Below, one piece after another: positions 1 through 64,000 of a stretch of DNA of 64,000 nt (positions are counted from its first letter, which is position 1; every line of letters begins with the position of its first letter). The notes below the pieces were generated by a model. It had not been told where the DNA came from. It searched no databases and saw only the letters and a list, made by a program, of their open reading frames with translations. The DNA is taken from the IMG/VR virus record IMGVR_UViG_2684623189_000005; one strand, 5' to 3'. This stretch comes from a virus. Its lineage: Duplodnaviria; Heunggongvirae; Uroviricota; Caudoviricetes. A program made the translations under genes and the position numbers.

Positions 1-91
1 CACAACATCCGAGGACAGCAACACCCGATACTTTTTCCTGGCTTCCAGCAACGGGGTTTCTTCCTCCGTTGCATATACAGCTCACCTTTTT

Positions 92-385
92 TCACCCACG
101 ATTAACCAACAGCCAGACCAGCAGACACGCCACCACCGGCACAGCAAAATCCATCAGGCTTGCCACATCCCAAGCTCGCGGATCAAAACCGCCCCACCAC
201 GGCATATTCATTCGCTTGCCATGCCCGAACATTTCAATCCAGCGATATTCTGCCTGGGTATGTTCACGCGCAATGAAGAACGTACAACCGGCTATCGCTC
301 CGTAAGCCCAGTTTCCGGTAAAAAGACCAACCAGTATCTGCGCAGCCACAGCACAAAGCGCATGAAGTAAGGGGCTTATATCCAT
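92..385 (-). CDS. hypothetical small membrane protein
   Basis: 97-aa ORF with 2-3 hydrophobic segments; no recognised family; distal to side tail fibre gene. Confidence 0.3.
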   Translation of the reverse strand: MDISPLLHALCAVAAQILVGLFTGNWAYGAIAGCTFFIAREHTQAEYRWIEMFGHGKRMNMPWWGGFDPRAWDVASLMDFAVPVVACLLVWLLVNRG

Positions 386-397
386 TATTTCCTCCTT

Positions 398-676
398 TCA
401 GCTCCATTCCCGAAGCGGTGTTTCCAGCTCCACGACATAATCAGAGAATACAGAAACATCAAACAAGTCATCAAGAATGCGAATGTTGACAAAATAACCG
501 TCATTCCGGACACAGACAGGTTCTCCCTCTTCTGTTACCCCTGTTTCTGTGTAGGTGAAACCAATTTCATCGACTAACAGTTTATTCTGGAGGTCTTCAT
601 CCTCCTCCCAGTCAAGAGATGACAGGAAGGCCTTAAACTGCAGTTTGTCATGAAACTTCAAAGTTAAATCTTTCAT
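398..676 (-). CDS. hypothetical acidic protein immediately downstream of side tail fibre (possible fibre accessory factor)
   Basis: 92-aa ORF whose start overlaps the stf stop; lacks the usual Tfa C-terminal signature. Confidence 0.4.
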   Translation of the reverse strand: MKDLTLKFHDKLQFKAFLSSLDWEEDEDLQNKLLVDEIGFTYTETGVTEEGEPVCVRNDGYFVNIRILDDLFDVSVFSDYVVELETPLREWS

Positions 677-2739
677 ACGACCTCTTTTAATTGCCTGTCA
701 TTTAATTCTTTATGCCATATGCGGAAATTGCGAATATGGCCAAACAGATGTCGTTCTCCAGTATTCGTCTGCCCTCCAAATCGGATATTTTTATCAGCGG
801 TCACACCATTATATTCACAATAAACTTCATTAACCGCTTTACCATTTGTCACCACATGAAAGTGACCATCAGCTTTTGCAATACATCCAAATGTGGTTTT
901 CTCTGCAAATACATCTGTCGCTGCGCTATTAACATACAAGCCTGAAGGGTTTGACAGACTCATATATAACTTACCACTACCTCTGTTGATTGCTGCAATT
1001 GCTGATTGCCCGGTATTGGCTGCTGCTATATCCCACACGCGGGGTGCGGCGTTTGGTGCAATATCCCAGTTTTTATGAATCTCAAGTAAAAAAGTAAATG
1101 GTAACTTATAAAGATTATTTCTGGTGGGGATACTAACCAAATCACTGGCTCTTGTCGTTGCGCTGCCTCCTGAAATAATAAATGATGATACACACGGCCC
1201 ATTCTCTACTTGTGGGGTGGCAAGATAAATATAGTCACCAGATACTGTTGCCCCACCCCGCTCAGGAGAATACTGTATCTGAGAGCCTATTTTTAACTCA
1301 CCATCAATTGCCTGAATCGTTGCCTCTGCAAAAATCCAGCCTGTGGTCTTATCCTTCCTGACTCGTGCCGTAATTCTGCCGGCAGCCCCACCTGTCATAT
1401 TAATTTCAAGCGTTTGCGTATCAATGTACGCATCGCCAAGAAAAGTTGTTGCACTACCATCATACTTATCAAACCGTATACGTAACCTTACCTGTCGTTC
1501 TGTTTTAAAACGGCATGAGGTTGTCACGTACTTGTTATCGCCTGAGACATCAACTGACTTTGTTGCAGCAATTGATGCCATATTAATAGCCGAAGTTTGC
1601 CCAACCAGAGAATCGTTGCAGACAAACTTTCCATAAGTAAAACCAAAACTATCTGTCCCGGTTTCGGGCACATCCATGTTTGATGACTTCCCCCAGCTGG
1701 CTGGACTTTCCGAATTGAGCATGTAGTTCGTTCTTTGTCCCTCAATAAGCAGGCCATCACACTCAAATCGCGGCTCATTAATTTCCGCCGTTTTCAGTTC
1801 GCCAGATTTGTTGATATATGTTGCCGTTGATGCGCGACTGAAATTAACCTGTTTATCACTGGCGACCTGAACCACATCGTCACCAATAGCTATTTTTTTA
1901 TAGCCCGGAGAAAAACCCGCAATCATATCCAGTGAATCGTTAAACGGTATCCACACATCAGGCAGCGGCGGCACTATATTCGCATAGGGCTCTGCAGTCA
2001 CTTCCGCTGCGACTTCTGCGCGGTCTGCCGCCTTTTCAGCCCGTGTCGCTGCCGACAGAGCCTCATCCTTTTTCTGCCCGGCCTTTGTTGCGTCTGCTGC
2101 GGCCTCCCGCGCTTTTGTGGTGGCGACTCCGGCATTTTCAGCGGCTGACTCTGCATTACGGCGGGAAGCCTCTTCACTGTCTGCGGAGGCTTCTTCTGAC
2201 GCACGGGCATTTGTCTCTGAACGTTCTGCCGCTGTTGCTGCGTTTTGTGCGGCTGTTTTTGAAGAAGCTGCCGCTTTCGCGCTGTTACCTGCATTCGTCT
2301 CTGATGTTTTCGCCGCATTCCTGGACGATGCCGCTGCTGTTTCTGATTTCTTTGCTGCCGCTGCGCTCTGAGAGGCGGCTTCAGCGTTGCGTGCCACCTC
2401 TTCCACCATCTTTTCAAAACGATACAGTGCCTCCGGACGAACATCATCTTCTGTTGCAGCGCCCAGAAAATCATTCAATGTCCCCGGCTTAGAATCCTCA
2501 TACACGGTGATGGCCCCGGCATGTGAAGGCGGAAAACCTTCAACCAGCAGGATAACGCTGTACTGGCCATACTCGACATCCATGCTGTAACGTCCGGCTT
2601 CATCCGGATTTTCTGAGGCCACCGTGTTCACCACAACCGTGGTGCTGTTACGTTTTGCTTTGAGCTGAATGGTGCAGTTCTGTATCGGTTTTCCTGCACC
2701 GTCTTTCAGCACGCCTGAAATCTGTACTGCCATATTCAC
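673..2739 (-). CDS. stf: lambdoid side tail fibre protein (Stf-like N-terminus, Ala/Ser-rich stalk, lectin/LamG-like C-terminal domain)
   Basis: 688 aa; N-terminus MAVQISGVLKDGAGKPIQNCTIQLKAKRNSTTVVVNT matches the lambda Stf N-terminal domain as I recall it; lies directly downstream of the J 3' fragment. Confidence 0.8.
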   Translation of the reverse strand: MNMAVQISGVLKDGAGKPIQNCTIQLKAKRNSTTVVVNTVASENPDEAGRYSMDVEYGQYSVILLVEGFPPSHAGAITVYEDSKPGTLNDFLGAATEDDVRPEALYRFEKMVEEVARNAEAASQSAAAAKKSETAAASSRNAAKTSETNAGNSAKAAASSKTAAQNAATAAERSETNARASEEASADSEEASRRNAESAAENAGVATTKAREAAADATKAGQKKDEALSAATRAEKAADRAEVAAEVTAEPYANIVPPLPDVWIPFNDSLDMIAGFSPGYKKIAIGDDVVQVASDKQVNFSRASTATYINKSGELKTAEINEPRFECDGLLIEGQRTNYMLNSESPASWGKSSNMDVPETGTDSFGFTYGKFVCNDSLVGQTSAINMASIAATKSVDVSGDNKYVTTSCRFKTERQVRLRIRFDKYDGSATTFLGDAYIDTQTLEINMTGGAAGRITARVRKDKTTGWIFAEATIQAIDGELKIGSQIQYSPERGGATVSGDYIYLATPQVENGPCVSSFIISGGSATTRASDLVSIPTRNNLYKLPFTFLLEIHKNWDIAPNAAPRVWDIAAANTGQSAIAAINRGSGKLYMSLSNPSGLYVNSAATDVFAEKTTFGCIAKADGHFHVVTNGKAVNEVYCEYNGVTADKNIRFGGQTNTGERHLFGHIRNFRIWHKELNDRQLKEVV

Positions 2740-2791
2740 TCCACAAATAAAAAAGGCGCCATTTCTGGCGCCCGTATCTGGGTTATAAAAT

Positions 2792-3078
2792 TCAACTGAT
2801 ACTGATACCGGCTGTAGATTTCTTCATCACAACAACAAGAAGGTCGCTGATACTGGTCGTTGGCGTCCAGTTATTAGCACCATATGAAGAAACATTGAAA
2901 GTCAGGGTGACATGGCCGTGTCCGGCAGGCATATCAATGACTGATGAAAATACCCTGCTGACATCCGTCGCGGGTTGCTGAAAGATTTCCTGTCCGTTCT
3001 TCAGTACCTGCAGCTTACAGGTTGAATACCAGTATGACTGTTGGTTGTTGCTGTTGAAGTTTTCATGCTTACCCCCAC
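2792..3078 (-). pseudogene. J: 3' fragment of lambdoid host-specificity gene J (last ~95 codons), split from the 5' part by the Mu-like insertion
   Basis: Manual minus-strand translation gives ...[28 protein letters not shown]...[15 protein letters not shown]...[14 protein letters not shown], collinear with the lambda J C-terminus; in-frame with the J 5' part once the insertion is removed. Confidence 0.7.
3074..3078. repeat. target-site duplication, left copy (CCCAC; 5-6 bp, register ambiguous within a C-run)
   Basis: CCCCAC directly flanks TG at 3079 and is repeated directly after CA at 40289. Confidence 0.6.
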
Positions 3079-3125
3079 TGATGCGCCGCGCGATAAATGC
3101 ACTCTATCTTGTGCGATAAATGGCA
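3079..3125. repeat. left terminal region of Mu-like element with two direct GCGATAAATG repeats (putative transposase-binding sites)
   Basis: TGATGCGCCGCGCGATAAATGCACTCTATCTTGTGCGATAAATGG; resembles the CGATAAATGCG-type motif I recall at Mu ends. Confidence 0.5.
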
Positions 3126-3156
3126 TCCACGCGGCGTTTCATTATTTGAAAAAGAA

Positions 3157-3729
3157 TTACATTTCAGGTTGCGTTATGACAGTCCCAACAGGGTGGTAGC
3201 GGTAGATCGTTGACAGTCCAATATCATAGATAATTGCCAGCCGCTTTCTGTCATACCCTTTCTGGAGCAATCTTGCGATCTGCTCATGCTGCTCCTTCGT
3301 CAGTTTCGGGCGACGTCCTCCAACTCTTCCTTGTGCTCGCGCAGCAGCCAGTCCTGCCAGCGTGCGCTCAACTATCAGTTCACGCTCCATTTCTGCCAGT
3401 GCACCCATCATATGAAAAAAGAACCTTCCCATCGGAGTGCTGGTATCGATTGAATCCGTCAGACTGCGAAAATTGACACCTTTTGCGCGTAGCTCTTCTG
3501 TGAGAGCAATGAGGTGTTTCATTCTTCTACCCAACCGATCCAGCTTCCAGACCACCAATGTATCCCCTCTTTTAAGGCACTTTAAAGCGCGTTTCAGGCC
3601 TGGTCGTTCCGACTTGGTTCCGCTCATTTTGTCCTCAAAAATCTGTTCACATCCTGCGCACATTAATGCATTGCGTTGCAAATCTGTGTTTTGGTCATTT
3701 GTTGACACACGTATGTAGCCAATCAGCAT
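3157..3729 (-). CDS. gin: serine DNA invertase (Gin/Pin/Cin/Hin family)
   Basis: MLIGYIRVSTNDQNTDLQRNAL...GDTLVVWKLDRLGR...C-terminal HTH; start taken at internal Met 44 of the track ORF; adjacent to the invertible tail-fibre segment. Confidence 0.9.
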   Translation of the reverse strand: MLIGYIRVSTNDQNTDLQRNALMCAGCEQIFEDKMSGTKSERPGLKRALKCLKRGDTLVVWKLDRLGRRMKHLIALTEELRAKGVNFRSLTDSIDTSTPMGRFFFHMMGALAEMERELIVERTLAGLAAARAQGRVGGRRPKLTKEQHEQIARLLQKGYDRKRLAIIYDIGLSTIYRYHPVGTVITQPEM

Positions 3730-3784
3730 TAAAAATACTCCCTTTTGAGTGGTTAAAGTACTGAGATAATGTGGGGAGGATTTG

Positions 3785-3808
3785 AGAGATAAACGTTGGT
3801 TTGGGGGA
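3785..3808. other. gix/hix-like recombination crossover site 1 (AAACG-TT-GGTTT core)
   Basis: Partial palindrome at the 5' edge of a ~70-bp sequence repeated at 4299 and, inverted, at 5914. Confidence 0.5.
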
Positions 3809-4304
3809 AGGCTCTGCACTGCCTGTTGGTGTGCCTGTTCCATGGCCCACCGCCACACCGCCAGCAGGCTGGTTAAAGTGCGACGGGCGCGCCTTTACAA
3901 AAGAACAATATCCTGTTCTGGCCAGAGTCTACCCGACCCTCCGTCTTCCCGATTTGCGCGGTGAGTTTATCCGTGGATGGGACGACGGGCGCAAAGTTGA
4001 TACGGGGCGTTCATTGCTAAGTGGTCAGGCTGCAACATTTATTCGTACAGCTTTGCAGGATTATTACGGTTACGATCTGAATACTAATGTCAAAGTAGGT
4101 ATCGCTTTTGCTACTGCTGATTCTGTTATAACCGTTGGAAACCCAGCTAATCCTAAAGCAGGAAATAATAGCGATTATGTTCCTGCATCAGCAGATAACT
4201 CTATAACGGGTATTCAAAGGACAGCGGAGGATAATTTTACCGGGGCATGGATATCAATGCGCCCCCGCAATGTTGCGTTTAATTACATCGTAAGGGCCGC
4301 ATAA
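3801..4304 (+). CDS. promoterless alternative tail-fibre C-terminal cassette (Sv-type, distal copy)
   Basis: No ATG (TTG only); begins GEGSALPVGVPVPWPTATPPAGWL, identical to the crossover region inside the active fibre gene; ends NVAFNYIVRAA like other fibre tips. Confidence 0.7.
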   Translation: MGEGSALPVGVPVPWPTATPPAGWLKCDGRAFTKEQYPVLARVYPTLRLPDLRGEFIRGWDDGRKVDTGRSLLSGQAATFIRTALQDYYGYDLNTNVKVGIAFATADSVITVGNPANPKAGNNSDYVPASADNSITGIQRTAEDNFTGAWISMRPRNVAFNYIVRAA

Positions 4305-4322
4305 AAACGTTGGTTTGGGGGA
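4299..4322. other. gix/hix-like recombination crossover site 2
   Basis: ATAAAAACG-TT-GGTTTGGGGG; direct repeat of site 1. Confidence 0.5.
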
Positions 4323-4788
4323 AGGCTCTGCATTGCCTGTTGGTGTGCCTGTTCCGTGGCCCACCGCCACACCGCCAGCAGGCTGGTTACAGTGCAACGG
4401 AGCTACGTTCACCAAAGAACAATATCCTGTTCTGGCCAGAGTCTACCCGACCCTCCGTCTTCCCGATTTACGCGGTGAGTTTATCCGTGGATGGGACGAC
4501 GGGCGCAAGATTGACGAGGGGCGTAAGTTGCTTTCATGGCAGAAAGGTACACTGGTCGGCGGTCATGACGATAACGATTCTTCGCTGGATATCTCGTACA
4601 TGAGTAACGGAAATAATATTGACTATGGCGGCGATAAGGTGTTTGCGGGGAATTACCGTAGCGATTATTTGTGGTACGCAATTCTGGGTGGAACAAACAG
4701 TCGCGCAAAAGCCGAATTAAACGGAGCATTCTTTAACATAACCCGCCCCCGCAATATCGCGTTTAACTATATCGTGAGGGCGGCGTGA
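4315..4788 (+). CDS. promoterless alternative tail-fibre C-terminal cassette (Sv-type, proximal copy)
   Basis: Same conserved N-terminal crossover segment, divergent middle, conserved NIAFNYIVRAA end; converges on the Tfa gene. Confidence 0.7.
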   Translation: MGEGSALPVGVPVPWPTATPPAGWLQCNGATFTKEQYPVLARVYPTLRLPDLRGEFIRGWDDGRKIDEGRKLLSWQKGTLVGGHDDNDSSLDISYMSNGNNIDYGGDKVFAGNYRSDYLWYAILGGTNSRAKAELNGAFFNITRPRNIAFNYIVRAA

Positions 4789-4794
4789 TACCGT

Positions 4795-5409
4795 TCAGCT
4801 GGCAAGTGCCAGTGGCGCTTCCGGCCAGCTGATTTCAGGTGCCGTGCTGATATCCAGTGCGTTCAGCTCGTCGATATAATCCAGCACGGCGTTCAGTTTT
4901 GCCGTTTCTTCTGGTGTCAGACTGCGACCAGCACGCAGTTTGAGGTTGATAAGATCGACGGACGCCATCGCCTGTTTCACCCGTTGCTGGCGTTGCTGTC
5001 TGGCAACCTCCAGTTCTGCGGCTCGCTGCCGTTCAGTATCGGTTACCCACGCCTCACCGTTCCAGGTATCCCATGGCGTGGCCGGCTGTTTTGTGGTGGT
5101 GTCCGCCGGGTAATCACCCGGTTGGGTAATCAGAACGGGGTTACCGTTCTCCGTGCTGTATACCGTCTCGCCGCGGTGATCAGGCACATGCTCCCACCCG
5201 TTCAGCGTGGCAGTCCGGCAAACCACGTAACCCGAAATTGCCTCCGGCGGTGCATCGGCGCACGAATGTGCCGGAGTACCCACCCCAAGGGCGAGATACT
5301 CCACAGAGGATGAGGTGTATTCCCGGGTTTCCTCGTCATAGTGATATACAGTGATCTCGCCCGCTACAGTGGCGATACCGTTTTCATCCAGAACTGCAGT
5401 GTTACTCAT
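4795..5409 (-). CDS. U: tail fibre assembly protein (Tfa/U-like)
   Basis: 204 aa directly downstream of the fibre gene; C-terminal ...YIDELNALDISTAPEISWPEAP typical of Tfa chaperones. Confidence 0.8.
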   Translation of the reverse strand: MSNTAVLDENGIATVAGEITVYHYDEETREYTSSSVEYLALGVGTPAHSCADAPPEAISGYVVCRTATLNGWEHVPDHRGETVYSTENGNPVLITQPGDYPADTTTKQPATPWDTWNGEAWVTDTERQRAAELEVARQQRQQRVKQAMASVDLINLKLRAGRSLTPEETAKLNAVLDYIDELNALDISTAPEISWPEAPLALAS

Positions 5410-7046
5410 TAAACTGCCCTCACAATGTAATTAAGTGCAATGCTACGGGGTCTGACAGTGATACCCTTCGCATACCCGCTTCTGATAGAGGTCAGAATAG
5501 TAGCCTGCATACCATTGTCTGACATTGCCACGACAGGATCGCTGAATGTTGTCCCGTCCGGCATTTTAAAGCTGCCCTCACGAAGGTCTGTAATGGAATC
5601 TTCATTGTTGAATCCCATGCCGACTATCCCCGAGGTTCCCGTAGTGTCCTGGTTATAATAATCCAGCATTGCTGTTCTTAACAGCGTTGCCCCTTGTGCG
5701 GACAGCAACTTACGTCCTGTATCAACTTTGCGCCCGTCGTCCCATCCACGGATAAACTCACCGCGTAAATCGGGAAGACGGAGGGTCGGGTAGACTCTGG
5801 CCAGAACAGGATATTGTTCTTTAGTGAACGTAGCTCCGTTGCACTGTAACCAGCCTGCTGGCGGTGTGGCGGTGGGCCACGGAACAGGCACACCAACGGG
5901 TAGCGCCGAGCCTTCTCCTAAACCAAGGTAATTGAGGACATCTTTTATACTGCCCTTAGCGATAATAGCGCGACCAATAGCTGTAAGGGTTGCCAGCGCT
6001 GCGCGGTCTGCTCCGGTAAAATAAGGCAACCGATCTGCTGCAGTGGCAAGTCCTGCCAGAGCAGTGAGCGTGGCATCTGCCGGTTGTTTTCCGTTTGCCA
6101 GATCGTATGCAGCCTTGACCGCTTTCGGTGTGGCGGCCAGTATTTCAGACGTGCTGTTGATGGCACTGCTCAATTGTATGGTGCCTTTTGCCGTCAGCGA
6201 GGCAGCAGGCACTCCCGTTATCTGACTCCACGGGTGAGTGTGGCTGACGGGCGCCTTGCCGGCTGCAAGGTCGTATGCAGCCTTGACCGCCTTCGGCGTG
6301 GCAGCCTCAGTTTCTGATTGACTGTCCGTGGCGCTGCTCAGTTGTACGGTGCCTTTTGCCGTCAGCGAGGCAGCAGGCACTCCCGTTATCTGACTCCACG
6401 GGTGAGTGTGGCTGACGGGGGCCTTGCCGGCAGCCAGGTCATATGCAGCCTTGACGGCCTTTGGTGTGGCGGCCAGCGTTTCAGAGGTGCTGTTGGTGGC
6501 ACTGCTCAGTTGTACGATCCCTTTACGGGTCGTTGTTGCATCCTGGGCTGTGTATTTTCCCCGGGCCAGATCATACGCGATTTTCACAGCCTTCGGCGTG
6601 GCAGCCTCAGTTTCTGATTGACTGTCCGTGGCACTGCTCAGCTGTACGGTGCCTTTTGCCGTCAGCGAGGCAGCAGGCACTCCCGTTATCTGACTCCACG
6701 GGTGAGTGTGACTGACGGGTGCCTTGCCGGCTGCAAGGTCGTATGCAGCCTTGACGGCTTTTGGTGTGGCGGCCAGCGTTTCAGAGGTGCTGTTGGTGGC
6801 ACTGCTCAGTTGGGTGAACCCCTTAGCTGTCAGTGTCGCGTCCGGGTGGTTACGGGAACGTACGTGTTCAGCCAGTGACTGTGCGGCTTCCTCCGTTTTT
6901 TTCTTCAGCCATTTCGTCCTGTTTGCCAGTTGCCGGGGGGCTCGATTTGATATCCCGTCAGCACCACCCAGAACCGGATCTGATGTCTCCAGTTGATAGA
7001 TTTTTTCTTCCCACTTTTCTGTTTCATTCAGGTTTCCCATAATCAA
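5409..7046 (-). CDS. S: tail fibre protein (Mu S / P2 H-like) with internal repeats; currently expressed constant plus variable part
   Basis: 545 aa; N-terminus ...LETSDPVLGGADGISNRAPRQLANRT...; repeated KGxVQLSSATxSxSETxAATPKAVK units; C-terminus ends SIALNYIVRAV. Confidence 0.85.
   Translation of the reverse strand: MIMGNLNETEKWEEKIYQLETSDPVLGGADGISNRAPRQLANRTKWLKKKTEEAAQSLAEHVRSRNHPDATLTAKGFTQLSSATNSTSETLAATPKAVKAAYDLAAGKAPVSHTHPWSQITGVPAASLTAKGTVQLSSATDSQSETEAATPKAVKIAYDLARGKYTAQDATTTRKGIVQLSSATNSTSETLAATPKAVKAAYDLAAGKAPVSHTHPWSQITGVPAASLTAKGTVQLSSATDSQSETEAATPKAVKAAYDLAAGKAPVSHTHPWSQITGVPAASLTAKGTIQLSSAINSTSEILAATPKAVKAAYDLANGKQPADATLTALAGLATAADRLPYFTGADRAALATLTAIGRAIIAKGSIKDVLNYLGLGEGSALPVGVPVPWPTATPPAGWLQCNGATFTKEQYPVLARVYPTLRLPDLRGEFIRGWDDGRKVDTGRKLLSAQGATLLRTAMLDYYNQDTTGTSGIVGMGFNNEDSITDLREGSFKMPDGTTFSDPVVAMSDNGMQATILTSIRSGYAKGITVRPRSIALNYIVRAV
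5914..5937. other. gix/hix-like recombination crossover site 3 (inverted relative to sites 1 and 2)
   Basis: CTCCTAAACC-AA-GGTAATTGAG; reverse complement of the site 1/2 motif, followed by an inverted copy of the shared coding segment. Confidence 0.5.
6040..6880. repeat. ~300-bp tandem repeats inside the tail fibre gene (about 3 copies)
   Basis: Near-identical DNA blocks produce repeated antisense ORFs starting at 6318 and 6618 and repeated peptide units in S. Confidence 0.7.
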
Positions 7047-7633
7047 CTGCTCCCGTGGTTATAACTGCCATCATGGATGGCGGTATTGTTATAGCGAATG
7101 GCCACAGACTGATACTCCAGGCTGGCCAGATGGCAGCGGGCCGGTGCAAATGCAGCGAGCGTCTGACGCAGCATCGCGGCCTGATCGTTAGTAATGGGCT
7201 GTTTCAGAATAACGCGATAAACCGCCCAGGCGGCTGCATCTCCATGAACAAACAGTCCGTTATAGCTGCGATTGCCGTCGTAACTGAGACGACCTGTGCC
7301 TTCAATCAGATCCACTTCACCAAAGCCAAAACGGCGGATAACTTCCCGGATTGACCACGGCGTCCCTTTATACCGGTGTAGTTCGATGGCTGCTTTTATA
7401 AGCATGCGGCGAACATCGTCCGATTCCGCCAGCTCCCAGCCATCGCCAGACAGTGAGAACTGCTCGCCCAGCCATGGCAGCGCAGAACTGTCGACGATAT
7501 CGACGAGAAAGACCATCAGTACGCTCAGGTCGATGTTATCCAGCCGCCCTGCCAGTCTTCCCAGCGTCCTGAGACTGATATCACCCTCAAGCGGTGGCGG
7601 GAGTTGTAATGGCTCAGTCATCAGACACTCCAC
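7043..7633 (-). CDS. baseplate protein (P2 gpI / Mu gp48-like)
   Basis: 196 aa; position between the baseplate J-like gene and the tail fibre; family signature. Confidence 0.7.
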   Translation of the reverse strand: MECLMTEPLQLPPPLEGDISLRTLGRLAGRLDNIDLSVLMVFLVDIVDSSALPWLGEQFSLSGDGWELAESDDVRRMLIKAAIELHRYKGTPWSIREVIRRFGFGEVDLIEGTGRLSYDGNRSYNGLFVHGDAAAWAVYRVILKQPITNDQAAMLRQTLAAFAPARCHLASLEYQSVAIRYNNTAIHDGSYNHGSS

Positions 7634-8717
7634 TCATGTTAAGTGTGATCGCCGTACAGTTTGCCCATTCGTTTTCTGCCACCACCCTCAGTGCCGGTGT
7701 CACCAGTTCAACCTGGTACACCCCGGAAACGGACAATGCACTGATAATCTGGCTGGGGACAATATCACGCCCCAGCGTGGCGGCACGTGATGCCACCCAG
7801 TTCTGTATGGCGCTGTTAGCGGCATCTTTTACAGACCTGGCATCCTGATCACGATAGATCGTAATCCTGGCTTCAATGGTGTAATCCACCTTCACTGGTG
7901 TTTTAGCCCGCACTGTATCAGTGAGTGGCCTGACTTTCTCATCAGAGCAGAAACTCTCTACCAGCGTGAGAACACCGCCGTCCGGCAGACCGGTACTGAG
8001 CAGCGGATACAGATCTACGGTCCCGGGAACCGGGGAAAGCACAGCAACATCGACAATGTTGGGATGGGCCTGCATGGCATGAAAGCGGTATGCGCCACGG
8101 CTTCCGGCATTGGTGAATGACTCCGGGGCCAGCCTGATACGCTCCCGGAGCCTGTCATCGTCTTCCTGTTCTGAACCGCCGGAACTGGCCGTCAGATTGC
8201 TCACCAGCAGGTCGACGTTATCAATCTCATCGAGTAACTGACTGACCTGCGCAGGTTGCCAGCCGTTACCAGCGGTACCGGGTTCGGTACAGGTGGACGT
8301 GACATTGACCAGCAGCAATCCGGCCTTCAGTACCACATCTGTATCGGTGGCAAAAATAACGCTGTCGGAAGCGCTGACGCGGGTGCCTGCCGGGATCAGC
8401 ACATCAATGGTCAGTGCCTCATCCACAGAGAACTGAAGTGTGGTGGTGGCAGGCTGCGCGGCAAGGCGGTATACACCAACCAGTTCTCCGAGGTAATCAA
8501 TCATCGGCTCTCGTGAAAAGGCGACCAGATTCTGCTTTGCTGCCTCCTGTACCGCAACCCTGACCAGCATTTCGCGATAGGCCCACAGATCAATCAGCAG
8601 ACGTTCTGCCTGTGCCGGGTACAGCGTTTTGCCGGTATCCGCTTCATACTTCGCAATCATTTCTGCCGTGATTTTGTCGGCATCGCGTTCAATAAAATCG
8701 GGTTCTGTCAGCGCCAT
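7614..8717 (-). CDS. baseplate J-like protein (P2 gpJ / Mu gp47 family)
   Basis: 367 aa; conserved order W-J-I-fibre. Confidence 0.75.
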   Translation of the reverse strand: MALTEPDFIERDADKITAEMIAKYEADTGKTLYPAQAERLLIDLWAYREMLVRVAVQEAAKQNLVAFSREPMIDYLGELVGVYRLAAQPATTTLQFSVDEALTIDVLIPAGTRVSASDSVIFATDTDVVLKAGLLLVNVTSTCTEPGTAGNGWQPAQVSQLLDEIDNVDLLVSNLTASSGGSEQEDDDRLRERIRLAPESFTNAGSRGAYRFHAMQAHPNIVDVAVLSPVPGTVDLYPLLSTGLPDGGVLTLVESFCSDEKVRPLTDTVRAKTPVKVDYTIEARITIYRDQDARSVKDAANSAIQNWVASRAATLGRDIVPSQIISALSVSGVYQVELVTPALRVVAENEWANCTAITLNMSGVSDD

Positions 8718-9055
8718 AGCAACTCCTGAGTCCGGGTCTGTCCGTCTGAGCCTTTCCAGCTCACCCGGAGCGTAAGATGTTCGCCGTCGACGGCGGGTTT
8801 AACTGACATAAGCTGGCAGCGGGGCTCCCAGCGTCGGATGGCATCGACGGATTCGCGCACCACATGCGGAATGGCCCGGTCTACAGGCCAGTCGATATAA
8901 AGATGCAGATTGCTGCCGAACTCCGGGCGATGCGGGTCGCTGCCGCGGGGAGTCCGCAGGATAATTTGAATCGCCTGCCGGATATCATCCAGCCCCCGGA
9001 CAATTTCGCCGGGAGCCTGCAGGGTCGGTTGCCAGAATACTGAGGTTGTTTTCAT
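8708..9055 (-). CDS. baseplate protein (P2 gpW / gp25-like)
   Basis: 115 aa; GPW/gp25 size and position. Confidence 0.7.
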   Translation of the reverse strand: MKTTSVFWQPTLQAPGEIVRGLDDIRQAIQIILRTPRGSDPHRPEFGSNLHLYIDWPVDRAIPHVVRESVDAIRRWEPRCQLMSVKPAVDGEHLTLRVSWKGSDGQTRTQELLWR

Positions 9056-9109
9056 GGGGGCAGTATTGCCCCCGTGCGGGAACGCTGATATTAAAGGCGT
9101 TTAAAAAGC

Positions 9110-9706
9110 TCAGTGGGAGTGGTGGCTGGAGTTTTCGCCATCAGACAACATACTGCCCGTGGCATGGGCATTCCCTTTAATCTCGATATTGCCATGGATG
9201 GTCGCGGTAACACCTTCACCACCAGAACCCGCCATGCCTCCTTCGTAAATCAGCTTACCCCTGACACGCAGATCTCCGGTAAGTTCGGTTTCCGGTGCGT
9301 CAATCGTGGCTTTCTGTGTTTTCAATACCACATCAGCACCACACTCAATGACAATATGCTCAATGCCGCCCCGGATGATCAGAGTGTGCGTCTTCCGGTT
9401 GTAGCTGTACTCTGCACCATCAGCAAACCGGGTTCCCCGGATATTTTTGTCACTGAACGGTGGTTTATCGACGTCTGAATACACCGCGCCCAGAATAACA
9501 CCATCCTCGCCGTTGGCATCGAGCAGCACCTCAACCTGCTCCCCCACGTCAGGGAGCCAGTAATCTTTGTTATCCTGGGTATTGCGCTGCAGCACGTTAA
9601 GCCAGTTTGTGCGCAGGTTATCGCATTCAGGCAGACGAACGCGGGCCTGAACCCTGTCGGCATCAACGGCACTGACCGTACCGACCTGACGAGTGACACC
9701 AGTCAT
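9110..9706 (-). CDS. baseplate spike/hub protein (P2 gpV / Mu gp45-like) with His-rich C-terminus
   Basis: 198 aa; N-terminal OB-fold-like MTGVTRQVGTVSAVDADRVQARV; C-terminal SSHHSH. Confidence 0.7.
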   Translation of the reverse strand: MTGVTRQVGTVSAVDADRVQARVRLPECDNLRTNWLNVLQRNTQDNKDYWLPDVGEQVEVLLDANGEDGVILGAVYSDVDKPPFSDKNIRGTRFADGAEYSYNRKTHTLIIRGGIEHIVIECGADVVLKTQKATIDAPETELTGDLRVRGKLIYEGGMAGSGGEGVTATIHGNIEIKGNAHATGSMLSDGENSSHHSH

Positions 9707-10875
9707 TTTTTCTTCTCTCTTATTACTGTGGACGTGCTGCCGTCCGGTTTATAGATGGTCAGCATCCGGGTTTTGCCGATTTTTTTACCTTTCTTCGCCT
9801 TGCCCTGTGTGATCGGCCCCCGTGCCACTTCCAGCTCTGTGGTGTAGCCGCTGTTACGGTCAAACGCATGGCGGGCAGTGGTTATGAGCCATGGCCCGGA
9901 TAACTGCCCAAAACCCACCAGTTCAATTTTGTTGCCTGCTGTCAGTTGAGGTGTTCCCGTCAGCGTCAGGGAGCCGTTCTGCTGGTATTCGTTATGTCTG
10001 GCCAGTGCTGAATCCGCTTTAATCCGGGCACTGTCCGGGTCGCTGACGCGGCTGTTAACTTTAAGTGAGTCAGCGCTGGTAACCTTACCACCTTTGAGCT
10101 TTTTGTCGCTTTCACGGGTACCACCATCAGCTTCGTAGACGATCAGTTTTTTACTGCTGCTTTTCTGGTGTTTTACCTTTGCAGATTTATAGACCCGGTT
10201 GATGGTGTCACGCAGGGAAAAGCGGGCCACATCCTGCGGTTTTAACTGCCTGACCGGCTCCTGACTGCGCAGTGTGGCCAGATGAGAAAAAATCAGCTGG
10301 TCACTGACCACTTTCACTGCATAACCATACTCGCTGGCCAGCCGGCGCAGAAAACCCACGTCGGTTTCAGCATACTGGGTCACCCGGTCGATTCTGATGG
10401 ACTCAATGCTGCCCACCAGTTTCAGCCGGTGCTTTCTGGCAATCCGCCCCGCAACAGCTGCCAGCGTGGTGTTCTCAAAACCACGACTGGTTTTAGTCCG
10501 CAGGGCACTGTTAACCGAGGTGGCCACCCCACGGATAGAAACAACGGAAGCGGGCGAACTCACTTCGATCTCGTCTATAGAGAACGTACCGCAGGACAGC
10601 AGCTTCTCGTCCTGATAGCCCATTTTCAGCGTCAGCGTGTCACCCTTGCCCGGATACCACTTATCCAGCCAGCGGCCATCGGTGTCGTCCAGCTCCACCT
10701 CAATGGTATCGGACTCATTTTTGATGTTATCGCTCCAGGTCACACGGGTGACATAAGGCGCGATATCAGAGGTGATGTTTTTCTGCAGATACCACAGAGT
10801 GAACACCGGTGTCAGCACATCGCTGACGCCGGTTAACGCTGATGTGACTTGCGCAGTGCTGTTTATCTCAGCCAT
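9703..10875 (-). CDS. tail protein, late control D-like (P2 gpD / Mu gp44 P)
   Basis: 390 aa, basic C-terminus; position after the U-like and X-like genes. Confidence 0.7.
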   Translation of the reverse strand: MAEINSTAQVTSALTGVSDVLTPVFTLWYLQKNITSDIAPYVTRVTWSDNIKNESDTIEVELDDTDGRWLDKWYPGKGDTLTLKMGYQDEKLLSCGTFSIDEIEVSSPASVVSIRGVATSVNSALRTKTSRGFENTTLAAVAGRIARKHRLKLVGSIESIRIDRVTQYAETDVGFLRRLASEYGYAVKVVSDQLIFSHLATLRSQEPVRQLKPQDVARFSLRDTINRVYKSAKVKHQKSSSKKLIVYEADGGTRESDKKLKGGKVTSADSLKVNSRVSDPDSARIKADSALARHNEYQQNGSLTLTGTPQLTAGNKIELVGFGQLSGPWLITTARHAFDRNSGYTTELEVARGPITQGKAKKGKKIGKTRMLTIYKPDGSTSTVIREKKK

Positions 10876-11078
10876 GGGGCAATATCCTCTTCTGTACGGG
10901 CTTCTTCAGCCTCAATCACCGGGATCAGTAACAACAGCCCGGAGGGCAGCACCGGCGTGATGGCCACGTGCGGATTGGCGGCAATAATCCGGGGATAGCC
11001 CAGCGGGTCACCGTAGTACTGCCATGCCAGCGAATCCCAGCGCTCTCCGTCACGGGTAACATGTTCAAGAAACATCAC
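10863..11078 (-). CDS. tail protein X-like (LysM-like, P2 gpX family)
   Basis: 71 aa; ...RDGERWDSLAWQYYGDPLGYPRIIAANP motif. Confidence 0.6.
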   Translation of the reverse strand: MMFLEHVTRDGERWDSLAWQYYGDPLGYPRIIAANPHVAITPVLPSGLLLLIPVIEAEEARTEEDIAPWLR

Positions 11079-11959
11079 ACACTCCTCGTCAGTATTCTGG
11101 CGGCCATTGCACTTAATCCCGGAGACATGCGGTTGAATGCTGTTCCGACGGCGTTAAGCTGCCCGGAAACGGTATCCAGAGCACCTGCAATATTTCTTTT
11201 GTCCACACCACTCAGCACAGACTGTGCCTGCTGTACATACGTGGCTGCTTCGCTGGCTGTTCTGGCCAGACTGATGGCATCGGGCATGGATTCAGAGAGT
11301 GCGTTAAACGCCGGAACACTTTTCCCCAGAGCCCCGGAGATATTACCCAGTCCGCTCATCAGCCCCGGCACACGGGTCAGTGCGACAACGGGGTTATCCT
11401 TCATTTTCTGTGTCACTCGAACGGCGCTGATAGTGGTCTGGAGTACAGACTGCGCCTGTTTCGCATAGTTGACGCCGTTGCGGATGAACTGCGCCACCCC
11501 GGAAGGTGAAGGAATGGCACCGGAGACCGCCCCGACACCCGGGAGCTTCGTGCGTATTGCCGGTGGTTGCAGAGGATTTTTCGGGTCACCGGTGTATTCC
11601 CGGAGAGACACGGTGGCACTGACAGCCAGCACGTTGCCGGTACTGTCAGTCTGCTCGCTGGTTGCAGTCACATCGGTAATCACGAACCAGCCGCGATAGT
11701 CACCGTTGCCGAAGACCAGCGCCAGTGCCTGATGGGCTTTCATGGCTGTTCGCAGTCTCGCCAGCTCCACATCGGGTACACAATAATGCTGATGGAAAAC
11801 CAGAGTTATCTGGATTTCGTCCAGCCTGTCGCCGACGAACTGCAGGCCAGGCTTACCCCCGATGCGGGCATGCTCCGCATAATCGACGCCGAACGTGGCC
11901 TCGAAGCCGTCCCAGTAGGTAATCAGCTCAAACTCAATATCACCCAGTACGGCAAACAT
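11075..11959 (-). CDS. tail protein (P2 gpU / Mu gp43-like)
   Basis: 294 aa immediately downstream of the tape measure gene. Confidence 0.6.
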   Translation of the reverse strand: MFAVLGDIEFELITYWDGFEATFGVDYAEHARIGGKPGLQFVGDRLDEIQITLVFHQHYCVPDVELARLRTAMKAHQALALVFGNGDYRGWFVITDVTATSEQTDSTGNVLAVSATVSLREYTGDPKNPLQPPAIRTKLPGVGAVSGAIPSPSGVAQFIRNGVNYAKQAQSVLQTTISAVRVTQKMKDNPVVALTRVPGLMSGLGNISGALGKSVPAFNALSESMPDAISLARTASEAATYVQQAQSVLSGVDKRNIAGALDTVSGQLNAVGTAFNRMSPGLSAMAARILTRSV

Positions 11960-14900
11960 CAGCGGTACTCCTTACGTTGTTTCTGAGCCAGCAGACGCTC
12001 CAGCATTTTTTCCAGCTCATGCAGACTCATATTCAGGGCACCAGTCAGTCCTGCAGGCGCTGTGGTTTCCCTGCCATTGAGGAAAAACTGAGGATTAAAG
12101 CTGACCTGGATACCACCAGACGTTCCACCGCCGGTTGCAGCTGCACCACGGCCTGAATATCCGGCAGCCAGGATTTCAGGCGAGGGGATACGGGGAACAT
12201 CCGGTGTCATCTCATTTGCCAGACGTTGCCCTGGTAAAATCGATGCCCGGGTGGAGAGCGGAATAACGGGCATGGAAGACAAACTATTGATTACGGCTCC
12301 GATCGCATTTTTAGCAGACGACATAAACCCATTGATATCGGGCAACGGCATACTGAAGCGAACACCTGAAGTGTTATCCCGTATTTCTGGCCCCTGAATG
12401 CTCACGGGCATTCTGGGGAGCAGTTCACTGGCCATTCGCTGCCCGGCCAGAGCTGCAAGCGGAGTGGTCCGCTGCAGGCCAATGGCGGCCCCCTGCGCGA
12501 TATTGTCACCAAAGCCCATAAACACGCGGCTCGGCGAATGAATGCCCAGCTTTTCGCTGAACCAGCCACTGATGCTGTCACCCATTCCGGTTACACTGGA
12601 TTTGAGCGACTCCCATTTGTTTTTGATACCGTTAATCAGACCGTCGACAAGATGGCCACCGAAGTCGGTGAACTTTGCCGGCAGATCAACACCAAGATAT
12701 TTCAGCGCAGCTGCAAAGGCTTTATAGAGCAGACCTGCCGGCGACCAGTTAATCAGCAGCTTACCAGTTCCCGCGATACCGCCGTTAAAGGCTTCCTGAA
12801 TGTCAGCCCAGCACTGTTTAAACCAGCTACTGATGCTGTCACCCATTCCGGTTACACTGGATTTGAGCGACCCCCATTTGTTTTTGATACCGTTAATCAG
12901 ACCGTCGATAAGATGGCCACCGAAGTCGGTGAACTTTGCCGGCAGAGCAACGCCGAAATATTTCAGCGCAGCCGCAAAGGCTTTATAGAGCAGGCCTGCC
13001 GGCGACCAGTTAATCAGCAACTTACCAATTCCCACAATGCCGCCGTTAAAGGCTTCCTGAATGTCAGCCCAGCGCTGTTTAAACCAGCTACTGATGCTGT
13101 CACCCATTCCGGTTACACTGGATTTGAGCGACCCCCATTTGCTTTTGATACCGTTAATCAGACCGTCGATAAGATGGCCACCGAAGTCGGTGAACTTTGC
13201 CGGCAGAGCAACGCCGAAATATTTCAGCGCAGCCGCAAAGGCTTTATAGAGCAGGCCTGCCGGCGACCAGTTAATCAGCAACTTACCAATTCCCACAATG
13301 CCGCCGTTAAAGGCTTCCTGAATGTCAGCCCAGCGCTGTTTAAACCAACCACTGACAGCCCCCCAGTTGCGGTAGATAAGGTAAGCTGCTGTCGCGACAG
13401 CGGTGATAACGAGACCGATGGGATTCATCATCAGCGCTCGCCCAATCCAGAGAACGGCACGTGCAGCGCTCATAAAACCGCGAACGAGGCTGCCCGCCAG
13501 AACTTTGCTGAGTTTCAGTCCTCCGCTGGTCAGTCGGCTGAATCCAGTGACAAGCCAGCGTAATTTGCCACCTTCTCCGAGTGCGGTAGTCAGTCGATGC
13601 CAGTTGGTCCGGAGTAAAACAGTAGTTTTCCAGACGTTCACAAAGGGGGAAATAAGGAGATTCAGCCCCAGTTTGAGACCAATAGTCGCTATCTTAATCG
13701 CAAGGAGCGCACTGATGAGCTTAAAAGCCCCACTGACAAATTGCGGGTGAGTCGCTACCCAGTGTTTTGTCCCCTGAATGAGTGGGAGCAGTTCCTGAGT
13801 CAGAGAAATAAAAGATGGAGCTAATTGATCGCCCAGCGTAATTGCCAGATCGCGACTGCTGACCATAAGTGTTTTAGTGGCTTCAAGGGGAGATTTCAGC
13901 CGCTGATCATAAGCACTGGCAAGCAAATCGTTATCCGCAGCCCTGAGAGCACCGGCACGGATCTCTCGATATCTGTCCATGTTGGCCAGCATCGGGCGGA
14001 TAAATGCCATGACCTGCATATCCGCGAACATATCGCCCAGACCAAAGTTTTTCGCCAGAGCCTGAAGTGCCTCATCTCTTGCCGTATCATTCTTTATTTT
14101 CATGGCTGATTTGAAGCCGGCCAGCGCTTCGGGGCTTTTGGCATTGAGGTAACGTTCTATAACACTCAACATCCCTTCAATCGGAGAGATCCCCGCAGCT
14201 TTATAACTCGCAATAGATCCCTGCAAATCAATACCCAGATCAGCAAACTGTTTCTGAGTATCGCGGGCAAAAATTTTGGTAAGAAAGTTTTTAAAATTAT
14301 TGGCTGCTTCGTCGGTGGAACCTGCACCGATTTTTGCTATCTGGAGACTGGCCCCGATTTCAGCAACAGCCTCTTTTCCACTGGCAAGACCCGCCATCAT
14401 TGGGGCCAGGGACTGCATCCACTTGACCTGATCCGGGATTTCAAATGACCCCTGGTCACCGGCATAAGCCATAATATTCTGAACGGCACCAAAATCTCTG
14501 GCCGCACCTTTCAGGGAGTTTTGCCAGACTGCGGCCACTTTTGCCCAGTCCTGAGCAGACGTGCGTGTTGCCGTTGCCGCGCGGGCAATATCCGGCATCA
14601 GAAAACCGATATCTGACACATTATCAATATTGTCGCTGATGAGTGAACCCACCGCCTCCTGCAGCTCATCCTGATACTGATTGTATTTAAGCGCCCAGCC
14701 TTTTATCTGTCCGGCAAGTGCATCCCGCGTTTTATTGTCATATTTTGCGGTGATCGACATATCAATCATTTTGTCCTGAAAAGACATGGACTGCTGAACG
14801 GCAGGGGAAACCGTATGATAAACAGTCTGTGCCATGCCATACGCTTCAATCCCCTGACCATACAGCGCCATGCGGTTAGCTTTCAGCGCATCACTGGTAG

Positions 14901-15171
14901 CGGATGCCGCTGACAGACGGCGCTGCTGGCGCTCAATTTGCTCCATGGTGCGGCTTACCCGCAGCAGCTCGCTGTTGAGATGCTGCATCCGGGAAGAACC
15001 CAGTTGACCATAACGTTCTGTTGCACGGGTTAAAGCGTTCTGACGTTCCTGCAGGCGGCGTGAGGTATCGCTCAGGGAATCAAGCGCACGGCGGGTACCG
15101 CTCATTGCAGAACGGAATGTGCTGCCAATCATCCCGCCGATAACAACGCCGACTGAAAACTGTCCCGACAT
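11959..15171 (-). CDS. tail tape measure protein with internal 3 x 87-aa repeat
   Basis: 1070 aa, coiled-coil-rich N-terminus, hydrophobic segments; position after the chaperone pair. Confidence 0.85.
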   Translation of the reverse strand: MSGQFSVGVVIGGMIGSTFRSAMSGTRRALDSLSDTSRRLQERQNALTRATERYGQLGSSRMQHLNSELLRVSRTMEQIERQQRRLSAASATSDALKANRMALYGQGIEAYGMAQTVYHTVSPAVQQSMSFQDKMIDMSITAKYDNKTRDALAGQIKGWALKYNQYQDELQEAVGSLISDNIDNVSDIGFLMPDIARAATATRTSAQDWAKVAAVWQNSLKGAARDFGAVQNIMAYAGDQGSFEIPDQVKWMQSLAPMMAGLASGKEAVAEIGASLQIAKIGAGSTDEAANNFKNFLTKIFARDTQKQFADLGIDLQGSIASYKAAGISPIEGMLSVIERYLNAKSPEALAGFKSAMKIKNDTARDEALQALAKNFGLGDMFADMQVMAFIRPMLANMDRYREIRAGALRAADNDLLASAYDQRLKSPLEATKTLMVSSRDLAITLGDQLAPSFISLTQELLPLIQGTKHWVATHPQFVSGAFKLISALLAIKIATIGLKLGLNLLISPFVNVWKTTVLLRTNWHRLTTALGEGGKLRWLVTGFSRLTSGGLKLSKVLAGSLVRGFMSAARAVLWIGRALMMNPIGLVITAVATAAYLIYRNWGAVSGWFKQRWADIQEAFNGGIVGIGKLLINWSPAGLLYKAFAAALKYFGVALPAKFTDFGGHLIDGLINGIKSKWGSLKSSVTGMGDSISSWFKQRWADIQEAFNGGIVGIGKLLINWSPAGLLYKAFAAALKYFGVALPAKFTDFGGHLIDGLINGIKNKWGSLKSSVTGMGDSISSWFKQCWADIQEAFNGGIAGTGKLLINWSPAGLLYKAFAAALKYLGVDLPAKFTDFGGHLVDGLINGIKNKWESLKSSVTGMGDSISGWFSEKLGIHSPSRVFMGFGDNIAQGAAIGLQRTTPLAALAGQRMASELLPRMPVSIQGPEIRDNTSGVRFSMPLPDINGFMSSAKNAIGAVINSLSSMPVIPLSTRASILPGQRLANEMTPDVPRIPSPEILAAGYSGRGAAATGGGTSGGIQVSFNPQFFLNGRETTAPAGLTGALNMSLHELEKMLERLLAQKQRKEYR
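12540..13325. repeat. three tandem 261-bp repeats inside the tape measure gene
   Basis: Near-identical units beginning near 12542, 12800 and 13061 encode WFKQRWADIQEAFNGG...SSVTGMGDSISS three times and produce three repeated antisense ORFs. Confidence 0.85.
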
Positions 15172-15246
15172 AGTGGTTAACCTCCGGGGAAGGTGAAAAG
15201 ACGTGAGGGGATAACGCAGAACAGCCGCTACTGGCGGCTGTCTGTA

Positions 15247-15504
15247 CTATGATTTGTCGCCGTACTCGCTTTTGATTTGCTCTTCAGCCTGCTCCAGCCA
15301 CATCTCCAGATCGTCAGTATCGAGGGCATCAATCTCCCCCGGCTGAAACCGGAACCATCTCGCCAGCAGCCCCTGCGCCTGCGTCAGCGCCCTGGTTGCT
15401 CTCACCCATCCCCGTGATGAGCTGAAATCGTTTCTGTAACTGCAGGTAATCAGCCAGATCCATATTGTCGAGATCTTCCGGGAGAAGACCAGTACTGCGG
15501 GCAA
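15247..15504 (-). CDS. putative frameshift extension of the tail assembly chaperone
   Basis: Open frame overlapping the 3' half of the chaperone gene in another frame, directly upstream of the tape measure gene, as in lambda G/GT and P2 E/E'. Confidence 0.4.
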   Translation of the reverse strand: MPAVLVFSRKISTIWIWLITCSYRNDFSSSRGWVRATRALTQAQGLLARWFRFQPGEIDALDTDDLEMWLEQAEEQIKSEYGDKS

Positions 15505-15664
15505 TCAGCGGTTCGTCCCAGTCTGCCGGGTTTTTGCTGATTTTGCGCACCTGCTTCAGGTCTTTTACCGTCAGGCGTTTCAGTTCAACCAGCTCAATTC
15601 TGGTGCCTGCAGCAGTGGTGAAGGGATAAGACAATTTAAAAGTATCGGATGGGGTCTGTGACAT
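15329..15664 (-). CDS. tail assembly chaperone (Mu gp41 / P2 gpE-like)
   Basis: 111 aa between the tube and tape measure genes with an overlapping alternate frame. Confidence 0.6.
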   Translation of the reverse strand: MSQTPSDTFKLSYPFTTAAGTRIELVELKRLTVKDLKQVRKISKNPADWDEPLIARSTGLLPEDLDNMDLADYLQLQKRFQLITGMGESNQGADAGAGAAGEMVPVSAGGD

Positions 15665-15761
15665 GATTGTGCTCCTGTGTAAGTTCAGGGCAGTATGTCG
15701 GGAGAAGCGCGTGACGGATATTAAAGGAGATTAAGAAGAAGGGGCCGGAGCCCCTGTGATG

Positions 15762-16043
15762 TCAGCAAGTGCGAAACCCCTTGCAGTTACGCAGGAAAGC
15801 GATGAGAAGCGTCTTTCCCTCAGATTTGCCGATGCCGGAGAACCAGTGGTCGGGAGGCTCCCATGCTTCAATCAAATCCGCCAGTTTGCGGGCCTTTGAA
15901 CGTGTGCAGTCAATCGGGTCATTGGTTTTACGGGTATTAAAAAGGGTTTCCACCCCCGGAATATCAAGGAGGGTAAACCACGTACCATTTGACATGCCCA
16001 GTGCCGCACATCGTCCTCCTTTATCCGTCAGTTCAACACTCAC
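15762..16043 (-). CDS. hypothetical protein between tail tube and chaperone
   Basis: 93-aa ORF, tightly packed after the tube gene. Confidence 0.4.
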   Translation of the reverse strand: MSVELTDKGGRCAALGMSNGTWFTLLDIPGVETLFNTRKTNDPIDCTRSKARKLADLIEAWEPPDHWFSGIGKSEGKTLLIAFLRNCKGFRTC

Positions 16044-16045
16044 CG

Positions 16046-16567
16046 TCAGCCCCCGATATTGATACGGTAGTCAGTCAGTTGATCAACACCGCCGACCCGG
16101 AAGATGTTGGCCAGATAGTCCAGTTGCAGCAGCTCTTCACCATCCAGTACCTGTCTGATATACGTGCAGGTGAAGCTACTGGAGAACTCGGCGTTCTCGT
16201 GCTGTTTGAACGTCCCCAGCGGGTTCTTCTTGAACATAATCGTCAGGAAGGTGACCAGCGGGATTTCGTCAATCAGCCCCTGCGAGCTGTAGCGCTGGAC
16301 GCTGGAACGACACTGCAGTGCCAGCGACCTGTACGGGTTCGCGGCAGACAGCATCGCATCGCGGTAAAAGCTGTTCCATTTGATTTCGCCTTCCAGCTTG
16401 TCAAAACCAGCCGGGAGTTCCACCTTACCCACCATCCCCAGCGCCTTGTGTTCCTGCATAATCATGGAGACATCGGGGAGTTTGACTTCCTCAGCCCGTC
16501 CCAGCAGGTTAGTACCATCCAGATAGATGTTGGCATTCGTGATGCGGTTTATCTCAATCTTTGACAT
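16046..16567 (-). CDS. contractile tail tube protein
   Basis: 173 aa directly downstream of the sheath gene; typical size. Confidence 0.8.
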   Translation of the reverse strand: MSKIEINRITNANIYLDGTNLLGRAEEVKLPDVSMIMQEHKALGMVGKVELPAGFDKLEGEIKWNSFYRDAMLSAANPYRSLALQCRSSVQRYSSQGLIDEIPLVTFLTIMFKKNPLGTFKQHENAEFSSSFTCTYIRQVLDGEELLQLDYLANIFRVGGVDQLTDYRINIGG

Positions 16568-17994
16568 CAGTTGCCCCCTTTCAGGGTTAACAGGTATTCC
16601 GAGGTGATCTCAGTCTCAAACGTCAGTCGCTCCAGCGGCGGTGGTGGCGTATATTTGTAGCTCAGCAACAGGTGCCCGGCGGCCAGCTCCGTCTCCGGAT
16701 TGCGGGCCGGATCAAACCAGCAACGGAAGCCCAGTACCGCACCATCACCAGTCATTTTGCGACCGTAGGCGTTGACCGACTCCGTCAGTGCATCAATCAG
16801 CGCCTGAGTAATCGGCATGTCGATGTACTGCTGGCTGAAATAACGAATGGACTCGTTGATCACATCACCGGTGCGGCGAACGTTCTCAAAGTTACGCATA
16901 TGGGTGACCGTTGGCCATGCTGCCGTCCGGTTACCCCACAGACGAAGGCCGCTGCCGTAACTGCTGAATACCGTGGTGATCCCCTGTTCGTTAAGCAGGT
17001 TCACCTCACTCTGCGGGTCATCAATCATCGCGGACAGCTGGCGCTCCACGCCGGTGATCCCCAGAATCTCCTGATTGGAGGATGACCACCAGTAGCCCTT
17101 GTCCAGATCGACTCTGGCACGCAGACCTGCTGCACGCTGGCTGAGCGGCTCCAGACGCTCTGTGTTTGTCACCGGGTCATATACCTTCACATGCGGATAG
17201 CACAGACGGACGCGGTCGGAGCTGGTATTGAAGTTGATGGTGCCTTCCGGGCCACGACCTGCCAGAGCCTGTGCAAAGGTGGTACCGACAGGCGCATCAA
17301 TGTAGGTTACCGCGCCCAGCTTCTCTGCCATGGCGATAAGCTCAACTGCGACACTCTTCTGGGTGCAGAACACCGGCGCAATCAGAATTTTGGCGAAATA
17401 GCCGTACAGGTTGAAGCTGTCGTTAAGCAGCTTCATGCCGGTTCGGTTTCCGGCGCTGTTCACCCCGCCGATGATGTCCGCCGCAGTCACCTTCGACGGG
17501 TCCGCGTACTCATAGCTCACCTTCACGCTGCCACCGGCCTCAATAGCCTTGCCCAGGTTCGTGAGCACACCCGCCTGCGCATCAACACGGTAGTCCGTGT
17601 TCGCCGTGTGGGTGGTGCTGCCTTCACTGTTTTTCACCACCACATTAGCGACAACCGGATGCGCCAGTCTGGCCTGCCCTGTCGATTTGTCAAAGGTAAC
17701 CACCTCATCCTCGATCGCCGTTTTATGTTTCGCCGGGTCGAGGACGTTAATGACCAGAACGGTGCCTGCACCATGGTCATAAATCGCATCCAGCGCCTGC
17801 GGAATGGTAAAGCCGGTGAACTGGCTGCCAAATGCCGCTGCGTCTTTCTCAGACAGGCACTGTACCAGCGTATTGACATCCCCCATCGGGGCGGTACCAA
17901 TCAGGCCAATAACGGCAGATTTCACCGTTTTAACCGGGCGGGCTCCGTTTTCCACCTCAATGGTTTCGGGACCATGCAGATAGTTAGCTGCCAT
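16567..17994 (-). CDS. contractile tail sheath protein
   Basis: 475 aa; sheath family size and position. Confidence 0.85.
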   Translation of the reverse strand: MAANYLHGPETIEVENGARPVKTVKSAVIGLIGTAPMGDVNTLVQCLSEKDAAAFGSQFTGFTIPQALDAIYDHGAGTVLVINVLDPAKHKTAIEDEVVTFDKSTGQARLAHPVVANVVVKNSEGSTTHTANTDYRVDAQAGVLTNLGKAIEAGGSVKVSYEYADPSKVTAADIIGGVNSAGNRTGMKLLNDSFNLYGYFAKILIAPVFCTQKSVAVELIAMAEKLGAVTYIDAPVGTTFAQALAGRGPEGTINFNTSSDRVRLCYPHVKVYDPVTNTERLEPLSQRAAGLRARVDLDKGYWWSSSNQEILGITGVERQLSAMIDDPQSEVNLLNEQGITTVFSSYGSGLRLWGNRTAAWPTVTHMRNFENVRRTGDVINESIRYFSQQYIDMPITQALIDALTESVNAYGRKMTGDGAVLGFRCWFDPARNPETELAAGHLLLSYKYTPPPPLERLTFETEITSEYLLTLKGGN

Positions 17995-18238
17995 GGGCGT
18001 CCTCCGTTTTCACTTCGCTGTCACTGCTGCTTCTGCGCTTTGGTGACTGCACAGCCGGTGTGACGGCGGGTTTAGTATCTTCTGGTACCGGCGTCAGATG
18101 CTTCAGCGCCACCAGTACCTTCACGTAGTCATGCTCCTCCGGCAGGGAAACCGTCTTCCCCGGCCAGAGCAGGATTTCGGTTCCGTCCGACAGCGTGACG
18201 CCGCTGGCCGGGCCGGAATAGCGGTATTCTTTCATCAC
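17984..18238 (-). CDS. hypothetical protein (Mu gp38-like position)
   Basis: 84-aa ORF between head-completion genes and sheath. Confidence 0.4.
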   Translation of the reverse strand: MMKEYRYSGPASGVTLSDGTEILLWPGKTVSLPEEHDYVKVLVALKHLTPVPEDTKPAVTPAVQSPKRRSSSDSEVKTEDAHGS

Positions 18239-18699
18239 TCGCTTTCCTCATAGTTCACTTCGGTTAACAGCGGGCCGGACGGTAAATCGCTGTCTTCGAT
18301 AAAGATGCTTTCAGTCGCGAAGTCGAGGGCGTATTGCCACAGCCCCCTGACTTCACCGATAAACACCTCGCGGGTCAGCCAGATACGGCAGCGGCACCCG
18401 GGCGGGGTGTGGCCACCGAGAATGCGGCGGACAGCATCCAGGACATTAATCGCCCCTTTTTTACCGTTGAGCTGGCGGAAGACCACCGTGACGCAGAGCT
18501 GGATAGTCTGAGACTGGATCACCGCACCGGTATCATCCGGCCTGTCAAAGCGCGAACCGGCATAGCTCAGCAGCAACGCGCCAACCGGATGGTTCAGGCG
18601 ATATTCAGCCGGTTTCTCCGGGAAGTACTCCACCTGCAGTTGCGGCAGCTTCTCGCGTAACCGGGCCAGCACCGCATCAAGGACGGGCAGAACGTTCAT
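18235..18699 (-). CDS. head-tail joining/completion protein (Mu gp37-like)
   Basis: 154 aa, position. Confidence 0.5.
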   Translation of the reverse strand: MNVLPVLDAVLARLREKLPQLQVEYFPEKPAEYRLNHPVGALLLSYAGSRFDRPDDTGAVIQSQTIQLCVTVVFRQLNGKKGAINVLDAVRRILGGHTPPGCRCRIWLTREVFIGEVRGLWQYALDFATESIFIEDSDLPSGPLLTEVNYEESE

Positions 18700-19145
18700 C
18701 AGTATTTCTCCAGTAAACCGTCACGACCGCCGAAAGTGGCCGGGCGACTGCGTACACGAAACTCGCCAGGCTCAGGCACATCTTTCTGAGTGGACGGCAG
18801 CCCCAGCGTGAGCCTGTTATCACGTAACTCCCTGAGTTGCCGCAGCGCTTCTTTGTGGTCATCCTTCACCGTATCCGGGAGGTCACCTTCCGGGCGGCGG
18901 GCGTAGAGCCGGTAACGGACCAGCGTGATGGCAATGTCCCGCAGAACAGTCGGTATCTCTGCCAGTGGCAGGATATAGCGTCCGCGCAGATGGGCATCAA
19001 TCAGCTCGTCGGCATAGCGGATACAGCTGTCCACCACACGGGTATTCACTGTTGCAGGCGAGTCGAAGTCCATCTCTTCACTGGTGAGTTCGATAAGCGT
19101 CCGCTCCGGCACCTGCGCAAGCAAATCCTCCAGGGTGCAGTACAT
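18699..19145 (-). CDS. head completion protein (Mu gp36-like)
   Basis: Start at internal Met (MYCTLEDLLAQ...); the upstream part of the track ORF overlaps the previous gene. Confidence 0.5.
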   Translation of the reverse strand: MYCTLEDLLAQVPERTLIELTSEEMDFDSPATVNTRVVDSCIRYADELIDAHLRGRYILPLAEIPTVLRDIAITLVRYRLYARRPEGDLPDTVKDDHKEALRQLRELRDNRLTLGLPSTQKDVPEPGEFRVRSRPATFGGRDGLLEKY

Positions 19146-19146
19146 G

Positions 19147-19485
19147 TCACACCCCGCGCAGGATACGAATGACGTCGCCTTCACCCCCGGCTTCATCAAG
19201 TGCAATACCACAGGATTTACCGTCGCCGGACTGCGGCACGGCTCTGGCCTGAGCATCTGACTGAACAGCCACACCACGGCTGACAGCGGCCCCGGCCTCG
19301 ACAGCAATAATGCCCAGAACGCTCACCGGCGTGCTGTCGCCGGTAACAGCATCCACTTCGGCAACCCCGAGCGCTGCGGCACCGGCTTTACAGGGGGTAT
19401 TATCTGCCCCGACAAAACGCTGCTGTGCCAGTGCTGCCCCTGCCGTTACGGTTGTGATCAGAATGACCTGCTGAGTGGTTCCCAT
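19147..19485 (-). CDS. hypothetical Gly/Ala/Val-rich head protein
   Basis: 112 aa between the major head and gp36-like genes. Confidence 0.45.
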   Translation of the reverse strand: MGTTQQVILITTVTAGAALAQQRFVGADNTPCKAGAAALGVAEVDAVTGDSTPVSVLGIIAVEAGAAVSRGVAVQSDAQARAVPQSGDGKSCGIALDEAGGEGDVIRILRGV

Positions 19486-19494
19486 AACGCCTCC

Positions 19495-20448
19495 TTATTT
19501 ACTGATACCGGTAATGAGATACCCGGCATCGCCACCAACCACGGCGACTTTGTAGATATCGGTATAACGGCAGTACTTCACCTTGCCACCGGCTCCGTCG
19601 TATTTGTCGGCAACAGGCATCCCCTTACGACGCAGGGTGTAGCCGAAGGACGGCTCGTTCTCGTCCGCGCTGTCCGCCCCCGGCTGCGGTTTGCCGACAT
19701 AGTGCAGCATCAGATTGTCTCCCCAGATATCCGCCGGCACGCTGTTCTTATCCATTGCCGCTTTCATGGACGGCAGGGAGACTGGGGCACCGATGACGAT
19801 CTCTTCGATCTGAAAGAGGTCCTGCAGGATTTCTGTGGTGATGCGCTTGCGTTCGTTGGCTCCGATGGCGGCCTGAATCGCCGGGTGGAACTTCAGCAGC
19901 GCCATCACGCCGGCCCCCATGGTCATCAGGTTAGGACGCAGCCCCGTGGCCGTACGGACCGCTTCCATACCGGCTTCAATCACCCCGATGGGGTCCCCCT
20001 TACCACCGGCCCAGCGATCACTGGCTGTCAGTTTTTTGACGTGCCCGGTACGGTAGACCTTTTCATCCTGAGCCAGACGGGCAGCGATAAGTTCACGGCG
20101 CAGGTTCACGCCATTCGTGGCGCGACGGATGGCCTTGCTCTCTTCGTTAAACATGGACTCCGCCTGCTCGCGATAGTCCACCGGCGCAGCCAGATCGTGT
20201 TCACCCAGCACCAGGTCCAGCGTGCCTGTTTTTTCACGGACCAGAACATTGCTGTCCGCCCCGACGGCACGCTCGGTGTCATATTCCACAAAGGCGGTTT
20301 TCCCGAAGGTCGGTACACGCACGCCTTCCTTGTCCGTCAGCACGACGGGGAAAATACGTTCGCCGATGAATGCGGCATTTTTATAGCCACGGGCGATACT
20401 GGTCAGTACCGGATCAACGACACGTTTACCTTTTAAGTAATCAGACAT
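19495..20448 (-). CDS. major head subunit (Mu T-like)
   Basis: 317 aa, MSDYLKGKRVVDPVLTSIARGYKNAAFIGERIFP...; Mu gpT family as recalled. Confidence 0.8.
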   Translation of the reverse strand: MSDYLKGKRVVDPVLTSIARGYKNAAFIGERIFPVVLTDKEGVRVPTFGKTAFVEYDTERAVGADSNVLVREKTGTLDLVLGEHDLAAPVDYREQAESMFNEESKAIRRATNGVNLRRELIAARLAQDEKVYRTGHVKKLTASDRWAGGKGDPIGVIEAGMEAVRTATGLRPNLMTMGAGVMALLKFHPAIQAAIGANERKRITTEILQDLFQIEEIVIGAPVSLPSMKAAMDKNSVPADIWGDNLMLHYVGKPQPGADSADENEPSFGYTLRRKGMPVADKYDGAGGKVKYCRYTDIYKVAVVGGDAGYLITGISK

Positions 20449-20462
20449 GCTCTCTCCTTAAA

Positions 20463-21578
20463 TTACAGGCAGCGTGCGACAGCAGCCTCATAGCTGATGC
20501 CTTCTTTTTTGGACAGGGCCACTGCTTTCTGATGCAGGGCCAGACGCTCAGGATCGGCTTCCGCAAACTCTGCCACATCCACCTTCACCGTGTCGCCGAC
20601 ACGCTCTTTTGTGGCCTGTTCGGCGAAATTCATCACCGGCTCCCCGTCGGAGAGCAATGAACGAAAGGCGGTGGCCAGCGGTGTGCGGCTTTCCCCCTCA
20701 GCAAACTCCACCGGCTTGTCGCCACCGGCGACGGCATCCAGCAGGGCAACCACCACGGAGGAGGCGCGGGGAGCCAGACGGCCCTCTGCGACCAGTTTTT
20801 CTGCAAAGGCCACATTGTCCTTATGCAGTTGCTCCTGTCTGACCTGTGCATCACGCGCATCGCGATCAGCAGCCTGCTGCTTCAGGCGGCGGTTCTCCTC
20901 CTGAAGGGTTTCAATCTCTTCTTTTGTCATCGATGATTCCTCGTTACTTGCGGAAGACGGCCCCGGGCCTGTCTCACTGAATTGTGCACCTGCTGCATCC
21001 TGCGACAGTGTGTCGCGGTACGCCTCTTCGCGCAGACTGTTGAGCTGCCATTCCGGCAGGACTTTTTCTGCCTCGTCCAGACTGAAGCGGGCGATCAGAA
21101 AATCGCGCAGCTTTCCCCACAGGGAGGCATTCGTGATGGCCTGCCAGTCGGCGAACTCCACCACACCTTCTTCCTGCTCACTGAAGGACACCTGTTTCAG
21201 CCCCTTGATGGAAGGTGGCTGTGCCCCGAGAAAGCCCACATGGCGAAGGTAGAGCACGCCGGGCTTCGGATTGGACGGTGAATCCGGGAGGTAGAAAGAG
21301 GCGGACACTTTTTTGAATCGTCCGTCGGTGACCATCTCAGCAAACTGCGGGTCCAGCTGGGCAGGCTCTGCCATCAGATCGACGCCGCTGAGCGACAGGG
21401 CTTTCACCCAGCCCCACGCCGGGTCTTCCGTTCTGGGATGACCAATCACGAGTGGTGCTTCATGGACGGACGGGTCATAGGCTTTCACGCAGGCGGCAAG
21501 ATCGTCTGGCGTGAACGGCAGTTTTTTGCCGTGCATATCGGTATGAGTACCGGCTTTAAAAATGTGAATGGCTGACAT
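20463..21578 (-). CDS. head maturation protease/scaffold (Mu I-like)
   Basis: 371 aa, acidic Glu/Gln-rich C-terminal scaffold-like region; precedes the major head gene. Confidence 0.75.
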   Translation of the reverse strand: MSAIHIFKAGTHTDMHGKKLPFTPDDLAACVKAYDPSVHEAPLVIGHPRTEDPAWGWVKALSLSGVDLMAEPAQLDPQFAEMVTDGRFKKVSASFYLPDSPSNPKPGVLYLRHVGFLGAQPPSIKGLKQVSFSEQEEGVVEFADWQAITNASLWGKLRDFLIARFSLDEAEKVLPEWQLNSLREEAYRDTLSQDAAGAQFSETGPGPSSASNEESSMTKEEIETLQEENRRLKQQAADRDARDAQVRQEQLHKDNVAFAEKLVAEGRLAPRASSVVVALLDAVAGGDKPVEFAEGESRTPLATAFRSLLSDGEPVMNFAEQATKERVGDTVKVDVAEFAEADPERLALHQKAVALSKKEGISYEAAVARCL

Positions 21579-21792
21579 TTTGCTGTCCCGCGTTATGTTG
21601 TCGGAGACAGTTTGTGAGAAATGCAGGCCCGGCGATTTTAATCTGCTTTAGAAAACATCAGGGGAGAAGGACAGGGAAAGCAATGCGGTGAACCGGAGGC
21701 GGTTATAAAACAGAGGCTGTAAAGCCTTTATAAAGGTAATACAGCCCCTCATTCTCTGGCAATGATAAATCACCCGCCTGAAGAGAGAAAAC
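21579..21792 (-). promoter_or_regulatory. intergenic gap between G-like and I-like head genes; candidate Mor/C-dependent late promoter region with inverted repeat
   Basis: 214-bp non-coding gap in an otherwise packed operon; GGCTGTA...TACAGCC inverted repeat; Mu has a late promoter upstream of I. Confidence 0.35.
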
Positions 21793-22251
21793 TCAGCGAC
21801 GGGCCGCTGATTCAAGATGGCGGACAATGGTATCGAGGATGGGGATTACCACTTCAGGCTGTAGTTCTCCATCCCCCGTCACCGGCAGGAACGGGCGGGC
21901 CGGAAGTTCAACAGACTCATTACGCCCCGTTTTACCCCCGAACTGGTGAATGGCACCGTAAACAACGTTGGTCCCCACAACAGCCTGCCGGTCGTCATGG
22001 TCGGTTGATACTGACCCCATCAGACGCCCGGTATCCTGCAGTGTCTGCCCGTCACGTTCTTCCGCTGCCAGCGAGGGCATCCACCCCGGACGCCCCTCAT
22101 CAAGAAAGTTAAACTGTGTTTCCGCCAGCAGGGTTCCGGCGATTTTGCGCATCGCGGGCTCCAGGTCTGTGGCAGCAAGATCCAGCGCACGGAGGCTCCG
22201 GCGCAGGGATTTATCGTTAATGGTGATACTGACCAGGTTATCGGAAGCCAT
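21793..22251 (-). CDS. virion morphogenesis protein (Mu G-like)
   Basis: 152 aa, position between the F-like and I-like genes. Confidence 0.65.
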   Translation of the reverse strand: MASDNLVSITINDKSLRRSLRALDLAATDLEPAMRKIAGTLLAETQFNFLDEGRPGWMPSLAAEERDGQTLQDTGRLMGSVSTDHDDRQAVVGTNVVYGAIHQFGGKTGRNESVELPARPFLPVTGDGELQPEVVIPILDTIVRHLESAARR

Positions 22252-22253
22252 TG

Positions 22254-23075
22254 TTATCCTCTCAGTTCCTGTTGTGCCAGTGGCTGAAGCGTACCCTGAT
22301 AGCGGGCCAGGTCGGGACGGTATGCTGCCCCCGGTGCATAAGACCAGCCGACGTCGGTGGTCACCTTCGTGGTGCCGGTATTAAAGGTGGCCACGTTCCG
22401 CATTTCGCCGGTTTTCTCTGAGACCAGTTTCAGTTCCTGGCCCATGGCAGAGCCGGAGCTGATAACCTTCAGGCCACGGGCACGTACATCCGCCGCACTC
22501 AGGGCAATCACACTACAGCGGCAGCGCCAGCCGTTCGGCGGGTAAAATGCCTGCCAGAACGGGTCATCCCAGCGCAGCACCAGACCATGCAGCGCCAGAT
22601 GGCTCCTGCGGGTATGGCTGTCGTTGATGCCGGTATACATCCAGTACGGCCTGTCGTCGACGTTTTCCATCTGTTCCGCCCAACGACCGGCGCTGTAGAG
22701 TACGGACATATTGGTGCGAAAGATGGTATCGAGCCGCCACGGACTGCCCTGCTGAATGGTGACCGGCTCACCCGTTACCGGGTCAGTCGTGTCACGTGGT
22801 CCCCACCATCCCTTACGCTTCAGCACCGGCTCCAGCTCCTGCCGGAACCAGCGATCGGTTTTTCCTTCATCGACAGCCTGCTGCAGTGCCCCGCGAATAT
22901 CTTCCAGGATATCCAGGCGGGTCACTTTAGCAACGGTAAAGGCGCGGGCATGGGCCTCCTGCCACATTTCTTCCCAGTCCCAGGTAATCTGATACCCTTT
23001 GGACTTCAGGTAGTTGATTGCCCGCTTCGGGGGAAGCGTCATGCAGTACGCCAGTTCAGCCGTTGTCACGCTCAT
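22254..23075 (-). CDS. head morphogenesis protein (Mu F-like)
   Basis: 273 aa; ...HTRRSHLALHGLVLRWDDPFW...GWRCRC motif. Confidence 0.75.
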   Translation of the reverse strand: MSVTTAELAYCMTLPPKRAINYLKSKGYQITWDWEEMWQEAHARAFTVAKVTRLDILEDIRGALQQAVDEGKTDRWFRQELEPVLKRKGWWGPRDTTDPVTGEPVTIQQGSPWRLDTIFRTNMSVLYSAGRWAEQMENVDDRPYWMYTGINDSHTRRSHLALHGLVLRWDDPFWQAFYPPNGWRCRCSVIALSAADVRARGLKVISSGSAMGQELKLVSEKTGEMRNVATFNTGTTKVTTDVGWSYAPGAAYRPDLARYQGTLQPLAQQELRG

Positions 23076-24552
23076 GCAGACGCCCCCAGATATTTGTCAC
23101 AAAGAGAATGCGGGCCAGCCGCTCCTGCAGATCGTCCGTGTTCATCTGAGGGTAGAGCTCCGCCAGTTCGCCCAGCAGCTCAGACGGGTTAACCCCATTT
23201 TCGACCCGCCTGAACAGAGGTGCCAGGACGGGTTCCAGCGTGCCATTTAACGCGCCTCCGTTCATCAGAATGTCCAGCGCGTCGTCAAGCTGCTGCTGAG
23301 CCTGAATATCAGCATCAATCGCCTCGGCAAATGACAGCGGCAGCATGTTATTCTGGCGTTCCGACGGTGGTGTCTCGTCAATATCGCCGTCCTGCAGTTG
23401 GTACTCACGCTTGAAGTACTGCGGGGTCAGACGCAGACCCGCCCGGGTGAGTTTTTCGTCGCGGGTGGCACGGGTGTCATCAATGGCCTCCTGTTCCCAC
23501 ATGGCCCAGACCGGACACGGCACATCGCCGAAGTTCAGGGTGACCACCGTTCTGATGACCTGATTCACTGCCGCCTGAATGATGTCCGCATCCGCATCGC
23601 GGATATCAGCCGTTACCTCCAGCCCGGCCTGTGCAGAGGCCTTGTTACTGTTCGCTTCCGTGGTCTGATTCTGACCGAGTAATGCAATGGAGATCTCACT
23701 GCGTGACAGTGTGATCAGCTCGCGAAATACCTCGCTGCTGTCTGCCTTGCCATCCGCTGCCCTGAGCTCAATACTGCTGTCATCGGGGATGGCGGCCACC
23801 GCGTCCTCCACCATCTGCTCCATGGAGTCCAGCAGTTTTTCAATCTCTGCATCATTTGCGCCCCTCGGGTGCTTACCGATCACCCACGGGGAGCCAAACT
23901 TTTCGGCAAAGCGGAGCCAGAATTTCATCCCGCCTTTCTTGAAGGCGACCGGCCAGAAGCACATGGACAGGTCCGGGAAACCGTAAGGATTGTCATACGA
24001 GGCATCCTGTGCCGGCACCACGAATTTTGACGGTGACAGCAGCTCACCCTCCACACCCGCATCACGCGCCCGGAAGCGCAGGCAGTTGTCCGTATCAAAC
24101 TGAAACCACTCAGGCGGTTTGCCGACAATATCCGTCACCGCCCACGACCTGACCGAACGGCCCCACATGATTTCACAGGGCTGATACCCGTAGAGCACGG
24201 CATCGCTCATTTCACCGATGATGCGGGACAGATCCAGATCGTCGAGCATGTCGCGGATGAAACGGAAGACCCGGGCAGAGGCGTGACCACGCTCCAGTCC
24301 ACGCTCCAGCGATTTGAGCGCTGCTTTACGTCTGCGGATACAGCCCCCGACCAGCGGGTCGGTGCGCAGTTCGCGGTAGATACGGATATCCCGTCCCTGA
24401 GCCTTGAGAATGGGATCAGGATTGGGCAGATACATGCCCAGTCCGTAAAAGTCGATCGCGCGGCTGCGGGAGGCAATCTGCGCGGTCAGTGATTTCTGAG
24501 GCTCAGAAAAAGCAACAAATTCATCGGGTGAAACCCAGATACCCCTCGCCAT
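23056..24552 (-). CDS. portal protein (Mu gp29 family)
   Basis: 498 aa directly downstream of the large terminase. Confidence 0.8.
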   Translation of the reverse strand: MARGIWVSPDEFVAFSEPQKSLTAQIASRSRAIDFYGLGMYLPNPDPILKAQGRDIRIYRELRTDPLVGGCIRRRKAALKSLERGLERGHASARVFRFIRDMLDDLDLSRIIGEMSDAVLYGYQPCEIMWGRSVRSWAVTDIVGKPPEWFQFDTDNCLRFRARDAGVEGELLSPSKFVVPAQDASYDNPYGFPDLSMCFWPVAFKKGGMKFWLRFAEKFGSPWVIGKHPRGANDAEIEKLLDSMEQMVEDAVAAIPDDSSIELRAADGKADSSEVFRELITLSRSEISIALLGQNQTTEANSNKASAQAGLEVTADIRDADADIIQAAVNQVIRTVVTLNFGDVPCPVWAMWEQEAIDDTRATRDEKLTRAGLRLTPQYFKREYQLQDGDIDETPPSERQNNMLPLSFAEAIDADIQAQQQLDDALDILMNGGALNGTLEPVLAPLFRRVENGVNPSELLGELAELYPQMNTDDLQERLARILFVTNIWGRLHERDNG

Positions 24553-26147
24553 CAGAATCCCTCCAGCATACGGGCCGCCTGACGACGACGGCGTGAGCTT
24601 GCCTTCACCGGCCCTTTGTTAATTTCACGGCTGGCGAAATACGCCAGCGCCAGTGCGATGGCTGAATCCCCGTGGCGTTTACCACCGTCAGCCTTTGCTT
24701 TTGAGCGTTGCTCCGGTACGCGGGGGACACCGTTCACCACCTGAACGGCCCGCAGGTCATCCAGTGTGTCTTCATCCTTTGGTAAGTCCACCAGGTTACC
24801 GTCTTCCAGTGCAGCTTTGACCGGAGGCATATGCTCCCGGTACCAGCCTTCGGTTGGCATCACCTGCTGAACCCGGCTGGAGCCGTAGCGCTGCATGGCG
24901 TATTCAGCCAGATAGGCACCATTACCACGGGCATCAAACGCTGCACCCAGCAGACCGGGCAGGCCATCCATCAGATACCAGGTGATTTGCTCCTGCTGTC
25001 TGAACGGCACGTTACGCAGCTCCAGTACGAATGGCACGCGTCGTACCAGGTTCTTCTCCTGCAGCAGGGGATAGTCCACCGACAAATCACCGCTACGGCC
25101 AAAGTCGCGCCCCAGGAAAGAGCGGGCATCAGTGGGGAGTGCCTCCAGCAAGGGTTTCAGATACTCATCAAGCCAGTCCTGCGTCTCGCGGAAGCGAACC
25201 TCATCAGACAGCAGTTCATAACCTTCCTTGCAGGTCAGACGCAATACCGGCGTATCAGCGGACATGCGGGACTCTATCAGGGCACGGGACAGCCAGGCAC
25301 CGCCACCGTTGGCCGGAATACAGTCAAGCTCTTCGGATGCGCCGGCACCGTAGAATTTGTACACCGATGCCATCCAGGCTTGCTCGGATGCCTCCGACCA
25401 TTCCTTCCCGGTGCGCAGACAGACGCGCCGGAACAGCCCCTCAGATACGGCTTCCCGGAAAGTGATGCGATGTATGCTGCCTCCCTGACGTCCGGCACGG
25501 ATATCCCCGATAAGCGTATTGAACGGATTGTCGTCACCGTCATGGGTGGAGATAACGCGTACCTTTCCCCCCCAGATAAGCATCGCCAGCGCCGCTTTCA
25601 GCAGTTCGTCCAGTTGCTCATGGAACGCCGCTTCGTCGATAACAATAATACCCTGACGGCCACGCAGGTTAGACGGGCGGCTGGAGAGCGCAACAATACG
25701 AAAGCCGGAGTCAGGAAATTTGATGGTGTAAGTCTTGATGTGTTTGTCGTCGTCGTCCTCTTCCCAGAATCCTTCTTCAATTTCACTGGCCGCATAGTTG
25801 AATGCCCGTGCCCACATCGCACACGCCTGAATGTATTCGACGGTCATGTCCTGGTTATAAGCGATGTAATACACATTCATCCCGCCTGCTGGCGCAGAAG
25901 AGGCGGCGGTCAGTACGTTATCGGATGCCTCAGCCCATGTAATACCGGTACGACGGCTCTTTTCTATCACCTTAAGCGGAGAGGTGTCTGCCACCCAGCG
26001 CTGCTGGTAAGGCAACAGAACGGGAGGGGCATCCAGCGCCGAGGTATCAGGCAAAACGGGAGCAAGGTTATTCCTCCCGTCCATGGGACTCATCCCTTCG
26101 GGGCCGCCGCCAGCGGCGTTTAAAATCACTCCGGATGATTTTGTCAT
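24552..26147 (-). CDS. terminase large subunit (Mu gp28-like)
   Basis: 531 aa; ATPase plus nuclease-like regions (...VIVIDEAAFHEQ...). Confidence 0.8.
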   Translation of the reverse strand: MTKSSGVILNAAGGGPEGMSPMDGRNNLAPVLPDTSALDAPPVLLPYQQRWVADTSPLKVIEKSRRTGITWAEASDNVLTAASSAPAGGMNVYYIAYNQDMTVEYIQACAMWARAFNYAASEIEEGFWEEDDDDKHIKTYTIKFPDSGFRIVALSSRPSNLRGRQGIIVIDEAAFHEQLDELLKAALAMLIWGGKVRVISTHDGDDNPFNTLIGDIRAGRQGGSIHRITFREAVSEGLFRRVCLRTGKEWSEASEQAWMASVYKFYGAGASEELDCIPANGGGAWLSRALIESRMSADTPVLRLTCKEGYELLSDEVRFRETQDWLDEYLKPLLEALPTDARSFLGRDFGRSGDLSVDYPLLQEKNLVRRVPFVLELRNVPFRQQEQITWYLMDGLPGLLGAAFDARGNGAYLAEYAMQRYGSSRVQQVMPTEGWYREHMPPVKAALEDGNLVDLPKDEDTLDDLRAVQVVNGVPRVPEQRSKAKADGGKRHGDSAIALALAYFASREINKGPVKASSRRRRQAARMLEGF

Positions 26148-26689
26148 GTGGCAATCCCCAGAATCTCGCGACGAAGCGCCTGTACTGCGTCGCTTGACAG
26201 TCCCCCCTTACGGGCAATTTTCTCGGCGTTGCTGGCTGCCTGCTGCGCTCTGGCCCGTACTTCAGACTGGAACTTTTTGAGGTTGACGGACGCGCGGGAC
26301 AGCGTAGCCACATTCTTCGCCACCTTCGACAGCAGGGCCACGCGTTCTTTAGGATCGACTTCGCCTTCTTCCGCCTCCTGCAACTGGACAATACTCTCGA
26401 ACAGCTCGGTCTGAATAAGGGCTATCACAGCCTCCGAACGCGCATCCTGATCGTCTGCTGCGCCTTCGGTCAGCATGCGGGCCGCTTCTGTTGCCGCACG
26501 GATAGCACCATAGCGGCGCTCAATCTTCTGTCCATAGCGATGGATAGCGGATTTGCTGATGACGTACCCCCGCTCACGCAGCAGGGACTCCAGCTCGTTA
26601 TACCCGCTGAAGCCGGATTCAGTCAGCGCCCGTTCAAGCCAGCGGCGCACGTCTTCCGGCAGCTTTTCTATTGTGCTGCGTCTGGCCAT
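26144..26689 (-). CDS. terminase small subunit-like protein (Mu gp27-like)
   Basis: 181 aa; N-terminal HTH-like MARRSTIEKLPEDVRRWL; directly upstream of the large terminase. Confidence 0.6.
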   Translation of the reverse strand: MARRSTIEKLPEDVRRWLERALTESGFSGYNELESLLRERGYVISKSAIHRYGQKIERRYGAIRAATEAARMLTEGAADDQDARSEAVIALIQTELFESIVQLQEAEEGEVDPKERVALLSKVAKNVATLSRASVNLKKFQSEVRARAQQAASNAEKIARKGGLSSDAVQALRREILGIAT

Positions 26690-27000
26690 TATTCACTCCA
26701 GTACTTTTCCGGGCGGGCAATACCCGGACCACATTCCACGGTGTATTCCACCAGGTCTACGCCGAGGCGGGTCAGGTCAGCAAACCAGTCGCCAGAAGGT
26801 TTTTTCTCCAGATCAACCATTTTACGGTCAGCCAGATAATCCAGTTCGCGGCGCAGTTCCAGCGGTGTGGTGTCCGGGTAGATGGCACGGGACACATCCA
26901 GCAGCAGCGTCTCGCTGGCGGTGTAAGGGCGGGTCTTGTTCAGGGCAACCAGCAGACTCCAGCGCAGGGATTCGCGGCGTACCCGGGTAATATCGACCAT
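26689..27000 (-). CDS. hypothetical protein (Mu gp26-like position)
   Basis: 103 aa, start/stop coupled to neighbours. Confidence 0.4.
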   Translation of the reverse strand: MVDITRVRRESLRWSLLVALNKTRPYTASETLLLDVSRAIYPDTTPLELRRELDYLADRKMVDLEKKPSGDWFADLTRLGVDLVEYTVECGPGIARPEKYWSE

Positions 27001-27326
27001 TATTGACCTCCGGTATTGCGGTACTGCTGTACCACTTCCAGTTTGTTATAAAGCGCGTCCAGTTTGGCCTCAATGACTGTCTGGCCACGGATATAATCCT
27101 CTCGACGGACATAATTCAGCGGTAAATCCGCTTTAAATCGCATAAATTCTTTTTCCAGCTCGCCCCAGTTGGAGGCGGATTGTTGCAGGGCCTGTTCAAG
27201 GGAGGCGAATCGTGCCGCCTGGCGTTCTTCTGTTTTACTGAACAACCATTTGGCGAGCCCTCCCACAAACCCCATGAAGGTGAGCAGAAAACTCACCACC
27301 GTCCAGAATTCAACCTGCAGTGTCAT
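27000..27326 (-). CDS. small membrane protein (lysis accessory?)
   Basis: 108 aa, one N-terminal TM helix; sits at the end of the lysis cassette. Confidence 0.4.
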   Translation of the reverse strand: MTLQVEFWTVVSFLLTFMGFVGGLAKWLFSKTEERQAARFASLEQALQQSASNWGELEKEFMRFKADLPLNYVRREDYIRGQTVIEAKLDALYNKLEVVQQYRNTGGQ

Positions 27327-27975
27327 TTCTGTAATCCTTCCCGTTCATCCAGTAACGCGTTTATCTGGTTCCGCCAGCGACGACATTGTCCTGCGTTGTC
27401 GATGATGTTGGCGAGAACGTCACGCTGGGAGACACCCGAATCGCGTAACCGGGTGTCAGTGGTTTCAGGTTGCCCGGTCGCTGTGCCAGAGCGGGTGCCA
27501 GCGGCGGCAACTGAGTCTGAATGACCGGTGTCGACGGATGCGTTGTCATATCCGAGTGCGGCGTTGTACTGGCGCACGAAACCGCGAGTAAACACGCACT
27601 CAATGGGATGGCTCTTACCTTTTTCATCAATCCAGCGCTGTGTGACATCGTTAATTTGCCCCTGTAGTTGTTTATTCCGGCTCTCCAGTTGAGCAATCTG
27701 CTCAAGATAACCGGCTTCAGCCCGCTGCCCGGCGGCCACCTGCTCCTGATACCGTCTGGCCCAGGCCCGCAGCGCAGCATTCTCAAGCGTTGCCTGCTCC
27801 GTTTTGTACGCGTCAAATGCTGACTGCAACTGACTGAGCGCGGTATCACCGTCACGCTTTGCAGAGTCATGACCACTTCTGTATCCCATGGCATACAGGC
27901 CGACCAGAAAGGCATTGATAAGAATGGCCAGCAGAATGCCGCGCCACGGCAGCTTTTTAATCAGATGCCACACAA
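27323..27975 (-). CDS. i-spanin (Rz-like), probable GTG start
   Basis: N-terminal TM (ILLAILINAFLVGLYAMG) followed by coiled-coil periplasmic domain; contains an embedded lipoprotein ORF. Confidence 0.6.
27361..27627 (-). CDS. o-spanin (Rz1-like lipoprotein) embedded in the i-spanin gene
   Basis: MKKVRAIPLSAC lipobox then proline-rich sequence, in an alternate frame inside the i-spanin. Confidence 0.55.
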   Translation of the reverse strand: MKKVRAIPLSACLLAVSCASTTPHSDMTTHPSTPVIQTQLPPLAPALAQRPGNLKPLTPGYAIRVSPSVTFSPTSSTTQDNVVAGGTR

Positions 27976-28697
27976 CTGCTGCCTCCCCATGTGAGATATC
28001 GCGGTGCCAGTTCGCGCAGGATGCGCTGCGGATAATGGCGGTTCTCCCGCCAGCTGGCCGCATTGCGTCCGGCATTCACCGTGGCGACATGTCCGAACCA
28101 GCGGGTGCTGTCCAGACCTTTCTGTGATGCAAGCCGCCTGTCCCGTTGTACCCAGCCCAGACCACCGTTATAGCCCGACAGTGTCATGGCCATACGCTCG
28201 CAGTCACTGGCGGCGCTGACACGCTGCCACAGCCAGCGGTCATAGCTGACCAGCGCCCGGATAGCCCATGCCGGATTAAACGGCTCACGACTGCTCTGCA
28301 TCGGTATCAACTGGCTTATCCAGTCGGCAGTGGCAGGCATGAACTGCGCCAGTCCCTGAGCGCCAGCCGGCGAGATCGCATCAGGTCGCCAGCCGCTTTC
28401 CTGATGCAGTTGCGCGGCGAAATCGGCCACCGGCGCAGACAGTCCCCATTCAAGCCGGGCATTACGGATCACATCATCGCGATACTGCAGCGCAGCCTGC
28501 GGAGGTTGTGCTGCGCATGCCTGGCTGAAAAAGCCGCCACACCAGAGCAACATTGCGACAAAGAATACCCATGCCATATGAACCAGAAAGGTCCCGGCGC
28601 GGACTGACAGGCGTTCGGTTCTGATGAAGACCCGAAAGGCTTCGAAAGCCAGTTTCAGGGACATGCATACAATCCAGGTGATCTGCGGCCAGTTCAT
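27957..28697 (-). CDS. endolysin, lytic transglycosylase (SLT domain), possibly signal-anchored
   Basis: ...LHQESGWRPDAISPAGAQGLAQFMPATA... SLT catalytic motif; hydrophobic N-terminus; true start may be the internal Met near 28577. Confidence 0.75.
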   Translation of the reverse strand: MNWPQITWIVCMSLKLAFEAFRVFIRTERLSVRAGTFLVHMAWVFFVAMLLWCGGFFSQACAAQPPQAALQYRDDVIRNARLEWGLSAPVADFAAQLHQESGWRPDAISPAGAQGLAQFMPATADWISQLIPMQSSREPFNPAWAIRALVSYDRWLWQRVSAASDCERMAMTLSGYNGGLGWVQRDRRLASQKGLDSTRWFGHVATVNAGRNAASWRENRHYPQRILRELAPRYLTWGGSSCVASD

Positions 28698-28699
28698 GA

Positions 28700-29050
28700 T
28701 TAAAGCCCCATCGCAACAGCCAGGCAGACCGCTGCAACAATCAGTGCACGGCGGATTAACGCAGCAGAAAACACCAGGTGAAGGCCGGTCTGTACCGGGA
28801 AACGCCCTTCAGCCATCAGCCTGTCGTCATGTTTCAGGTACTGACCGGGACGGGCTTTGGGGAAGAGCGAACGGTCAAGCCAGTAACCCAGCACTGCTGC
28901 CAGCGTGATGAGTGCCAGCTTGTAGATCACAACAGGCAGCTGCTGTGGTGAGACCAGAGCGATGGTGCCCAGCAACAGCACTGAGGTCAGCAGCCAGCCG
29001 CTGAGGCGAGGTTTTTTAACAGGGGGAATGAATTTTTTCAGGTTTTTCAT
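28700..29050 (-). CDS. putative holin (first gene of the late operon)
   Basis: Start at internal Met with a GGAG ribosome-binding site; multiple TM segments; directly upstream of the endolysin. Confidence 0.55.
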   Translation of the reverse strand: MKNLKKFIPPVKKPRLSGWLLTSVLLLGTIALVSPQQLPVVIYKLALITLAAVLGYWLDRSLFPKARPGQYLKHDDRLMAEGRFPVQTGLHLVFSAALIRRALIVAAVCLAVAMGL

Positions 29051-29180
29051 GTGTGTCTCCTCGTTTGGTGGAGACAGCATCACAAATACAGGGCGCAAAG
29101 GATTTTAAAGCGCGTTAAGAGAGCCGGGGATACGGGATGTGCAGGATAAACGATGAATTATTCACAGAGGAGAATACGAT
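29051..29180. promoter_or_regulatory. divergent intergenic region: candidate late (lysis) promoter and promoter of the P-loop gene
   Basis: 130-bp gap between divergently oriented genes. Confidence 0.35.
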
Positions 29181-29657
29181 ATGACGCACACACTGAATCC
29201 GGTCATCACTGTCACTGTGTCCGGTCCTGTGGGCAGCGGTAAAAGTTACGTACTGGCGCGGATAGAAGAGATGGTGAAACAGGAACTCGGAAACAGCGTC
29301 ATTGTCGATGCTGCTGACGTGGAGAATGAGCGCCGTATGAATGGCGAAGATCTGACGACCTGGCAGAAGCCACGGGGTGGCACAGTGATCAGGCTAGAGG
29401 AATACACGGGACAGGGCCTGTTGTCATACGGCGAGGAGCGTATCTGTCGGACGAATGAGCTGCTGGATGTTATATGCCCCACGGGCCGGCAACCCTGGAT
29501 ACTGCCCGATGCACTGCATGCCACCATTGCGGCACTGATGACAGTTTACGATCAGGAGCTGCTCATGAAGGAGTTACGTAAACTCACCGGTCAGCCAACA
29601 GAATGTTGTTCGTCTCCGAAGTACGGCAAACAGGAAAACGCCCCGGATAATCCTTAA
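29181..29657 (+). CDS. small P-loop NTPase (orphan)
   Basis: 158 aa; Walker A GPVGSGKS near the N-terminus, Walker-B-like VIVDAAD; preceded by a GAGGAG ribosome-binding site. Confidence 0.6.
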   Translation: MTHTLNPVITVTVSGPVGSGKSYVLARIEEMVKQELGNSVIVDAADVENERRMNGEDLTTWQKPRGGTVIRLEEYTGQGLLSYGEERICRTNELLDVICPTGRQPWILPDALHATIAALMTVYDQELLMKELRKLTGQPTECCSSPKYGKQENAPDNP

Positions 29658-29694
29658 GATACCTCCTGAACAGAAACAGCCCTGAAGGGCTGCA

Positions 29695-30285
29695 CTAAAA
29701 AAAGAAGTGTATTATTGCCCAAACAGCTATAACGATGATTCCCAGCCCAAGAGCCGATTCTAACTTATCTTTGGCAGTCATTTTTACTGTTGTAGCGGGC
29801 GCAGGTAAGTCTTGCTGCTGTGGATTTTCTGTTAGTTGTTTACGAGAAGAAACATCGCCCCTATTAGTTTGCTTCATGTTGATTACAGATGCGTTATGGG
29901 CATTATCAGCAGCAATTGACTGAAGTTTTACAAAAGTTTTTGAATCTGTTTTAGCCAGAAGTAACCTATTTCCCGTAAACATTGCCTTAAAAGTGATAGT
30001 TTTTTTCGTCTTGTCCGCCGCACCAAGCAAACCTCCAATGACCAACCCTGCACCACCAAAGATTAATCCACCAAGCAAACCTGCGCCTGCCGCCTTACCT
30101 ATACGGCTTTCCTCTTCACTATCCGCAAGTTCAATCGATAAAAGCTCTTCTTTCAGATTTAATACAATATTTTCAGGAAAGCCTTGTTTTGGTTTTTTGG
30201 CAAACACGATGGTACCGAACCCCATGCTTGCCCACCCTTTAGGAAAACTTCCTGCGATAACCTGAATCCCTGCCATGTTCATCAC
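29695..30285 (-). CDS. glycine-zipper membrane protein
   Basis: 196 aa; GKAAGAGLLGGLIFGGAGLVIGGLLGAA glycine-zipper helix plus C-terminal TM LGLGIIVIAVWAIIHFFF. Confidence 0.6.
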   Translation of the reverse strand: MMNMAGIQVIAGSFPKGWASMGFGTIVFAKKPKQGFPENIVLNLKEELLSIELADSEEESRIGKAAGAGLLGGLIFGGAGLVIGGLLGAADKTKKTITFKAMFTGNRLLLAKTDSKTFVKLQSIAADNAHNASVINMKQTNRGDVSSRKQLTENPQQQDLPAPATTVKMTAKDKLESALGLGIIVIAVWAIIHFFF

Positions 30286-30366
30286 CTTTTACATTAAAAT
30301 TTCAGAACGCAGCATGATGCCGCCTTTGTCTTTTTTCTGATCCCATGGTAATTCAGCTGTTATTTT

Positions 30367-31353
30367 CTATTTAAGAATAAAACGGTATTTACTGTCAGGA
30401 GTGCTTTGCTGATCAAGTAGCAGTGAACGACATGGAGCAGTCAAAACCCGAGCATAACTACCATCAGGGCTTATGTTAATGTAACAAACCTTGCCCTTAA
30501 CACTATAATTTTCGGGGACGGATGCCTTTGCTGATACAGTAAATTTAAGGGTATGCCAGCCCGTTTTTTGCTTGTAGCTTGAAACCGAATGGAAATCATC
30601 TGAGTACTTATTTAACCCTAGAAACATGCTGCGCAGTGCGGGGATGGAATCTTCTATTATTTTATCGTTGGTTTTAATGTTAAAAACGCTGGTTTCAGTA
30701 GAAGCTACTGCTTTGGCATTTCCCCATTTACCAGCGAACACAATCATTCCCACGAAAAATATTGCTACAAGAACTAACACTCCCCCCAACACTACTACAT
30801 GAGGCTTCCGGCTTCTGGTTGGTACAGTTGCGACTGATTTTGCACCGCTTTCCGATGGAGGTGATAGAGTTTTACTCTCATCACGAATATTCAGCAGATC
30901 ATCAAAATAACCAAACACAGCCTGCAACTGCTCTTTGTCTAGGCCTTTAAGATGGGTTGTACCGAAATGCTTCAGACAGTATCTGTCACGGTCAAGACGA
31001 TACCCAGGGTCAGTAAGCGCCATTATTTTGCTGACCAGAAGATTACAGTCCTTCATATTCTGGATCTGTTGTGCATATCTCTGAAGGATCTCAACCGCAC
31101 CATGATAATCAGCCGCAGTCATTTCATTAACTGTTTTGGTATTAAGTTTCGTGTGGATCGTCATCCATAGCTCGCGCTTACTTTCCCCCAGATCAACCAA
31201 TTCATCCATCAATCTGTGTAAATCGCGTTTTTGCAGCAACGAAATTGGTTGCTGGGCCGAAGGAAGTATGTCAGCAGAATAGTTATGAATGGTAACATCA
31301 CCGCTGACAACGTTACCCACATCCCCGTTAACTGTTTGCTTCTCTTTACTCAT
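30367..31353 (-). CDS. bitopic membrane protein apparently translationally coupled to the prophage repressor
   Basis: 328 aa; start overlaps the repressor stop; one central TM (VVVLGGVLVLVAIFFVGMIVFAG) between a cytoplasmic N-domain and a Cys-containing periplasmic C-domain. Confidence 0.6.
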   Translation of the reverse strand: MSKEKQTVNGDVGNVVSGDVTIHNYSADILPSAQQPISLLQKRDLHRLMDELVDLGESKRELWMTIHTKLNTKTVNEMTAADYHGAVEILQRYAQQIQNMKDCNLLVSKIMALTDPGYRLDRDRYCLKHFGTTHLKGLDKEQLQAVFGYFDDLLNIRDESKTLSPPSESGAKSVATVPTRSRKPHVVVLGGVLVLVAIFFVGMIVFAGKWGNAKAVASTETSVFNIKTNDKIIEDSIPALRSMFLGLNKYSDDFHSVSSYKQKTGWHTLKFTVSAKASVPENYSVKGKVCYINISPDGSYARVLTAPCRSLLLDQQSTPDSKYRFILK

Positions 31354-31811
31354 CTTCTCTTGGTATTTTTGTTCATTATTCCACCTGTTCCTATGGTTAC
31401 GTTACCTTTGATAACATTCCCCAGAACATCTCCATGAATAACCTGTTCCGCCCGTTCTCTGGAGGAGCCAGTAGTCAAGGCCGACAAAACTGAACCTTTG
31501 ACCTGTAATGGTGCCTGCCGGTAGTGCTGCAGTAACTCCATTTCATCACGTGATAAAGTTATACCTGATGACTCCCCGGTAAGAATGAACTGTACATTGG
31601 CCCCAATTCTTGCAAAGGCTGCAAGTAACTCACCTCCGGGAACAGCAACCCCTCGTTCATATTTCCCCCACATTTCTCTTGAAACGCCACAAAGGGCTGC
31701 TACTTCAGCCTGCTTGAGTGATAACCGCGAACGCTCAGCTTTGAACCGCGACGCGCAAAGAGAATCAAAATTCACATAAACCTCATTGACAATGAGAACA
31801 ATAGTTCTCAT
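31350..31811 (-). CDS. prophage repressor (XRE-family HTH)
   Basis: 153 aa; HTH ...LSLKQAEVAALCGVSREMWGKYERG...; divergent from the ner-like gene. Confidence 0.75.
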   Translation of the reverse strand: MRTIVLIVNEVYVNFDSLCASRFKAERSRLSLKQAEVAALCGVSREMWGKYERGVAVPGGELLAAFARIGANVQFILTGESSGITLSRDEMELLQHYRQAPLQVKGSVLSALTTGSSRERAEQVIHGDVLGNVIKGNVTIGTGGIMNKNTKRR

Positions 31812-31861
31812 AATCTATCACATATAAAACAAACATCATTGCATCAACAAAGGAGACAACA
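31812..31861. promoter_or_regulatory. 50-bp divergent repressor/early-operon control region
   Basis: Only non-coding sequence between the divergent repressor and ner-like genes. Confidence 0.5.
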
Positions 31862-32050
31862 ATGACTTCCGAACAAGTTAAAAATCTCTTCCGTCAGCGT
31901 GGTATCACGTTTACCCGCTGGGCCGAAGAACACGGCTACAGCCGCAATGAGGTCTATCGTGTTCTCAATGGACAGACCAAAGCTCGTTACGGCAAAGCCC
32001 ATGAAATTGCCGTAAAACTGGGATTAAAACCCACGTCAAATGCGGCATAA
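31862..32050 (+). CDS. ner: Ner-like DNA-binding protein
   Basis: 62 aa; ...ITFTRWAEEHGYSRNEVYRVLNGQ... Ner/Nlp-type helix; first gene of the early operon. Confidence 0.7.
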   Translation: MTSEQVKNLFRQRGITFTRWAEEHGYSRNEVYRVLNGQTKARYGKAHEIAVKLGLKPTSNAA

Positions 32051-32102
32051 ATTTTCCACATATGCAACAGGTTATCACATATTGCAAAAATGGAAATGTG
32101 AC

Positions 32103-32411
32103 ATGAGTAAAGTAAATATTTCCAGTTCTGGGACCCGCATCCTACGTGTACTCAAAGCTCTACGCGGTCATGCTCTGAACGGTGTTTCTAACGGTGAACT
32201 GGCATCAGCCCTGGGGGAGTCCCCAGCGAATATCAATCGAGCACTTAATACCCTTATTGAAGAGGGACTGGCCATGAAATTAGAGAACGGACGTTTCGCA
32301 CCGGGAATCCAGTTACTACAGATCGCCATGGCTCACAGTCACGAGATGGCGCGTGCACAGGATCGTATTAACGAAATCAACCAACGAGTTATTTCAGGTA
32401 GTCGTTTGTAA
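32103..32411 (+). CDS. putative winged-helix DNA-binding protein
   Basis: ~103 aa from internal Met; ...ILRVLKALRGHALNGVSNGELASALGESPANINRALNTLIEEGL... Confidence 0.5.
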   Translation: MSKVNISSSGTRILRVLKALRGHALNGVSNGELASALGESPANINRALNTLIEEGLAMKLENGRFAPGIQLLQIAMAHSHEMARAQDRINEINQRVISGSRL

Positions 32412-32421
32412 GGAGTAATCA

Positions 32422-33336
32422 ATGGGACGCACCAAATCACCCGTTAACACTGAACTGAATGTTGAGGTTCCGCTGTCAGATAACATCAATGTCAATTTGA
32501 ACGCTATGACACAGCATCGCATGGAAATTATGCAGCAGTTTGGTGATGGACTGCCTTATGAACGTGATCGCATTGTTCACGAAGCACGTTTTTATATGGC
32601 GCAGAGTGCTGAATCTATGCTGGAAGCGGGTAAGCGGCTGATCATCTTAAAAGAAAATGAGCCACACGGTGATTTTACAAACATTTTAGAAAATGAACTC
32701 GGACTTGCACCACAAGTTGCTCGCCGCATGATGCAAGCCAGTATGAAGTTTTTGGGAGAAGGTGATGAGCCAACAAAACGCTCAACGTTGAGCGTTTTGG
32801 GGAAAGCCAAACTGTACGACCTGATGGTTCTGGATAATGAAGAACTTGATGAATTGGCCGACGGCGGCACAGTTGCCGGCCTGACGCTTGACGACGTTGA
32901 TCGCATGTCAGTACGTGAATTGCGTCAGGCCCTGCGCGAAGCGCGCGAAACCAACGCAGCACAACAGCGCGTACTCGCTGACAAAAATGAAAAAATAGAC
33001 TCACTCTCCACCAGACTGGAGAAGAAATCCCGTATTCAGCCGCCTGAGCCTGATGAAGAGGTTAAGAAGCTGCGGGCGGAAGTGACAGCATTAGCGGTTG
33101 AGGCGGAATCTGCTATCGCCGTTCGACTGTCCAGCGCTTTTGAGACGCTGTGCGCATATTGTGCTGAAAACATGATTGATACCCCCAGAGACTTCATGGC
33201 AGGCCTGGTCTGTCAACTGGAAAGCACAGCGCGTAGCCTGCGCTCCACATTTGACCTGCCGGATGAGCCAACAGGCAATGCCGCGCCTTCATGGCTGACT
33301 GAGCCGACGCCACAGATTAACGGGCTGGAGGCATAA
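32422..33336 (+). CDS. hypothetical early protein with coiled-coil segment
   Basis: 304-aa ORF between ner and the transposase; no family recognised with certainty. Confidence 0.5.
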   Translation: MGRTKSPVNTELNVEVPLSDNINVNLNAMTQHRMEIMQQFGDGLPYERDRIVHEARFYMAQSAESMLEAGKRLIILKENEPHGDFTNILENELGLAPQVARRMMQASMKFLGEGDEPTKRSTLSVLGKAKLYDLMVLDNEELDELADGGTVAGLTLDDVDRMSVRELRQALREARETNAAQQRVLADKNEKIDSLSTRLEKKSRIQPPEPDEEVKKLRAEVTALAVEAESAIAVRLSSAFETLCAYCAENMIDTPRDFMAGLVCQLESTARSLRSTFDLPDEPTGNAAPSWLTEPTPQINGLEA

Positions 33337-33339
33337 CCA

Positions 33340-35109
33340 ATGAATGCTGCCCTGACTGAACGACTGGTTTATGTCGCCCGCGCGGCACGTGACGCGGGGC
33401 ATGGTAAACGCGGTGCAATATACGACGCTGCCTGTGCTGAACTTGGCATGTCCCGCGCCACTCTGCTGCGCAGGCTGAAGGAGGTCTCTGTGACTGATAA
33501 ACGCAAAAAACGCGCTGATGCCGGACGCAGCGCCCTGACCCGCGACGAAGCCGCGCTGATATCTGCCACACTGCGTGAGGCCACCCGCAAGAACGGTAAA
33601 CGCCTCTATTCCATCGCAGATGCAGTGGAAACCCTGCGGGCTAACGGCTTTATCACCGCAGGCAGAACAGATGAAACCACCGGTGAGTTTTTCCCGTTGT
33701 CTGAAGATGCCATCAGCCGTGCTCTGCGTAACTATGGCCTGCACCCGGAACAACTGGATGCTCCTGCACCGCATACCGAAGTGGCCAGTCTGCACCCCAA
33801 TCATGTCTGGCAGATTGACGCCTCACTCTGCACGCTTTACTACCTGAGCAATGGACATAAAGGGCTGCAGGTGATGGACAGCGCGAAGTTCTACAAGAAC
33901 AAGCCCGCTAACCTTGCCCGTATCGCCAGTGACCGCGTGTGGAGTTACGAGATTACCGACCATGCCAGCGGCTGGATTTACGTTGAGTATGTGACGGGCG
34001 CGGAATCAGGTGAGAACCTGTGTTCTGTGCTTATCAACGCCATGCAGGAGCGTGGCGGCGCAGACGTGCTGCACGGCGTGCCAAAAATACTCTATCTCGA
34101 CCCCGGCTCGGCAAACACCGCGGGTATGACGAAAAACATGTGCCGCTCACTGGGCATCGACCTGATAGCGCACAAGCCGCATAACGCCCGCGCCACCGGA
34201 CAGGTGGAAAAGGCGCGGGACATTATCGAACGCAAGCTGGAGCCGGGTCTGAAGTTCCGGCCGGTTCACAGTCTGGAAGAACTCAATGCGCTGGCCGCGA
34301 AATGGCGCAGCCACTTTAACGCCACGGCTGTTCACAGCCGCCACGGTAAAACCCGCACGGATATCTGGCTGAAGATTACTGCTGAGCAGCTGAAAAAAGC
34401 GCCTTCCGTTGAGGTATGTCGTGAACTGGCTGTGGCGGCACCAGAACTCCGCAAAGTCACGCCAAAACTTCGTGTCTCGTTCCGGGGCACTGAATTTGAC
34501 GTATCAACGGTACCGGGCGTACTGGTCGGTGAAAAACTGATGATTACCCGTAACCCGTGGCGCAGCGATGTGGCACAGGTGGTTCTGACCGGTGAGGACG
34601 GCCACGAGACGTTCTTCCTGGTCGAAGAAGTCAGAAAGAACGAGTTTGGCTTTGCTGAAGGCGCGGCGGTATTTGGCGAAAGTTACAAAGCCCTGCCGGA
34701 AACCCCGGCGCAGATGGCGGCAAAAGAAACCGAAGCGCTGGTCACCGGTACAGACAACGCCGCAGATGCAGCTGCCGCACGCAAGGCGAAGGCGCTGCCG
34801 TTCGGCGGGCGGCTTGACCCATATAAACATATTGATGACGCCACACTTCCGGCCTATATGCCGAAGCGAGGTCAGGCCTCTGACGTACGCGGGCCGCGCA
34901 CTGAACAACGTCCCATGACTCATGTGGAGGCCGCGAAAGCCCTGCGCGATAAGTTCAGCGCCGACGGCCTTACCTGGACGCCGGAACATTACCGCCAGTT
35001 AACGGCACAGTATCCGGACGGCGTACCGGAAGCCGCACTGGATGAAGTCATGGCCACGCTGACCACGCCGGCCCGCAGCAGCGTTATCAGCATTGTTAAC
35101 GGCAACTGA
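33340..35109 (+). CDS. DDE transposase (Mu A-like function; integrase-core fold)
   Basis: 589 aa; N-terminal HTH, central ...HVWQIDAS... and ...ILYLDPGSANTAG... DDE-type core. Confidence 0.85.
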   Translation: MNAALTERLVYVARAARDAGHGKRGAIYDAACAELGMSRATLLRRLKEVSVTDKRKKRADAGRSALTRDEAALISATLREATRKNGKRLYSIADAVETLRANGFITAGRTDETTGEFFPLSEDAISRALRNYGLHPEQLDAPAPHTEVASLHPNHVWQIDASLCTLYYLSNGHKGLQVMDSAKFYKNKPANLARIASDRVWSYEITDHASGWIYVEYVTGAESGENLCSVLINAMQERGGADVLHGVPKILYLDPGSANTAGMTKNMCRSLGIDLIAHKPHNARATGQVEKARDIIERKLEPGLKFRPVHSLEELNALAAKWRSHFNATAVHSRHGKTRTDIWLKITAEQLKKAPSVEVCRELAVAAPELRKVTPKLRVSFRGTEFDVSTVPGVLVGEKLMITRNPWRSDVAQVVLTGEDGHETFFLVEEVRKNEFGFAEGAAVFGESYKALPETPAQMAAKETEALVTGTDNAADAAAARKAKALPFGGRLDPYKHIDDATLPAYMPKRGQASDVRGPRTEQRPMTHVEAAKALRDKFSADGLTWTPEHYRQLTAQYPDGVPEAALDEVMATLTTPARSSVISIVNGN

Positions 35110-35119
35110 GGAGGGATAC

Positions 35120-36286
35120 ATGCTGGTACTGAAGCAGCAACTGAAAGAGGCCCGTATTCCACAGGCGGTGGTGGCGAGAGCTGTCGATGTTTCTGAGGCC
35201 ACGCTGGCCCAGATTGTGAATCATAACGCGTGGCCCCGCACCAGCCCCGGAGAAGTGCGCCGGCGTCTTGCGTCCTGGCTGGAAAGTCAGGGGATTGATA
35301 CAACGAAGAGTTTTGATGCTGTACAGGGCGCGGCCACGCCCCGTACAGCGGGTACCACAGATAAAACGAGCCTCAGTGAGGAAGAGAATATGTTACTCAA
35401 AAAACAGGTGTTATTTCCAGCAACCAAAAAAGCGTTTGGTCTTTTCCGTGACCCGTTCGCCGACGAAGCCATGCAGGGTTCTGATGATGTGTTCACCACT
35501 CCGGACATTCGCTACGTGCGTGAGGCGCTGTACCAGACAGCCCGTCATGGTGGGTTTATGGCCGTCATCGGTGAGTCCGGTGCGGGTAAATCCACGCTGC
35601 GCCGTGACCTGACTGAACGTATCAACCGCGAGAATGCGCCGGTGATTGTTATCGAGCCATACATCATCGCTATGGAAGACAACGATGTGAAAGGGAAAAC
35701 CCTGAAGGCAGCAGCGATTGCCGAAGCCATTATCAGTACCATCGCACCACTGGAAAGCATCAGACGCAGTCAGGACGCCCGCTTTCGCCAGCTGCATCGC
35801 GTCCTGAAAGACAGCAGCCAGGCGGGGTTCAGCCACGTTCTGGTGATTGAGGAGGCCCACAGTCTGCCCATTCCGACACTGAAACACCTCAAACGCTTTT
35901 TTGAGCTGGAGTCCGGTTTCAAAAAACTGCTGTCCATCGTGCTGATTGGCCAGCCGGAACTGGCGACAAAACTGTCTGAACGCAATATGGAAGTCCGTGA
36001 AGTCGTTCAGCGCTGTGAGGTGGTCGAACTTCTGCCTCTGGACAATAACCTTGAAGAGTTTCTGACGTTCAAACTGCAACGGGCCGGTAAACAACTGACG
36101 GACATTATGGACGCCAGCGCAGTGGATGCCATACGTGCCCGCCTGAGCAATCCGGGAAGTCATCGTAAAAATATGGTCAGCCTGCTGTATCCGCTGGCCG
36201 TCAGTAACCTGGTAATAGCCGCCATGAATCTGGCCGCTGAAATCGGGGTTCCACAGGTCAACGCTGACGTTGTCAAAGGGGTTTAA
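35120..36286 (+). CDS. transposition ATPase (MuB/TniB-like AAA+)
   Basis: Walker A GESGAGKST, Walker B HVLVIEEAH; GAGGAGGG ribosome-binding site before the ATG at 35120. Confidence 0.8.
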   Translation: MLVLKQQLKEARIPQAVVARAVDVSEATLAQIVNHNAWPRTSPGEVRRRLASWLESQGIDTTKSFDAVQGAATPRTAGTTDKTSLSEEENMLLKKQVLFPATKKAFGLFRDPFADEAMQGSDDVFTTPDIRYVREALYQTARHGGFMAVIGESGAGKSTLRRDLTERINRENAPVIVIEPYIIAMEDNDVKGKTLKAAAIAEAIISTIAPLESIRRSQDARFRQLHRVLKDSSQAGFSHVLVIEEAHSLPIPTLKHLKRFFELESGFKKLLSIVLIGQPELATKLSERNMEVREVVQRCEVVELLPLDNNLEEFLTFKLQRAGKQLTDIMDASAVDAIRARLSNPGSHRKNMVSLLYPLAVSNLVIAAMNLAAEIGVPQVNADVVKGV

Positions 36287-36288
36287 TA

Positions 36289-36558
36289 ATGAAATCCACC
36301 ACAGGTATCAACCAGCAAATCAGCAAAGTGCAGTCAGCCATTATGGCGCTTAAGGCGACGAACACGGATGTACAAAGCATCACCATCAGGGGTAACAAAC
36401 CTGTCATCCGCGTTTCCCGGAGTGCGCATTGCATGCGCATGCTTGAGCAGGGAAAGGCCTGTTATCTGTATACCGGACATGACCACAGGGGATATTTCCG
36501 TCAGGGCGTTTTCGAACTGCACGGCTGTCGCGTCGTGTGGCCGGAATCTTTGTGGTAA
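36289..36558 (+). CDS. hypothetical early protein
   Basis: 89-aa ORF tightly following the B-like gene. Confidence 0.4.
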   Translation: MKSTTGINQQISKVQSAIMALKATNTDVQSITIRGNKPVIRVSRSAHCMRMLEQGKACYLYTGHDHRGYFRQGVFELHGCRVVWPESLW

Positions 36559-36585
36559 TCAGCACAACTGGAGAAATCATAAAAA

Positions 36586-37116
36586 ATGGCAAAAAGTACA
36601 AAAGGTGCAAAACGTATCAAGGCCGCAGCAGCACTCTGGGTGCCGGGGACACGTGAAGAGGTCATTGAGGGAATCAGACTACTCGGTGACGCACAACGTG
36701 AACTGGTCAGGGCTGAAACAGAAATGAATGACGCCATTGGCGATATCACCGCACGTTATGCCCCGCTCACCGAGAGCCTGAAAAAACGCATGGCCGAACT
36801 GCAGTCCGGTATTCAGACATGGTGTGAGGCACACCGTGATGAACTGACCGGCAACGGGAAGGTGAAGTTCGCTAACCTCACCACCGGCGAGGTGCAGTGG
36901 CGAAACCGTCCGCCATCAGTCAGTATCCGTGGGGCGGATAATGTTATTGAATTACTGAGACGTCTGGGGCTTGAGCGCTTTATTCGTGTAAAAGAGGAAA
37001 TAAATAAAGACGCTATCCTGAATGAAAAAGAGGCCGTGAAAAATATTCCCGGTATTTCCATTAAAAGCGACATTGAGGATTTTTCAATAATTCCTTTTGA
37101 GCAGGATGTGCAGTAA
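36586..37116 (+). CDS. gam: Gam-like host-nuclease inhibitor (DNA end-binding)
   Basis: 176 aa; ...RFIRVKEEINKDAILNEKEAVKNIPGISIKSDIEDFSIIPFEQ... matches Mu Gam as recalled. Confidence 0.8.
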   Translation: MAKSTKGAKRIKAAAALWVPGTREEVIEGIRLLGDAQRELVRAETEMNDAIGDITARYAPLTESLKKRMAELQSGIQTWCEAHRDELTGNGKVKFANLTTGEVQWRNRPPSVSIRGADNVIELLRRLGLERFIRVKEEINKDAILNEKEAVKNIPGISIKSDIEDFSIIPFEQDVQ

Positions 37117-37213
37117 ACACACCACGTTAATTATTTAATAAAAACATTTTCTTTTTTATTCCGGCGTCAGCGCCGCGGGCTTCTGCACGCCGGAAACAGA
37201 GGAGAATTAAATC

Positions 37214-37408
37214 ATGATATTTAAATGTATTCAGTGCGAGAGGGATATAACAGCCCTGCGTTTTCACAGCGCCATCGCCGTGATGTCCGGTAAATACCAC
37301 ATCCCTGCGGTACGCGTCACCCTGGTCTGCCCGTACTGCAGCCAGCATTTTTCGGCAGACGTGCCCGTCATGGAATTCTCCCGCCCTGACAGGGAGGACT
37401 CGCAATGA
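37214..37408 (+). CDS. small zinc-ribbon protein
   Basis: 64 aa with CxxC ... CPYC pairs. Confidence 0.45.
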   Translation: MIFKCIQCERDITALRFHSAIAVMSGKYHIPAVRVTLVCPYCSQHFSADVPVMEFSRPDREDSQ

Positions 37409-37677
37409 TTACCCCACAGGAAGCACGACAGCGCACCCGAACCCTTGTTGAACACTATGTCAACGAGTGTGAATGCCGCGACCTCACCGATGTGAAGCAC
37501 GTCCTGACGGCGCTAATCAGCATGACCGCTCAGGCCATTGTGGCGACCAACGGAAAGGCGGCTGCCCTGCAGGTACTGGTGAACACACTCACCCACACGG
37601 CAGAGCATGAGGTGCCGTACCGGATGGAAACCACTGCAGAAGGCGGCCTGCACATCACCGTCAGCCGGAAGCACTGA
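37405..37677 (+). CDS. hypothetical early protein
   Basis: 90-aa ORF, start/stop coupled. Confidence 0.4.
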   Translation: MITPQEARQRTRTLVEHYVNECECRDLTDVKHVLTALISMTAQAIVATNGKAAALQVLVNTLTHTAEHEVPYRMETTAEGGLHITVSRKH

Positions 37678-37686
37678 GGGCGCGGC

Positions 37687-37983
37687 ATGACACGGAACAC
37701 CATACTCACCCGCACCGCCCTCTACCGTCTGGCCCTGCAGCGTTTCGGGCCGGACGCACAGGCCCTGAAACTGACAGAAGAGGCCGCTGAACTGGCGGCC
37801 AGTGCTGCCCGCAATCTGAACGGACAGGGCAGCGAAAGTGACCTCGCGGCAGAGCTGGCAGACGTGGAAATCATGACAGAGCAATTGCGCCTTCAGGGGA
37901 TGGACCGGCTGATTGACTTCCACAAACAGAAAAAACTGGAACGTCTGGCTGCACGACTGGGCGTGATTTACACGAACGAGTAA
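37687..37983 (+). CDS. MazG-like nucleotide pyrophosphohydrolase (small, all-alpha)
   Basis: 98 aa; EEAAELAASAA ... ELADVEIMTEQL motif pair typical of MazG/HisE-like NTP-PPases. Confidence 0.55.
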   Translation: MTRNTILTRTALYRLALQRFGPDAQALKLTEEAAELAASAARNLNGQGSESDLAAELADVEIMTEQLRLQGMDRLIDFHKQKKLERLAARLGVIYTNE

Positions 37984-37997
37984 CCGGGAGGCATTCA

Positions 37998-38213
37998 ATG
38001 GCTGACATACTCAGGGAAATCACCGCATGGACACTGATTCTTACTGGCCTGGCGACATGCCTCAGTGCGGGGGCAGCCCTGGCTGCCCTGCTGATGCACA
38101 TAACAACACAGTGGTTATGGGAAAAGCTTAAAGCAGCATACAGCCTGAAAGAGCTGTCCGACGCTGTCCGGGCATGGAAACGGCAGAAAAATACCGGAGA
38201 TACAGAACAATGA
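37998..38213 (+). CDS. small membrane protein
   Basis: 71 aa with one TM helix. Confidence 0.4.
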   Translation: MADILREITAWTLILTGLATCLSAGAALAALLMHITTQWLWEKLKAAYSLKELSDAVRAWKRQKNTGDTEQ

Positions 38214-38893
38214 CAGACCAGAATAAACACATTGAGAAACTGAAAAAGTTGCTGGCGCTGGCCGCATCCGGCAACCCGCACGAGGCCGCTCTGGCACTGC
38301 GCCGAGCCCGTAAACTGATGGATGTTCACGGCATCACACATTCCGACATTGCTATGAGTGATATTGATGAAACCATCAGTCATTACTGGCCGACAGGCAG
38401 TCTCCGTCCACCGCGCTACATGCTGGGCCTGATGAACATCATCCGCGAGGCATTTGGTGTTAACTCCATCATTCACCCCGGCACGCATCCGTCTGTGGGG
38501 TTCTACGGTAACCGGGAACGAGCGGCACTGGCTGCGTACACCTGGGAAGTGCTGGTCCGCCAACTGAAAAAGGCGCGTCAGCAGTATATCAGCGCACAGA
38601 ACAAAAGAATAAAAAACGCCACCCGTACCAGCCGTGGAAACCAGTTTGCTGAAGGCTGGGTACTGGCCGTTATCAGTGAAATACAGTCCTTTGCCCTGAC
38701 CGATGATGAGCGTGAACTGATGCAACAGTGGCTGGAACATAAATACCCGCAAACGCAAACCACCAGGGCGCGTAAACCGGGAAGAAGCCGCAATGGCGAC
38801 GCCTCGCGCTATGCGGGGTTTCGTGAAGGGCAGAACGTCAGACTGCACCGCCCGGTCAGTGGGCAGGAACAACAGAAACTGGAGGCCAGATGA
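38210..38893 (+). CDS. hypothetical early protein (phage DUF-type)
   Basis: Start at Met preceded by GGAGA; N-terminal KIEKLKKLLALAASGNPHEAALALRRARKLM motif. Confidence 0.5.
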   Translation: MTDQNKHIEKLKKLLALAASGNPHEAALALRRARKLMDVHGITHSDIAMSDIDETISHYWPTGSLRPPRYMLGLMNIIREAFGVNSIIHPGTHPSVGFYGNRERAALAAYTWEVLVRQLKKARQQYISAQNKRIKNATRTSRGNQFAEGWVLAVISEIQSFALTDDERELMQQWLEHKYPQTQTTRARKPGRSRNGDASRYAGFREGQNVRLHRPVSGQEQQKLEAR

Positions 38894-39109
38894 TTACGCT
38901 ATCAGGTAACAGCCGGAAATTAAAAGCCTGCCGAATATCTGCCAGATACCTTTTTGCCCGCGCCTTTTTTAAGAACGTCAGGCCGGGGATCACAATTGGT
39001 GTTATTGCCGGACGCGAACAGGTTGAAAAATACATGTCAGGTGCATGGTGGAATAACGACCCTGTCATTGCTGCCCGTAATATTCATATCAGTTGGGGGG
39101 ATATTCAGA

Positions 39110-39325
39110 ATGACGGCTGAATCTGTTGTATGTGCCCTGTTCTGGTATTGTTTTGCCGGTTGGTGTACTGCTGAACTGCACCGCCGTTCAGGGTTTTATT
39201 CACGTTACAGTGGTGCCGGCTACTGGATTAGCTGGTCGGTGATGTTCCTGTGCTGGCCTGTGGCGCTTCCTTTATATGTCGATTATATCGGTGGCGCAGG
39301 TAAAAGGAGCAACGATGATGACTAA
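39110..39325 (+). CDS. small Trp/Cys-rich membrane protein
   Basis: 71 aa with two hydrophobic helices. Confidence 0.4.
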   Translation: MTAESVVCALFWYCFAGWCTAELHRRSGFYSRYSGAGYWISWSVMFLCWPVALPLYVDYIGGAGKRSNDDD

Positions 39326-39767
39326 ACAACGTCTTATCCAGCTCATTCATATTGCCCGTAATGAACTGGGTATGGATGAAGACACCTACCGCCAGATGTT
39401 ACAGGGGCTGACCGGTAAAGCCTCAACCAAAGGAATGGATACCACACAACTAAACTGCGTGCTGGAATCCATGAAAAGGAAAGGCTTTCGCGTTAAGCCT
39501 GCCGGAAAAGCCAGCTCCGGTTTACCGCTGGATAACCATCCGCAGTCCAGGAAAATCCGTGCGCTATGGCTTGAAATGGCTGCTGCCGGCATTGTTCGTG
39601 ACCGTTCAGAAAATGCATTAGCGCGGTGGATCAAGCGGGAAACGGGCATCAGCGCCCTGCGCTGGCTCAATACTGAACAGGCAAGCAGTGTTATTGAGAA
39701 ACTGAAGAAGTGGCAGCACAGAGCTGCGGGAGTAAAACATGAGCGACCTGAATCAGTTTCGAAGTAA
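39315..39767 (+). CDS. GemA-like regulatory protein (Mu gp16 family)
   Basis: ~150 aa; ...ALWLEMAAAGIVRDRSENALARWIKRETGISALRWL...; AAGGAG ribosome-binding site. Confidence 0.55.
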   Translation: MMTKQRLIQLIHIARNELGMDEDTYRQMLQGLTGKASTKGMDTTQLNCVLESMKRKGFRVKPAGKASSGLPLDNHPQSRKIRALWLEMAAAGIVRDRSENALARWIKRETGISALRWLNTEQASSVIEKLKKWQHRAAGVKHERPESVSK

Positions 39768-40128
39768 AGGGCCGGAACTCCTGGTGGAACTGGCACAGCA
39801 TACCTCTGAGACCGTTCGCGAGATTATTGATATTGAGCCCGCAATTGCCGACCAGATTGGTCAGGCCGTCGCGAACCGCATGATGCAGGTCTGGGGCGGG
39901 CAAAACGTTTATTTCCCGATGGGCATGGTATGGAAGGTCAGTCAGCGCGACCGGGAAATCTTCAGGGAGTTTAACGGACGTAACCACCATGAACTGGCCC
40001 GCAAATTTGGTGTTTCGCTTCAGTGGGTCTACAGCGTGGTTAAGCGGGTAAGAAAAGAAGAACTGGATCGGATGCAGGGCAAGCTATTTGCTGATGAACC
40101 CGATGTAGATACGGAGAAAAAAGAGTAA
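39739..40128 (+). CDS. mor: Mor/C-family transcription activator
   Basis: 129 aa; C-terminal HTH ...NHHELARKFGVSLQWVYSVVKRV...; last gene before the right end. Confidence 0.75.
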   Translation: MSDLNQFRSKGPELLVELAQHTSETVREIIDIEPAIADQIGQAVANRMMQVWGGQNVYFPMGMVWKVSQRDREIFREFNGRNHHELARKFGVSLQWVYSVVKRVRKEELDRMQGKLFADEPDVDTEKKE

Positions 40129-40157
40129 TATCTGCAATCAGGCTGGAGCGAGTTCTG

Positions 40158-43491
<3,334 letters not shown>

Positions 43492-43551
43492 TCCTCATGC
43501 TCCATAAACGATAAAACCGCCCGGAGGCGGTTTCACATAAAACATTTTGCA

Positions 43552-44223
43552 TCAGCGACCAATCACCACAACCTGACCACCATCCCCTTCGTCTGCCGTG
43601 CTGATCTCCTGAGAAACCACGCGTGACCCCACGCGCATTTCACCGTACAGAACCGGCAGAACATTGCCCTGGGCAACCATGTTATCCAGTGAGGAGAAAT
43701 AGGTGTTCTGTTTGCCGTTATCCGTTGTCTGTGTACGGGGAGTTCTGGCTTTCGGTGCCAGCATCTGCGCCACACCACCGAGCACCATACTGGCACCGAG
43801 AGAAAACAGGATGCCGGTCATACCACCGGCCCCAATGGCTGCCCCCCATGCTGCAAGGGTGGCTCCGGCGGTAAAGAATGATCCGGCAATGGCGGCAGCC
43901 CCCAGGACAATCTGGAATACGCCACCTGACTTGGCCCCGGCGACTCTGGGAACAATATGAATCACAGCGCCATCAGGCAGAGTCTCATGTAACTGCGCCG
44001 TTAACCCGGACGTGCTGACGTCCCGCCCGGCAATCCGTACCTGATACCAGCCGTCGCTCAGTTTCTGACGAAACACCGGGAGCTGTGTGGCCAGTGCGCG
44101 GATGGCTTCAGCCCCCGTTTTCACACGAAGGTCGATGCGGCGGCCAAATCGTTGTAAATCCCCGTAAAGGCAGATGCGCGCCATGCCCGGTGACGCCAGA
44201 GGGAGTGTGTGCGTCGCTGCCAT
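43552..44223 (-). CDS. I: tail assembly protein I
   Basis: 223 aa, lambda gpI size and position. Confidence 0.8.
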   Translation of the reverse strand: MAATHTLPLASPGMARICLYGDLQRFGRRIDLRVKTGAEAIRALATQLPVFRQKLSDGWYQVRIAGRDVSTSGLTAQLHETLPDGAVIHIVPRVAGAKSGGVFQIVLGAAAIAGSFFTAGATLAAWGAAIGAGGMTGILFSLGASMVLGGVAQMLAPKARTPRTQTTDNGKQNTYFSSLDNMVAQGNVLPVLYGEMRVGSRVVSQEISTADEGDGGQVVVIGR

Positions 44224-44864
44224 TTGTCGGTATACCTCTCTCGTTTACTCAGTTGTTCAGGAATATGGTGCAGCAGCTCGCCGTCACCACAGTAAATAGC
44301 GGCATGATTCGGCACCGATGAACCAAAGCAGCACAGCAGCACATCGCCCGGCTGCGCCGCTGACAACGGCACCTGATACAGCCCTGTGGCCTCCAGATTA
44401 TCAAGATAGAGATTCTGGCCGTTACGCCACCAGTCATCCTCACGATGAAAGTCCGGCATCTCAATCCCCGCCAGATGGTAAGCGTCCCGGAACAGCGTGT
44501 AACAGTCCGTCACCCCGTGCTCAAAGCGCCGCCCGGTGAGATGCGGCACACAGCGGAACTTATGAATCGCCCCCCGGCAGACCAGCCACCACGGCAAATC
44601 ACTCTGCACCTGCAGCCGCCGGTCGGCCTCACTCAGCCAGGGCAGACCACCGGGATGACTGTGGACCAGCGCCACAATCTCACCCTGCATCTCTGCCTGC
44701 AGCCAGTCCTCCGGAGCCATCCGGAAATACGCCTCCGGCTCACCGGAGATATTCACGCAGGGAAAATATCTTTCCCCCTCCGGCGCTCTCACCACGAAGC
44801 CGCACGACTCCGCTGGCGCACATCGCCGGGCATGCGCCAGAATCGCTGATTCTGTCTCTGTCAT
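44121..44864 (-). CDS. K: tail assembly protein K (MPN/NlpC-P60 type)
   Basis: Position between L and I; HSHPxG-type motif; start may be internal. Confidence 0.75.
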   Translation of the reverse strand: MTETESAILAHARRCAPAESCGFVVRAPEGERYFPCVNISGEPEAYFRMAPEDWLQAEMQGEIVALVHSHPGGLPWLSEADRRLQVQSDLPWWLVCRGAIHKFRCVPHLTGRRFEHGVTDCYTLFRDAYHLAGIEMPDFHREDDWWRNGQNLYLDNLEATGLYQVPLSAAQPGDVLLCCFGSSVPNHAAIYCGDGELLHHIPEQLSKRERYTDKWQRRTHSLWRHRAWRASAFTGIYNDLAAASTFV

Positions 44865-44869
44865 GGGAT

Positions 44870-45568
44870 TTACTGCGAAAGTTTGTTAATGGAAAGGAAG
44901 CCGCCAAAGTTGCCGACGTTATTGCGAAACTTACAGCCGCTCAGGCATTTGCTGCATTTATCCTTCGTGATATCGGAAGTCGGCTGATCATATTCATCCG
45001 CGACCGCCGGACCGTGATAACCGCACTCATCACCGCGATAGGTCCAGGTGCAGGTATTAGCCAGCATGATGCGCCCCGGAAAAACGGCACCATCCGTTTC
45101 CGTCGGTGTGGACAGTACAAAGGAGGCACTGACCGCACTCAGTTCGCTGCACTGCTCGATGCGCCAGCGGCTGATCACCTCCTGCTCCGGATCGGCGTCG
45201 CTGTTTCCGTTGACGAAGTTCACCGCATCCAGAAAACGGGCGTAAACCTTACGCCTGACCACCGTTCCGCCGACCAGACTCTGCAGATCTTCCACCATCC
45301 CGGTGACCATACCGTACAGGTTAGAAACCGTCAGCGTGGGGCGCGTACTGGTGCCTTTGCCATTCAGTTCAAAACTACTCCCCTGAATGGGATACGGCTG
45401 ATACTGTCGCCCCTGCCAGGTGACCGGCTCACCTTTTTCGTTCTGCTCATTACAGAAAAAATAACGTTCTCCACCGACCTCTGTCAGATCGATTTCCCAG
45501 AGCACCACGCTGGCCGACTGCTCCGCACGGGTGCATTCATTCAATGTTTCCTGCCGGATATCCTGCAT
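44870..45568 (-). CDS. L: minor tail protein L
   Basis: 232 aa, size and order. Confidence 0.8.
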   Translation of the reverse strand: MQDIRQETLNECTRAEQSASVVLWEIDLTEVGGERYFFCNEQNEKGEPVTWQGRQYQPYPIQGSSFELNGKGTSTRPTLTVSNLYGMVTGMVEDLQSLVGGTVVRRKVYARFLDAVNFVNGNSDADPEQEVISRWRIEQCSELSAVSASFVLSTPTETDGAVFPGRIMLANTCTWTYRGDECGYHGPAVADEYDQPTSDITKDKCSKCLSGCKFRNNVGNFGGFLSINKLSQ

Positions 45569-45897
45569 CAGTTCACCACCTGTTCAAACTCTGCGCTGAA
45601 CTCAACACGCAGCATACTGACCCGCGACGACCATTTTGCGCAGGTCACCTTTATCTGCCTGTAACCATAAGGCGGCGTCCACAGAAAGGCCTTCCAGCCC
45701 CCGTGCTCAGCCAGAAACGACTCCAGCGCCGTGGCCTCCTCACGGGAGACAGACAGCGTCACGCTGTACGTTTTCAGGTCAGCGTTCAGCCCGGCAGGCG
45801 CACGCTGGGAATAGCCATCACCAAAGCGCACCTCCCTGACGGAAGGAGCCGATGTCACATCCATCCCGGGTTTCACTTTCCAGCGGAAGGTTTTCAT
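45568..45897 (-). CDS. M: minor tail protein M
   Basis: 109 aa, size and order. Confidence 0.8.
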   Translation of the reverse strand: MKTFRWKVKPGMDVTSAPSVREVRFGDGYSQRAPAGLNADLKTYSVTLSVSREEATALESFLAEHGGWKAFLWTPPYGYRQIKVTCAKWSSRVSMLRVEFSAEFEQVVN

Positions 45898-48455
45898 CGT
45901 CCACCTCCGGAGAACAGACCACCATCGCGCATCTGTGCCTGGATTTCATCACGGGCACCCTTGCGGGCCATGTCATACACCGCCTTCATCATCTGTGGAC
46001 CTGGCAGACCATTCGTACCGTCGTTCTGAATCACCACGTTGTTGTTCTGCTCAAACCTGATACCCTCTGAACGCCGCATTTGCGCCGGACTTCCGGTGCC
46101 ACCGACATAACCGCCGGTGGCATAGCCGCGCATCAGCCGGTAGAGATTTCCCACGCCAATCCGGCTGGTTGCCTCCTTCGTGAAGACAAACTCACCACGG
46201 TGAACAATCCCCGCTGGCTCATATTTGCCGCCGGTTCCCGTAAATCCTCCGGTTGCAAAATGGAGTTTCGCCGCAGCGGCCTGAATGGCTGTACCGCCTG
46301 ACGCGGATGCGCCGCCACCAACAGCCCCGCCAATAGCGCTGCCGATACTCCCGACAATCCCCACCATTGCCTGCTTAAGCAGAATTTCTGTCATCATGGA
46401 CAGCACGGAACGGGTGAAGCTGCGCCAGTTCTGTTCACTGCCGGTCAGCATCGCCGCCATATTCTGCGCAATACCATCAAAGGTCTGCGTGGCAGCACTT
46501 TTAACCTGCGACATACTGTCCGTGGCACTCTCTTCCCACTCACTCCAGCCGGACTTCAGGCCTGCCATCCAGTTCCCGCGAAGCAGGTCTTCAGCCGCCC
46601 AGGTCTTTTTCTGCTCTGACATGACGTTATTCAGCGCCAGAGGATTATCGCCATACTGTTCCTTCAGGCGCTGTTCCGTGGCTTCCCGTTCTGCCTGCCG
46701 GTCAGTCAGCCCCCGGCTTTTCGCATCAATAGCGGCCCGTTTTGCCCGTTGCTGCTGTGCGAATTTATCCGCCTGCTGCGCCAGCGCGTTCAGGCGCTCC
46801 TGATACGTAACCTTGTCGCCAAGTGCAGCCAGCTGGCGTTTGTACTCCAGCGTCTCATCTTTATGCGCCAGCAGGGATTTCTCCTGTGCAGACAGCTGGC
46901 GACGTTGCGCCGCCTCCTCCAGTACCGCGAACTGACTCTCCGCCTTCCACAAATCCCGGCGCTGCTGGCTGATTTTCTCATTTGCTCCGGCATGCTTCTC
47001 CAGCGTCCGGAGTTCAGCCTGAAGCGTCAGCAGGGCAGCATGAGCACTGTCTTCCTGACGATCGCCCGCAGACACCTTCACGCCGGACTGTTTCGGCTTT
47101 TTCAGCGTCGCTTCATAATCCTTTTTCGCCGCCGCCATCAGCGTGTTGTAATCTGCCTGCAGGATTTTCCCGTCTTTCAGTGCCTTGTTCAGTTCTTCCT
47201 GACGGGCGGTATATTTCTCCAGCGGTGTCTGCAGCCGTTCGTAAGCCTTCTGCGCCTCTTCGGTATATTTCAGCCGTGATGCTTCGGTATCGCTCTGCTG
47301 CTGCGCATTTTTGTCCTGTTGACTCTGCTGTTCAGCCTTCTTTCGGGCGGCTTCAAGCGCAAGACGGGCCTTTTCACGATCATCCCAGTAACGCGCCCGC
47401 GCTTCATCGTTAACAAAATAATCATCCTTGCGCAGATTCCAGATGTCGTCCGCTTTCTTAAACGCAGCCTCTGCCTTAATCAGCATCTCCTGAGCGGTAT
47501 CAGGACGACCAATATCCAGCACCGCATCCCACATGGATTTGAATGCCCGTGCTGTCCTGTCTGCCCAGGTTTCCAGCGTGCCCATGTTCTCTTTCAGGCG
47601 TCGGGTCTGGTCATCAAACCCTTTCGTTGCGGCCTCGTTCGCCGCCTGCAATGCCCCGGATTCATCGCCGGAACGCTGCAACTGAGCAACATACGCAATC
47701 TGCTCCGCCGTTACGTTATGGAACTGGCGCGCCATCGCCGTCAGCCCCGACGTCGGGTCAGTGGTCAGCTTCCCGAAGGCTTCAGCGACCTTGTCCACCT
47801 CCACGCCGGATGCAGAGGAGAAACGCGCCACACTCTGGCTGATGGATGCAATCTGAGCCTCACCGCTTACTCCCGCCTTAACCAGTGCGCTGAGTGACTC
47901 GCTGGTCTGGTTAAACGTCAGCCCTGCCGCCTGCCCGGCTCTGGACAGGACCAGCATACGATCTGCCGTCAGACCCGACTGATTGCCGGAAAGGACCAGC
48001 GTTTTGTTGAAATCGGACAGGGTTGAGTTACCCTGATACCAGGCATACGCCAGCGCACCGGTCGCCACCGCCAGCGAGGTGGCCCCGACCATCGGCAGGG
48101 TGATCGCACCGGCAAGCCCCCGGAACATGGGGATCATCCCGCCGAAGGAGTCCTTAACCTGACCACCCTGTTGCAGCAGGATCAGCCACGGGCTTTGCCC
48201 GCCTGCAAGCTGCGTGGCCACGTCGGTGAACTGTGCAGGCAGCATACGCATGGCGGCTTTATACTGCCCGACGGAAATCCCCGCTTTCTGTGCAGCCAGC
48301 GCCTGTCGGCTCAGCGACTGTTCAACGACTGCCGCTGTTTTTTTCGCATCACTTTCCGTACCGGAAAAATGACGCCTGACTCTGGCCATCTGCTCGTCAA
48401 ATCTGGCCGCATCCAGACTTAAATCAACGACCAGATCGCCTACCGGTTCAGCCAT
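45894..48455 (-). CDS. H: tail tape measure protein H
   Basis: 853 aa, same length as lambda gpH. Confidence 0.9.
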   Translation of the reverse strand: MAEPVGDLVVDLSLDAARFDEQMARVRRHFSGTESDAKKTAAVVEQSLSRQALAAQKAGISVGQYKAAMRMLPAQFTDVATQLAGGQSPWLILLQQGGQVKDSFGGMIPMFRGLAGAITLPMVGATSLAVATGALAYAWYQGNSTLSDFNKTLVLSGNQSGLTADRMLVLSRAGQAAGLTFNQTSESLSALVKAGVSGEAQIASISQSVARFSSASGVEVDKVAEAFGKLTTDPTSGLTAMARQFHNVTAEQIAYVAQLQRSGDESGALQAANEAATKGFDDQTRRLKENMGTLETWADRTARAFKSMWDAVLDIGRPDTAQEMLIKAEAAFKKADDIWNLRKDDYFVNDEARARYWDDREKARLALEAARKKAEQQSQQDKNAQQQSDTEASRLKYTEEAQKAYERLQTPLEKYTARQEELNKALKDGKILQADYNTLMAAAKKDYEATLKKPKQSGVKVSAGDRQEDSAHAALLTLQAELRTLEKHAGANEKISQQRRDLWKAESQFAVLEEAAQRRQLSAQEKSLLAHKDETLEYKRQLAALGDKVTYQERLNALAQQADKFAQQQRAKRAAIDAKSRGLTDRQAEREATEQRLKEQYGDNPLALNNVMSEQKKTWAAEDLLRGNWMAGLKSGWSEWEESATDSMSQVKSAATQTFDGIAQNMAAMLTGSEQNWRSFTRSVLSMMTEILLKQAMVGIVGSIGSAIGGAVGGGASASGGTAIQAAAAKLHFATGGFTGTGGKYEPAGIVHRGEFVFTKEATSRIGVGNLYRLMRGYATGGYVGGTGSPAQMRRSEGIRFEQNNNVVIQNDGTNGLPGPQMMKAVYDMARKGARDEIQAQMRDGGLFSGGGR

Positions 48456-48888
48456 ACCGGACTCCTCCTGCGATCCCTTCTGATACTGTCATCAGCATTA
48501 CGTCATCCTCCGTCATGCCCGCCATATCCGGGGAAGCGGGGATAACTTCATTTCCGTCCGGGTCAAAGCGGACGCCTCCGGTAAGCCCTGCCGCTTTCTG
48601 CATCAGCACATCATCTTCAGGCTCTTCGTCATCCTCACGCCGGTTCAGCAAACTGAAATCCAGCGGATGCATATCCGGATCGCTGAAAAACAGGCTGAGC
48701 ACAGTGTACGTCAGCCCGGAAAAGTGCATATCCAGCAGAACATCATGAAAATAATGGGTACTGTAAAAGCGGTGCCAGTCGGCATACTCCGTGGATGACA
48801 TCCCGGCAAGCATGGCGCGCCAGTCAGGTCGCCCCATCTCTCGCGCCAGTTTCAGGGCAAAACTCAGCTCACCGTCGAACACTTTCCC
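48448..48888 (-). CDS. T: T portion of the G-T frameshift product
   Basis: -1 frame continues from the slippery site as VFDGELSFALKLA... Confidence 0.7.
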   Translation of the reverse strand, partial: GKVFDGELSFALKLAREMGRPDWRAMLAGMSSTEYADWHRFYSTHYFHDVLLDMHFSGLTYTVLSLFFSDPDMHPLDFSLLNRREDDEEPEDDVLMQKAAGLTGGVRFDPDGNEVIPASPDMAGMTEDDVMLMTVSEGIAGGVRYG

Positions 48889-49286
48889 GCAGAAACAGGC
48901 TCTGCAGGCCCGGAGTCCTCTGCCTGGTCAGGGGCATCATTCACCACAAACCCATACATACCGGACAGCCGGTACACCACGTTTTCAGCATGAGAAATTG
49001 CCTCCGCGGGCCAGGTGGTAAGCACTTCCTGCTCAATCTGTTTAACGGCTTCATTCATGGAAGGCTGCTTTGTCTTCTGCGGATGGTTATGCCACAGGGA
49101 CATCGCCACCACAAAAGCACCGGTTCTGATGGCGTCTTCCACAGTAACCTGCCGGTTGCTGTCTGACTCCGCCTGTTCTGCCTGCTGTTTCATCAGGGCG
49201 AGATGCTCAATACGCTGCAGGGCTGACAGTTCAGAAAGCGTGACGGTCACGCCGTTATGTTCAAATGATTCGGTTTTCAGGAACAT
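48864..49286 (-). CDS. G: tail assembly chaperone G
   Basis: 140 aa; ends ...SAGKCSTVS. Confidence 0.85.
   Translation of the reverse strand: MFLKTESFEHNGVTVTLSELSALQRIEHLALMKQQAEQAESDSNRQVTVEDAIRTGAFVVAMSLWHNHPQKTKQPSMNEAVKQIEQEVLTTWPAEAISHAENVVYRLSGMYGFVVNDAPDQAEDSGPAEPVSAGKCSTVS
48882..48888 (-). other. programmed -1 frameshift slippery heptamer GGGAAAG
   Basis: Reverse complement of CTTTCCC at the 3' end of G, as in the lambda G/GT system. Confidence 0.75.
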
Positions 49287-49301
49287 CGCTGACTCTCCGG
49301 A

Positions 49302-50042
49302 TTAACTGTCGGTGACAGTGATTTCTGCAACCGCAGCAAGTTCACCATTACCGGATACAACCGGAATGTTGACCTTGCCTGCAGCAACGCCGTTCACGGT
49401 GATGGTCATACCACTGACCGACACGGTGGCTTTTGTTTTATCCGCTGACACCGCACGGAAGCTCTTGTCAGTTGCGCCCTCCGGCTGGAAGGCCACGGTC
49501 AGCGTGGTGCTCTGCCCTTTCACCACCGAGGAGCTGGCAGGCGTCACGGTCATACCGGTTGCCGCCGTCACCGTACTGCGATCTTCTGCCATTGACGGAC
49601 GGCCCACATTGGTGACCTTCACCGTACGGGTGATCACTTCCTTCGCCGTCACCGCCTTACCGATACTGCTGACCCAGCCACGGAACACATCGACCGTGCC
49701 GTTCGGGAAGCGGATTTTATAGGCACGGGTATCACCTTCATTAAACCACGCCAGCAGCGCCTGCTGCCCCTGCTCTCCGGGCATCCACGCCAGCGTGAAG
49801 CTGGTATCTCCGGCGGATTTCTGCCCCTGCCCGGTCGCGGTCCAGTCCGCATCTTCATCATCGAGATAACTGTCGTCATAGGACTCAGCGGTCAGTTCGC
49901 CGGGCGTCAGGTCTTTAATTTTTGCCAGACGCGACCAGTCATTGTCTGAAAGCGGGTTTGCATAAGGGTCGCCGCTCCCGTTATAAACCCACAGTGTGGT
50001 CCCGGCCCCTTTCACCGGTGCCAGAGGATTTGGTGTTGGCAT
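49302..50042 (-). CDS. V: major tail protein V
   Basis: Start [27 protein letters not shown]... Confidence 0.9.
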
Positions 50043-50049
50043 ATCGTCC

Positions 50050-50445
50050 TCACATTTCATAGGTAATGACATAAGTCAGATCGGCTGAACTCCACAGGCC
50101 CGCATCATCGTCGCGCCGGTAGTCATAGCCACTGGCCACCATACTGGTGATCAAATCTGACAGTGCCGGGATATCGCTCATCACCGGATAAATCCGGGAC
50201 TCCATCCACGAATCCAGCTCTGAATCCGGCACCTGAGCAGGCAGGAAAACTTCAATATGCAGCTCCGCCTGCCAGGTATCGCTGTCCAGCTCTTCGCCCG
50301 TGTATTCAGCGCCGGTGAGATAAACGGCAATTGCCGGAAAATCTTCCTCATCAAAAACAGCAGGGCGACCATCAAAAAGCGTCGCCCCGGTGTCATGCTT
50401 CTCCAGTGCATCCAGTACGGCTGCACGGAGTTCAGTATGTTTCAT
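50050..50445 (-). CDS. U: tail terminator protein U
   Basis: 131 aa, [26 protein letters not shown]... Confidence 0.9.
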
Positions 50446-51020
50446 CGCTTTATTACCATTCTCAGTTGATGCTGCAGCGCATAGCCCAGCTCTTTCGGAA
50501 GACGCTCACGCCGTATCCGCTCAATATTCTGTTTAAACGCCGTGGTCAGCGGCACCGCCATCGGGATTTTCACCACATCAATGGGGTAACGGTTTTTCCC
50601 GGCCACACGCTGCATGACATGCCACCGGCCATTTTTCAGTTGCTGAATAAACGCGCCGGGAATACGACGGTTTCCCACCACAAGCACGCTGCCGCCACCT
50701 TTCAGGGATGAACGCTGCCCCTTTTTACGACGCCTGCGTCGGGACAGGACAACCCGCGCGTTACCCAGCCTGATTACGGGCAAATCCCCCCGGTTAACTT
50801 TGATTCTGGCCTGCGGATTTTTGACCGTGGCCCTTTTCAGCCTGGCCCTTTCCTTTACCAGTTTCCGGCGTACCTTTGTCTCACGGGCAACCAGTGACGC
50901 CGACTGCGATATCGCGGATGAAGCAACGCGGTTAATGGCCATTGCGGCGGCACCAGGCACTGCCGTTTTGCTGATACGGCTGAGGTTTTCAACGGCCTGC
51001 TCAAGACCTTTTATGGCCAT
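50442..51020 (-). CDS. Z: tail completion protein Z
   Basis: Start MAIKGLEQAVENLSR... Confidence 0.85.
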   Translation of the reverse strand: MAIKGLEQAVENLSRISKTAVPGAAAMAINRVASSAISQSASLVARETKVRRKLVKERARLKRATVKNPQARIKVNRGDLPVIRLGNARVVLSRRRRRKKGQRSSLKGGGSVLVVGNRRIPGAFIQQLKNGRWHVMQRVAGKNRYPIDVVKIPMAVPLTTAFKQNIERIRRERLPKELGYALQHQLRMVIKR

Positions 51021-51031
51021 ACATCCCCCTT

Positions 51032-51385
51032 TCAGCGGCGACGGCTGGCGGCAGGTGGTTGCCCCCGGTTGAGCCAGAGATAACAACTCCCTCCGTCATC
51101 CGGAGAAACACGGTCCACCCAGAACATCTCGCCGTTAATGGTCAGCGTGTCACCACGCCGTACAGCACAAACCGTATCCGTAAGCACAAATAATGACGGG
51201 TTACTTCCTTCAATACGGATCCCACTACTGGCAAAACCCAGCGACTCCGGATCGTCAAAAACGCCATGAACCTCGCCGCCACGCTGTGCACCGGAGGTGA
51301 ACTGCGCACTGATGCCCATCACTTCAACAATCGTACTGTCCACCCCGGCAAGGGCGGCATCAAAGGCATTCTGAAAATCACGCAT
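51032..51385 (-). CDS. FII: head-tail connector FII
   Basis: ...FWVDRVSPDDGGSCYLWL...; start at internal Met. Confidence 0.8.
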   Translation of the reverse strand: MRDFQNAFDAALAGVDSTIVEVMGISAQFTSGAQRGGEVHGVFDDPESLGFASSGIRIEGSNPSLFVLTDTVCAVRRGDTLTINGEMFWVDRVSPDDGGSCYLWLNRGQPPAASRRR

Positions 51386-51752
51386 AAACAGCCATTCCAC
51401 CATCAACGTGTGTTTTTGCATCTGAGGACATAATCAGAATCACCCGACCAACATCCGCAAGCTCAACGGATTCCCCCGTTTCACCATCAACGCCACAGAG
51501 ATGGAGGCAGGTCAGAACTCTGATGCGCGTTAACGCGCCGGATGTTTCCTCACGAACATCATGAGCCGCGGTTTCCCGCTCCCGGATATCCATATTCATA
51601 ACCTGTACATCATCGCCGGATGACTGCATTTCCTCTTCCCATTCTGCCACCCGCTGCGCTATCTCTGCGGCACTCCCGGATATATCCGGCTCACGCCCCA
51701 GAATCAGGGCCAGTTCATCAAGCCGTTTCAGATTTTGCTCTTTCGTTGCCAT
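51378..51752 (-). CDS. FI: DNA-packaging protein FI
   Basis: Start MATKEQNLKRLDELALILGREP. Confidence 0.7.
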   Translation of the reverse strand: MATKEQNLKRLDELALILGREPDISGSAAEIAQRVAEWEEEMQSSGDDVQVMNMDIRERETAAHDVREETSGALTRIRVLTCLHLCGVDGETGESVELADVGRVILIMSSDAKTHVDGGMAVYA

Positions 51753-51803
51753 ATCAGCCCCCTGTGAAAAAAGACACGGGGGCATTTCGCCCCCGCTCAC
51801 GGA

Positions 51804-52832
51804 TTATTTCACCTGTACCACCACAAACTCATCCGGGTCCGGCAACACCATCAGCGGCGCGGACTGCGTCATGGTAAATTCACGGGCGGGATCCCCTACC
51901 GTCAGCCAGTGTTTCGGATAACGGGAAGAGGCCACCACACCTTCGGACAACGCCTGAGCATCCTGAATGGCACCGTAACAACGGATCCCATCTGCAGCAG
52001 TATTCCCCAGAACCAGCATGCCATCTGGAAGATAACGTTTTTCGATACCGTCTTCTGCTATATAAGACGTTTTCGCCACCACAATGGCCAGATCGCCGTA
52101 ATACCCCTTGAAGGACACCACTGCGCCCAGATCTTTCACTGCCGTTTCGAGTTGAGAATTTGAACCGCGACGGGTATCCAGTTTTTCGCGGAACAGCTTA
52201 AAACCATTCAGAAGACGCCAGACGGTACCGTCCATAATGGCAATATTCACAAGACCGCTGGCCAGGTCGCAGTAGAGGTCAATATCATGTGTAGGATCGA
52301 ACGTGTCACGATCCTGTTTTGACCACTCCTTACCACTACCCTGAGTGATGTTATTCTTCGTCGACCTGCCAAAATCGACCTCAATTTTCTCGAACTGGTC
52401 TCCTTCCATGGTGTATTTGCCATACAACACAGCATTTACCGCCTGCATTTCTTCCACCTGGACAATCGCGTGCTCTTCCTGTTTGAGGTTATCGGTAATG
52501 ATACGCAGACGGCGGTAAGCCGGATCATTCAGTTGAGATGGATCTTCACCAGGAAGGCGCTCAACCGCCTGCTGGTAATTAAATTCGTGTTTCGGCTTGA
52601 CGTAGCCCGGACGCAACACGCGGGTTTCACCACCACGATGACGCAGCACTTTTCCTTCAACAACCGGGGAGACATAGGCCGCCACCGGCGTTTTTCCGGT
52701 AATTTTGTCCAGCATCACCTCTTCGGTATGGAAATTCACCGTACGGCGGAAAAACAGCTCCAGAAACAGCGCACGAAATTTAACTTTTTGTTCGGTATAA
52801 CCGAGTAACTGGCGGGTCGTAAACAATCCCAT
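51804..52832 (-). CDS. E: major capsid protein E
   Basis: 342 aa, MGLFTTRQLLGYTEQKVKFRALFLELFF... Confidence 0.9.
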   Translation of the reverse strand: MGLFTTRQLLGYTEQKVKFRALFLELFFRRTVNFHTEEVMLDKITGKTPVAAYVSPVVEGKVLRHRGGETRVLRPGYVKPKHEFNYQQAVERLPGEDPSQLNDPAYRRLRIITDNLKQEEHAIVQVEEMQAVNAVLYGKYTMEGDQFEKIEVDFGRSTKNNITQGSGKEWSKQDRDTFDPTHDIDLYCDLASGLVNIAIMDGTVWRLLNGFKLFREKLDTRRGSNSQLETAVKDLGAVVSFKGYYGDLAIVVAKTSYIAEDGIEKRYLPDGMLVLGNTAADGIRCYGAIQDAQALSEGVVASSRYPKHWLTVGDPAREFTMTQSAPLMVLPDPDEFVVVQVK

Positions 52833-52889
52833 AAATCAGTTCCTTTCATTCAGAAATCAGTCAGGCCACCGCGGTGGCCTGATAACGTG

Positions 52890-53237
52890 TTACGGCAGCG
52901 CCGCGTGACTCAGGGCACTGCCAGCAAAGGCGTTGGCCTTTTTGTGTTCATCCACACTTTCAGGCCAGTGGATTGCCTCCGTCGCAAAGGTTCCCGACTT
53001 GTAATACGTCAGCGCCGTCTCTGTGCCTTCAAGCGGCAGTACCAGTATGCCAACCGCACTACCGGCTTTCTGTCCGTCCCAGACCACCAGTTTCCCGGTG
53101 GCTTCATCCAGCATCAGGGGCGTCAGTGCCGGTGTTGGCGAGGAAATCCCGCTGCTGCCTGTGGCGGTATGAGCCGGATCATTACCGGCAAAAATACGTA
53201 CTTCCGCACGCTGTTCAGTGATGGTTTTCGTCACCAT
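52890..53237 (-). CDS. D: capsid decoration protein D
   Basis: 115 aa, ...DPAHTATGSSGIS...YYKSGTFA... Confidence 0.85.
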   Translation of the reverse strand: MVTKTITEQRAEVRIFAGNDPAHTATGSSGISSPTPALTPLMLDEATGKLVVWDGQKAGSAVGILVLPLEGTETALTYYKSGTFATEAIHWPESVDEHKKANAFAGSALSHAALP

Positions 53238-53273
53238 ATTGTAAAAACCTCCTATTGATGGTCAGCACTGACT

Positions 53274-54779
53274 TCATGGCATGGCCATGAGCATTTTCAC
53301 GTCCGCATCACCGTCTGCTGACGTCTGTGCCACGCCACCCTGTACCGCTGCCGGTGAATGGTTCGCCATGAAATGTTCAAACATGGCGGTTGTGGATGCA
53401 GAGACCGGTTCTGCCTTACCTGATCCCGCAGCCAGCACAGCCCGGGCGCTCTCCACTGTCATTCCCGGGCAGGCAGCCAGCTGTTCAGCCTGCGCCTCAG
53501 CCCCTTTTGCCTCATCCAGTGCCATGATCTGATCACGGAGTGATGGTCCGGCATCCGCCTGCGGTGAAGCAGCCAGGATCGGGCGGGCTTTTTCCACCGT
53601 CATCTCCGGCATCGCCGCCAGCGTTGCCGCCAGTTGTTCACGACCGTTCGCTTCTTCACACACCATAATGCGATCGGCTTCACTCTGCGTGGATGCCACC
53701 GGCTGCTGCGGTGCCGCCGCGGCCAGAATCGCCCGGGCCTGTTCAACGCTCATGCCCTGTTGTCCTGCCAGCATCGTGGCAAGCTGTTCACGTCCTTTCG
53801 CTTCCTGGCATGTCAGGATCCCCATCACTCGCTGGTTCTCCTGCGCGGCGGCTTCCGTTGCAGTTAATTGCGGCATAGTGCCTCCTCTGACATTACTGTT
53901 CAGCGCCGTGGCCATCACACTGATGGCATCCGACGCATTGATTAATTCATCCGCCAGCCCGGCCTCAATGCCGGACTGACCTTCAAAAACGGCAGCCTCT
54001 GTTCCCGTGACGGCATCAACAGACAGACCGGTATACATCGCCACTTTTTCGGCAAACATCCGGCGCGCCGCATCAATCCGCTGCTGCATGTCCTGGCGAA
54101 CCTCTGCCGGCAACGCTTCAAACTGATTGCCATCCACCTTGTGCGCCCCTGAGTAAATCAGCGTGATATCCACACCGGCCTGCGCCAGATGACCGGCATA
54201 GCTGACATGGCTCATCATCACGCCAATGGAGCCGATACGGGATGTCTGGGTAACCAGCCGTCGGGAGCAGGCCGACGCCAGCAGCATGGCTGCAGAACAG
54301 GCCGTGTCATTGCACAGTGCCCAGACCGGCTTCTGCTGACGGAGGCGGTAAATCATGTCAGCGCAGTCAAACGCGCCGGCGGCCTGCCCGCCCGGACTGT
54401 CAATGTCCAGCAGTACGCCCCGCACCTGGCTATCCGCCATTGCCTGCTGAAGACAGGCGACAATGCCGTCATAGCCTGTCATTCCGGAAAATGGCCGCAT
54501 ACCACCCAGCCGGTGCACCAGCGTGCCGGTCACCGGCAGTACAGCAATACCGTTCACCACCCGGTAAACACGGGCCGGTCGTTTACCTCCGGCCATGTAC
54601 TCGTCCGTTTCAGCCAGCATTCCGGGAGCATCAAACTGTACCTGCTGTTGTGGTACCGAAAGACTTGCTGCCCCCATCTCGCGCCCGAGCGCGCAAAAGA
54701 AAACCCGCGCATAGGCGGGCTCCAGAAGCAGCGGTTCATTGAATGCTGCGGCAATAATGTGTGAAAGATTACGTCTCAC
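53274..54779 (-). CDS. C: head protease/scaffold protein C (S49/ClpP-like) with triplicated ~37-aa C-terminal repeat
   Basis: 501 aa, longer than lambda C as recalled; three EAKGREQLA...MxVEQARAILAA-type repeats. Confidence 0.8.
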   Translation of the reverse strand: MRRNLSHIIAAAFNEPLLLEPAYARVFFCALGREMGAASLSVPQQQVQFDAPGMLAETDEYMAGGKRPARVYRVVNGIAVLPVTGTLVHRLGGMRPFSGMTGYDGIVACLQQAMADSQVRGVLLDIDSPGGQAAGAFDCADMIYRLRQQKPVWALCNDTACSAAMLLASACSRRLVTQTSRIGSIGVMMSHVSYAGHLAQAGVDITLIYSGAHKVDGNQFEALPAEVRQDMQQRIDAARRMFAEKVAMYTGLSVDAVTGTEAAVFEGQSGIEAGLADELINASDAISVMATALNSNVRGGTMPQLTATEAAAQENQRVMGILTCQEAKGREQLATMLAGQQGMSVEQARAILAAAAPQQPVASTQSEADRIMVCEEANGREQLAATLAAMPEMTVEKARPILAASPQADAGPSLRDQIMALDEAKGAEAQAEQLAACPGMTVESARAVLAAGSGKAEPVSASTTAMFEHFMANHSPAAVQGGVAQTSADGDADVKMLMAMP

Positions 54780-56361
54780 GTGGTGTTGTCTCCTCTTCCG
54801 GCCTACGACTCTCCGCTATCTGCTGCTGATACGCCTGCTCTATCCACACCGGACGTGAGAGTCCGGCTTTTTGCCGCTCTGCAGATTCCCTGACCTGCTG
54901 GCGGAAAATGTCCTGATAATCCTCGCCCATCAGCGCCAGCTCTTTCTCATACGTGCTCAGTCCGGCCTCAATGCGCATCACTGATTCCTGGACTTCCTTG
55001 AGCCCGTCAATGGCCATTCTTCCGGCACCAATCCACTCTGCCCGTGACCAGGCTGATCGCGCCTGATAAAAATCAAAACGTGCCCGTGGCGGACGAATAA
55101 TCCCCCGAAGAAGTGCCTCTTCCAGCCAGCAGGAAAACATCTGCGTGGCCAGCCGGGCCGCAATAAATTTTCGCCGCCCCATAAAATAGCGCCACGACTC
55201 ATTGGCGGAGGCGCGGGCACTTGAGTAACTGACCTTCGAGTAATCACGGGACAACTGTTCGTAGGAAACGCCAAGACCGGCGGCGATATACCGCAGCAGC
55301 GCCTGTTCAAGCGCAGAAAATCCATTGTCTGAATCCTGCGCAGTCTGTAGTTTCAGATCATCACCAGGGAAAAGGTGCGGAATTTTGACACCGCCCAGTG
55401 TCACGTTATTCGTGTCATACCAGCTGGAAAACTTCTCCAGAATATTAATAAGCGGATTATCCTTCTGCTCCTGTGGCGCGCCGGCGATATATTCAAAGGC
55501 CTTTTCGGTATCAAGTTCACTTTCAATCGTCGCTGCATACATCGCCTTCACTATGGCCGACTGAAGCTGTGTTGCCTGCAGGGAATCGAGCATCTTCAGC
55601 CGTTCCATGACGCTGTAAAACTGATTAGCCCCACGGGTCTGCCCGTCCTCCACCGGCTCGAAAATATGCAGCATGGCCGGACGCCCGGTGGGAAGTTCAC
55701 GCGGGATCCGTTCCCATCGTCCACTACCAGAGAACGGAAAATCATCCTCACAGATATGGTACGCGACGGCACGGCCATATCGATCGACCTCCACACCGGC
55801 CCGCAGAAAACGGTTCCCCATACCGTGTCCAGGCGTGTCCACCCGTTTCGGACTCACGGCTTTAAAACGCGTACGGAATAACTGCGTGGTTTCCGTATCC
55901 CAGACCGGCTGCACAAAGATTTCGCCGTTAAACGCATGAACGCCCACACCTTCACGGATAAATTCCGTGAACGTGCGTTTTCCTTCCACGTCGATCTCGC
56001 CAAACATCCCTTCGGCGTATTCCGACCAGGCCGCCTCCACCTCATCGACAAAGCTTTTTGCTGCGGTCTCCCGCATCCCCAGCCAGCGCCAGTTCGGACG
56101 GTAGCTGATCAGAAACATATGCCCGACAATGTGATCCTTATGCAGAGCCACCGCATTAGCCGCTATTCCGTTATTGCGCACCAGATCATCTGCCCGGGCA
56201 TTCCCCAGACGCAACGCGGGCAGCAGGGCCGCATCGGCACTCTGCGCCGGTGGCAACCACTCAGCCATTTGCCCGCCAAATCCTGCACCGCCCCCGTTGT
56301 AGCTGAGACTCTCACGAAGCGGAACGCCGTTCACATCAATCAGGACAGGCGTTCGTTTCAT
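54769..56361 (-). CDS. B: portal protein B
   Basis: Start MKRTPVLIDVNGVPL..., overlapping the W stop. Confidence 0.9.
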   Translation of the reverse strand: MKRTPVLIDVNGVPLRESLSYNGGGAGFGGQMAEWLPPAQSADAALLPALRLGNARADDLVRNNGIAANAVALHKDHIVGHMFLISYRPNWRWLGMRETAAKSFVDEVEAAWSEYAEGMFGEIDVEGKRTFTEFIREGVGVHAFNGEIFVQPVWDTETTQLFRTRFKAVSPKRVDTPGHGMGNRFLRAGVEVDRYGRAVAYHICEDDFPFSGSGRWERIPRELPTGRPAMLHIFEPVEDGQTRGANQFYSVMERLKMLDSLQATQLQSAIVKAMYAATIESELDTEKAFEYIAGAPQEQKDNPLINILEKFSSWYDTNNVTLGGVKIPHLFPGDDLKLQTAQDSDNGFSALEQALLRYIAAGLGVSYEQLSRDYSKVSYSSARASANESWRYFMGRRKFIAARLATQMFSCWLEEALLRGIIRPPRARFDFYQARSAWSRAEWIGAGRMAIDGLKEVQESVMRIEAGLSTYEKELALMGEDYQDIFRQQVRESAERQKAGLSRPVWIEQAYQQQIAESRRPEEETTPRET

Positions 56362-56564
56362 AACCTCACTCCCAGCGGACGACGGCGACACCGGGTTGTC
56401 CCCAGTACCGACTCCGCATCATTGATCGCCCGGTTAAGCTCATCCAGAGAAGCCGCCGTATATTCAATTCTGCGACCATCTTTCTGGACAGACACCACCC
56501 GTTTACCGGTTAATAAATCAAGGCGCGCCTGACGCAGCGCCTGCAGTTCAGCGACTGTAACCAT
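56358..56564 (-). CDS. W: head-tail joining protein W
   Basis: 68 aa, ...LLTGKRVVSVQKDGRRIEYTAASL... Confidence 0.85.
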   Translation of the reverse strand: MVTVAELQALRQARLDLLTGKRVVSVQKDGRRIEYTAASLDELNRAINDAESVLGTTRCRRRPLGVRL

Positions 56565-58476
56565 TCACTCCTCCGGACAGCTTCGCTGCCAGTTCTTTAA
56601 GGGTTGGCCGGGTCGTCTCTTCTTCCCGGGATTTTGCCAGTACAGCCAGATCAAGCTGCCAGCGTTGCACGGACACACGTAATGCCGCGTAGGCATACAC
56701 CAGGCAGTCCAGCGCTTCGTTACGCCGCTTTTTGTTATCCCACAGCAGACGCATCTTTCCTTTTTCCCACTTCTCCACAAGCTCTTCCGCGACCAGTTGC
56801 TGCGCCTCTGTCTGCGAAAAAATCTCCGGATCATCAGGAAAACGGATAGCATACGACGTGGCTTCATCCACAGGCGTGGGATCGGCTTTCATACGGGCAT
56901 AGAGAATTTCTTTTGCGGTGTCCGTCCCCACTTCACACAGATACACGCCCCGCTGATTGCGGGTTTTTGGCATGGTGATCACCGGCTTGCCATAGACAGA
57001 TGCGCCTTTTACCGGCAGCACCCGGAAAACACCGTGTTTTTTTGACCTCTGATAAACGATTTCGCCATCGATCCCCCCGATGTCCCAGCAGACACGGGAA
57101 ATGGTCATTTCGGTTCCGTCTGCATGGCGGTATTTTTTGTTGATCGCCGCATCCACACGTAACAGCGTCTCTTCCTCATCGGGACGCCCCATAATGATGA
57201 TTTTATCCACCAGAAAGGCTTCCTCTCCCGGAGCCCATCCCCAGACATACATCTCAAAACGGTTTCGCTGCGAGTCAATGCCCGCCGTCAGATAAACCAC
57301 CCGGGCAGGCACCGCCGCCGTGTAACGCACAACCTTATCCATCAGCACCTGGTGATCGAGTTTTTCGCCCACAGCCTCTTCCCAGGTCTCGCCCAGCGTG
57401 GTGTTCACAAAGGTTTTCAGGCCGTTGGGATCTTTCAGTGCATCCAGCCAGTCATAGACAATCTGTACCCAGGTGGTGAACGGACTGTACGCCGTCCAGA
57501 TATGGAAAGTGATGGAGCGCGGCGGCGGAATTTCATCACCCCGGGCGCTGAAAAACATCAGGCCGTCACGGGTCCACATGCCCGTGTTTTCACAGATCCA
57601 CCGCCCGTTACTCTGGTCAAGCTCAGACTGATGGATCACACAGCCATGATGCTCACAAAGGTAGAAAACACTTTCTGGCTTATTCTTCTCCCACTTAAGA
57701 CCGAAAGGCGAGGCATCATCGCCAAATTTCAGATACTGCTCCTCCCCACAGTGCGGACAGGGCACATAAAAACGCATGAAGTGTGCCGACTCGTTAGCGG
57801 CTTTTTCGATCTGGCAGGAGCCTTTGATTTTAGGCGTCGAGCCGCGAATGGATTTTGGCCATACAGAGCCCTCAATACGTTTATCCCCCAGCAGGGTTGG
57901 CGAACCCTCTTTTTCAACATCCGGTTCGAACGAGGAAAGCTCGTCATAACAGACCACATCCACGGATTTTTCACGGTAGTTTTTTGCTGCCGCACCACCC
58001 AGACACCAGAACCCCACACCGGAGGAAAAACGCTTCAGGGTGAGCGTATTATCGCGGTGTTTTCTTCCGAACCATGGAGCCAGCTCCAGCAATGCAGGAA
58101 CATCCCTTATCGTTGGCTCAACATGAGATTTCATAAAATCTTCAGCAGCTGAGTCCGTGGGCTGAAAAAGAAGGCTGTTGCGTGATTTATGCTCAATAAA
58201 ATAAGCCTCCACTCCCAGCAACATCTTTGTATAACCAACACGGGCAGATTTAATCAGGTTAACCGTGCGAATCAGATCGTTGCCCATACAGTTCATGATG
58301 CCAACCTGAAACGGCAGTGTTTCCCATCGCCCCGGGGTATAAGACGACTCTTTAGGAAGGTAATAATGTTTATTGGCCCACTGAACTGTCGTCAGTGGAA
58401 CAGGAATAATGAGAGATAAAAGCCCTGTAGCTATCGCACCGGCTGCATTAGCTGCCTTCTGCGCGTCTGAAATCAT
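56548..58476 (-). CDS. A: terminase large subunit A
   Basis: ~642 aa from internal Met MISDAQK...; ...[24 protein letters not shown]... Confidence 0.9.
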
Positions 58477-58996
58477 CGATCCACCCGCCCACGTTTTCAC
58501 CGGCCTTAGCTGCAACATTGGAGGCTTTCGCGATTTCAGTTTTCACCACATCAAGGTGTGATGGTGAAATGTCCGGATATTTACGCTGTAATGTCAACGG
58601 CACACGCACAAGTATCCCCGAAATCTCCTGTGCCACACGTTGCAGAATGAAGGTAAACAGTTCAGTTTCCAGCACTACTCCGTCTTCACGGGCATTTTTC
58701 AGTTCCTGCGCATCTGCCTGCGCTTTTGTGAGCCGGTAGCGTTCATAGTCAATGGTGCCGGGTTGTAAATCTGACTCCGCTGCCGCACGCAAATCGTCCA
58801 GTTCTTTGCGGAGCTTTTCGTTTTCGATATCAGTTTCCCTCTGCGCATACCACTGAATTGCCATGGCAGTATCAAATACAGATTCAATGCCCTTACTACC
58901 TTTGGAGGCGCAAGGGAGTCCCTGAGACTGCCAGCGTTCAATCGTCCGCGGGTCCACGTTGAAAATTTCGGCAAGCCTCTTTTTATTAACCTTCAT
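58448..58996 (-). CDS. Nu1: terminase small subunit Nu1
   Basis: 182 aa, [28 protein letters not shown]... Confidence 0.9.
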
Positions 58997-59172
58997 GAAA
59001 ACAACCCATTATCAAATACAAGGCCCGACATGAAAACGCCAGAAAAAGGCATTTTCGGACACTTTCATGTCGGACCTTTACGGATGCAATATTAAAAAAA
59101 ACAAAAAGTTATATTCGAGAAGTACCGACACGATTTTCCCTGAAAAATTTTCATAAATAGTGAAAAACCGCG

Positions 59173-59184
59173 AGGTCGCCGCCC
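59173..59184 (-). other. cos: cosN cohesive-end site
   Basis: Reverse complement GGGCGGCGACCT followed by CGCGGTTTTTCACTATTTATGAAAATTTTTCAGGG, closely matching the lambda left end as recalled. Confidence 0.75.
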
Positions 59185-59332
59185 CGTAACCTGTTGGATC
59201 GACGGAAAGGACCCGAAAACGAGAATAATTATCACTTACAGCAAGAATCGAATCTGATCTATTATGGTGCTTGCTATTATGTGCCGGCACAAGTGCGTCG
59301 TTTACCGTCATTTCACACAGAGGCATCATCAA

Positions 59333-59584
59333 ATGAAAATCAGAAATATTCTCGCTATCTCCCTTGCGACATCATCCTTCAGTTGCCTGGCATTTAAATC
59401 CTCGCCCAATGTGCTACCAGGACCAACGAATCAACTAACTGCGGTAGAAAGTAAAATTATCGGACATTTTTATGCCCCACACAGTACATTACCCGGAACA
59501 ACCATCACAGGGACATGTGACGCCTCCCCCGTCCCGGGATGCACCTGTCCGTTTTGTACTATGCTGCGTAGCCAAAACCGATAA
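59333..59584 (+). CDS. small secreted Cys-rich protein (moron)
   Basis: Signal-peptide-like N-terminus MKIRNILAISLATSSFSCLA; C-terminus GTCDASPVPGCTCPFCTM. Confidence 0.4.
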   Translation: MKIRNILAISLATSSFSCLAFKSSPNVLPGPTNQLTAVESKIIGHFYAPHSTLPGTTITGTCDASPVPGCTCPFCTMLRSQNR

Positions 59585-59947
59585 CATCCGCATTTACCTG
59601 GTATTCCATGATGAGTTCACGCAGCGACTGATAGAGGAAGGAAAGATGGTTAGTAAAAGCAAGGCGCATTGCCGCCGCATGCTGCAGGCATTGCAACAGA
59701 CGAGAGCAGGTATTTTTGACCAGTTGGAAAACTGCCAGCATACTTTGCCCGAGTATATCGCCATCTCATCGGAAACCAGTGCAACTCTTATTCATCGGGT
59801 TCCACCAGAGAAAAAGAAGAAATGAACAGTGAGGCGTTGTGTGGCATACAACGCCTTCTTCCATCATTCCTCGTCAGCCATGACAAAAATATAACCGCTG
59901 GCTCTTTCATTTTTCTCCTGCTTCCAGCCCCTCTCTACCTGGAAGCA

Positions 59948-60274
59948 TCAAGGACGTGACGGCGTAAAGATAAATTGTCTCTTCACTCCCTGACAGGGGC
60001 GATTCTTTTCAAATCGCCATTTCGCCATGGCCTTCACCACTTCATCACGAAACAAATTATGAGGCTCTGAGCGGAGAAAAACGATCCGTGTCACAGTCCC
60101 ATCAGCACCAATATCGAACTTAACCTCAACCAGCCCCTTGATATAATTTGCTGCAGCATATTCCGGATATCGTGGATACACCGTCACTAATTGCCGGGGC
60201 TCATCAGCTTTTTGCTGCGAGCATCCCACTGCCAGGACAGATAACAGAAAAAGTAGTAAAAGGCGTCTTTTCAT
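59948..60274 (-). CDS. lipoprotein with TonB-C-terminal-like domain (moron)
   Basis: MKRRLLLLFLLSVLAVGCSQ signal/lipobox; ...YPRYPEYAAANYIKGLVEVKFDIGADGTVTRIVFL... resembles the TonB C-terminal fold. Confidence 0.55.
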   Translation of the reverse strand: MKRRLLLLFLLSVLAVGCSQQKADEPRQLVTVYPRYPEYAAANYIKGLVEVKFDIGADGTVTRIVFLRSEPHNLFRDEVVKAMAKWRFEKNRPCQGVKRQFIFTPSRP

Positions 60275-60754
60275 TTTTATTCCTACGGGTCTTATTCTGA
60301 CAATATATCCTGTGTTCCAGACTGCCACATCACCACATCCTGTGCCATTATCTGACTCACATTACATACATCGCATCGGGATACAGTAGTAGCACTTTCT
60401 GTAATACAGCTTCCTGTTTCTTCCACCATCGCACCGGGATAAACCCGCGAATCATTAACGCGGTAAAAACCCGGTGTGCATCGTTTTTAATTATTCCCGC
60501 ACACTCACGCAGAAGGAATTCCCCGTCGGGCTACGGTCATGGTTAATGCGGGAATACGGCGACGATACAGCGCAGCTAAAAGGGTAATGGACGGATAGAC
60601 CGGTTTATTTCATTCCACAGGATTCTGAGTGTCCCCAACTTCCTCCAATAGTCTGAGCCCACCTGTGTAGTTTTAATTTTCATCAATCCATTTAACTATC
60701 GTTTAATTGTTGTCACATAGGATTCTGCCGTTTTTAACAATGCAGGATAATAAG

Positions 60755-61048
60755 ATGAAAAAAATGTTGTTTTCTGCCGCTCTGGCAATGCTTATTACAG
60801 GATGTGCTCAACAGACGTTTACTGTTGGAAACAAACCTACAGCAGTAACACCAAAGGAAACCATCACCCATCATTTCTTCGTTTCGGGAATTGGGCAGAA
60901 GAAAACTGTCGATGCAGCAAAAATTTGTGGTGGTGCAGAAAATGTTGTTAAAACAGAAACCCAGCAAACATTCGTAAATGGATTGCTCGGTTTTATTACT
61001 TTAGGCATTTATACTCCGCTGGAAGCGCGTGTGTATTGCTCACAATAA
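60755..61048 (+). CDS. bor: Bor-family lipoprotein
   Basis: 97 aa, MKKMLFSAALAMLITGCAQQTFTVGNKPTAVTPKE...; opposite strand to the lysis genes as in lambda. Confidence 0.85.
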   Translation: MKKMLFSAALAMLITGCAQQTFTVGNKPTAVTPKETITHHFFVSGIGQKKTVDAAKICGGAENVVKTETQQTFVNGLLGFITLGIYTPLEARVYCSQ

Positions 61049-61079
61049 TTGCATGAGTTGCCCATCGATATGGGCAGCT

Positions 61080-61553
61080 CTATCTGCACTGCTCATTAAT
61101 ATACTTCTGGGTTCCTTCCAGTTGTTTTTGCATAGTGATCAGCCTCTCTCTGAGGGTGAAATAATCCCGTTCAGCGGTGTCTGCCAGTCGGGGGGAGGCT
61201 GCATTATCCACGCCGGAGGCGGTGGTGGCTTCACGCACTGACTGACAGACTGCTTTGATGTGCAACCGACGACGACCAGCGGCAACATCATCACGCAGAG
61301 CATCATTTTCAGCTTTCGCATCAGCTAACTCCTTCGTGTATTTTGCATCGAGCGCAGCAACATCACGCTGACGCATCTGTATGTCAGTAATTACCGCGTT
61401 CGCCAGCGTCAGTTCTCTGGCATTTTTGTCGCGCTGGGCTTTGTAGGTAATGGCGTTATCACGGTAATGATTAACAGCCCATGACAGGCAGACGATGATG
61501 CAGATAACCAGAGCGGAGATAATCGCGGTTACTCTGTTCATTGCTGACCCCAC
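61080..61553 (-). CDS. Rz: i-spanin Rz
   Basis: N-terminal TM then coiled coil; overlaps the endolysin end. Confidence 0.85.
61139..61321 (-). CDS. Rz1: o-spanin Rz1 (embedded lipoprotein)
   Basis: 60 aa, lipobox VVGC, PPPPP-rich, +1 frame within Rz. Confidence 0.8.
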
Positions 61554-62035
61554 AAACAGATTTCACGCTCAATCTCACGACGAGTCATGAGACCTTTCCA
61601 TTGCTTACCGCCAGCATATGTCCAGCGACGTAGCTGATCACATGCGCCTTTGATATCGCCCTGGTTTATTTTGCGAAGAAGCGTCGATGTTCTGAAATTG
61701 CCAGCACCCACGTTGTAAACGAATGAGTAAAGAGCGCCGCGCATTGTTTCCGGTATATCGACTTTGATGTACGGGTTAATTTGTCTGGCGACCGTGGCAA
61801 GGTCTTTATTCAGGAGGGCTTTGCATTCTGCTTTGGTATACGTTTTACCGAGCATGATGTCTTTTCCTGTATGCCCGTGACATACAGTCCATACACCAAC
61901 AATATCTTTGTATGGTATGTAGCTGACACCTTCCAGACCATCGTTACCACTTGGGCCAGTGATTAACACTGATGCTATAGCAATTGCTCCGCCACCAATA
62001 GCAGCAGCAACGGCTTTTCGTAATGATGGAGGCAT
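61538..62035 (-). CDS. R: SAR endolysin (phage-21 R-type lysozyme)
   Basis: N-terminal signal-anchor-release-like [18 protein letters not shown]; lysozyme-type catalytic region. Confidence 0.85.
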
Positions 62036-62250
62036 TATTCACCTCTCGCAGCCTTGCGCTTATCTTCTTTAATCTTGAAATAAAGGTTTGTCAGGTACGT
62101 CAGCAGGCCAAATACCAGGCTACCCAGCACACCTATTGCCGCCCACTGTGAGGGCGTGACTTTATCGAGCAACTGTAAAAACCAGTACCCGGCACTACCT
62201 GCTGAGGTACCATAGGCGACACCCGTTGTTAACTTATCCATGGATTTCAT
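62035..62250 (-). CDS. S: pinholin (phage-21 S-type) with dual-start motif
   Basis: 71 aa, MKSMDKL...[51 protein letters not shown]. Confidence 0.85.
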
Positions 62251-62374
62251 AACCCCACCTCGCAGACAAAGCGGGTGTAAATTAAGGGGATACTACGTAT
62301 CGCAATAAAGGCAGAAACGTAACAGATTCGGAGTCAGTGAATAACTCAGGTATTGGGTTATCAGCTAATATCGA

Positions 62375-62412
62375 GACTCAAAAAATGGAAAAACCCGCTC
62401 GACGGCGGGTTT
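62375..62412 (-). terminator. rho-independent terminator upstream of the lysis genes (tR'-like)
   Basis: 8-bp stem AAACCCGC/GCGGGTTT followed on the minus strand by TTCCATTTTTT; ~130 bp upstream of the holin. Confidence 0.55.
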
Positions 62413-62420
62413 AAGCTGTG

Positions 62421-62838
62421 TGACGAAGTAACCACTCTTAACAGCATAACCAATTTTTTACGTACGTAAACTACTAAATGATATTTGTGAGAATGCCACC
62501 GAGTGTTCAAAACACCACCACAAATGCATAAGAAAACTTCAACAAATAACCAGTTAATAATTTCCGATGTTATTTTTAGTTTGTTTAAATTAAGCTAAAG
62601 AATTATAGAGCACTTATAAATAAGTGCCATTAATATAAATTAGCTAATAGATTTATTTTTGTTCAGACAAGAGCCATGAATAGGATTAGATAGAAAAGGT
62701 TCAGATAAAAATAGAGATCTACTTCACAAATTAAATGAGAAACTAAAACTTACATCTTGAAATAATCACATTGATTAGATGAATATTTATCGCGCAGTGA
62801 CATCATTTTTTAATAATAGTTCAAAAAAAGGGCGTACA
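62421..62838. promoter_or_regulatory. AT-rich divergent regulatory region (late promoter/antitermination side and porin promoter side)
   Basis: ~420 bp non-coding AT-rich DNA between the porin (+) and lysis operon (-). Confidence 0.4.
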
Positions 62839-63921
62839 ATGAAAAAATTAACAGTGGCAATTTCTGCTGTAGCTGCATCAGTACTGATGGCGATGTCTGC
62901 TCAGGCAGCTGAAATTTATAATAAAGACAGTAACAAGCTGGATCTATACGGGAAAGTTAATGCCAAGCACTACTTCTCCTCTAATGATGCAGATGATGGT
63001 GATACTACTTATGCCCGTCTTGGCTTCAAAGGTGAAACCCAAATCAACGATCAACTGACTGGTTTCGGTCAGTGGGAATATGAATTCAAAGGCAACCGTG
63101 CTGAATCTCAAGGTTCTTCCAAAGACAAAACCCGTCTTGCATTTGCAGGCCTGAAATTTGGTGATTACGGCTCAATCGATTACGGCCGTAACTACGGTGT
63201 AGCATACGACATCGGTGCGTGGACTGACGTTCTGCCAGAATTCGGTGGTGATACCTGGACCCAAACAGATGTGTTCATGACTGGTCGCACTACTGGTGTT
63301 GCAACTTATCGTAACAACGACTTCTTTGGTCTGGTCGATGGCCTGAACTTTGCTGCTCAGTATCAGGGTAAAAATGACCGCACTGACGTAACTGAAGCCA
63401 ATGGTGATGGTTTCGGTTTCTCCACTACTTATGAGTATGAAGGATTCGGCGTGGGTGCAACCTATGCTAAATCAGATCGCACTGACGGTCAGGTCGCCTA
63501 TGGTAAGAGCAAATTCAATGCCTCCGGCAAAAATGCGGAAGTATGGGCTGCAGGCCTGAAATATGATGCGAACAATATCTATCTGGCTACCACATATTCT
63601 GAAACTCAGAATATGACCGTTTTTGGTAATAACCATATTGCAAACAAAGCACAAAACTTTGAAGCAGTAGCACAATATCAGTTTGACTTCGGTCTGCGTC
63701 CATCTGTTGCTTACCTTCAGTCAAAAGGTAAAGACCTTGGTGTTCATGGTGACCGAGACTTAGTCAAGTATGTCGATGTCGGTGCTACTTACTACTTTAA
63801 TAAAAACATGTCCACTTTTGTTGATTACAAAATCAACTTAATTGACGATAGTAAGTTTACCAAAACAGCTGGTATTGATACCGACGACATCGTCGCTGTA
63901 GGTCTGGTTTATCAGTTCTAA
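62839..63921 (+). CDS. nmpC: phage-encoded general porin (NmpC/Lc/OmpC family)
   Basis: Signal peptide [23 protein letters not shown], ends ...VAVGLVYQF; beta-barrel porin signature throughout. Confidence 0.85.
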
Positions 63922-63942
63922 TCTGACTTACGAAAAAGATAT

Positions 63943-63968
63943 GTTGCGGGAGGCTTTGCCTCCGCAAC
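63943..63968. terminator. GC-rich hairpin downstream of the porin gene
   Basis: GTTGCGGGAGGC-TTT-GCCTCCGCAAC; T-run present only on the minus-strand side. Confidence 0.4.
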
Positions 63969-64000
63969 ATATAAGTGGAGCCCTCAAGCCACTTCCTTTA

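What the first reader, a model, noticed from the sequence alone, without database searches (positions are those of the whole stretch)
31290..31420. Shared GDV-GNV-G-VTI motif straddles the repressor/membrane-protein gene boundary
The last ~20 residues of the repressor (...VIHGDVLGNVIKGNVTIGTGG) and the first ~20 of the downstream membrane protein (...VNGDVGNVVSGDVTIHNY) carry the same short motif within ~100 bp of each other. This suggests a local duplication or a shared interaction element, possibly coupling repressor state to the membrane protein.
Basis: seen in the sequence. Interest (0 to 1): 0.5.

Follow-up and report, generated by a model that had tools for sequence, protein, structure and literature searches.

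The report
Repressor tail matches membrane-protein head
A prophage repressor ends with the same short glycine-rich motif that begins the membrane protein encoded by the next gene, and this tail-to-head match changes in step across many phages, which points to direct contact between the two proteins, in the same gene layout as known amyloid signalling pairs.

Summary
The repressor (31350-31811, minus strand) carries GDVLGNVIKGNVTI at aa 127-140. The next gene (30367-31353, minus strand, overlapping by 4 bp) starts with GDVGNVVSGDVTI at aa 10-22. No shuffle out of 20,000 reaches the observed similarity.

The motif is the most conserved part of both proteins. Codon identity between the two copies is exactly what random synonymous choice predicts, so this is not a recent duplication.

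The match generalises. In relatives from many Proteobacteria, including the type phage BcepMu (gp17/gp18), Ps59 and RSA1, the repressor tail and the downstream N-terminus carry the same motif. The motif differs between loci: GNRVAGRDYNE, FHGxVGQV, and a RHIM-like G-phi-Q-phi-G.

AlphaFold places both segments in disordered terminal extensions. The downstream protein has a distantly Flk-like cytoplasmic domain, one transmembrane helix and a periplasmic domain.

My best reading is a co-evolving like-with-like beta-strand contact that ties the repressor to a membrane-anchored partner. The layout (C-terminal motif of gene 1, N-terminal motif of the adjacent gene 2) is that of amyloid signalling pairs such as Bab/Agp and HET-S/NWD2, but with new partner domains. 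Physical interaction, amyloid formation and the direction of control are all untested. I found no description of this pairing in the searchable literature.

The parts
31350..31811 (-). Prophage repressor gene, 153 aa as annotated. XRE/Cro-CI-type HTH, then two helices, then a disordered tail. The true start is probably the GTG at 31773-31775 (MNFDSL..., 141 aa).
   Evidence: ORF. Pfam HTH_31/HTH_3 at aa 22-68. PGAP annotates the same ORF in E. coli IAI39. Related to BcepMu gp17, 38.5% identity, E 5e-12. AF2: HTH 15-78 and helices 88-114 confident, aa 122-153 pLDDT<50. Most homologues start at MNFDSL. An early-promoter-like site overlaps the annotated 5' end.
31380..31442 (-). Repressor tail motif, aa 124-144 VIHGDVLGNVIKGNVTIGTGG (core GDVLGNVIKGNVTI at 31392-31433).
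   Evidence: Column identity is 0.95 across 11 repressors whose HTH region is only 0.55 identical. Synonymous to nonsynonymous codon differences are 56:16.
31353..31379 (-). Basic C-terminal end of the repressor, aa 145-153 IMNKNTKRR. A Lys/Arg-rich end follows the motif in nearly all tail-bearing relatives.
31350..31353 (-). 4-bp ATGA overlap of the repressor stop codon and the membrane-protein start codon (translational coupling).
   Evidence: The same -4 spacing is seen in orthologous loci.
30367..31353 (-). Gene for a 328-aa bitopic inner-membrane protein (phrog_10002; precomputed PF27202).
   Evidence: AF2 model.
31279..31332 (-). Membrane-protein head motif, aa 8-25 VNGDVGNVVSGDVTIHNY (core GDVGNVVSGDVTI at 31288-31326), on a disordered N-terminal extension.
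   Evidence: Nearly invariant in homologues of 45-82% identity. Column identity is 0.93 against 0.76 for the helical domain. Synonymous to nonsynonymous is 29:12. AF2 pLDDT<50 for aa 1-29.
30871..31263 (-). Cytoplasmic helical domain, aa 31-161, distantly Flk-like.
30730..30801 (-). Single transmembrane helix, aa 185-208. The N-side flank is TRSRKP, so the head and helical domain are inferred to be cytoplasmic.
   Evidence: The topology is an inference from the positive-inside rule and the absence of a signal peptide.
30370..30693 (-). C-terminal alpha/beta domain, aa 221-328, inferred periplasmic. It has two conserved cysteines (C290, C308).
   Evidence: AF2 pLDDT about 90. Alignment. Cysteine positions.
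29695..30285 (-). Third gene of the operon: 196 aa, with a glycine-zipper segment and a C-terminal transmembrane helix. It does not carry the motif and is not conserved in other loci.
   Evidence: The third genes of BcepMu, Ps59 and L155 are different proteins.
29676..29693 (-). Terminator-like hairpin ending the repressor / membrane protein / 196-aa operon.
31786..31814 (+). Sigma-70-like promoter (TTGACA-17-CATAAT, 11 of 12 matches) facing the divergent early operon: ner-like gene 31862-32050, HTH protein, DUF3102 protein, transposase 33340-35109.

Best explanation
The shared motif is a co-evolving, like-with-like interaction element. The disordered C-terminal tail of the prophage repressor and the disordered, cytoplasmic N-terminal head of the membrane-anchored, Flk-like protein made from the next cistron carry the same run of short beta-strands separated by glycines. 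I propose that they pair with each other, strand against strand and possibly by stacking. Both proteins are made from one transcript in the lysogen. The membrane protein would therefore capture part of the repressor pool at the inner membrane. The most likely consequence is that it sequesters or inactivates repressor, acting as a membrane-anchored anti-repressor or buffer. That would give a transposable phage whose repressor has no self-cleaving domain a way to set or flip the lysogeny switch without RecA.

Shown: the motif match; its conservation under purifying selection; its step-by-step co-variation in dozens of loci; its independence from the flanking domains; its position in predicted disordered termini; and the operon structure.

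Inferred: physical contact, membrane topology, and the direction and outcome of control.
For: 1. The match is far beyond chance.
2. The motif is the best-conserved segment of both proteins, 0.95 and 0.93 column identity against 0.55 for the HTH and 0.76 for the helical domain. Synonymous changes outnumber nonsynonymous ones.
3. Co-variation: 28 of 51 dereplicated relatives have a tail/head score of 31-70, against 19 +/- 4 for shuffles. The cognate head is top-ranked for 13 of 51 tails, where about 1 is expected. Motif classes differ between loci but match within each locus. Examples: GKGNRVAGRDFNENKK / GGQNRVAGRDFNENK; GHRFALGDYHE / EHRIALGDYYE; GGVQVGYVGGSV / GGVQVGKVDGDV; BcepMu gp17 QEQVFHGSVGQAVKVEGNL / gp18 KQEFNKPVGQAIQAGEANI; Ps59; RSA1.
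4. All 73 viral loci (35 distinct pairs) with an NRxAGRDF head have an upstream gene ending in the matching tail.
5. Concerted evolution: for several loci the locus's own head is as close to the tail as any tail from another locus, or closer.
6. Codon identity between tail and head equals the random expectation, 117 observed against 117.6 expected, so the match is kept at the protein level.
7. Modularity: the same tail sits on three different HTH subtypes. The same motif class sits on Flk-like, zinc-ribbon and other two-TM downstream proteins; the G-phi-Q-phi-G class occurs so far only on small soluble ones. This argues for motif-to-motif contact rather than docking into a globular pocket.
8. 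Both segments are low-confidence termini next to well-folded domains.
9. Relatives whose repressor lacks the tail also lack the N-terminal matching head (L006-L010, L016, L020, L022).
10. The repressor has no S24 peptidase domain.
Against: No interaction was measured, and no complex could be modelled with the tools available. A few tails are orphans: Komp_PAO1_1 CDS53 is followed by a secreted protein, and L021 and L024 have no detectable partner. Linked genes share their history, so part of the co-variation could be hitch-hiking of a cassette, although the concerted change of both copies argues against simple drift. The periplasmic domain of the window protein is absent from most relatives, which are tail-anchored, have two TM helices, or in one class are soluble. 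Periplasmic sensing therefore cannot be the general mechanism. The direction of control (membrane protein acting on repressor, or the reverse) is not constrained by any result here.
Confidence: 0.6

Rival explanations
1. Antitoxin-like neutralisation. The membrane protein is a toxic or abortive-infection/exclusion effector, and the repressor tail binds its head to keep it silent. Loss or titration of repressor would release the effector. Control would run from repressor to membrane protein, in a discrete, non-amyloid complex.
For: An XRE HTH protein followed by a translationally coupled small membrane protein is a common toxin-antitoxin or Abi layout, and the HTH weakly matches antitoxin families. 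Downstream partners are mostly small membrane proteins with one or two TM helices. Genes in the immunity operon are expressed in lysogens, where exclusion functions usually sit. All the co-variation evidence fits this reading equally well.
Against: No PADLOC defence family matches the membrane protein or the third gene. Antitoxin tails normally wrap a globular toxin and do not resemble it in sequence. Some partners are soluble (L030, L109, L119). The gene is clearly the prophage's main repressor, facing the ner/transposase operon.
Confidence: 0.2
2. Both segments are recognised independently by a third factor, such as a protease like ClpXP, Lon or FtsH, a chaperone, or another phage protein. 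They would resemble each other because they fit the same site, not because they touch each other.
For: From memory of the Mu literature: the C-terminal tail of the Mu repressor controls its degradation by ClpXP. Both segments are exposed, disordered termini, which is typical of degrons.
Against: Very different motif classes occur in prophages of the same host species. E. coli has both GDVxGNV and GNR[VI]AG[RH]D types (P0050, P0051; phage 520873). A host factor cannot explain locus-specific matching. No third gene is conserved across loci. The motif profile finds no other protein families.
Confidence: 0.12
3. The motif is a generic self-association peptide that each protein uses for its own homo-oligomerisation, and it is inherited together as a cassette. 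There is no functional contact between the two proteins.
For: Repressors need oligomerisation for cooperativity. The motif unit occurs as a tandem repeat in an unrelated repetitive protein (P0134), which suggests a stackable unit.
Against: Independent use would not keep the two copies matched while the classes diverge. Tail and head are gained and lost together. A peptide that self-associates would also be expected to bind an identical copy on the other protein.
Confidence: 0.06
4. Chance resemblance of low-complexity sequence, or a decaying relic of a local duplication, with no function.
For: The motif is short and rich in G, N, V and D.
Against: 0 of 20,000 shuffles reach the score. Only these two families are found among 1.84 billion proteins. 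The motif is the most conserved segment of both proteins. There is no excess of codon identity. The match recurs with different sequences in dozens of loci.
Confidence: 0.02

Closest known systems
Bab/Agp (BASS11) amyloid signalling pair of E. coli ECOR25 (bioRxiv 10.1101/2024.11.07.622273)
   Same: Two adjacent collinear genes in a prophage region. The upstream protein ends with a short motif of about 20-25 aa, and the downstream protein begins with the same motif. The BASS11 motif is described as several short beta-strands separated by glycines, and the window motif has the same look.
   Different: There the partners are a Bell-like pore-forming effector and a TPR-GreA/B-C-PIN sensor. Here they are an XRE repressor and a Flk-like membrane protein. 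Fibril formation, prion-like foci and Abi function were shown there; nothing was tested here. I could not compare the sequences, because the paper's text does not print the motif.
Fungal HET-S/NWD2 and bacterial Bell/NLR pairs with BASS1-10 motifs (bioRxiv 10.1101/2020.01.06.895854)
   Same: The defining layout is a motif common to the C-terminus of one protein and the N-terminus of the adjacent one. In that set 91% of pairs are collinear, 57% lie within 10 bp and 42% overlap; here the overlap is 4 bp. Three distant relatives (L030, L109, L119) carry the G-phi-Q-phi-G signature that the paper gives as the shared core of RHIM, PP and BASS3.
   Different: No NLR/STAND sensor and no cell-death effector domain is present. 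The hosts are unicellular Proteobacteria and their phages, not filamentous bacteria. The window's own motif lacks the G-phi-Q-phi-G signature.
BcepMu gp17 (repressor) / gp18 (membrane protein), with the equivalent pairs of phiE255, Ps59 and RSA1
   Same: Homologous immunity module in the type phage of this prophage group. gp17 matches the window repressor. The gp17 tail and gp18 head share a motif.
   Different: The motif class is different (FHGSVGQAV type), and gp18 looks different beyond the head (by eye; not compared with a tool). Neither protein pair has been characterised. The papers I could read only call gp17 the lysogeny repressor.
Flk (RflH, 'Fluke') of Salmonella and E. coli
   Same: A cytoplasmic helical module tethered to the inner membrane by a C-terminal-side TM helix and preceded by a disordered N-terminal stretch. 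There is distant sequence similarity. Flk is a membrane-tethered inhibitor that holds a switch, the flagellar secretion-specificity switch (PMC13344023).
   Different: The NCBIfam score is far below the family cut-off. Flk has no Gly-rich head motif, has duplicated modules and has no periplasmic domain. No link to flagella is indicated here.
Lambda cI-rexA-rexB immunity operon; Mu repressor C-terminal tail and ClpXP; RstC-induced aggregation of the CTXphi repressor RstR (all recalled from memory, not checked here)
   Same: Accessory proteins co-transcribed with a repressor that modulate the switch; a flexible repressor tail that controls repressor fate; and inactivation of a repressor by aggregation.
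   Different: None of these involves a sequence motif shared between the repressor and its partner.

Membership tests
Amyloid signalling motif (ASM/BASS-type) gene pair | A motif of about 15 aa or more shared by the C-terminus of one protein and the N-terminus of the protein encoded by the adjacent collinear gene | tested here: met
   21 aligned positions with 11 identities, score 55, 0 of 20,000 shuffles reach it. 4-bp overlap, same strand. Definition taken.
Amyloid signalling motif (ASM/BASS-type) gene pair | [quoted passage not shown] | tested here: met
   28 dereplicated pairs across several motif classes, 35 further distinct pairs, and BcepMu, Ps59 and RSA1.
Amyloid signalling motif (ASM/BASS-type) gene pair | The motif lies outside the globular domains, in a terminal extension, and is predicted to be extended (beta) | tested here: inconclusive
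   Both segments are termini with pLDDT<50 next to confident domains. The pattern is G-separated hydrophobic/polar triplets. No beta or amyloid propensity predictor was available.
Amyloid signalling motif (ASM/BASS-type) gene pair | Partner domains: an oligomerising NLR/STAND-type or similar sensor at the N-motif side, and a cell-death or immune effector (Bell, HeLo, TIR, CHAT) at the C-motif side | tested here: not met
   The C-motif protein is an XRE HTH repressor. The N-motif protein is a Flk-like membrane protein. No defence families match.
Amyloid signalling motif (ASM/BASS-type) gene pair | Peptides form amyloid fibrils and template each other (prion-like) | not testable with these tools
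   Needs ThT/Congo red assays, electron microscopy, GFP-foci and cross-seeding experiments.
RHIM / PP / BASS3 motif family | Central G-phi-Q-phi-G signature | tested here: not met
   Absent from the window motif. Present in the matched tails and heads of the distant relatives L030, L109 and L119. No Pfam motif family is hit by any tail or head.
XRE/Cro-CI-type prophage repressor (BcepMu gp17 group) | HTH_3/HTH_31 domain; gene divergent from the early ner/transposase operon; homology to gp17 | tested here: met
   Repressor activity itself was not tested.
LexA/CI-type self-cleaving repressors | C-terminal S24 peptidase domain with an Ala-Gly cleavage site | tested here: not met
   Pfam finds only the HTH. 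The C-terminal part is two helices plus a disordered tail. A few distant homologues (P0092, P0093, P0102) do carry PF00717.
Flk family (NCBIfam PRK10715) | [quoted passage not shown] | tested here: not met
   46.6 bits against a cut-off of 353; only aa 19-147 match. The TM helix is internal and followed by a domain of about 120 aa. This is distant homology of one module only.

The most novel reading that the evidence does not exclude
The tail/head pair is a true amyloid-type (cross-beta, prion-like) signalling motif. Clustering of the membrane-anchored protein would nucleate its N-terminal motif. That nucleus would template the repressor tails into an insoluble or inactive state and irreversibly flip a temperate phage from lysogeny to lytic growth, or lock immunity in place. 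A lysogeny switch would then be run by amyloid templating. It would be widespread in BcepMu-like, P2-like and other prophages of Proteobacteria, with motif classes acting as private 'immunity-type' codes, and some classes would be RHIM-like.
Probability: 0.3. Interest if true: 0.92.

Novelty: new variant of a known kind. Interest (0 to 1): 0.78.

Why it matters
How transposable and other non-SOS prophages sense when to leave lysogeny is poorly understood. This repressor has no self-cleavage domain. A conserved, co-evolving peptide code that links the repressor to a membrane-anchored partner gives a concrete, testable handle on that question: delete or swap about 15 residues and watch the effect.

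If the contact is amyloid-like, it would take amyloid signalling beyond cell-death immunity into transcriptional control of a virus. It would also add many new motif families in ordinary Enterobacteria, Pseudomonas, Burkholderia and Ralstonia. If the contact is instead a discrete complex, it is still an undescribed way of tethering a phage repressor to the membrane. It would also be the first functional clue for a large family of 'hypothetical' prophage membrane proteins, and for the distantly related Flk module.

Tried and rejected
- **Recent DNA duplication or gene conversion.** Rejected: the DNA alignment is weak, and codon identity at identical residues equals the random expectation, 117 against 117.6.
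- **Ribosome hopping or recombination between the two motif copies to make a repressor-membrane fusion.** Rejected for the same reason. Nucleotide identity is not selected, and the matching codons differ (GGA/GGG, GTT/GTG, AAT/AAC).
- **Mis-called start codon, so that the head is not translated.** Rejected: synonymous changes outnumber nonsynonymous ones 29:12 in the head codons, and the head is nearly invariant in homologues.
- **Common low-complexity pattern.** Rejected.
- **Known motif or domain families for the tail or head.** Pfam at E<=10 gives nothing meaningful.
- **Known defence systems.** PADLOC has no hit for the membrane protein or the third gene.
- **Identity of PF27202.** This precomputed family is not in the local Pfam copy and is not mentioned in any searchable paper.
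- **Literature.** No paper combines amyloid signalling with prophage repressors. The ASM detection papers do not mention HTH, repressor or phage. The Fc02 paper on exclusion genes near a repressor concerns a different phage group and gene arrangement.
- **Broad Flk-like domain alignment as a locus query.** It failed for lack of a conserved stretch. A narrower alignment worked.
- **Modelling the complex.** Not possible.
Full report
**1. The observation.**
The minus strand of window 29676-31811 carries a three-gene operon. The first gene is a 153-aa XRE-type HTH protein (31350-31811). The second is a 328-aa protein (30367-31353) whose ATG overlaps the first gene's stop codon (ATGA). The third is a 196-aa protein (29695-30285), followed by a terminator-like hairpin.

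They are repressor aa 124-144, VIHGDVLGNVIKGNVTIGTGG (31380-31442), and downstream protein aa 8-25, VNGDVGNVVSGDVTIHNY (31279-31332).

The pattern G[DN]V.{0,1}G[DN]V occurs nowhere else in the six frames of the window. The local alignment of the last 40 aa against the first 50 aa scores 55. None of 20,000 shuffles reaches that (maximum 46). The next best of 50 collinear neighbouring ORF pairs in the window scores 29.

**2. Context.**
The region is the immunity region of a BcepMu-like transposable prophage. The repressor faces a divergent early operon: a ner-like HTH gene, an IclR-like HTH gene, a DUF3102 gene, an rve transposase, an ExeA-like B protein and gam. On the other side lie holin, SLT endolysin and the structural genes.

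The 1.8-kb segment is 95-100% identical, over at least 80% of its length, in 126 complete E. coli genomes. The prophage occupies about 3078-40289 of the window.

A strong promoter-like site, TTGACA-17-CATAAT at 31786-31814 on the plus strand, faces the early operon. It overlaps the annotated 5' end of the repressor ORF. The real start is therefore probably the GTG at 31773-31775, which is where most homologues begin.

**3. Conservation.**
Homologues of the membrane protein at 45-82% identity keep GDVGNVVSGDVTI almost invariant. Repressors carrying the same tail fall into three HTH subtypes that are only about 55% identical in the DNA-binding part. Even so, GDVLGNVIKGNVTI is kept at 95% column identity.

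In both proteins the motif is the most conserved segment: 0.95 against 0.55 for the HTH, and 0.93 against 0.76 for the helical domain and 0.65 for the periplasmic domain. Between orthologous loci, synonymous codon differences outnumber nonsynonymous ones. The ratio is 29:12 in the head and 56:16 in the tail. Both segments are therefore translated and under purifying selection.

**4. The match generalises and co-varies.**
Repressor relatives have Gly-rich tails of several different kinds. I fetched 39 genomic and 80 viral loci and read the gene downstream of each repressor.

Wherever the repressor has such a tail, the next gene almost always begins with the same motif, and the motif differs from locus to locus:

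| Locus | Repressor tail | Downstream head |
|---|---|---|
| L012 | GKGNRVAGRDFNENKK | GGQNRVAGRDFNENK |
| L060 | GRNNRVAGHDYHEGKK | GKGNRVAGRDYHEHH |
| L101 | GHRFALGDYHE | EHRIALGDYYE |
| L081 | FNGNIDGQVSAENIYNI | FNHTVGQVAANNIYNI |
| L013 | VGQYIHGSVNQSGVTFNV | HGGVGQVAEGDINNYGINI |
| L109 | GSGVVQIGSVGGN | GERSIQIGNVTGN |
| L119 | AGGVQVGYVGGSV | SGGVQVGKVDGDV |

Among 51 dereplicated loci, 28 pairs score 31-70, against 19 +/- 4 for shuffled heads. The cognate head is the single best of 51 for 13 tails, where about 1 is expected.

A second scan started from the head side. It found 73 loci (35 distinct pairs) with NRxAGRDF heads, and every one has an upstream gene ending in the matching tail. 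These include integrase-type (P2-like) prophages.

Cultured phages show the same thing:
- BcepMu: gp17 tail QEQVFHGSVGQAVKVEGNLDQQGISF, gp18 head KQEFNKPVGQAIQAGEANIADRSVNI.
- Ps59: gp17 tail ITVTGNGNRTAGQVYHE, gp18 head IEVTGSNNKVAGRDFIE.
- RSA1: ORF35 and ORF33 match, with an IS transposase inserted between them.

Relatives whose repressor has a different, tail-less C-terminus also lack the N-terminal matching head. In two loci the partner lies 0.6-1.1 kb further downstream.

There are exceptions. Komp_PAO1_1, L021 and L024 have orphan tails.

**5. The similarity is kept at protein level.**
At the 273 positions where tail and head have the same residue, 117 use the same codon. The expectation from each locus's own codon usage is 117.6. 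That excludes recent duplication, gene conversion, and any mechanism that needs nucleotide identity, such as recombination or ribosome hopping.

For several loci the tail is as similar to its own head as to any orthologous tail from another locus, or more so. The two copies therefore change together.

**6. The two proteins.**
AlphaFold (monomers, with alignments) gives the following for the repressor: a confident HTH (aa 15-78) and two helices (aa 88-114), with aa 122-153 below pLDDT 50.

For the downstream protein it gives:
- aa 1-29 below pLDDT 50;
- a confident helical domain, aa 31-161;
- a low-confidence linker and one TM helix (aa 185-208);
- a confident alpha/beta domain, aa 221-328.

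There is no signal peptide, and the N-side flank of the TM helix is positively charged. I therefore infer that the head and the helical domain are cytoplasmic, where the repressor is.

The helical domain is distantly related to the N-terminal module of Flk. The NCBIfam PRK10715 match has E 2.9e-12 but scores far below the family cut-off. BLASTP against E. coli Flk gives 25% identity over 133 aa, E 2e-5. Flk is a membrane-tethered cytoplasmic inhibitor of the flagellar secretion switch (PMC13344023).

No fold match in the PDB is significant, and no defence family matches.

In other loci the same motif classes head quite different proteins: tail-anchored Flk-like proteins, zinc-ribbon proteins with two TM helices, and other two-TM proteins. 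The G-phi-Q-phi-G class heads small soluble proteins. The motif is thus a portable module on both sides.

**7. What it most likely is.**
The simplest account of a short, disordered, strongly conserved terminal peptide that is kept matched between two co-translated proteins, whatever globular domains they carry, is that the two copies bind each other. The sequence reads as three or four short beta-strands separated by glycines, followed in the repressor by a Lys/Arg-rich end. That suits strand-to-strand pairing or stacking.

I therefore propose that the membrane-anchored protein captures the repressor by its tail. The most likely effect is sequestration or inactivation of repressor at the membrane. 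This would give a phage whose repressor has no S24 self-cleavage domain a RecA-independent way to tune or flip the switch.

The contact, the topology and above all the direction of control are inferences. The main rival is the reverse polarity, in which the repressor tail silences a membrane effector, as an antitoxin does. Recognition of both segments by a third factor is unlikely, for three reasons:
- different classes coexist in prophages of one host species;
- no third gene is conserved;
- the motif profile finds no other family among 1.84 billion proteins.

**8. Comparison with what is known.**
The layout, with a C-terminal motif in gene 1 repeated at the N-terminus of the adjacent collinear gene 2, often with overlapping ORFs, is exactly the criterion used to discover amyloid signalling motifs in fungi and bacteria. 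It has been shown to work by amyloid templating in the E. coli Bab/Agp antiphage pair.

Three distant relatives here even carry the G-phi-Q-phi-G core that the literature gives for RHIM, PP and BASS3.

Against membership: the partner domains are entirely different. There is no NLR-like sensor and no cell-death effector. The window motif has no known signature, and amyloid formation cannot be tested here.

I therefore say that it is built like an amyloid signalling pair and may work like one. I do not file it as a member.

I found no paper linking amyloid signalling to prophage repressors, and no comment on the gp17/gp18 match.

**9. Verdict.**
The feature is real, conserved and general. It is a new variant of the matched-terminal-motif gene pair, in a new functional setting: the lysogeny control region of temperate phages.

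Confidence that the motif mediates repressor-partner contact is about 0.6. Confidence that the contact is amyloid-like is about 0.3.

Noticed in passing
window 31773-31814: A strong sigma-70-like promoter (TTGACA-17-CATAAT, 31786-31814, plus strand) for the early operon lies inside the annotated 5' end of the repressor ORF. The GTG at 31773-31775 (MNFDSL...) is where most homologues start, so the annotated 153-aa product is probably 12 residues too long.
   Followed up: partly
window 29695-30285 (-) and 29676-29693 (-): The third gene of the immunity operon encodes a 196-aa protein (phrog_12025) with a glycine-zipper stretch (GAGLLGGLIFGGAGLVIGGLLGA) and a C-terminal TM helix, followed by a terminator-like hairpin. 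It has no Pfam, PADLOC or NCBIfam match, and it might be an exclusion or membrane-active protein.
   Followed up: partly
window 30871-31263 (-): The cytoplasmic domain of the membrane protein is a distant relative of the N-terminal module of the flagellar switch regulator Flk. Many prophage 'hypothetical membrane proteins' downstream of repressors share this module. The precomputed Pfam label PF27202 could not be identified.
   Followed up: partly
window about 3078-40289, especially about 4307-5926: The whole BcepMu-like prophage lies in the window. Segment about 4307-5926 aligns in the opposite orientation to the otherwise collinear E. coli IAI39 copy. It sits next to a recombinase gene and tail-fibre genes, so it looks like an invertible tail-fibre (G-segment-like) region caught in the other orientation.
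   Followed up: partly
L202 (E. coli IAI39 NC_011750.1 1992000-2041000); window flanks 1-3077 and 40290-64000: In IAI39 the same prophage is inserted inside the lom (Ail/Lom) gene of a lambdoid prophage. The window's flanks match other parts of that region or do not match at all. This fits insertion by transposition at different sites.
   Followed up: partly
window 29181-29657 (+): A 158-aa P-loop protein, annotated 'ABC transporter ATPase' in RefSeq, sits alone on the opposite strand between the lysis cassette and the immunity operon. It has only weak AAA-type matches.
   Followed up: no
L203 (Ralstonia phage RSA1) 1992-4363: An IS transposase gene (ORF34) is inserted exactly between the tail-bearing repressor gene (ORF35) and the head-bearing membrane-protein gene (ORF33). 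It separates a matched pair without destroying either motif.
   Followed up: partly
P0134 (776-aa protein from the representative library): The unit GDVLGNVLGGVxGNITAGTVSAGSI, close to the window motif, occurs about eight times in tandem in an unrelated repetitive protein. This hints that the motif can form a stackable beta-repeat unit.
   Followed up: no
L006-L010, L016, L020, L022; Ps59 gp18 (L122 2914-3510): A second conserved Gly-rich beta-like segment (ITISVGGDNPGSIHVGSVVNI, IVKIKGDYGNINLGTQNFEI, SISVTVGGDQAGNISLGGTQINI) lies inside a different family of downstream two-TM proteins. In some of these loci the repressor has no matching tail.
   Followed up: no

What the first reader, a model, noticed from the sequence alone, without database searches (positions are those of the whole stretch)
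36289..39325. Early-region accessory cluster with candidate anti-defence functions
Between the MuB-like ATPase and Mor lie Gam (end-binding nuclease inhibitor), a 64-aa double-CxxC zinc-ribbon protein, a 98-aa MazG-like NTP pyrophosphohydrolase, two small membrane proteins and several unknowns. This is the region where transposable phages are known to carry host-takeover genes. A MazG-like enzyme could degrade alarmone or signalling nucleotides used by host defences.
Basis: inference. Interest (0 to 1): 0.5.

Follow-up and report, generated by a model that had tools for sequence, protein, structure and literature searches.

The report
Accessory early genes of Mu-like prophage
This stretch is the variable block of nine small early genes in a common Mu-like transposable prophage of E. 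coli: one gene is a known DNA-end protector (Gam) and one is a real MazG-type nucleotide pyrophosphatase, but no counter-defence role beyond Gam's is shown.

Summary
Window 36289-39325 holds nine tightly packed + strand genes between a MuB-like AAA ATPase and GemA/Mor. They lie in a 37.2-kb BcepMu-like transposable prophage (window 3079-40289) inserted in tail gene J of a lambdoid prophage. All nine match phage protein families and are under purifying selection.

- **Gam:** a secure assignment (PF07352, E 1e-40).
- **64-aa protein:** four invariant cysteines, so a zinc ribbon.
- **227-aa DUF2786/DUF7168 protein:** also found on conjugative plasmids. Its function is unknown.

Across species the MuB-to-Mor interval varies from 0.4 to 4.75 kb while its flanks stay conserved, and the inner genes evolve faster. 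That fits an accessory, host-interaction module. The same region occurs in about 12% of complete E. coli genomes and is already annotated.

The anti-defence reading is supported by homology for Gam only and is untested for the rest. Cyclic-nucleotide signals are chemically unlikely MazG substrates. This is an ordinary member of a known kind, of modest interest.

The parts
36289..36558 (+). p1, 89 aa, HI_1482 family (named after the gene in this position in the Haemophilus FluMu prophage). Function unknown.
   Evidence: PGAP name on an identical copy. phrog_2041, E 3e-36. No Pfam or PDB match. pN 0.19-0.24 against pS about 0.8. Invariant C48, C80, G35, P38, W84.
36586..37116 (+). Gam, 176 aa, Mu Gam-like DNA-end-binding host-nuclease inhibitor.
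   Evidence: PF07352, E 9.9e-41, 139.6 bits against a cut-off of 28.3, full-length match. phrog_491, E 5.5e-73. dN/dS about 0.1.
37159..37195 (+). Conserved 37-nt GC-rich hairpin, preceded by a T-rich tract, in the Gam-p3 spacer just 5' of the p3 ribosome-binding site. Role unknown; possibly an mRNA processing or stabilising element, or a protein-binding site.
   Evidence: RNA fold of 37105-37225: -33.5 kcal/mol, z -4.2. Nearly base-for-base conserved in about 70 related loci, including ones where the upstream gene is DUF3164 rather than Gam. 96% of cells paired and 2 of 15 pairs with compensatory changes. Not terminator-shaped on either strand.
37214..37408 (+). p3, 64 aa, zinc-ribbon protein (CxxC...CxxC).
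   Evidence: phrog_3401, E 1.6e-40. C5, C8, C39 and C42 invariant in 29 distinct orthologues. Directly adjacent to, or fused with, the MazG-like gene in relatives. dN/dS 0.15-0.27.
37405..37677 (+). p4, 90 aa, function unknown. A cassette present in the E. coli type and absent from many relatives.
   Evidence: phrog_3691, E 2.7e-55. Absent in KP12-type loci, where p3 abuts p5. dN/dS 0.17-0.40. No Pfam or PDB match.
37687..37983 (+). p5, 98 aa, divergent MazG/HisE-type all-alpha NTP pyrophosphohydrolase. Substrate unknown.
37998..38213 (+). p6, 71 aa, single-pass small membrane protein. A cassette missing from some E. coli copies.
   Evidence: phrog_3958, E 1.1e-41. Hydrophobic helix at residues 12-36. 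Absent in L027, L033, L036-L038, L040 and others. dN/dS about 0.4.
38210..38893 (+). p7, 227 aa, DUF2786 plus DUF7168 protein: an N-terminal helical hairpin and a beta-alpha-beta-beta-alpha core. Function unknown.
38890..39120 (+). p8, 76 aa, function unknown (equivalent to STY1594 of S. Typhi CT18).
   Evidence: phrog_3681, E 4e-54. Note in the KP12 record. Present or absent among relatives. dN/dS 0.11-0.17.
39110..39325 (+). p9, 71 aa, probable small membrane protein. Two alleles only about 42% identical occur within E. coli prophages.
   Evidence: phrog_6436, E 1e-14. Two aromatic-rich hydrophobic stretches, maximum KD19 1.51. Allele split. pN 0.27-0.42 against pS 0.74-0.91.
35120..36286 (+). 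Upstream flank: MuB-like AAA ATPase (ExeA family).
   Evidence: PF13401 AAA_22, E 3.6e-20. PGAP name.
39318..40128 (+). Downstream flank: GemA (39318-39767) and Mor (39739-40128).
   Evidence: PF06252, E 1.6e-40. PF08765, E 1.3e-43.
31786..31814 (+). Early-promoter-like site (TTGACA-17-CATAAT) facing the early operon and back-to-back with the HTH repressor gene.
   Evidence: 11 of 12 consensus match, the best site in 31000-40400. Repressor HTH_31 at 31350-31811 on the minus strand.
3079..40289 (.). The whole BcepMu-like transposable prophage (TG...CA ends, 6-bp target duplication CCCCAC) that contains the cluster.
   Evidence: Homology with the TUM1586 copy stops at 40289. CCCCAC sits at 3073-3078 and 40290-40295. 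The J reading frame resumes across the junction. The related phage PhiKM is classified as Bcepmuvirus.

Best explanation
The segment is the accessory ('semi-essential') early module of a BcepMu-like transposable prophage of E. coli.

**Expression.** The nine genes lie head-to-tail, several with overlapping stop and start codons, between the transposition genes (A, MuB-like) and the regulators GemA and Mor. They are most likely transcribed with those genes from the early promoter next to the repressor gene. They would then be made in the first minutes after infection or induction, before late genes (inferred from layout and from Mu).

**Role.** They condition the host rather than carry out transposition.
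- Gam binds the ends of the linear phage DNA and shields them from RecBCD and other exonucleases. This is established for Mu Gam and rests on homology here.
- p5 is a small MazG/HisE-type pyrophosphohydrolase with an intact metal-binding site. It probably works with the zinc-ribbon protein p3, which is adjacent to it or fused with it in relatives. It most likely removes a nucleotide that carries a phosphoanhydride bond: a non-canonical (d)NTP or an alarmone such as (p)ppGpp. This would keep replication and host physiology permissive (inferred).
- p6 and p9 are small membrane proteins. p1, p4, p7 and p8 are conserved proteins of unknown activity that probably bind host factors or nucleic acid (inferred).

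**Modularity.** Relatives gain, lose or swap cassettes between conserved flanks.
For: **Identity of the element.** It has TG...CA ends, a 6-bp duplication, and a different insertion site in another strain. It is 98% identical to the isolated phage PhiKM, a Bcepmuvirus. It occurs in 636-639 of 5,426 complete E. coli genomes, with up to 3 copies per genome.

**Operon layout.** One strong promoter-like site lies at 31786-31814. Promoter-like and terminator-like sites within the scanned interval 31000-40400 are no more frequent than in shuffled sequence. No Rfam family matches.

**Real genes.** PHROG hits and non-synonymous change far below synonymous change in all nine (dN/dS 0.07-0.41 where dS is not saturated).

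**Gam.** PF07352, E 1e-40.

**p5.**
- Conserved EExxE-20-ExxD motif.
- A family of 10,432 representative sequences, 8 of 72 sampled members hitting Pfam MazG.
- Profile hit to Bacillus MazG 5ie9, E 0.008.

**p3-p5 link.**
- The two genes are adjacent with overlapping stop and start in KP12-type loci.
- Fused forms exist: P0026, P0036 and L047.
- 7 of 37 longer family representatives carry paired CxxC motifs beside the MazG domain.

**Accessory behaviour.**
- The MuB-to-Mor interval is 0.39-4.75 kb in 46 species-level loci. p5 is in 17, p7 in 21, and either Gam or DUF3164 occupies one slot.
- In KP12 the transposase and MuB are 94% identical and Mor 92%, but p1 is 69%, p3 55% and p5 71%.
- Within E. 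coli, MuB is at least 99% identical in 546 of 636 genomes, whereas p5 reaches that in only 121 of 620.

**Precedent.** A phage MazG-like protein has been reported to act against defence.
Against: - Nothing was tested for activity here, and early timing is inferred from layout only.
- p5 itself does not reach any Pfam threshold (best: PRA-PH, E 0.047). Foldseek matches are weak (best E 0.19).
- The AF2 model shows three helices with the last one very long, not a closed four-helix bundle.
- p5 is not specifically related to the probable Atd1.
- The p3-p5 fusions hinge on a homopolymer A7/A8 tract and could be sequencing errors.
- Within E. coli the block is nearly fixed in this prophage lineage, with p5 in 620 genomes against MuB in 636. 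It is therefore not a hypervariable island at that scale.
- No gene matches a known defence-related family.
Confidence: 0.6

Rival explanations
1. The MazG-like p5, with p3, is a dedicated counter-defence enzyme of the Atd1 kind. It hydrolyses (p)ppGpp or another immune-related nucleotide and so prevents abortive infection. The surrounding unknown genes are likewise inhibitors of host immune systems.
For: - Atd1, a small phage MazG-like protein, hydrolysed ppGpp and relieved TIR-STING and retron-TIR toxicity.
- The probable Atd1 (86 aa) has the same size and the same EExxE...ExxD layout as p5.
- p5 is early, accessory (17 of 46 species-level loci) and evolves faster than the core genes.
- It sits beside Gam, an accepted RecBCD countermeasure.
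Against: - The profile comparison of the p5 family with the probable Atd1 is not significant (E 0.11).
- No nucleotidyltransferase or other marker used to find Atd1 lies nearby.
- Cyclic signals lack the bond that MazG enzymes cut, and Atd1 did not act on c-di-GMP.
- No experimental data exist for this family.
- The Atd1 work seen here is a preprint.
Confidence: 0.2
2. p5 is a house-cleaning enzyme that serves phage replication, not immunity. It would remove dUTP, oxidised or otherwise non-canonical dNTPs, or rebalance dNTP pools during replicative transposition, as other small MazG-like enzymes do.
For: - The closest solved structures are generic small MazG/HisE enzymes: SSO3215, HisE, integron iMazG, YpjD and RS21-C6/DCTPP1.
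- The family is very large and not confined to Mu-like phages: 10,432 representatives, with distant members in unrelated phage contexts (L082-L084).
- From established knowledge, house-cleaning is the default role proposed for this superfamily.
Against: - The gene is dispensable in many close relatives that replicate the same way: absent from L097, L098 and L105, where MuB is 93-94% identical.
- It evolves faster than the replication genes. This is less expected for a plain metabolic helper.
Confidence: 0.3
3. Apart from Gam, the block mainly encodes host-killing, cell-division or superinfection-exclusion functions and regulators, like kil, cim and related genes of the Mu early region or Tip and Aqs1 of Pseudomonas Mu-like phages. 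It would not encode inhibitors of immune systems.
For: - The position is equivalent to that of Mu kil and the other semi-essential early genes (own knowledge of Mu genetics).
- Two small membrane proteins are present.
- p7 homologues also lie on conjugative plasmids among small unidirectional genes that include H-NS-like and nuclease genes. This fits an establishment or regulatory role as well as an anti-defence one.
Against: - No DNA-binding HTH domain was detected in any of the nine proteins.
Confidence: 0.25
4. Several of the small ORFs are not genes, only chance reading frames in a spacer-like region.
For: - Six of the nine are under 100 aa and lack any Pfam match.
- The PhiKM record even annotates an opposite-strand ORF over p3.
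Against: - Every ORF hits a PHROG family.
- All show far fewer non-synonymous than synonymous changes against orthologues 40-80% identical.
- Key residues are invariant.
- Genes are packed with overlapping stops and starts.
Confidence: 0.02

Closest known systems
Semi-essential early region of phage Mu (kil, gam and neighbours, up to gemA and mor)
   Same: - Same position and strand: downstream of the transposase and B genes, upstream of GemA and Mor.
- Contains a Mu-type Gam.
- Made of small, mostly uncharacterised, dispensable-looking genes (Mu genetics from own knowledge).
   Different: - Apart from Gam, GemA and Mor, none of the genes was matched to a Mu gene here. tblastn of p1 and p5 found only three to five phage records, none of them Mu.
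- The B-like protein is ExeA/AAA_22 type.
- The late genes are on the opposite strand, as in BcepMu.
BcepMu-like prophages and phages of Enterobacterales (Escherichia phage PhiKM, Klebsiella phage KP12, Phi06_2974 B, the S. Typhi CT18 STY159x prophage)
   Same: - PhiKM is 98.4% identical over 94% of the region.
- KP12 has the same backbone and order: p1, p3, p5, p8, p9, GemA, Mor.
- Identical copies lie in many E. coli genomes.
   Different: - KP12-type elements carry DUF3164 in place of Gam.
- They lack p4 and p6, and have a different 128-aa gene in place of p7.
- No functional data were found for any of these genes; searches for DUF2786, DUF3164 and transposable-phage anti-defence turned up nothing functional.
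Atd1, the MazG-like anti-TIR-defence protein of Pectobacterium phage PcCB7V
   Same: - Small single-domain phage protein (probable Atd1, QQG33500.1, 86 aa) with the EExxE...ExxD layout.
- Same superfamily.
   Different: - No significant profile similarity to the p5 family (E 0.11).
- Different phage type (a 146-kb lytic Certrevirus) and different neighbourhood, next to a nucleotidyltransferase.
- That QQG33500.1 is Atd1 is my inference from its annotation and position.
Small stand-alone MazG/HisE enzymes with solved structures (SSO3215 1vmg, M. tuberculosis HisE 3c90, integron iMazG 2q5z/2q73, B. subtilis YpjD 2gta, Bacillus MazG 5ie9, mouse RS21-C6 2a3q)
   Same: - About 90-115 residues and all-helical.
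- Acidic metal-binding motif on two helices.
- Profile hit to 5ie9 at E 0.008.
   Different: - Sequence similarity is below Pfam thresholds for p5 itself.
- The substrates of these relatives differ from one another, so none predicts the substrate of p5.
DUF2786/DUF7168 proteins of conjugative plasmids (for example pAb-G7-2 of Acinetobacter baumannii)
   Same: - Full-length homologues of p7 at 26-37% identity, with the same two-domain architecture.
- They lie among small same-strand genes of unknown function.
   Different: - Plasmid rather than phage context.
- No known function in either setting.
- Whether the plasmid genes sit in the leading region was not established.

Membership tests
Mu Gam family (PF07352) - for the 176-aa protein | Full-length profile match above the curated threshold | tested here: met
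   139.6 bits against a cut-off of 28.3, E 9.9e-41, residues 23-169 on profile positions 1-148 of 149. phrog_491, E 5.5e-73.
Mu Gam family (PF07352) - for the 176-aa protein | Binds double-stranded DNA ends and protects them from RecBCD and other exonucleases | not testable with these tools
   Needs end-protection or RecBCD-dependence assays.
MazG/HisE all-alpha NTP pyrophosphohydrolase superfamily - for the 98-aa protein p5 | Metal-binding motif EExxE, then 12-28 residues, then ExxD | tested here: met
   E31-E32-x-x-E35, then 20 residues, then E56-x-x-D59. E31 and D59 are invariant, and E32, E35 and E56 are at least 90% conserved in 72 relatives 32-55% identical.
MazG/HisE all-alpha NTP pyrophosphohydrolase superfamily - for the 98-aa protein p5 | Significant match to a curated MazG, MazG-like or PRA-PH profile | tested here: inconclusive
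   p5 itself reaches only PRA-PH at E 0.047, below the cut-off. However, 8 of 72 family members hit PF03819 (best E 2.2e-5), 2 hit PF12643 and 1 hits PF01503. phrog_2245 'nucleoside triphosphate pyrophosphohydrolase' matches at E 2.8e-34. The family profile hits Bacillus MazG 5ie9 at E 0.008.
MazG/HisE all-alpha NTP pyrophosphohydrolase superfamily - for the 98-aa protein p5 | All-helical bundle fold like solved members | tested here: met
MazG/HisE all-alpha NTP pyrophosphohydrolase superfamily - for the 98-aa protein p5 | Hydrolyses the alpha-beta phosphoanhydride bond of a nucleoside triphosphate or related nucleotide | not testable with these tools
   Needs an enzyme assay.
Atd1-type anti-defence MazG | Specific sequence relationship to Atd1 beyond the shared superfamily motif | tested here: not met
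   hhalign of the 72-sequence p5 family against the probable Atd1 (QQG33500.1): probability 0.5%, E 0.11, 35 aligned columns.
Atd1-type anti-defence MazG | Hydrolyses (p)ppGpp and relieves TIR-effector toxicity | not testable with these tools
   Reported for Atd1 only.
Accessory (semi-essential) early region of Mu-like transposable phages | Lies between the transposition genes and GemA/Mor, on the same strand, with no evident internal promoter or terminator | tested here: met
   Gene order and domains. Promoter-like and terminator-like sites in 31000-40400 are no more frequent than in shuffles, and the single strong promoter-like site is at 31786-31814.
Accessory (semi-essential) early region of Mu-like transposable phages | Gene content varies among relatives while the flanks are conserved | tested here: met
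   46 MuB-anchored loci from different species have an interval of 0.39-4.75 kb with many alternative cassettes. 77 p5-anchored viral contigs show presence or absence of p4, p6, p7 and p8.
Accessory (semi-essential) early region of Mu-like transposable phages | Genes are dispensable for transposition and lytic growth under laboratory conditions | not testable with these tools
   Needs deletion mutants.
Zinc ribbon - for the 64-aa protein p3 | Two CxxC pairs conserved across the family | tested here: met
   C5, C8, C39 and C42 are invariant in 29 distinct orthologues with minimum identity 30%. Pfam gives only sub-threshold zinc-finger hits.
KH (type I) nucleic-acid-binding domain - considered for the core of p7 | beta-alpha-alpha-beta-beta-alpha fold with a GXXG loop between the first two helices | tested here: not met

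The most novel reading that the evidence does not exclude
The zinc-ribbon protein p3 and the MazG-like p5 form a two-part counter-defence module that recurs widely in phages, either as adjacent genes or fused. It would destroy an immune-related nucleotide that carries a phosphoanhydride bond. Candidates are (p)ppGpp or (p)ppApp, chain-terminating ddhNTPs made by bacterial viperins, or dUTP and dITP produced by deaminase-type defences. If so, a family with more than ten thousand representative sequences would be a new class of anti-defence enzyme. The DUF2786/DUF7168 protein, shared with conjugative plasmids, would be a second establishment factor for incoming DNA.
Probability: 0.15. Interest if true: 0.6.

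Novelty: new member of a known kind. Interest (0 to 1): 0.3.

Why it matters
This prophage family sits in about one in eight complete E. coli genomes and is active: a near-identical phage has been isolated, insertion sites differ between strains, and some genomes carry several copies. Its early genes are therefore expressed in many clinical and commensal strains whenever it moves.

If the MazG-like enzyme, its zinc-ribbon partner or the DUF2786 protein disarm host immunity, they would be compact tools. They would also be markers for finding further counter-defence genes in transposable phages and plasmids.

As things stand, the result is mainly a clean annotation:
- It corrects one point: cyclic-nucleotide signals are not plausible MazG substrates.
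- It narrows the experiments worth doing.

Tried and rejected
- **PADLOC scan** of all ten proteins of the block: no hits. The library models defence proteins, not anti-defence ones, so this says little.
- **NCBIfam scan:** only sub-threshold noise.
- **PDB sequence searches:** single-sequence searches for p5, p7, p1 and p4 and close-family profiles for p5 and p7 gave nothing meaningful. Only the wide 72-sequence p5 profile reached MazG structures.
- **Rfam** on 29000-41000 at E 0.1 or better: nothing.
- **Promoter and terminator scan:** counts no higher than in shuffles.
- **p5 family against the probable Atd1:** not significant.
- **KH-domain reading of p7:** rejected as membership because the helix-GXXG-helix element is missing.
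- **Pfam on alternative cassette genes** from other species: only DUF3164, DUF5420 and an HU-like protein were recognised, and none is a known anti-defence family.
- **Pfam on longer p5-family proteins** to find informative fusions: no domains apart from weak zinc-ribbon-like hits.
- **Literature searches** for DUF2786, DUF3164, transposable phage with anti-defence, and BcepMu in E. coli: no functional study of these genes.
- **Spurious-ORF idea:** rejected by the excess of synonymous over non-synonymous change.
- **Low-GC cargo genes** beside the repressor, by PADLOC and Pfam: nothing.
- **First dN/dS script:** timed out and was rewritten.

Full report
**What is there.** The ORF list for 33000-42000 and the RefSeq gene calls on a 100% identical copy in E. 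coli TUM1586 agree. Nine + strand genes fill 36289-39325:
- p1: 36289-36558, 89 aa
- Gam: 36586-37116, 176 aa
- p3: 37214-37408, 64 aa
- p4: 37405-37677, 90 aa
- p5: 37687-37983, 98 aa
- p6: 37998-38213, 71 aa
- p7: 38210-38893, 227 aa
- p8: 38890-39120, 76 aa
- p9: 39110-39325, 71 aa

Several stops and starts overlap. Upstream lie an rve-type transposase (33340-35109) and an AAA_22/ExeA-type MuB-like ATPase (35120-36286). Downstream lie GemA (39318-39767) and Mor (39739-40128).

**Context.** The window is E. coli chromosome. The region is 100% identical in many strains and present in 639 of 5,426 complete genomes, with up to three copies per genome. It is 98.4% identical to the isolated Escherichia phage PhiKM, classified as a Bcepmuvirus.

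Aligning the window with the TUM1586 copy, which sits next to lpdA, shows homology ending at 40289 (...TAATCA). The other end begins with TG at 3079. CCCCAC flanks both ends, at 3073-3078 and 40290-40295. The element is thus a 37.2-kb transposable prophage with the BcepMu layout: early genes on one strand and late genes on the other. Here it has landed 22 codons before the stop of tail gene J of a lambdoid prophage. The J frame resumes across the junction.

A near-consensus promoter (TTGACA-17-CATAAT, 31786-31814) faces the early genes, back-to-back with an HTH repressor gene. Within the scanned interval 31000-40400, promoter-like and terminator-like sites are no commoner than in shuffled sequence. 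No Rfam family matches. The simplest reading is one early operon from the repressor-proximal promoter through Mor. This is inferred from layout and from Mu, not shown.

**Are the small ORFs genes?** Yes.
- All nine hit PHROG families, with E from 1e-14 to 1e-78.
- Against orthologues 40-80% identical, every one shows far fewer non-synonymous than synonymous differences. dN/dS is 0.07-0.41 where dS is not saturated. For p1 and p9, pN is 0.19-0.42 against pS of 0.74-0.91.
- An opposite-strand ORF annotated over p3 in the PhiKM record is therefore the wrong call.

**Gam.** The match to PF07352 is full-length at E 9.9e-41, and phrog_491 'Mu Gam-like end protection' matches at E 5.5e-73. By established knowledge of Mu Gam, this is a Ku-like protein that binds DNA ends and blocks RecBCD and other exonucleases. 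It is the one gene here with an accepted counter-nuclease role.

**The 64-aa protein p3.** Pfam gives only sub-threshold zinc-finger hits. However, C5, C8, C39 and C42 are invariant in 29 distinct orthologues down to 30% identity. The zinc-ribbon description holds.

**The 98-aa protein p5.** Several searches gave weak or no results:
- Alone, p5 fails every curated threshold (PRA-PH E 0.047; hisE E 0.035).
- It has no PDB sequence match.
- A profile of its close enterobacterial relatives also finds nothing in the PDB.

Four lines of evidence nevertheless place it in the MazG/HisE all-alpha NTP pyrophosphohydrolase superfamily:
1. phrog_2245 'nucleoside triphosphate pyrophosphohydrolase' matches at E 2.8e-34, and current PGAP gives the same name.
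2. A whole-library profile search finds 10,432 representative relatives, 1,885 of them at E 1e-10 or better, mostly 90-110 aa. In 72 of these, at 32-55% identity, E31 and D59 are invariant and E32, E35 and E56 are at least 90% conserved. This is the EExxE-(20)-ExxD metal-binding signature (close family).
3. 8 of those 72 hit Pfam MazG directly (best E 2.2e-5), 2 hit MazG-like and 1 hits PRA-PH. The wide profile reaches Bacillus MazG 5ie9 (E 0.008), integron iMazG 2q73 (0.058) and YpjD 2gta (0.15), aligned over the motif.

The conclusion is a divergent but genuine member with a complete catalytic motif. The substrate cannot be read from the sequence.

**Is p5 an anti-defence enzyme?** A preprint reports that Atd1, a MazG-like protein of Pectobacterium phage PcCB7V, hydrolyses ppGpp (Km about 50 uM). 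It relieves TIR-STING and retron-TIR toxicity and does not act on rNTPs or c-di-GMP (10.1101/2022.06.09.495361).

I located the probable Atd1 in MW367417. It is QQG33500.1, 86 aa, annotated 'phosphoribosyl-ATP pyrophosphatase', two genes from a nucleotidyltransferase. Its identity as Atd1 is my inference. It has the same motif layout, but the comparison with the p5 family is not significant (hhalign E 0.11).

The precedent therefore shows what a small phage MazG can do. It does not show that p5 is its relative.

On chemistry, MazG-type enzymes cut the alpha-beta phosphoanhydride bond. Cyclic oligonucleotide messengers contain only phosphodiester bonds.

**A link between p3 and p5.**
- In Klebsiella-type relatives the two genes are adjacent with overlapping stop and start and no p4 between them.
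- At that junction five loci read GGC-A7-TGA, while one (L047) has A8. The extra base fuses the two into a 161-aa protein. The same fusion appears as P0026 and P0036.
- Among 37 longer representatives of the p5 family, 7 carry paired CxxC motifs next to the MazG domain.

The fusions may be homopolymer sequencing errors. The recurrent pairing nonetheless suggests the two proteins act together (inference).

**The 227-aa protein p7.** It carries DUF2786 (E 4.8e-11) and DUF7168 (E 2.1e-26). The AlphaFold model (pLDDT 84.6) has an N-terminal helical hairpin, a beta-alpha-beta-beta-alpha core and further helices.

Full-length homologues occur on 282 plasmids, 226 of them conjugative and mostly Acinetobacter. 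In pAb-G7-2 the gene lies in a same-strand run of small unknown genes that also includes an H-NS-like gene and a thermonuclease gene. A protein shared by the early region of a transposable phage and by conjugative plasmids may help incoming DNA establish itself. That is speculation.

**The remaining genes.**
- p6 has one clear transmembrane helix.
- p9 has two weaker hydrophobic stretches.
- p1 belongs to the HI_1482 family. tblastn finds it in only three phage records.
- p4 and p8 have no informative match.

**Behaviour across relatives.** Two samples were examined.
- *Eighty IMG/VR contigs found through p5.* Of these, 77 are the same kind of early region. p4, p6, p7 and p8 are each present or absent, and p9 has two alleles only about 42% identical.
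- *Forty-eight loci found through the MuB-like protein, one genome per species.* Both anchors could be located in 46 of them. The MuB-to-Mor interval ranges from 0.39 kb (Lonsdalea) to 4.75 kb (Eikenella). p5 is present in 17 of the 46, p7 in 21 and Gam in 12. A DUF3164 protein occupies the Gam slot in 19, never together with Gam. Many other small unknown cassettes occur.

Flank and interior diverge at different rates. In KP12 the transposase and MuB are 94% identical and Mor 92%, but p1 is 69%, p3 55% and p5 71%.

Inside E. coli the block is nearly fixed: p5 is in 620 genomes against 636 for MuB. It is also more polymorphic. p5 is at least 99% identical in 121 of 620 genomes, against 546 of 636 for MuB. 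This pattern fits an accessory module that interacts with a changing host. It does not by itself say 'anti-defence'.

**An unannotated element inside the finding.** The 97-nt Gam-p3 spacer holds a T-rich tract followed by a 37-nt GC-rich hairpin at 37159-37195, just 5' of the p3 ribosome-binding site.
- The RNA fold has a z-score of -4.2.
- The element is conserved almost base for base in about 70 loci. These include ones where the upstream gene is DUF3164 and p3 is only 55% identical.
- 96% of cells pair, and two of 15 pairs show compensatory changes.
- It is not shaped like a terminator on either strand.
- Its conservation exceeds that of the neighbouring genes, so it is probably functional. 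Possible roles are an mRNA processing or stabilising site, or a protein-binding site. Which one is unknown.

**Verdict.**
- The block is the accessory early module of a BcepMu-like prophage.
- Gam is a bona fide end-protection protein.
- The MazG-like call is right at superfamily level.
- A counter-defence role for p5 or the unknowns is only a reasonable hypothesis, with one preprint precedent in a different subfamily.

The sequence is common, already annotated in RefSeq, and of a well-known kind. The points of some interest are the p3-p5 pairing, the Gam/DUF3164 alternation, the phage-plasmid distribution of p7 and the conserved hairpin.

Noticed in passing
window 3073-3078, 3079-40289, 40290-40295; J gene 43491 down to 40290 and 3078 down to about 3010 (minus strand): The Mu-like prophage is inserted 22 codons before the stop of tail gene J of a lambdoid prophage. 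It has a 6-bp target duplication (CCCCAC) and TG...CA ends. The 1077-aa 'J' ORF therefore ends in prophage sequence, so the lambdoid prophage carries a J gene with an altered C-terminus.
   Followed up: partly
window 37159-37195 (with T-rich tract 37140-37158): A 37-nt GC-rich hairpin lies in the Gam-p3 spacer. It is conserved almost base for base in about 70 related loci, more than the flanking genes, with two compensatory pair changes. It is not terminator-shaped and its function is unknown.
   Followed up: partly
related loci L003 5110-5721; L090-L100, L105, L106, L127, L128, L131, L133, L134 (slot after p1): In relatives the Gam position is occupied either by Gam (12 loci) or by a DUF3164 protein of about 203 aa (19 loci), never both. 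This suggests DUF3164 is a functional substitute for Gam. No functional literature on DUF3164 was found.
   Followed up: partly
L047 5800-6282; L003, L049, L050, L061, L068 at the p3/p5 junction; proteins P0026, P0036: The p3 stop and p5 start overlap in a GGC-A7-TGA tract. An A8 variant fuses the zinc ribbon and the MazG-like domain into one 161-aa protein. This could be a sequencing error, natural polymorphism or a slippage site.
   Followed up: partly
proteins P0012, P0030, P0031 (169 aa): Some enterobacterial p5 homologues carry an extra C-terminal domain of about 70 aa (motif ...LPRRELLEDWCGAVP...) of unknown nature.
   Followed up: no
L088 (A. baumannii plasmid pAb-G7-2) 7001-7690, and 281 other plasmids: Full-length homologues of the DUF2786/DUF7168 protein p7 are common on conjugative plasmids, especially in Acinetobacter. 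They lie within runs of small same-strand genes of unknown function.
   Followed up: partly
window 29181-31353: A low-GC stretch (43-48%, against 54-60% for the rest of the prophage) lies between the late genes and the repressor. It carries ORFs of 158 aa (+ strand), 196 aa and 328 aa (minus strand) with no Pfam hit and no PADLOC hit below E 0.007. This looks like lysogen-expressed cargo of unknown function.
   Followed up: partly
window 3157-3858 (minus strand), 3801-4304 and 4315-4788 (+ strand), 5409-7046 (minus strand): A serine-recombinase-like ORF (N-terminus MLIGYIRVSTNDQ..., resembling Gin/Hin invertases by eye) lies next to two + strand ORFs. Their sequences repeat the C-terminal part of the minus-strand tail-fibre gene. 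This looks like an invertible host-range segment as in Mu. No profile search was run on it.
   Followed up: no
L089 (K. pneumoniae plasmid OW969859.1) 1491-8707: A different Mu-like element sits on an IncFIB/IncU plasmid. From gene lengths and order it appears to carry a transposase, a MuB-like gene and a DUF3164-sized gene (all annotated only as hypothetical), plus a p7 homologue found by tblastn. It also carries the conserved hairpin sequence.
   Followed up: no

What the first reader, a model, noticed from the sequence alone, without database searches (positions are those of the whole stretch)
59948..60274. Prophage lipoprotein with TonB-C-terminal-like fold near cos
A 108-aa lipoprotein encoded between bor and cos has a domain resembling the TonB C-terminal domain (YPxxA...G.V.V.F.I..DG.V...VF). 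A surface-exposed TonB-C mimic could interfere with TonB-dependent receptors and so block phages or colicins that use them, in the manner of Cor-type exclusion lipoproteins.
Basis: inference. Interest (0 to 1): 0.5.

Follow-up and report, generated by a model that had tools for sequence, protein, structure and literature searches.

The report
Phage lipoprotein copy of TonB's receptor-binding domain
A phage-21-type prophage encodes a small outer-membrane lipoprotein that consists almost entirely of the receptor-binding end of the host protein TonB. It most likely jams TonB-powered outer-membrane transporters, but nobody appears to have tested it, although about 30% of complete E. coli genomes carry such a gene.

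Summary
Window 59948..60274 (minus strand) encodes a 108-aa protein. It has a lipoprotein signal peptide (Cys18, Ser at +2) and a 7-residue tether. The rest aligns without gaps to E. coli TonB residues 150-230 (Pfam TonB_C E 7e-13; PDB E 1e-14). The AlphaFold model fits TonB in the BtuB and FhuA complexes at 0.9-1.0 Å. It lacks TonB's membrane anchor and proline-rich spacer, so it can bind receptors but cannot energise them.

The gene is identical to phage 21 CPT_21_73 and is already annotated as "TonB C-terminal domain protein" or "TonB family protein". I found no functional study.

The same architecture recurs in prophages of other Enterobacterales, usually after the spanin genes and before terminase. 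Two E. coli alleles give dN/dS 0.12. Several distant lineages carry a Fur-box-like site just upstream; the window copy does not.

Best explanation (inferred, about 0.45): a periplasm-facing decoy that occupies TonB boxes and blocks TonB-dependent phages, colicins and siderophore uptake. "Surface-exposed" is unsupported, and it is not a Cor/Llp relative. The gene is known; the mechanism is unpublished and easy to test.

The parts
59948..60274 (-). Coding sequence of the 108-aa lipoprotein made of a TonB C-terminal domain (stop codon included). Identical to phage 21 CPT_21_73.
60221..60274 (-). Codons 1-18: lipoprotein signal peptide MKRRLLLLFLLSVLAVG plus the lipid-modified Cys18 (lipobox A-V-G-C). 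Ser19 at +2 predicts outer-membrane sorting.
   Evidence: Sequence read directly. The Cys is invariant in the family alignment, and every viral-contig relative examined has a lipobox.
60200..60220 (-). Codons 19-25 (SQQKADE): a short tether between the lipid anchor and the domain. It is 7-14 residues long across the family.
59951..60199 (-). Codons 26-108: TonB C-terminal domain, aligning to E. coli TonB P153-T235. Y36-P37 match Y163-P164. F53, F75, W86, F88 and F103 match F180, F202, W213, Y215 and F230. The beta3 strand (residues 94-103) is the strand that pairs with TonB boxes in 2GSK and 2GRX.
60281..60284 (-). Ribosome-binding site AGGA, 6 nt before the ATG.
   Evidence: also annotated in phage 21
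59173..59184 (.). cosN cohesive-end sequence (reverse complement of GGGCGGCGACCT). The ends of the phage 21 genome map here.
60755..61048 (+). bor (context). It is antisense to the late operon, lies between Rz and the TonB-CTD gene, and is present in only about 33 of 58 related allele-1 loci.
61080..61553 (-). Rz i-spanin, with the embedded Rz1 o-spanin at 61139..61321 (context). This is a complete spanin pair, so the TonB-CTD lipoprotein is not the spanin.
58448..58996 (-). Small terminase subunit Nu1 (context). It is the next late gene after cos, on the same strand.
59333..59825 (+). Two plus-strand ORFs that accompany allele 1 in nearly every related locus that extends this far. One is 83 aa (59333..59584) with a signal peptide and a Cys-rich tail. 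The other is 59 aa (59646..59825) and matches phrog_4843. Function unknown.

Best explanation
The gene encodes an outer-membrane lipoprotein whose mature part is only the TonB C-terminal domain, held 7 residues from its lipid anchor on the periplasmic face of the outer membrane.

Proposed mechanism, step by step:
1. It has the fold and the beta3 edge strand with which TonB captures the 'TonB box' of TonB-dependent transporters such as FhuA, BtuB, FepA and Cir, and of group-B colicins.
2. It lacks the N-terminal transmembrane anchor that couples TonB to ExbB/ExbD, and it lacks the proline-rich spacer.
3. It should therefore bind TonB boxes without delivering energy, and so act as a tethered dominant-negative decoy that keeps real TonB off the receptors.
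4. The expected consequences are resistance to phages that need energised TonB (T1 and phi80 types), to group-B colicins, catecholate microcins and albomycin, at the price of reduced siderophore and B12 uptake.

What is shown: domain identity, architecture, conservation, purifying selection and genomic position.
What is inferred: topology, binding, inhibition and the selective benefit.

The window copy sits inside the late transcription unit and has no recognisable promoter of its own. Several distant family members have a Fur-box-like site just upstream, which suggests expression in lysogens under iron limitation, when the receptors are derepressed.
For: Domain and structure:
- Pfam TonB_C and TIGR01352 both score above their cut-offs.
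- The protein is about 40% identical, without gaps, to E. coli TonB 150-230, which covers the whole fragment crystallised with BtuB.
- The AlphaFold model has pLDDT about 97 over the domain. It fits 2gsk_B at 1.0 Å and 2grx_C at 0.9 Å.
- The YP motif and all five aromatic residues of the TonB CTD are retained.

What is missing:
- The full-length TonB equivalog models fail: 45-69 bits against cut-offs of 265-448, matching only the C-terminal 80 residues.
- The N-terminus is a lipobox signal peptide.

Conservation:
- The same architecture (lipobox, 7-14-residue tether, CTD, no Asp at +2) holds in relatives down to about 31% identity. They occur in Klebsiella phage ST13-OXA48phi12.4, in 48 further IMG/VR contigs, and in Raoultella, Shimwellia and Erwinia genomes.
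- dN/dS is 0.12 between the two E. coli alleles, at dS about 1.4-1.5.
- Allele 1 is in 1224 and allele 2 in 415 of 5426 complete E. coli genomes.

Precedents:
[quoted passage not shown] This is Howard et al. 2001, J Bacteriol 183:5885, as cited in PMC9841981. That the fragments also reduced colicin M and phi80 sensitivity is my recollection; I could not read the paper.
- T5 Llp is an inner-leaflet outer-membrane lipoprotein that inactivates FhuA from the periplasmic side.

Regulation in relatives:
- Fur-box-like sites matching 13-16 of 19 positions lie 20-66 nt upstream in four or five lineages. In the strongest lineages the site is the best match in the roughly 12-kb locus.
Against: - There is no experimental datum for this protein. 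No paper was found in nine full-text searches, five of them aimed at this gene or mechanism.
- The window allele has no Fur-box-like site (best 10-11 of 19) and no sigma-70 consensus hit upstream on its strand. It may therefore be made only late in lytic growth, when exclusion and colicin protection are worth little.
- A general TonB block would starve a lysogen of iron exactly when a Fur-controlled gene would be switched on.
- The residues equivalent to TonB R158, N159, Q160 and R166, which touch the TonB box or plug, are not conserved: T, V, Y and Y here, and K, A, L in allele 2. Binding strength and range are therefore unknown.
- It has no hit in PADLOC.
- No complex could be modelled.
Confidence: 0.45

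Rival explanations
1. The biochemistry is the same, a TonB-box-binding outer-membrane lipoprotein, but the benefit is physiological rather than defensive. The protein would be a lysogenic-conversion factor that tunes or brakes TonB-dependent import (iron, haem, B12, receptor signalling) for the host under iron limitation. It would belong to an iron-related cargo set.
For: - Fur-box-like sites lie upstream in several lineages.
- Phage 21 also carries sitABCD, an iron/manganese transporter, in its b region.
- The gene sits at a classic moron site next to bor.
- It is very common in pathogenic and commensal E. coli.
Against: - The window allele lacks the Fur-like site.
- Reducing iron uptake has no obvious benefit to the host.
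- No expression data exist.
- sitABCD lies about 20 kb away in phage 21 and is not linked to the gene in other carriers such as JLK-2012 or the Klebsiella phage.
Confidence: 0.2
2. It is a late-gene accessory of lysis or envelope breakdown. Made with the holin, endolysin and spanins, the outer-membrane-tethered domain would bind an envelope partner (peptidoglycan, Lpp/OmpA or a transporter plug). That would help time or complete outer-membrane disruption, or would shut down import late in infection.
For: - In at least five phage lineages with different endolysins and terminases, the gene comes directly after Rz/Rz1 and before terminase, on the late strand.
- No terminator or promoter was detected between Rz and the gene on that strand in the window.
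- PHROG 1267, which this protein matches end to end (E 5e-43), is labelled 'Rz-like spanin'.
Against: - A complete Rz/Rz1 pair is already present.
- The protein is a folded alpha/beta domain, unlike the small proline-rich o-spanins.
- bor lies between it and Rz here and is absent elsewhere, which shows this is a variable cargo slot.
- In L123 the gene sits in a different context, with no lysis or terminase genes within several kb and a cI/LexA-type repressor gene about 2 kb away.
- Fur-like sites argue for independent regulation in relatives.
- The PHROG label is probably annotation by neighbourhood.
Confidence: 0.15
3. It is displayed on the cell surface. There it would act outside the cell, for example by binding the exposed loops of transporters, phage tails or host factors, in the way Bor is linked to serum resistance.
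For: - It is an outer-membrane lipoprotein next to bor.
- A few E. coli lipoproteins are surface-exposed (general knowledge).
Against: - E. coli has no general pathway for surface display of lipoproteins.
- Every known partner of a TonB CTD, the TonB boxes, is periplasmic (structures 2GSK and 2GRX).
- The 7-residue tether cannot cross the membrane.
- Llp, the best-studied phage analogue, faces the periplasm.
Confidence: 0.05
4. It is a functionless remnant of a captured tonB gene, as the RAST labels 'partial tonB-like protein' and 'TonB fragment' imply.
For: - Database names such as 'Partial tonB-like membrane protein' and 'TonB fragment'.
- Truncated or frameshifted copies exist, for example P0003 (130 member sequences) and P0035.
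Against: - dN/dS is 0.12 over saturated synonymous sites.
- The gained lipobox and short tether are conserved down to about 31% identity across genera.
- The ORF is intact and identical in phage 21 and in 56 of 58 allele-1 IMG/VR contigs.
Confidence: 0.03

Closest known systems
E. coli TonB C-terminal domain (residues ~150-239; PDB 1U07, 1XX3, 2GSK, 2GRX)
   Same: About 40% identical, aligned without gaps over 80 residues. Same fold (0.9-1.5 Å, target TM 0.91-0.92). The YP motif, five aromatic residues and the TonB-box-pairing beta3 strand are all retained.
   Different: It has no N-terminal transmembrane helix or ExbBD coupling and no proline-rich spacer. It is anchored to the outer membrane by lipid rather than to the inner membrane. 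The Q160-region residues differ, and the tail after beta3 is 4 residues shorter. It cannot transduce energy.
Engineered periplasmic TonB fragments (Howard, Herrmann, Stratilo and Braun 2001, J Bacteriol 183:5885)
   Same: These are a TonB C-terminal portion exported to the periplasm without its membrane anchor. They inhibit transport through FecA and FhuA (cited in PMC9841981). This is the direct functional precedent for a decoy.
   Different: They are laboratory constructs, soluble and overexpressed. The phage protein is natural, lipid-tethered next to the receptors, diverged about 60% from host TonB, and untested.
T5 Llp and the Cor proteins of phi80, N15, HK022 and mEp167
   Same: They are small phage-encoded outer-membrane lipoproteins that act on a TonB-dependent transporter. 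Llp acts from the periplasmic side to exclude other phages.
   Different: There is no sequence or fold relationship (no Cor PHROG hit; the fold is TonB-CTD). Llp and Cor are specific for FhuA, and Llp acts allosterically on the plug and loops. A TonB-box decoy would be receptor-generic and would affect only TonB-dependent steps, so it should not block T5.
Lambda Bor and Lom (lysogenic-conversion 'moron' outer-membrane proteins)
   Same: Small outer-membrane cargo genes in the lysis-to-cos or tail-end slots of lambdoid phages. bor is the immediate neighbour.
   Different: Unrelated sequences. bor is antisense to late transcription with its own promoter. The TonB-CTD gene is co-directional with the late genes, and no promoter was detected for the window copy.
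Rz1-type o-spanins (the label of PHROG 1267)
   Same: Small outer-membrane lipoproteins encoded beside Rz.
   Different: o-Spanins are short, proline-rich, largely unstructured and partnered with an i-spanin. Here a separate Rz/Rz1 pair exists and the protein is a folded TonB domain.

Membership tests
TonB_C domain family (Pfam PF03544 / TIGR01352) | Scores above the curated cut-off of the domain models | tested here: met
   PF03544 scores 49.2 bits against 24.6, E 7e-13. TIGR01352 scores 47.4 bits against 27.1.
TonB_C domain family (Pfam PF03544 / TIGR01352) | The alpha/beta fold of the TonB C-terminal domain, with a three-stranded sheet whose beta3 edge binds TonB boxes | tested here: met
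   The AlphaFold model has pLDDT about 97 over residues 26-105, with strands 47-55, 61-70 and 94-103 and helices 38-42 and 76-83. Foldseek gives 1u07_A at E 1.8e-8, 2gsk_B at rmsd 1.0 Å and 2grx_C at rmsd 0.9 Å.
TonB energy transducer (NCBIfam PRK10819 equivalogs) | Full-length match above the equivalog cut-off | tested here: not met
   Scores of 45-69 bits against cut-offs of 265-448. Only model positions of about 150-240 are matched.
TonB energy transducer (NCBIfam PRK10819 equivalogs) | An uncleaved N-terminal transmembrane anchor that couples to ExbB/ExbD | tested here: not met
   The N-terminus is an 18-residue lipoprotein signal peptide ending in A-V-G-C. The TonB alignment starts only at residue 23-26.
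TonB energy transducer (NCBIfam PRK10819 equivalogs) | A proline-rich periplasm-spanning spacer | tested here: not met
   Only 7 residues (SQQKADE) separate Cys18 from the domain.
TonB-box binding (function of the TonB CTD) | Physical binding to the TonB box of FhuA, BtuB, FepA or colicins | not testable with these tools
   No complex prediction or experiment was available. The beta3 strand is present, but the equivalents of R158, N159, Q160 and R166 differ.
Bacterial outer-membrane lipoprotein | A lipobox ([LVI][ASTVI][GAS]C) after a basic and hydrophobic signal peptide, with no Asp at +2 | tested here: met
   The PS51257 pattern is fulfilled by MKRRLLLLFLLSVLAVGC, followed by Ser at +2. The Cys is invariant in the family, and a lipobox was found in every one of the 45 distinct upstream contexts. 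Actual lipidation and localisation were not tested.
Cor / Llp superinfection-exclusion lipoproteins | Sequence or fold similarity to Cor or Llp | tested here: not met
   No hit to the Cor PHROG 1119 or to any Cor or Llp family. All top structural matches are TonB CTDs.
Cor / Llp superinfection-exclusion lipoproteins | Inactivation of FhuA as a phage receptor | not testable with these tools
   This needs plating assays with T1, phi80 and T5.
o-Spanin (the label of PHROG 1267) | A short, proline-rich, unstructured outer-membrane lipoprotein that serves as the sole partner of the i-spanin | tested here: not met
   A canonical Rz (61080..61553) with embedded Rz1 (61139..61321) is present. This protein is a folded domain, separated from Rz by bor.
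Fur-regulated gene | A Fur box (GATAATGATAATCATTATC) overlapping the promoter | tested here: not met
   The window copy's best match is 10-11 of 19 in the 150-250 nt upstream, no better than background. Relatives match 13-16 of 19 at -20 to -66. This is a consensus match only, with no binding data.

The most novel reading that the evidence does not exclude
Temperate phages of Enterobacterales have captured the receptor-binding end of host TonB, fused it to a lipoprotein signal and turned it into a receptor-generic decoy. One small protein would then blunt every TonB-energised entry route at once: T1/phi80-type phages, group-B colicins, catecholate microcins and sideromycins. In several lineages it would be switched on by Fur when those receptors are derepressed. 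About 30% of complete E. coli genomes would carry this unrecognised exclusion and immunity mechanism based on molecular mimicry.
Probability: 0.35. Interest if true: 0.7.

Novelty: new variant of a known kind. Interest (0 to 1): 0.55.

Why it matters
If the decoy mechanism is right, a very common prophage gene changes how a large share of E. coli strains respond to TonB-dependent phages, colicins, microcins and siderophore-antibiotic conjugates such as albomycin or cefiderocol-type drugs. That bears on phage therapy, microcin-based probiotics and Trojan-horse antibiotics.

It would be exclusion by mimicry of a host energy transducer, which differs from the receptor-specific Llp/Cor mechanism. 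It would also be a natural counterpart of the engineered TonB fragments long used in the laboratory, and a natural tool for probing TonB-transporter coupling.

If it is not right, this remains a conserved, selected, widely carried phage protein with a known fold and an unknown role.

Tried and rejected
- **Literature.** Nine full-text searches, five of them aimed at this gene or mechanism, found no functional study. The phage 21 genome announcement does not mention TonB. The NC-SV prophage paper attributes its protection to an sRNA at cI, not to this gene. Two O157 omics papers that mention CP-933N do not mention TonB in their main text. Howard et al. 2001 could not be read.
- **First structure prediction.** A 7-sequence alignment gave pLDDT 58.7 and was discarded. 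A 26-sequence alignment fixed this.
- **Defence library.** PADLOC gave no hit.
- **RNA in the bor-to-gene spacer.** Rfam gave nothing meaningful, and folding energy gave z = -1.7.
- **Promoter and terminator scan.** No minus-strand sigma-70 hit upstream. The hairpin at 59833-59857 has no clear T-run on the minus strand.
- **Fur box in the window copy.** Not found.
- **Self-exclusion.** Rejected, because phage 21 uses LamB.
- **Spanin identity.** Rejected, because Rz/Rz1 are present.
- **Genome-collection scans.** Two scans with broad alignments failed for lack of a conserved stretch. A narrower alignment returned only 8 loci.

Full report
**1. What is at the coordinates**

The ORF at 59948..60274 lies on the minus strand. 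It encodes 108 residues: MKRRLLLLFLLSVLAVGCSQQKADEPRQLVTVYPRYPEYAAANYIKGLVEVKFDIGADGTVTRIVFLRSEPHNLFRDEVVKAMAKWRFEKNRPCQGVKRQFIFTPSRP. An AGGA ribosome-binding site sits 6 nt upstream.

The N-terminus has a basic stretch, a hydrophobic core and A-V-G-C18, which fits the bacterial lipobox pattern. Ser at +2 means there is no inner-membrane retention signal. This is read from the sequence and general knowledge of Lol sorting; no dedicated predictor was available.

- bor at 60755..61048 (+) (Pfam Lambda_Bor, E 1e-30).
- cosN at 59173-59184, the reverse complement of GGGCGGCGACCT. The phage 21 genome ends map there.
- On the same minus strand: S21 holin, R21 SAR endolysin and Rz/Rz1 upstream; Nu1 and terminase A downstream.

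**2. The TonB resemblance is real and complete**

- Pfam TonB_C scores 49.2 bits (cut-off 24.6, E 7e-13). TIGR01352 scores 47.4 bits (cut-off 27.1).
- Against PDB sequences the best hits are all E. coli TonB C-terminal domains (1u07, 1xx3, 2gsk, 2grx; E about 1e-14). Residues 24-103 align without gaps to TonB 151-230.
- With that register, Y36-P37 equal Y163-P164. F53, F75, W86, F88 and F103 equal F180, F202, W213, Y215 and F230. Residues 94-103 are the beta3 strand.
- A first AlphaFold run on a shallow alignment was poor (pLDDT 58.7). A 26-sequence alignment gave mean pLDDT 87.9, about 97 across the domain.
- Foldseek against the PDB returned TonB CTDs in the top 16 places. These include TonB bound to BtuB (2gsk_B, rmsd 1.0 Å, target TM 0.92) and to FhuA (2grx_C, rmsd 0.9 Å).

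**3. It is not a TonB**

- The full-length TonB equivalog models fail by a wide margin (45-69 bits against 265-448) and match only their last 80 or so positions.
- There is no transmembrane anchor and no proline-rich spacer.
- Seven residues (SQQKADE) link the lipidated Cys to the position equivalent to TonB P153.
- The protein therefore keeps the receptor-binding module and has lost everything needed to draw energy from ExbB/ExbD.

**4. It is already annotated but apparently unstudied**

- The DNA is identical to phage 21 (OL657228), where the gene is CPT_21_73, "TonB C-terminal domain protein".
- RefSeq calls it "TonB family protein". It is present at 95% identity or more in 1224 of 5426 complete E. 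coli genomes, including Nissle 1917.
- RAST-style names are [quoted passage not shown] and "TonB fragment".
- A second allele, 72% identical in protein, sits in JLK-2012 and in Stx1a phages, and in 415 genomes.
- Nine full-text literature searches, five of them aimed at this gene or mechanism, found no functional work.
- PADLOC has no model for it.
- PHROG 1267 is essentially this family (E 5e-43, end to end) but carries the label "Rz-like spanin". I regard that label as an error of annotation by neighbourhood, because a canonical Rz with embedded Rz1 is present.

**5. A conserved phage family**

- An exhaustive HMMER search found many short relatives of about 107-133 aa that align from residue 1. 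Many have lipoboxes and a few have plain signal peptides.
- In viral contigs, every relative examined has a lipobox, a 7-14-residue tether, the domain, and no Asp at +2. This holds for the Klebsiella type, a P0037 type, and three more lineages down to about 31% identity.
- Genome hits name Raoultella, Shimwellia and Erwinia.
- The position is strikingly constant. The gene comes just after the spanin gene and before the terminase genes, on the late strand. This holds in phages with different endolysins (SAR lysozyme, GH19-like) and different packaging modules.
- One lineage (L123) has it in a different context, with no lysis or terminase genes nearby and a repressor-type gene about 2 kb away.
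- In allele-1 loci, bor is present in about 33 of 58, so this is a variable cargo slot.
- dN/dS between the two E. coli alleles is 0.12-0.13, at dS about 1.4-1.5. That excludes a decaying fragment.

**6. Regulation**

- For the window copy I found no sigma-70 consensus hit on the minus strand upstream and no convincing terminator between Rz and the gene. The spacer holds no Rfam family and no unusually stable fold.
- By position the gene is part of the Q-antiterminated late transcript. Expression in the lysogen is unproven.
- Several distant lineages carry a Fur-box-like sequence 20-66 nt before the start codon: 16/19 in L112 and in most of the L124-L129 group (15/19 in L125 and L127), 15/19 in L113-L122, 13-14/19 in much of the Klebsiella type (12/19 in the rest, including the named Klebsiella phage), 13-14/19 in L123 and L130, and 13/19 in E. 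coli allele 2.
- In the strongest lineages that site is the single best match in the roughly 12-kb locus. The chance of such a match within 150 nt is about 0.01-0.06 in most of these lineages, and 0.13-0.29 for the weakest Klebsiella-type and allele-2 variants.
- The window allele matches only 10-11/19. Relative to allele 2, it has lost half of that element.
- These are consensus matches, not binding data.

**7. Mechanism**

The best-supported reading has four parts:
- The protein is a tethered, dominant-negative TonB-box binder on the periplasmic face of the outer membrane.
- Precedent: overexpressing TonB's periplasmic domain inhibits iron import through the transporters (Howard et al. 2001, cited in PMC9841981). 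TonB is scarce relative to its transporters, which compete for it (same source).
- Precedent: phages already use inner-leaflet outer-membrane lipoproteins against a TonB-dependent transporter (Llp).
- Geometry: the short tether puts the domain where TonB boxes emerge.

Predicted phenotype: resistance to T1/phi80-type phages, group-B colicins, catecholate microcins and albomycin. No effect is expected on T5, lambda or Tol-dependent colicins. There should be some cost in siderophore and B12 uptake.

Phage 21 itself uses LamB (PMC11336670), so this would be exclusion of other phages, not of itself.

Weak points:
- There is no experiment.
- Expression of the window copy may be late only.
- Blocking iron uptake under iron limitation carries a cost.
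- The residues equivalent to R158, N159, Q160 and R166 have diverged.

I put this explanation at about 0.45. The rivals share the remainder:
- An iron-physiology conversion factor using the same biochemistry (0.2).
- A late lysis or envelope accessory (0.15).
- A surface-exposed factor (0.05).
- A dead remnant (0.03).

**8.

- The fold claim is confirmed.
- "Surface-exposed" and "in the manner of Cor" are not supported as stated.
- The interference idea is reasonable and specific, but untested.

**9. Novelty and score**

The gene and its domain are in public annotation. The architecture, a lipid-tethered TonB CTD on its own, forms a conserved and selected phage family, and its likely decoy role is not described in any paper I could find. 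I class it as a new variant of a known kind: a phage outer-membrane lipoprotein aimed at TonB-dependent transport. Interest is 0.55. The idea is cheap to test, bears on about 30% of complete E. coli genomes, and touches phage, colicin and siderophore-drug susceptibility.

Noticed in passing
window 3079..40289: A 37.2-kb transposable (Mu/BcepMu-like) prophage is inserted in tail gene J of the phage-21-like prophage. It has TG...CA ends and a 6-bp direct duplication, CCCCAC, at 3073-3078 and 40290-40295. Phage 21 sequence continues exactly on both sides. The J ORF (40258..43491) lacks about 94 C-terminal codons, so the lambdoid prophage cannot make infectious tails. The transposase-like (33340..35109), MuB-like (35093..36286), Gam-like (36586..37116) and Mor-like (39739..40128) genes read rightwards. 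The morphogenesis genes (about 3.1-31 kb) read leftwards. The gene names are my reading of the ORF translations, not family searches.
   Followed up: partly
L132 (phage 21, OL657228 21967..24502): Phage 21 carries sitABCD, an iron/manganese ABC transporter, in its b region. This is a second iron-related cargo in the same phage as the TonB-CTD lipoprotein. Window 1..3078 matches the phage 21 stretch just upstream of it.
   Followed up: no
L112, L116, L124-L129, L084-L109, L123, L130, L002/L062 (20-66 nt upstream of the gene): Fur-box-like sequences matching 13-16 of 19 positions of GATAATGATAATCATTATC lie immediately upstream of the TonB-CTD lipoprotein gene in several distant lineages. In the strongest lineages the site is the best match in the locus. 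The window allele lacks it.
   Followed up: partly
window 59333..59584 (+) and 59646..59825 (+): Two ORFs antisense to late transcription lie between the TonB-CTD gene and cos. One is an 83-aa protein with a signal peptide and a Cys-rich tail (…TGTCDASPVPGCTCPFCTMLRSQNR) and no family hit. The other is a 59-aa protein matching phrog_4843 (E 3e-46). Both accompany allele 1 in nearly every related locus that extends this far. The phage 21 GenBank record annotates different, minus-strand ORFs here.
   Followed up: partly
window 62779..63921 (+): A 380-aa ORF that looks like an OmpC/NmpC-type porin, judged from its translation only (no family search was run). It lies upstream of the S21 holin, on the opposite strand to the late genes. 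Phage 21 has tRNA genes at this position instead.
   Followed up: no
PHROG 1267: The PHROG family that this protein matches end to end (E 5e-43) is labelled 'Rz-like spanin'. The members are TonB-CTD lipoproteins, so the label is probably a propagated mis-annotation.
   Followed up: partly
proteins P0036, P0043, P0047 and others: Many long proteins (about 300-1300 aa) in the representative library contain 2-6 tandem TonB_C-like stretches. I did not examine them.
   Followed up: no
P0003 (112 aa, 130 member sequences) and P0035 (59 aa): Frameshifted or truncated variants of the gene circulate in E. coli. P0003 loses the beta3 strand. P0035, named 'truncated TonB-like membrane protein encoded within prophage', has lost the lipobox Cys.
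   Followed up: no
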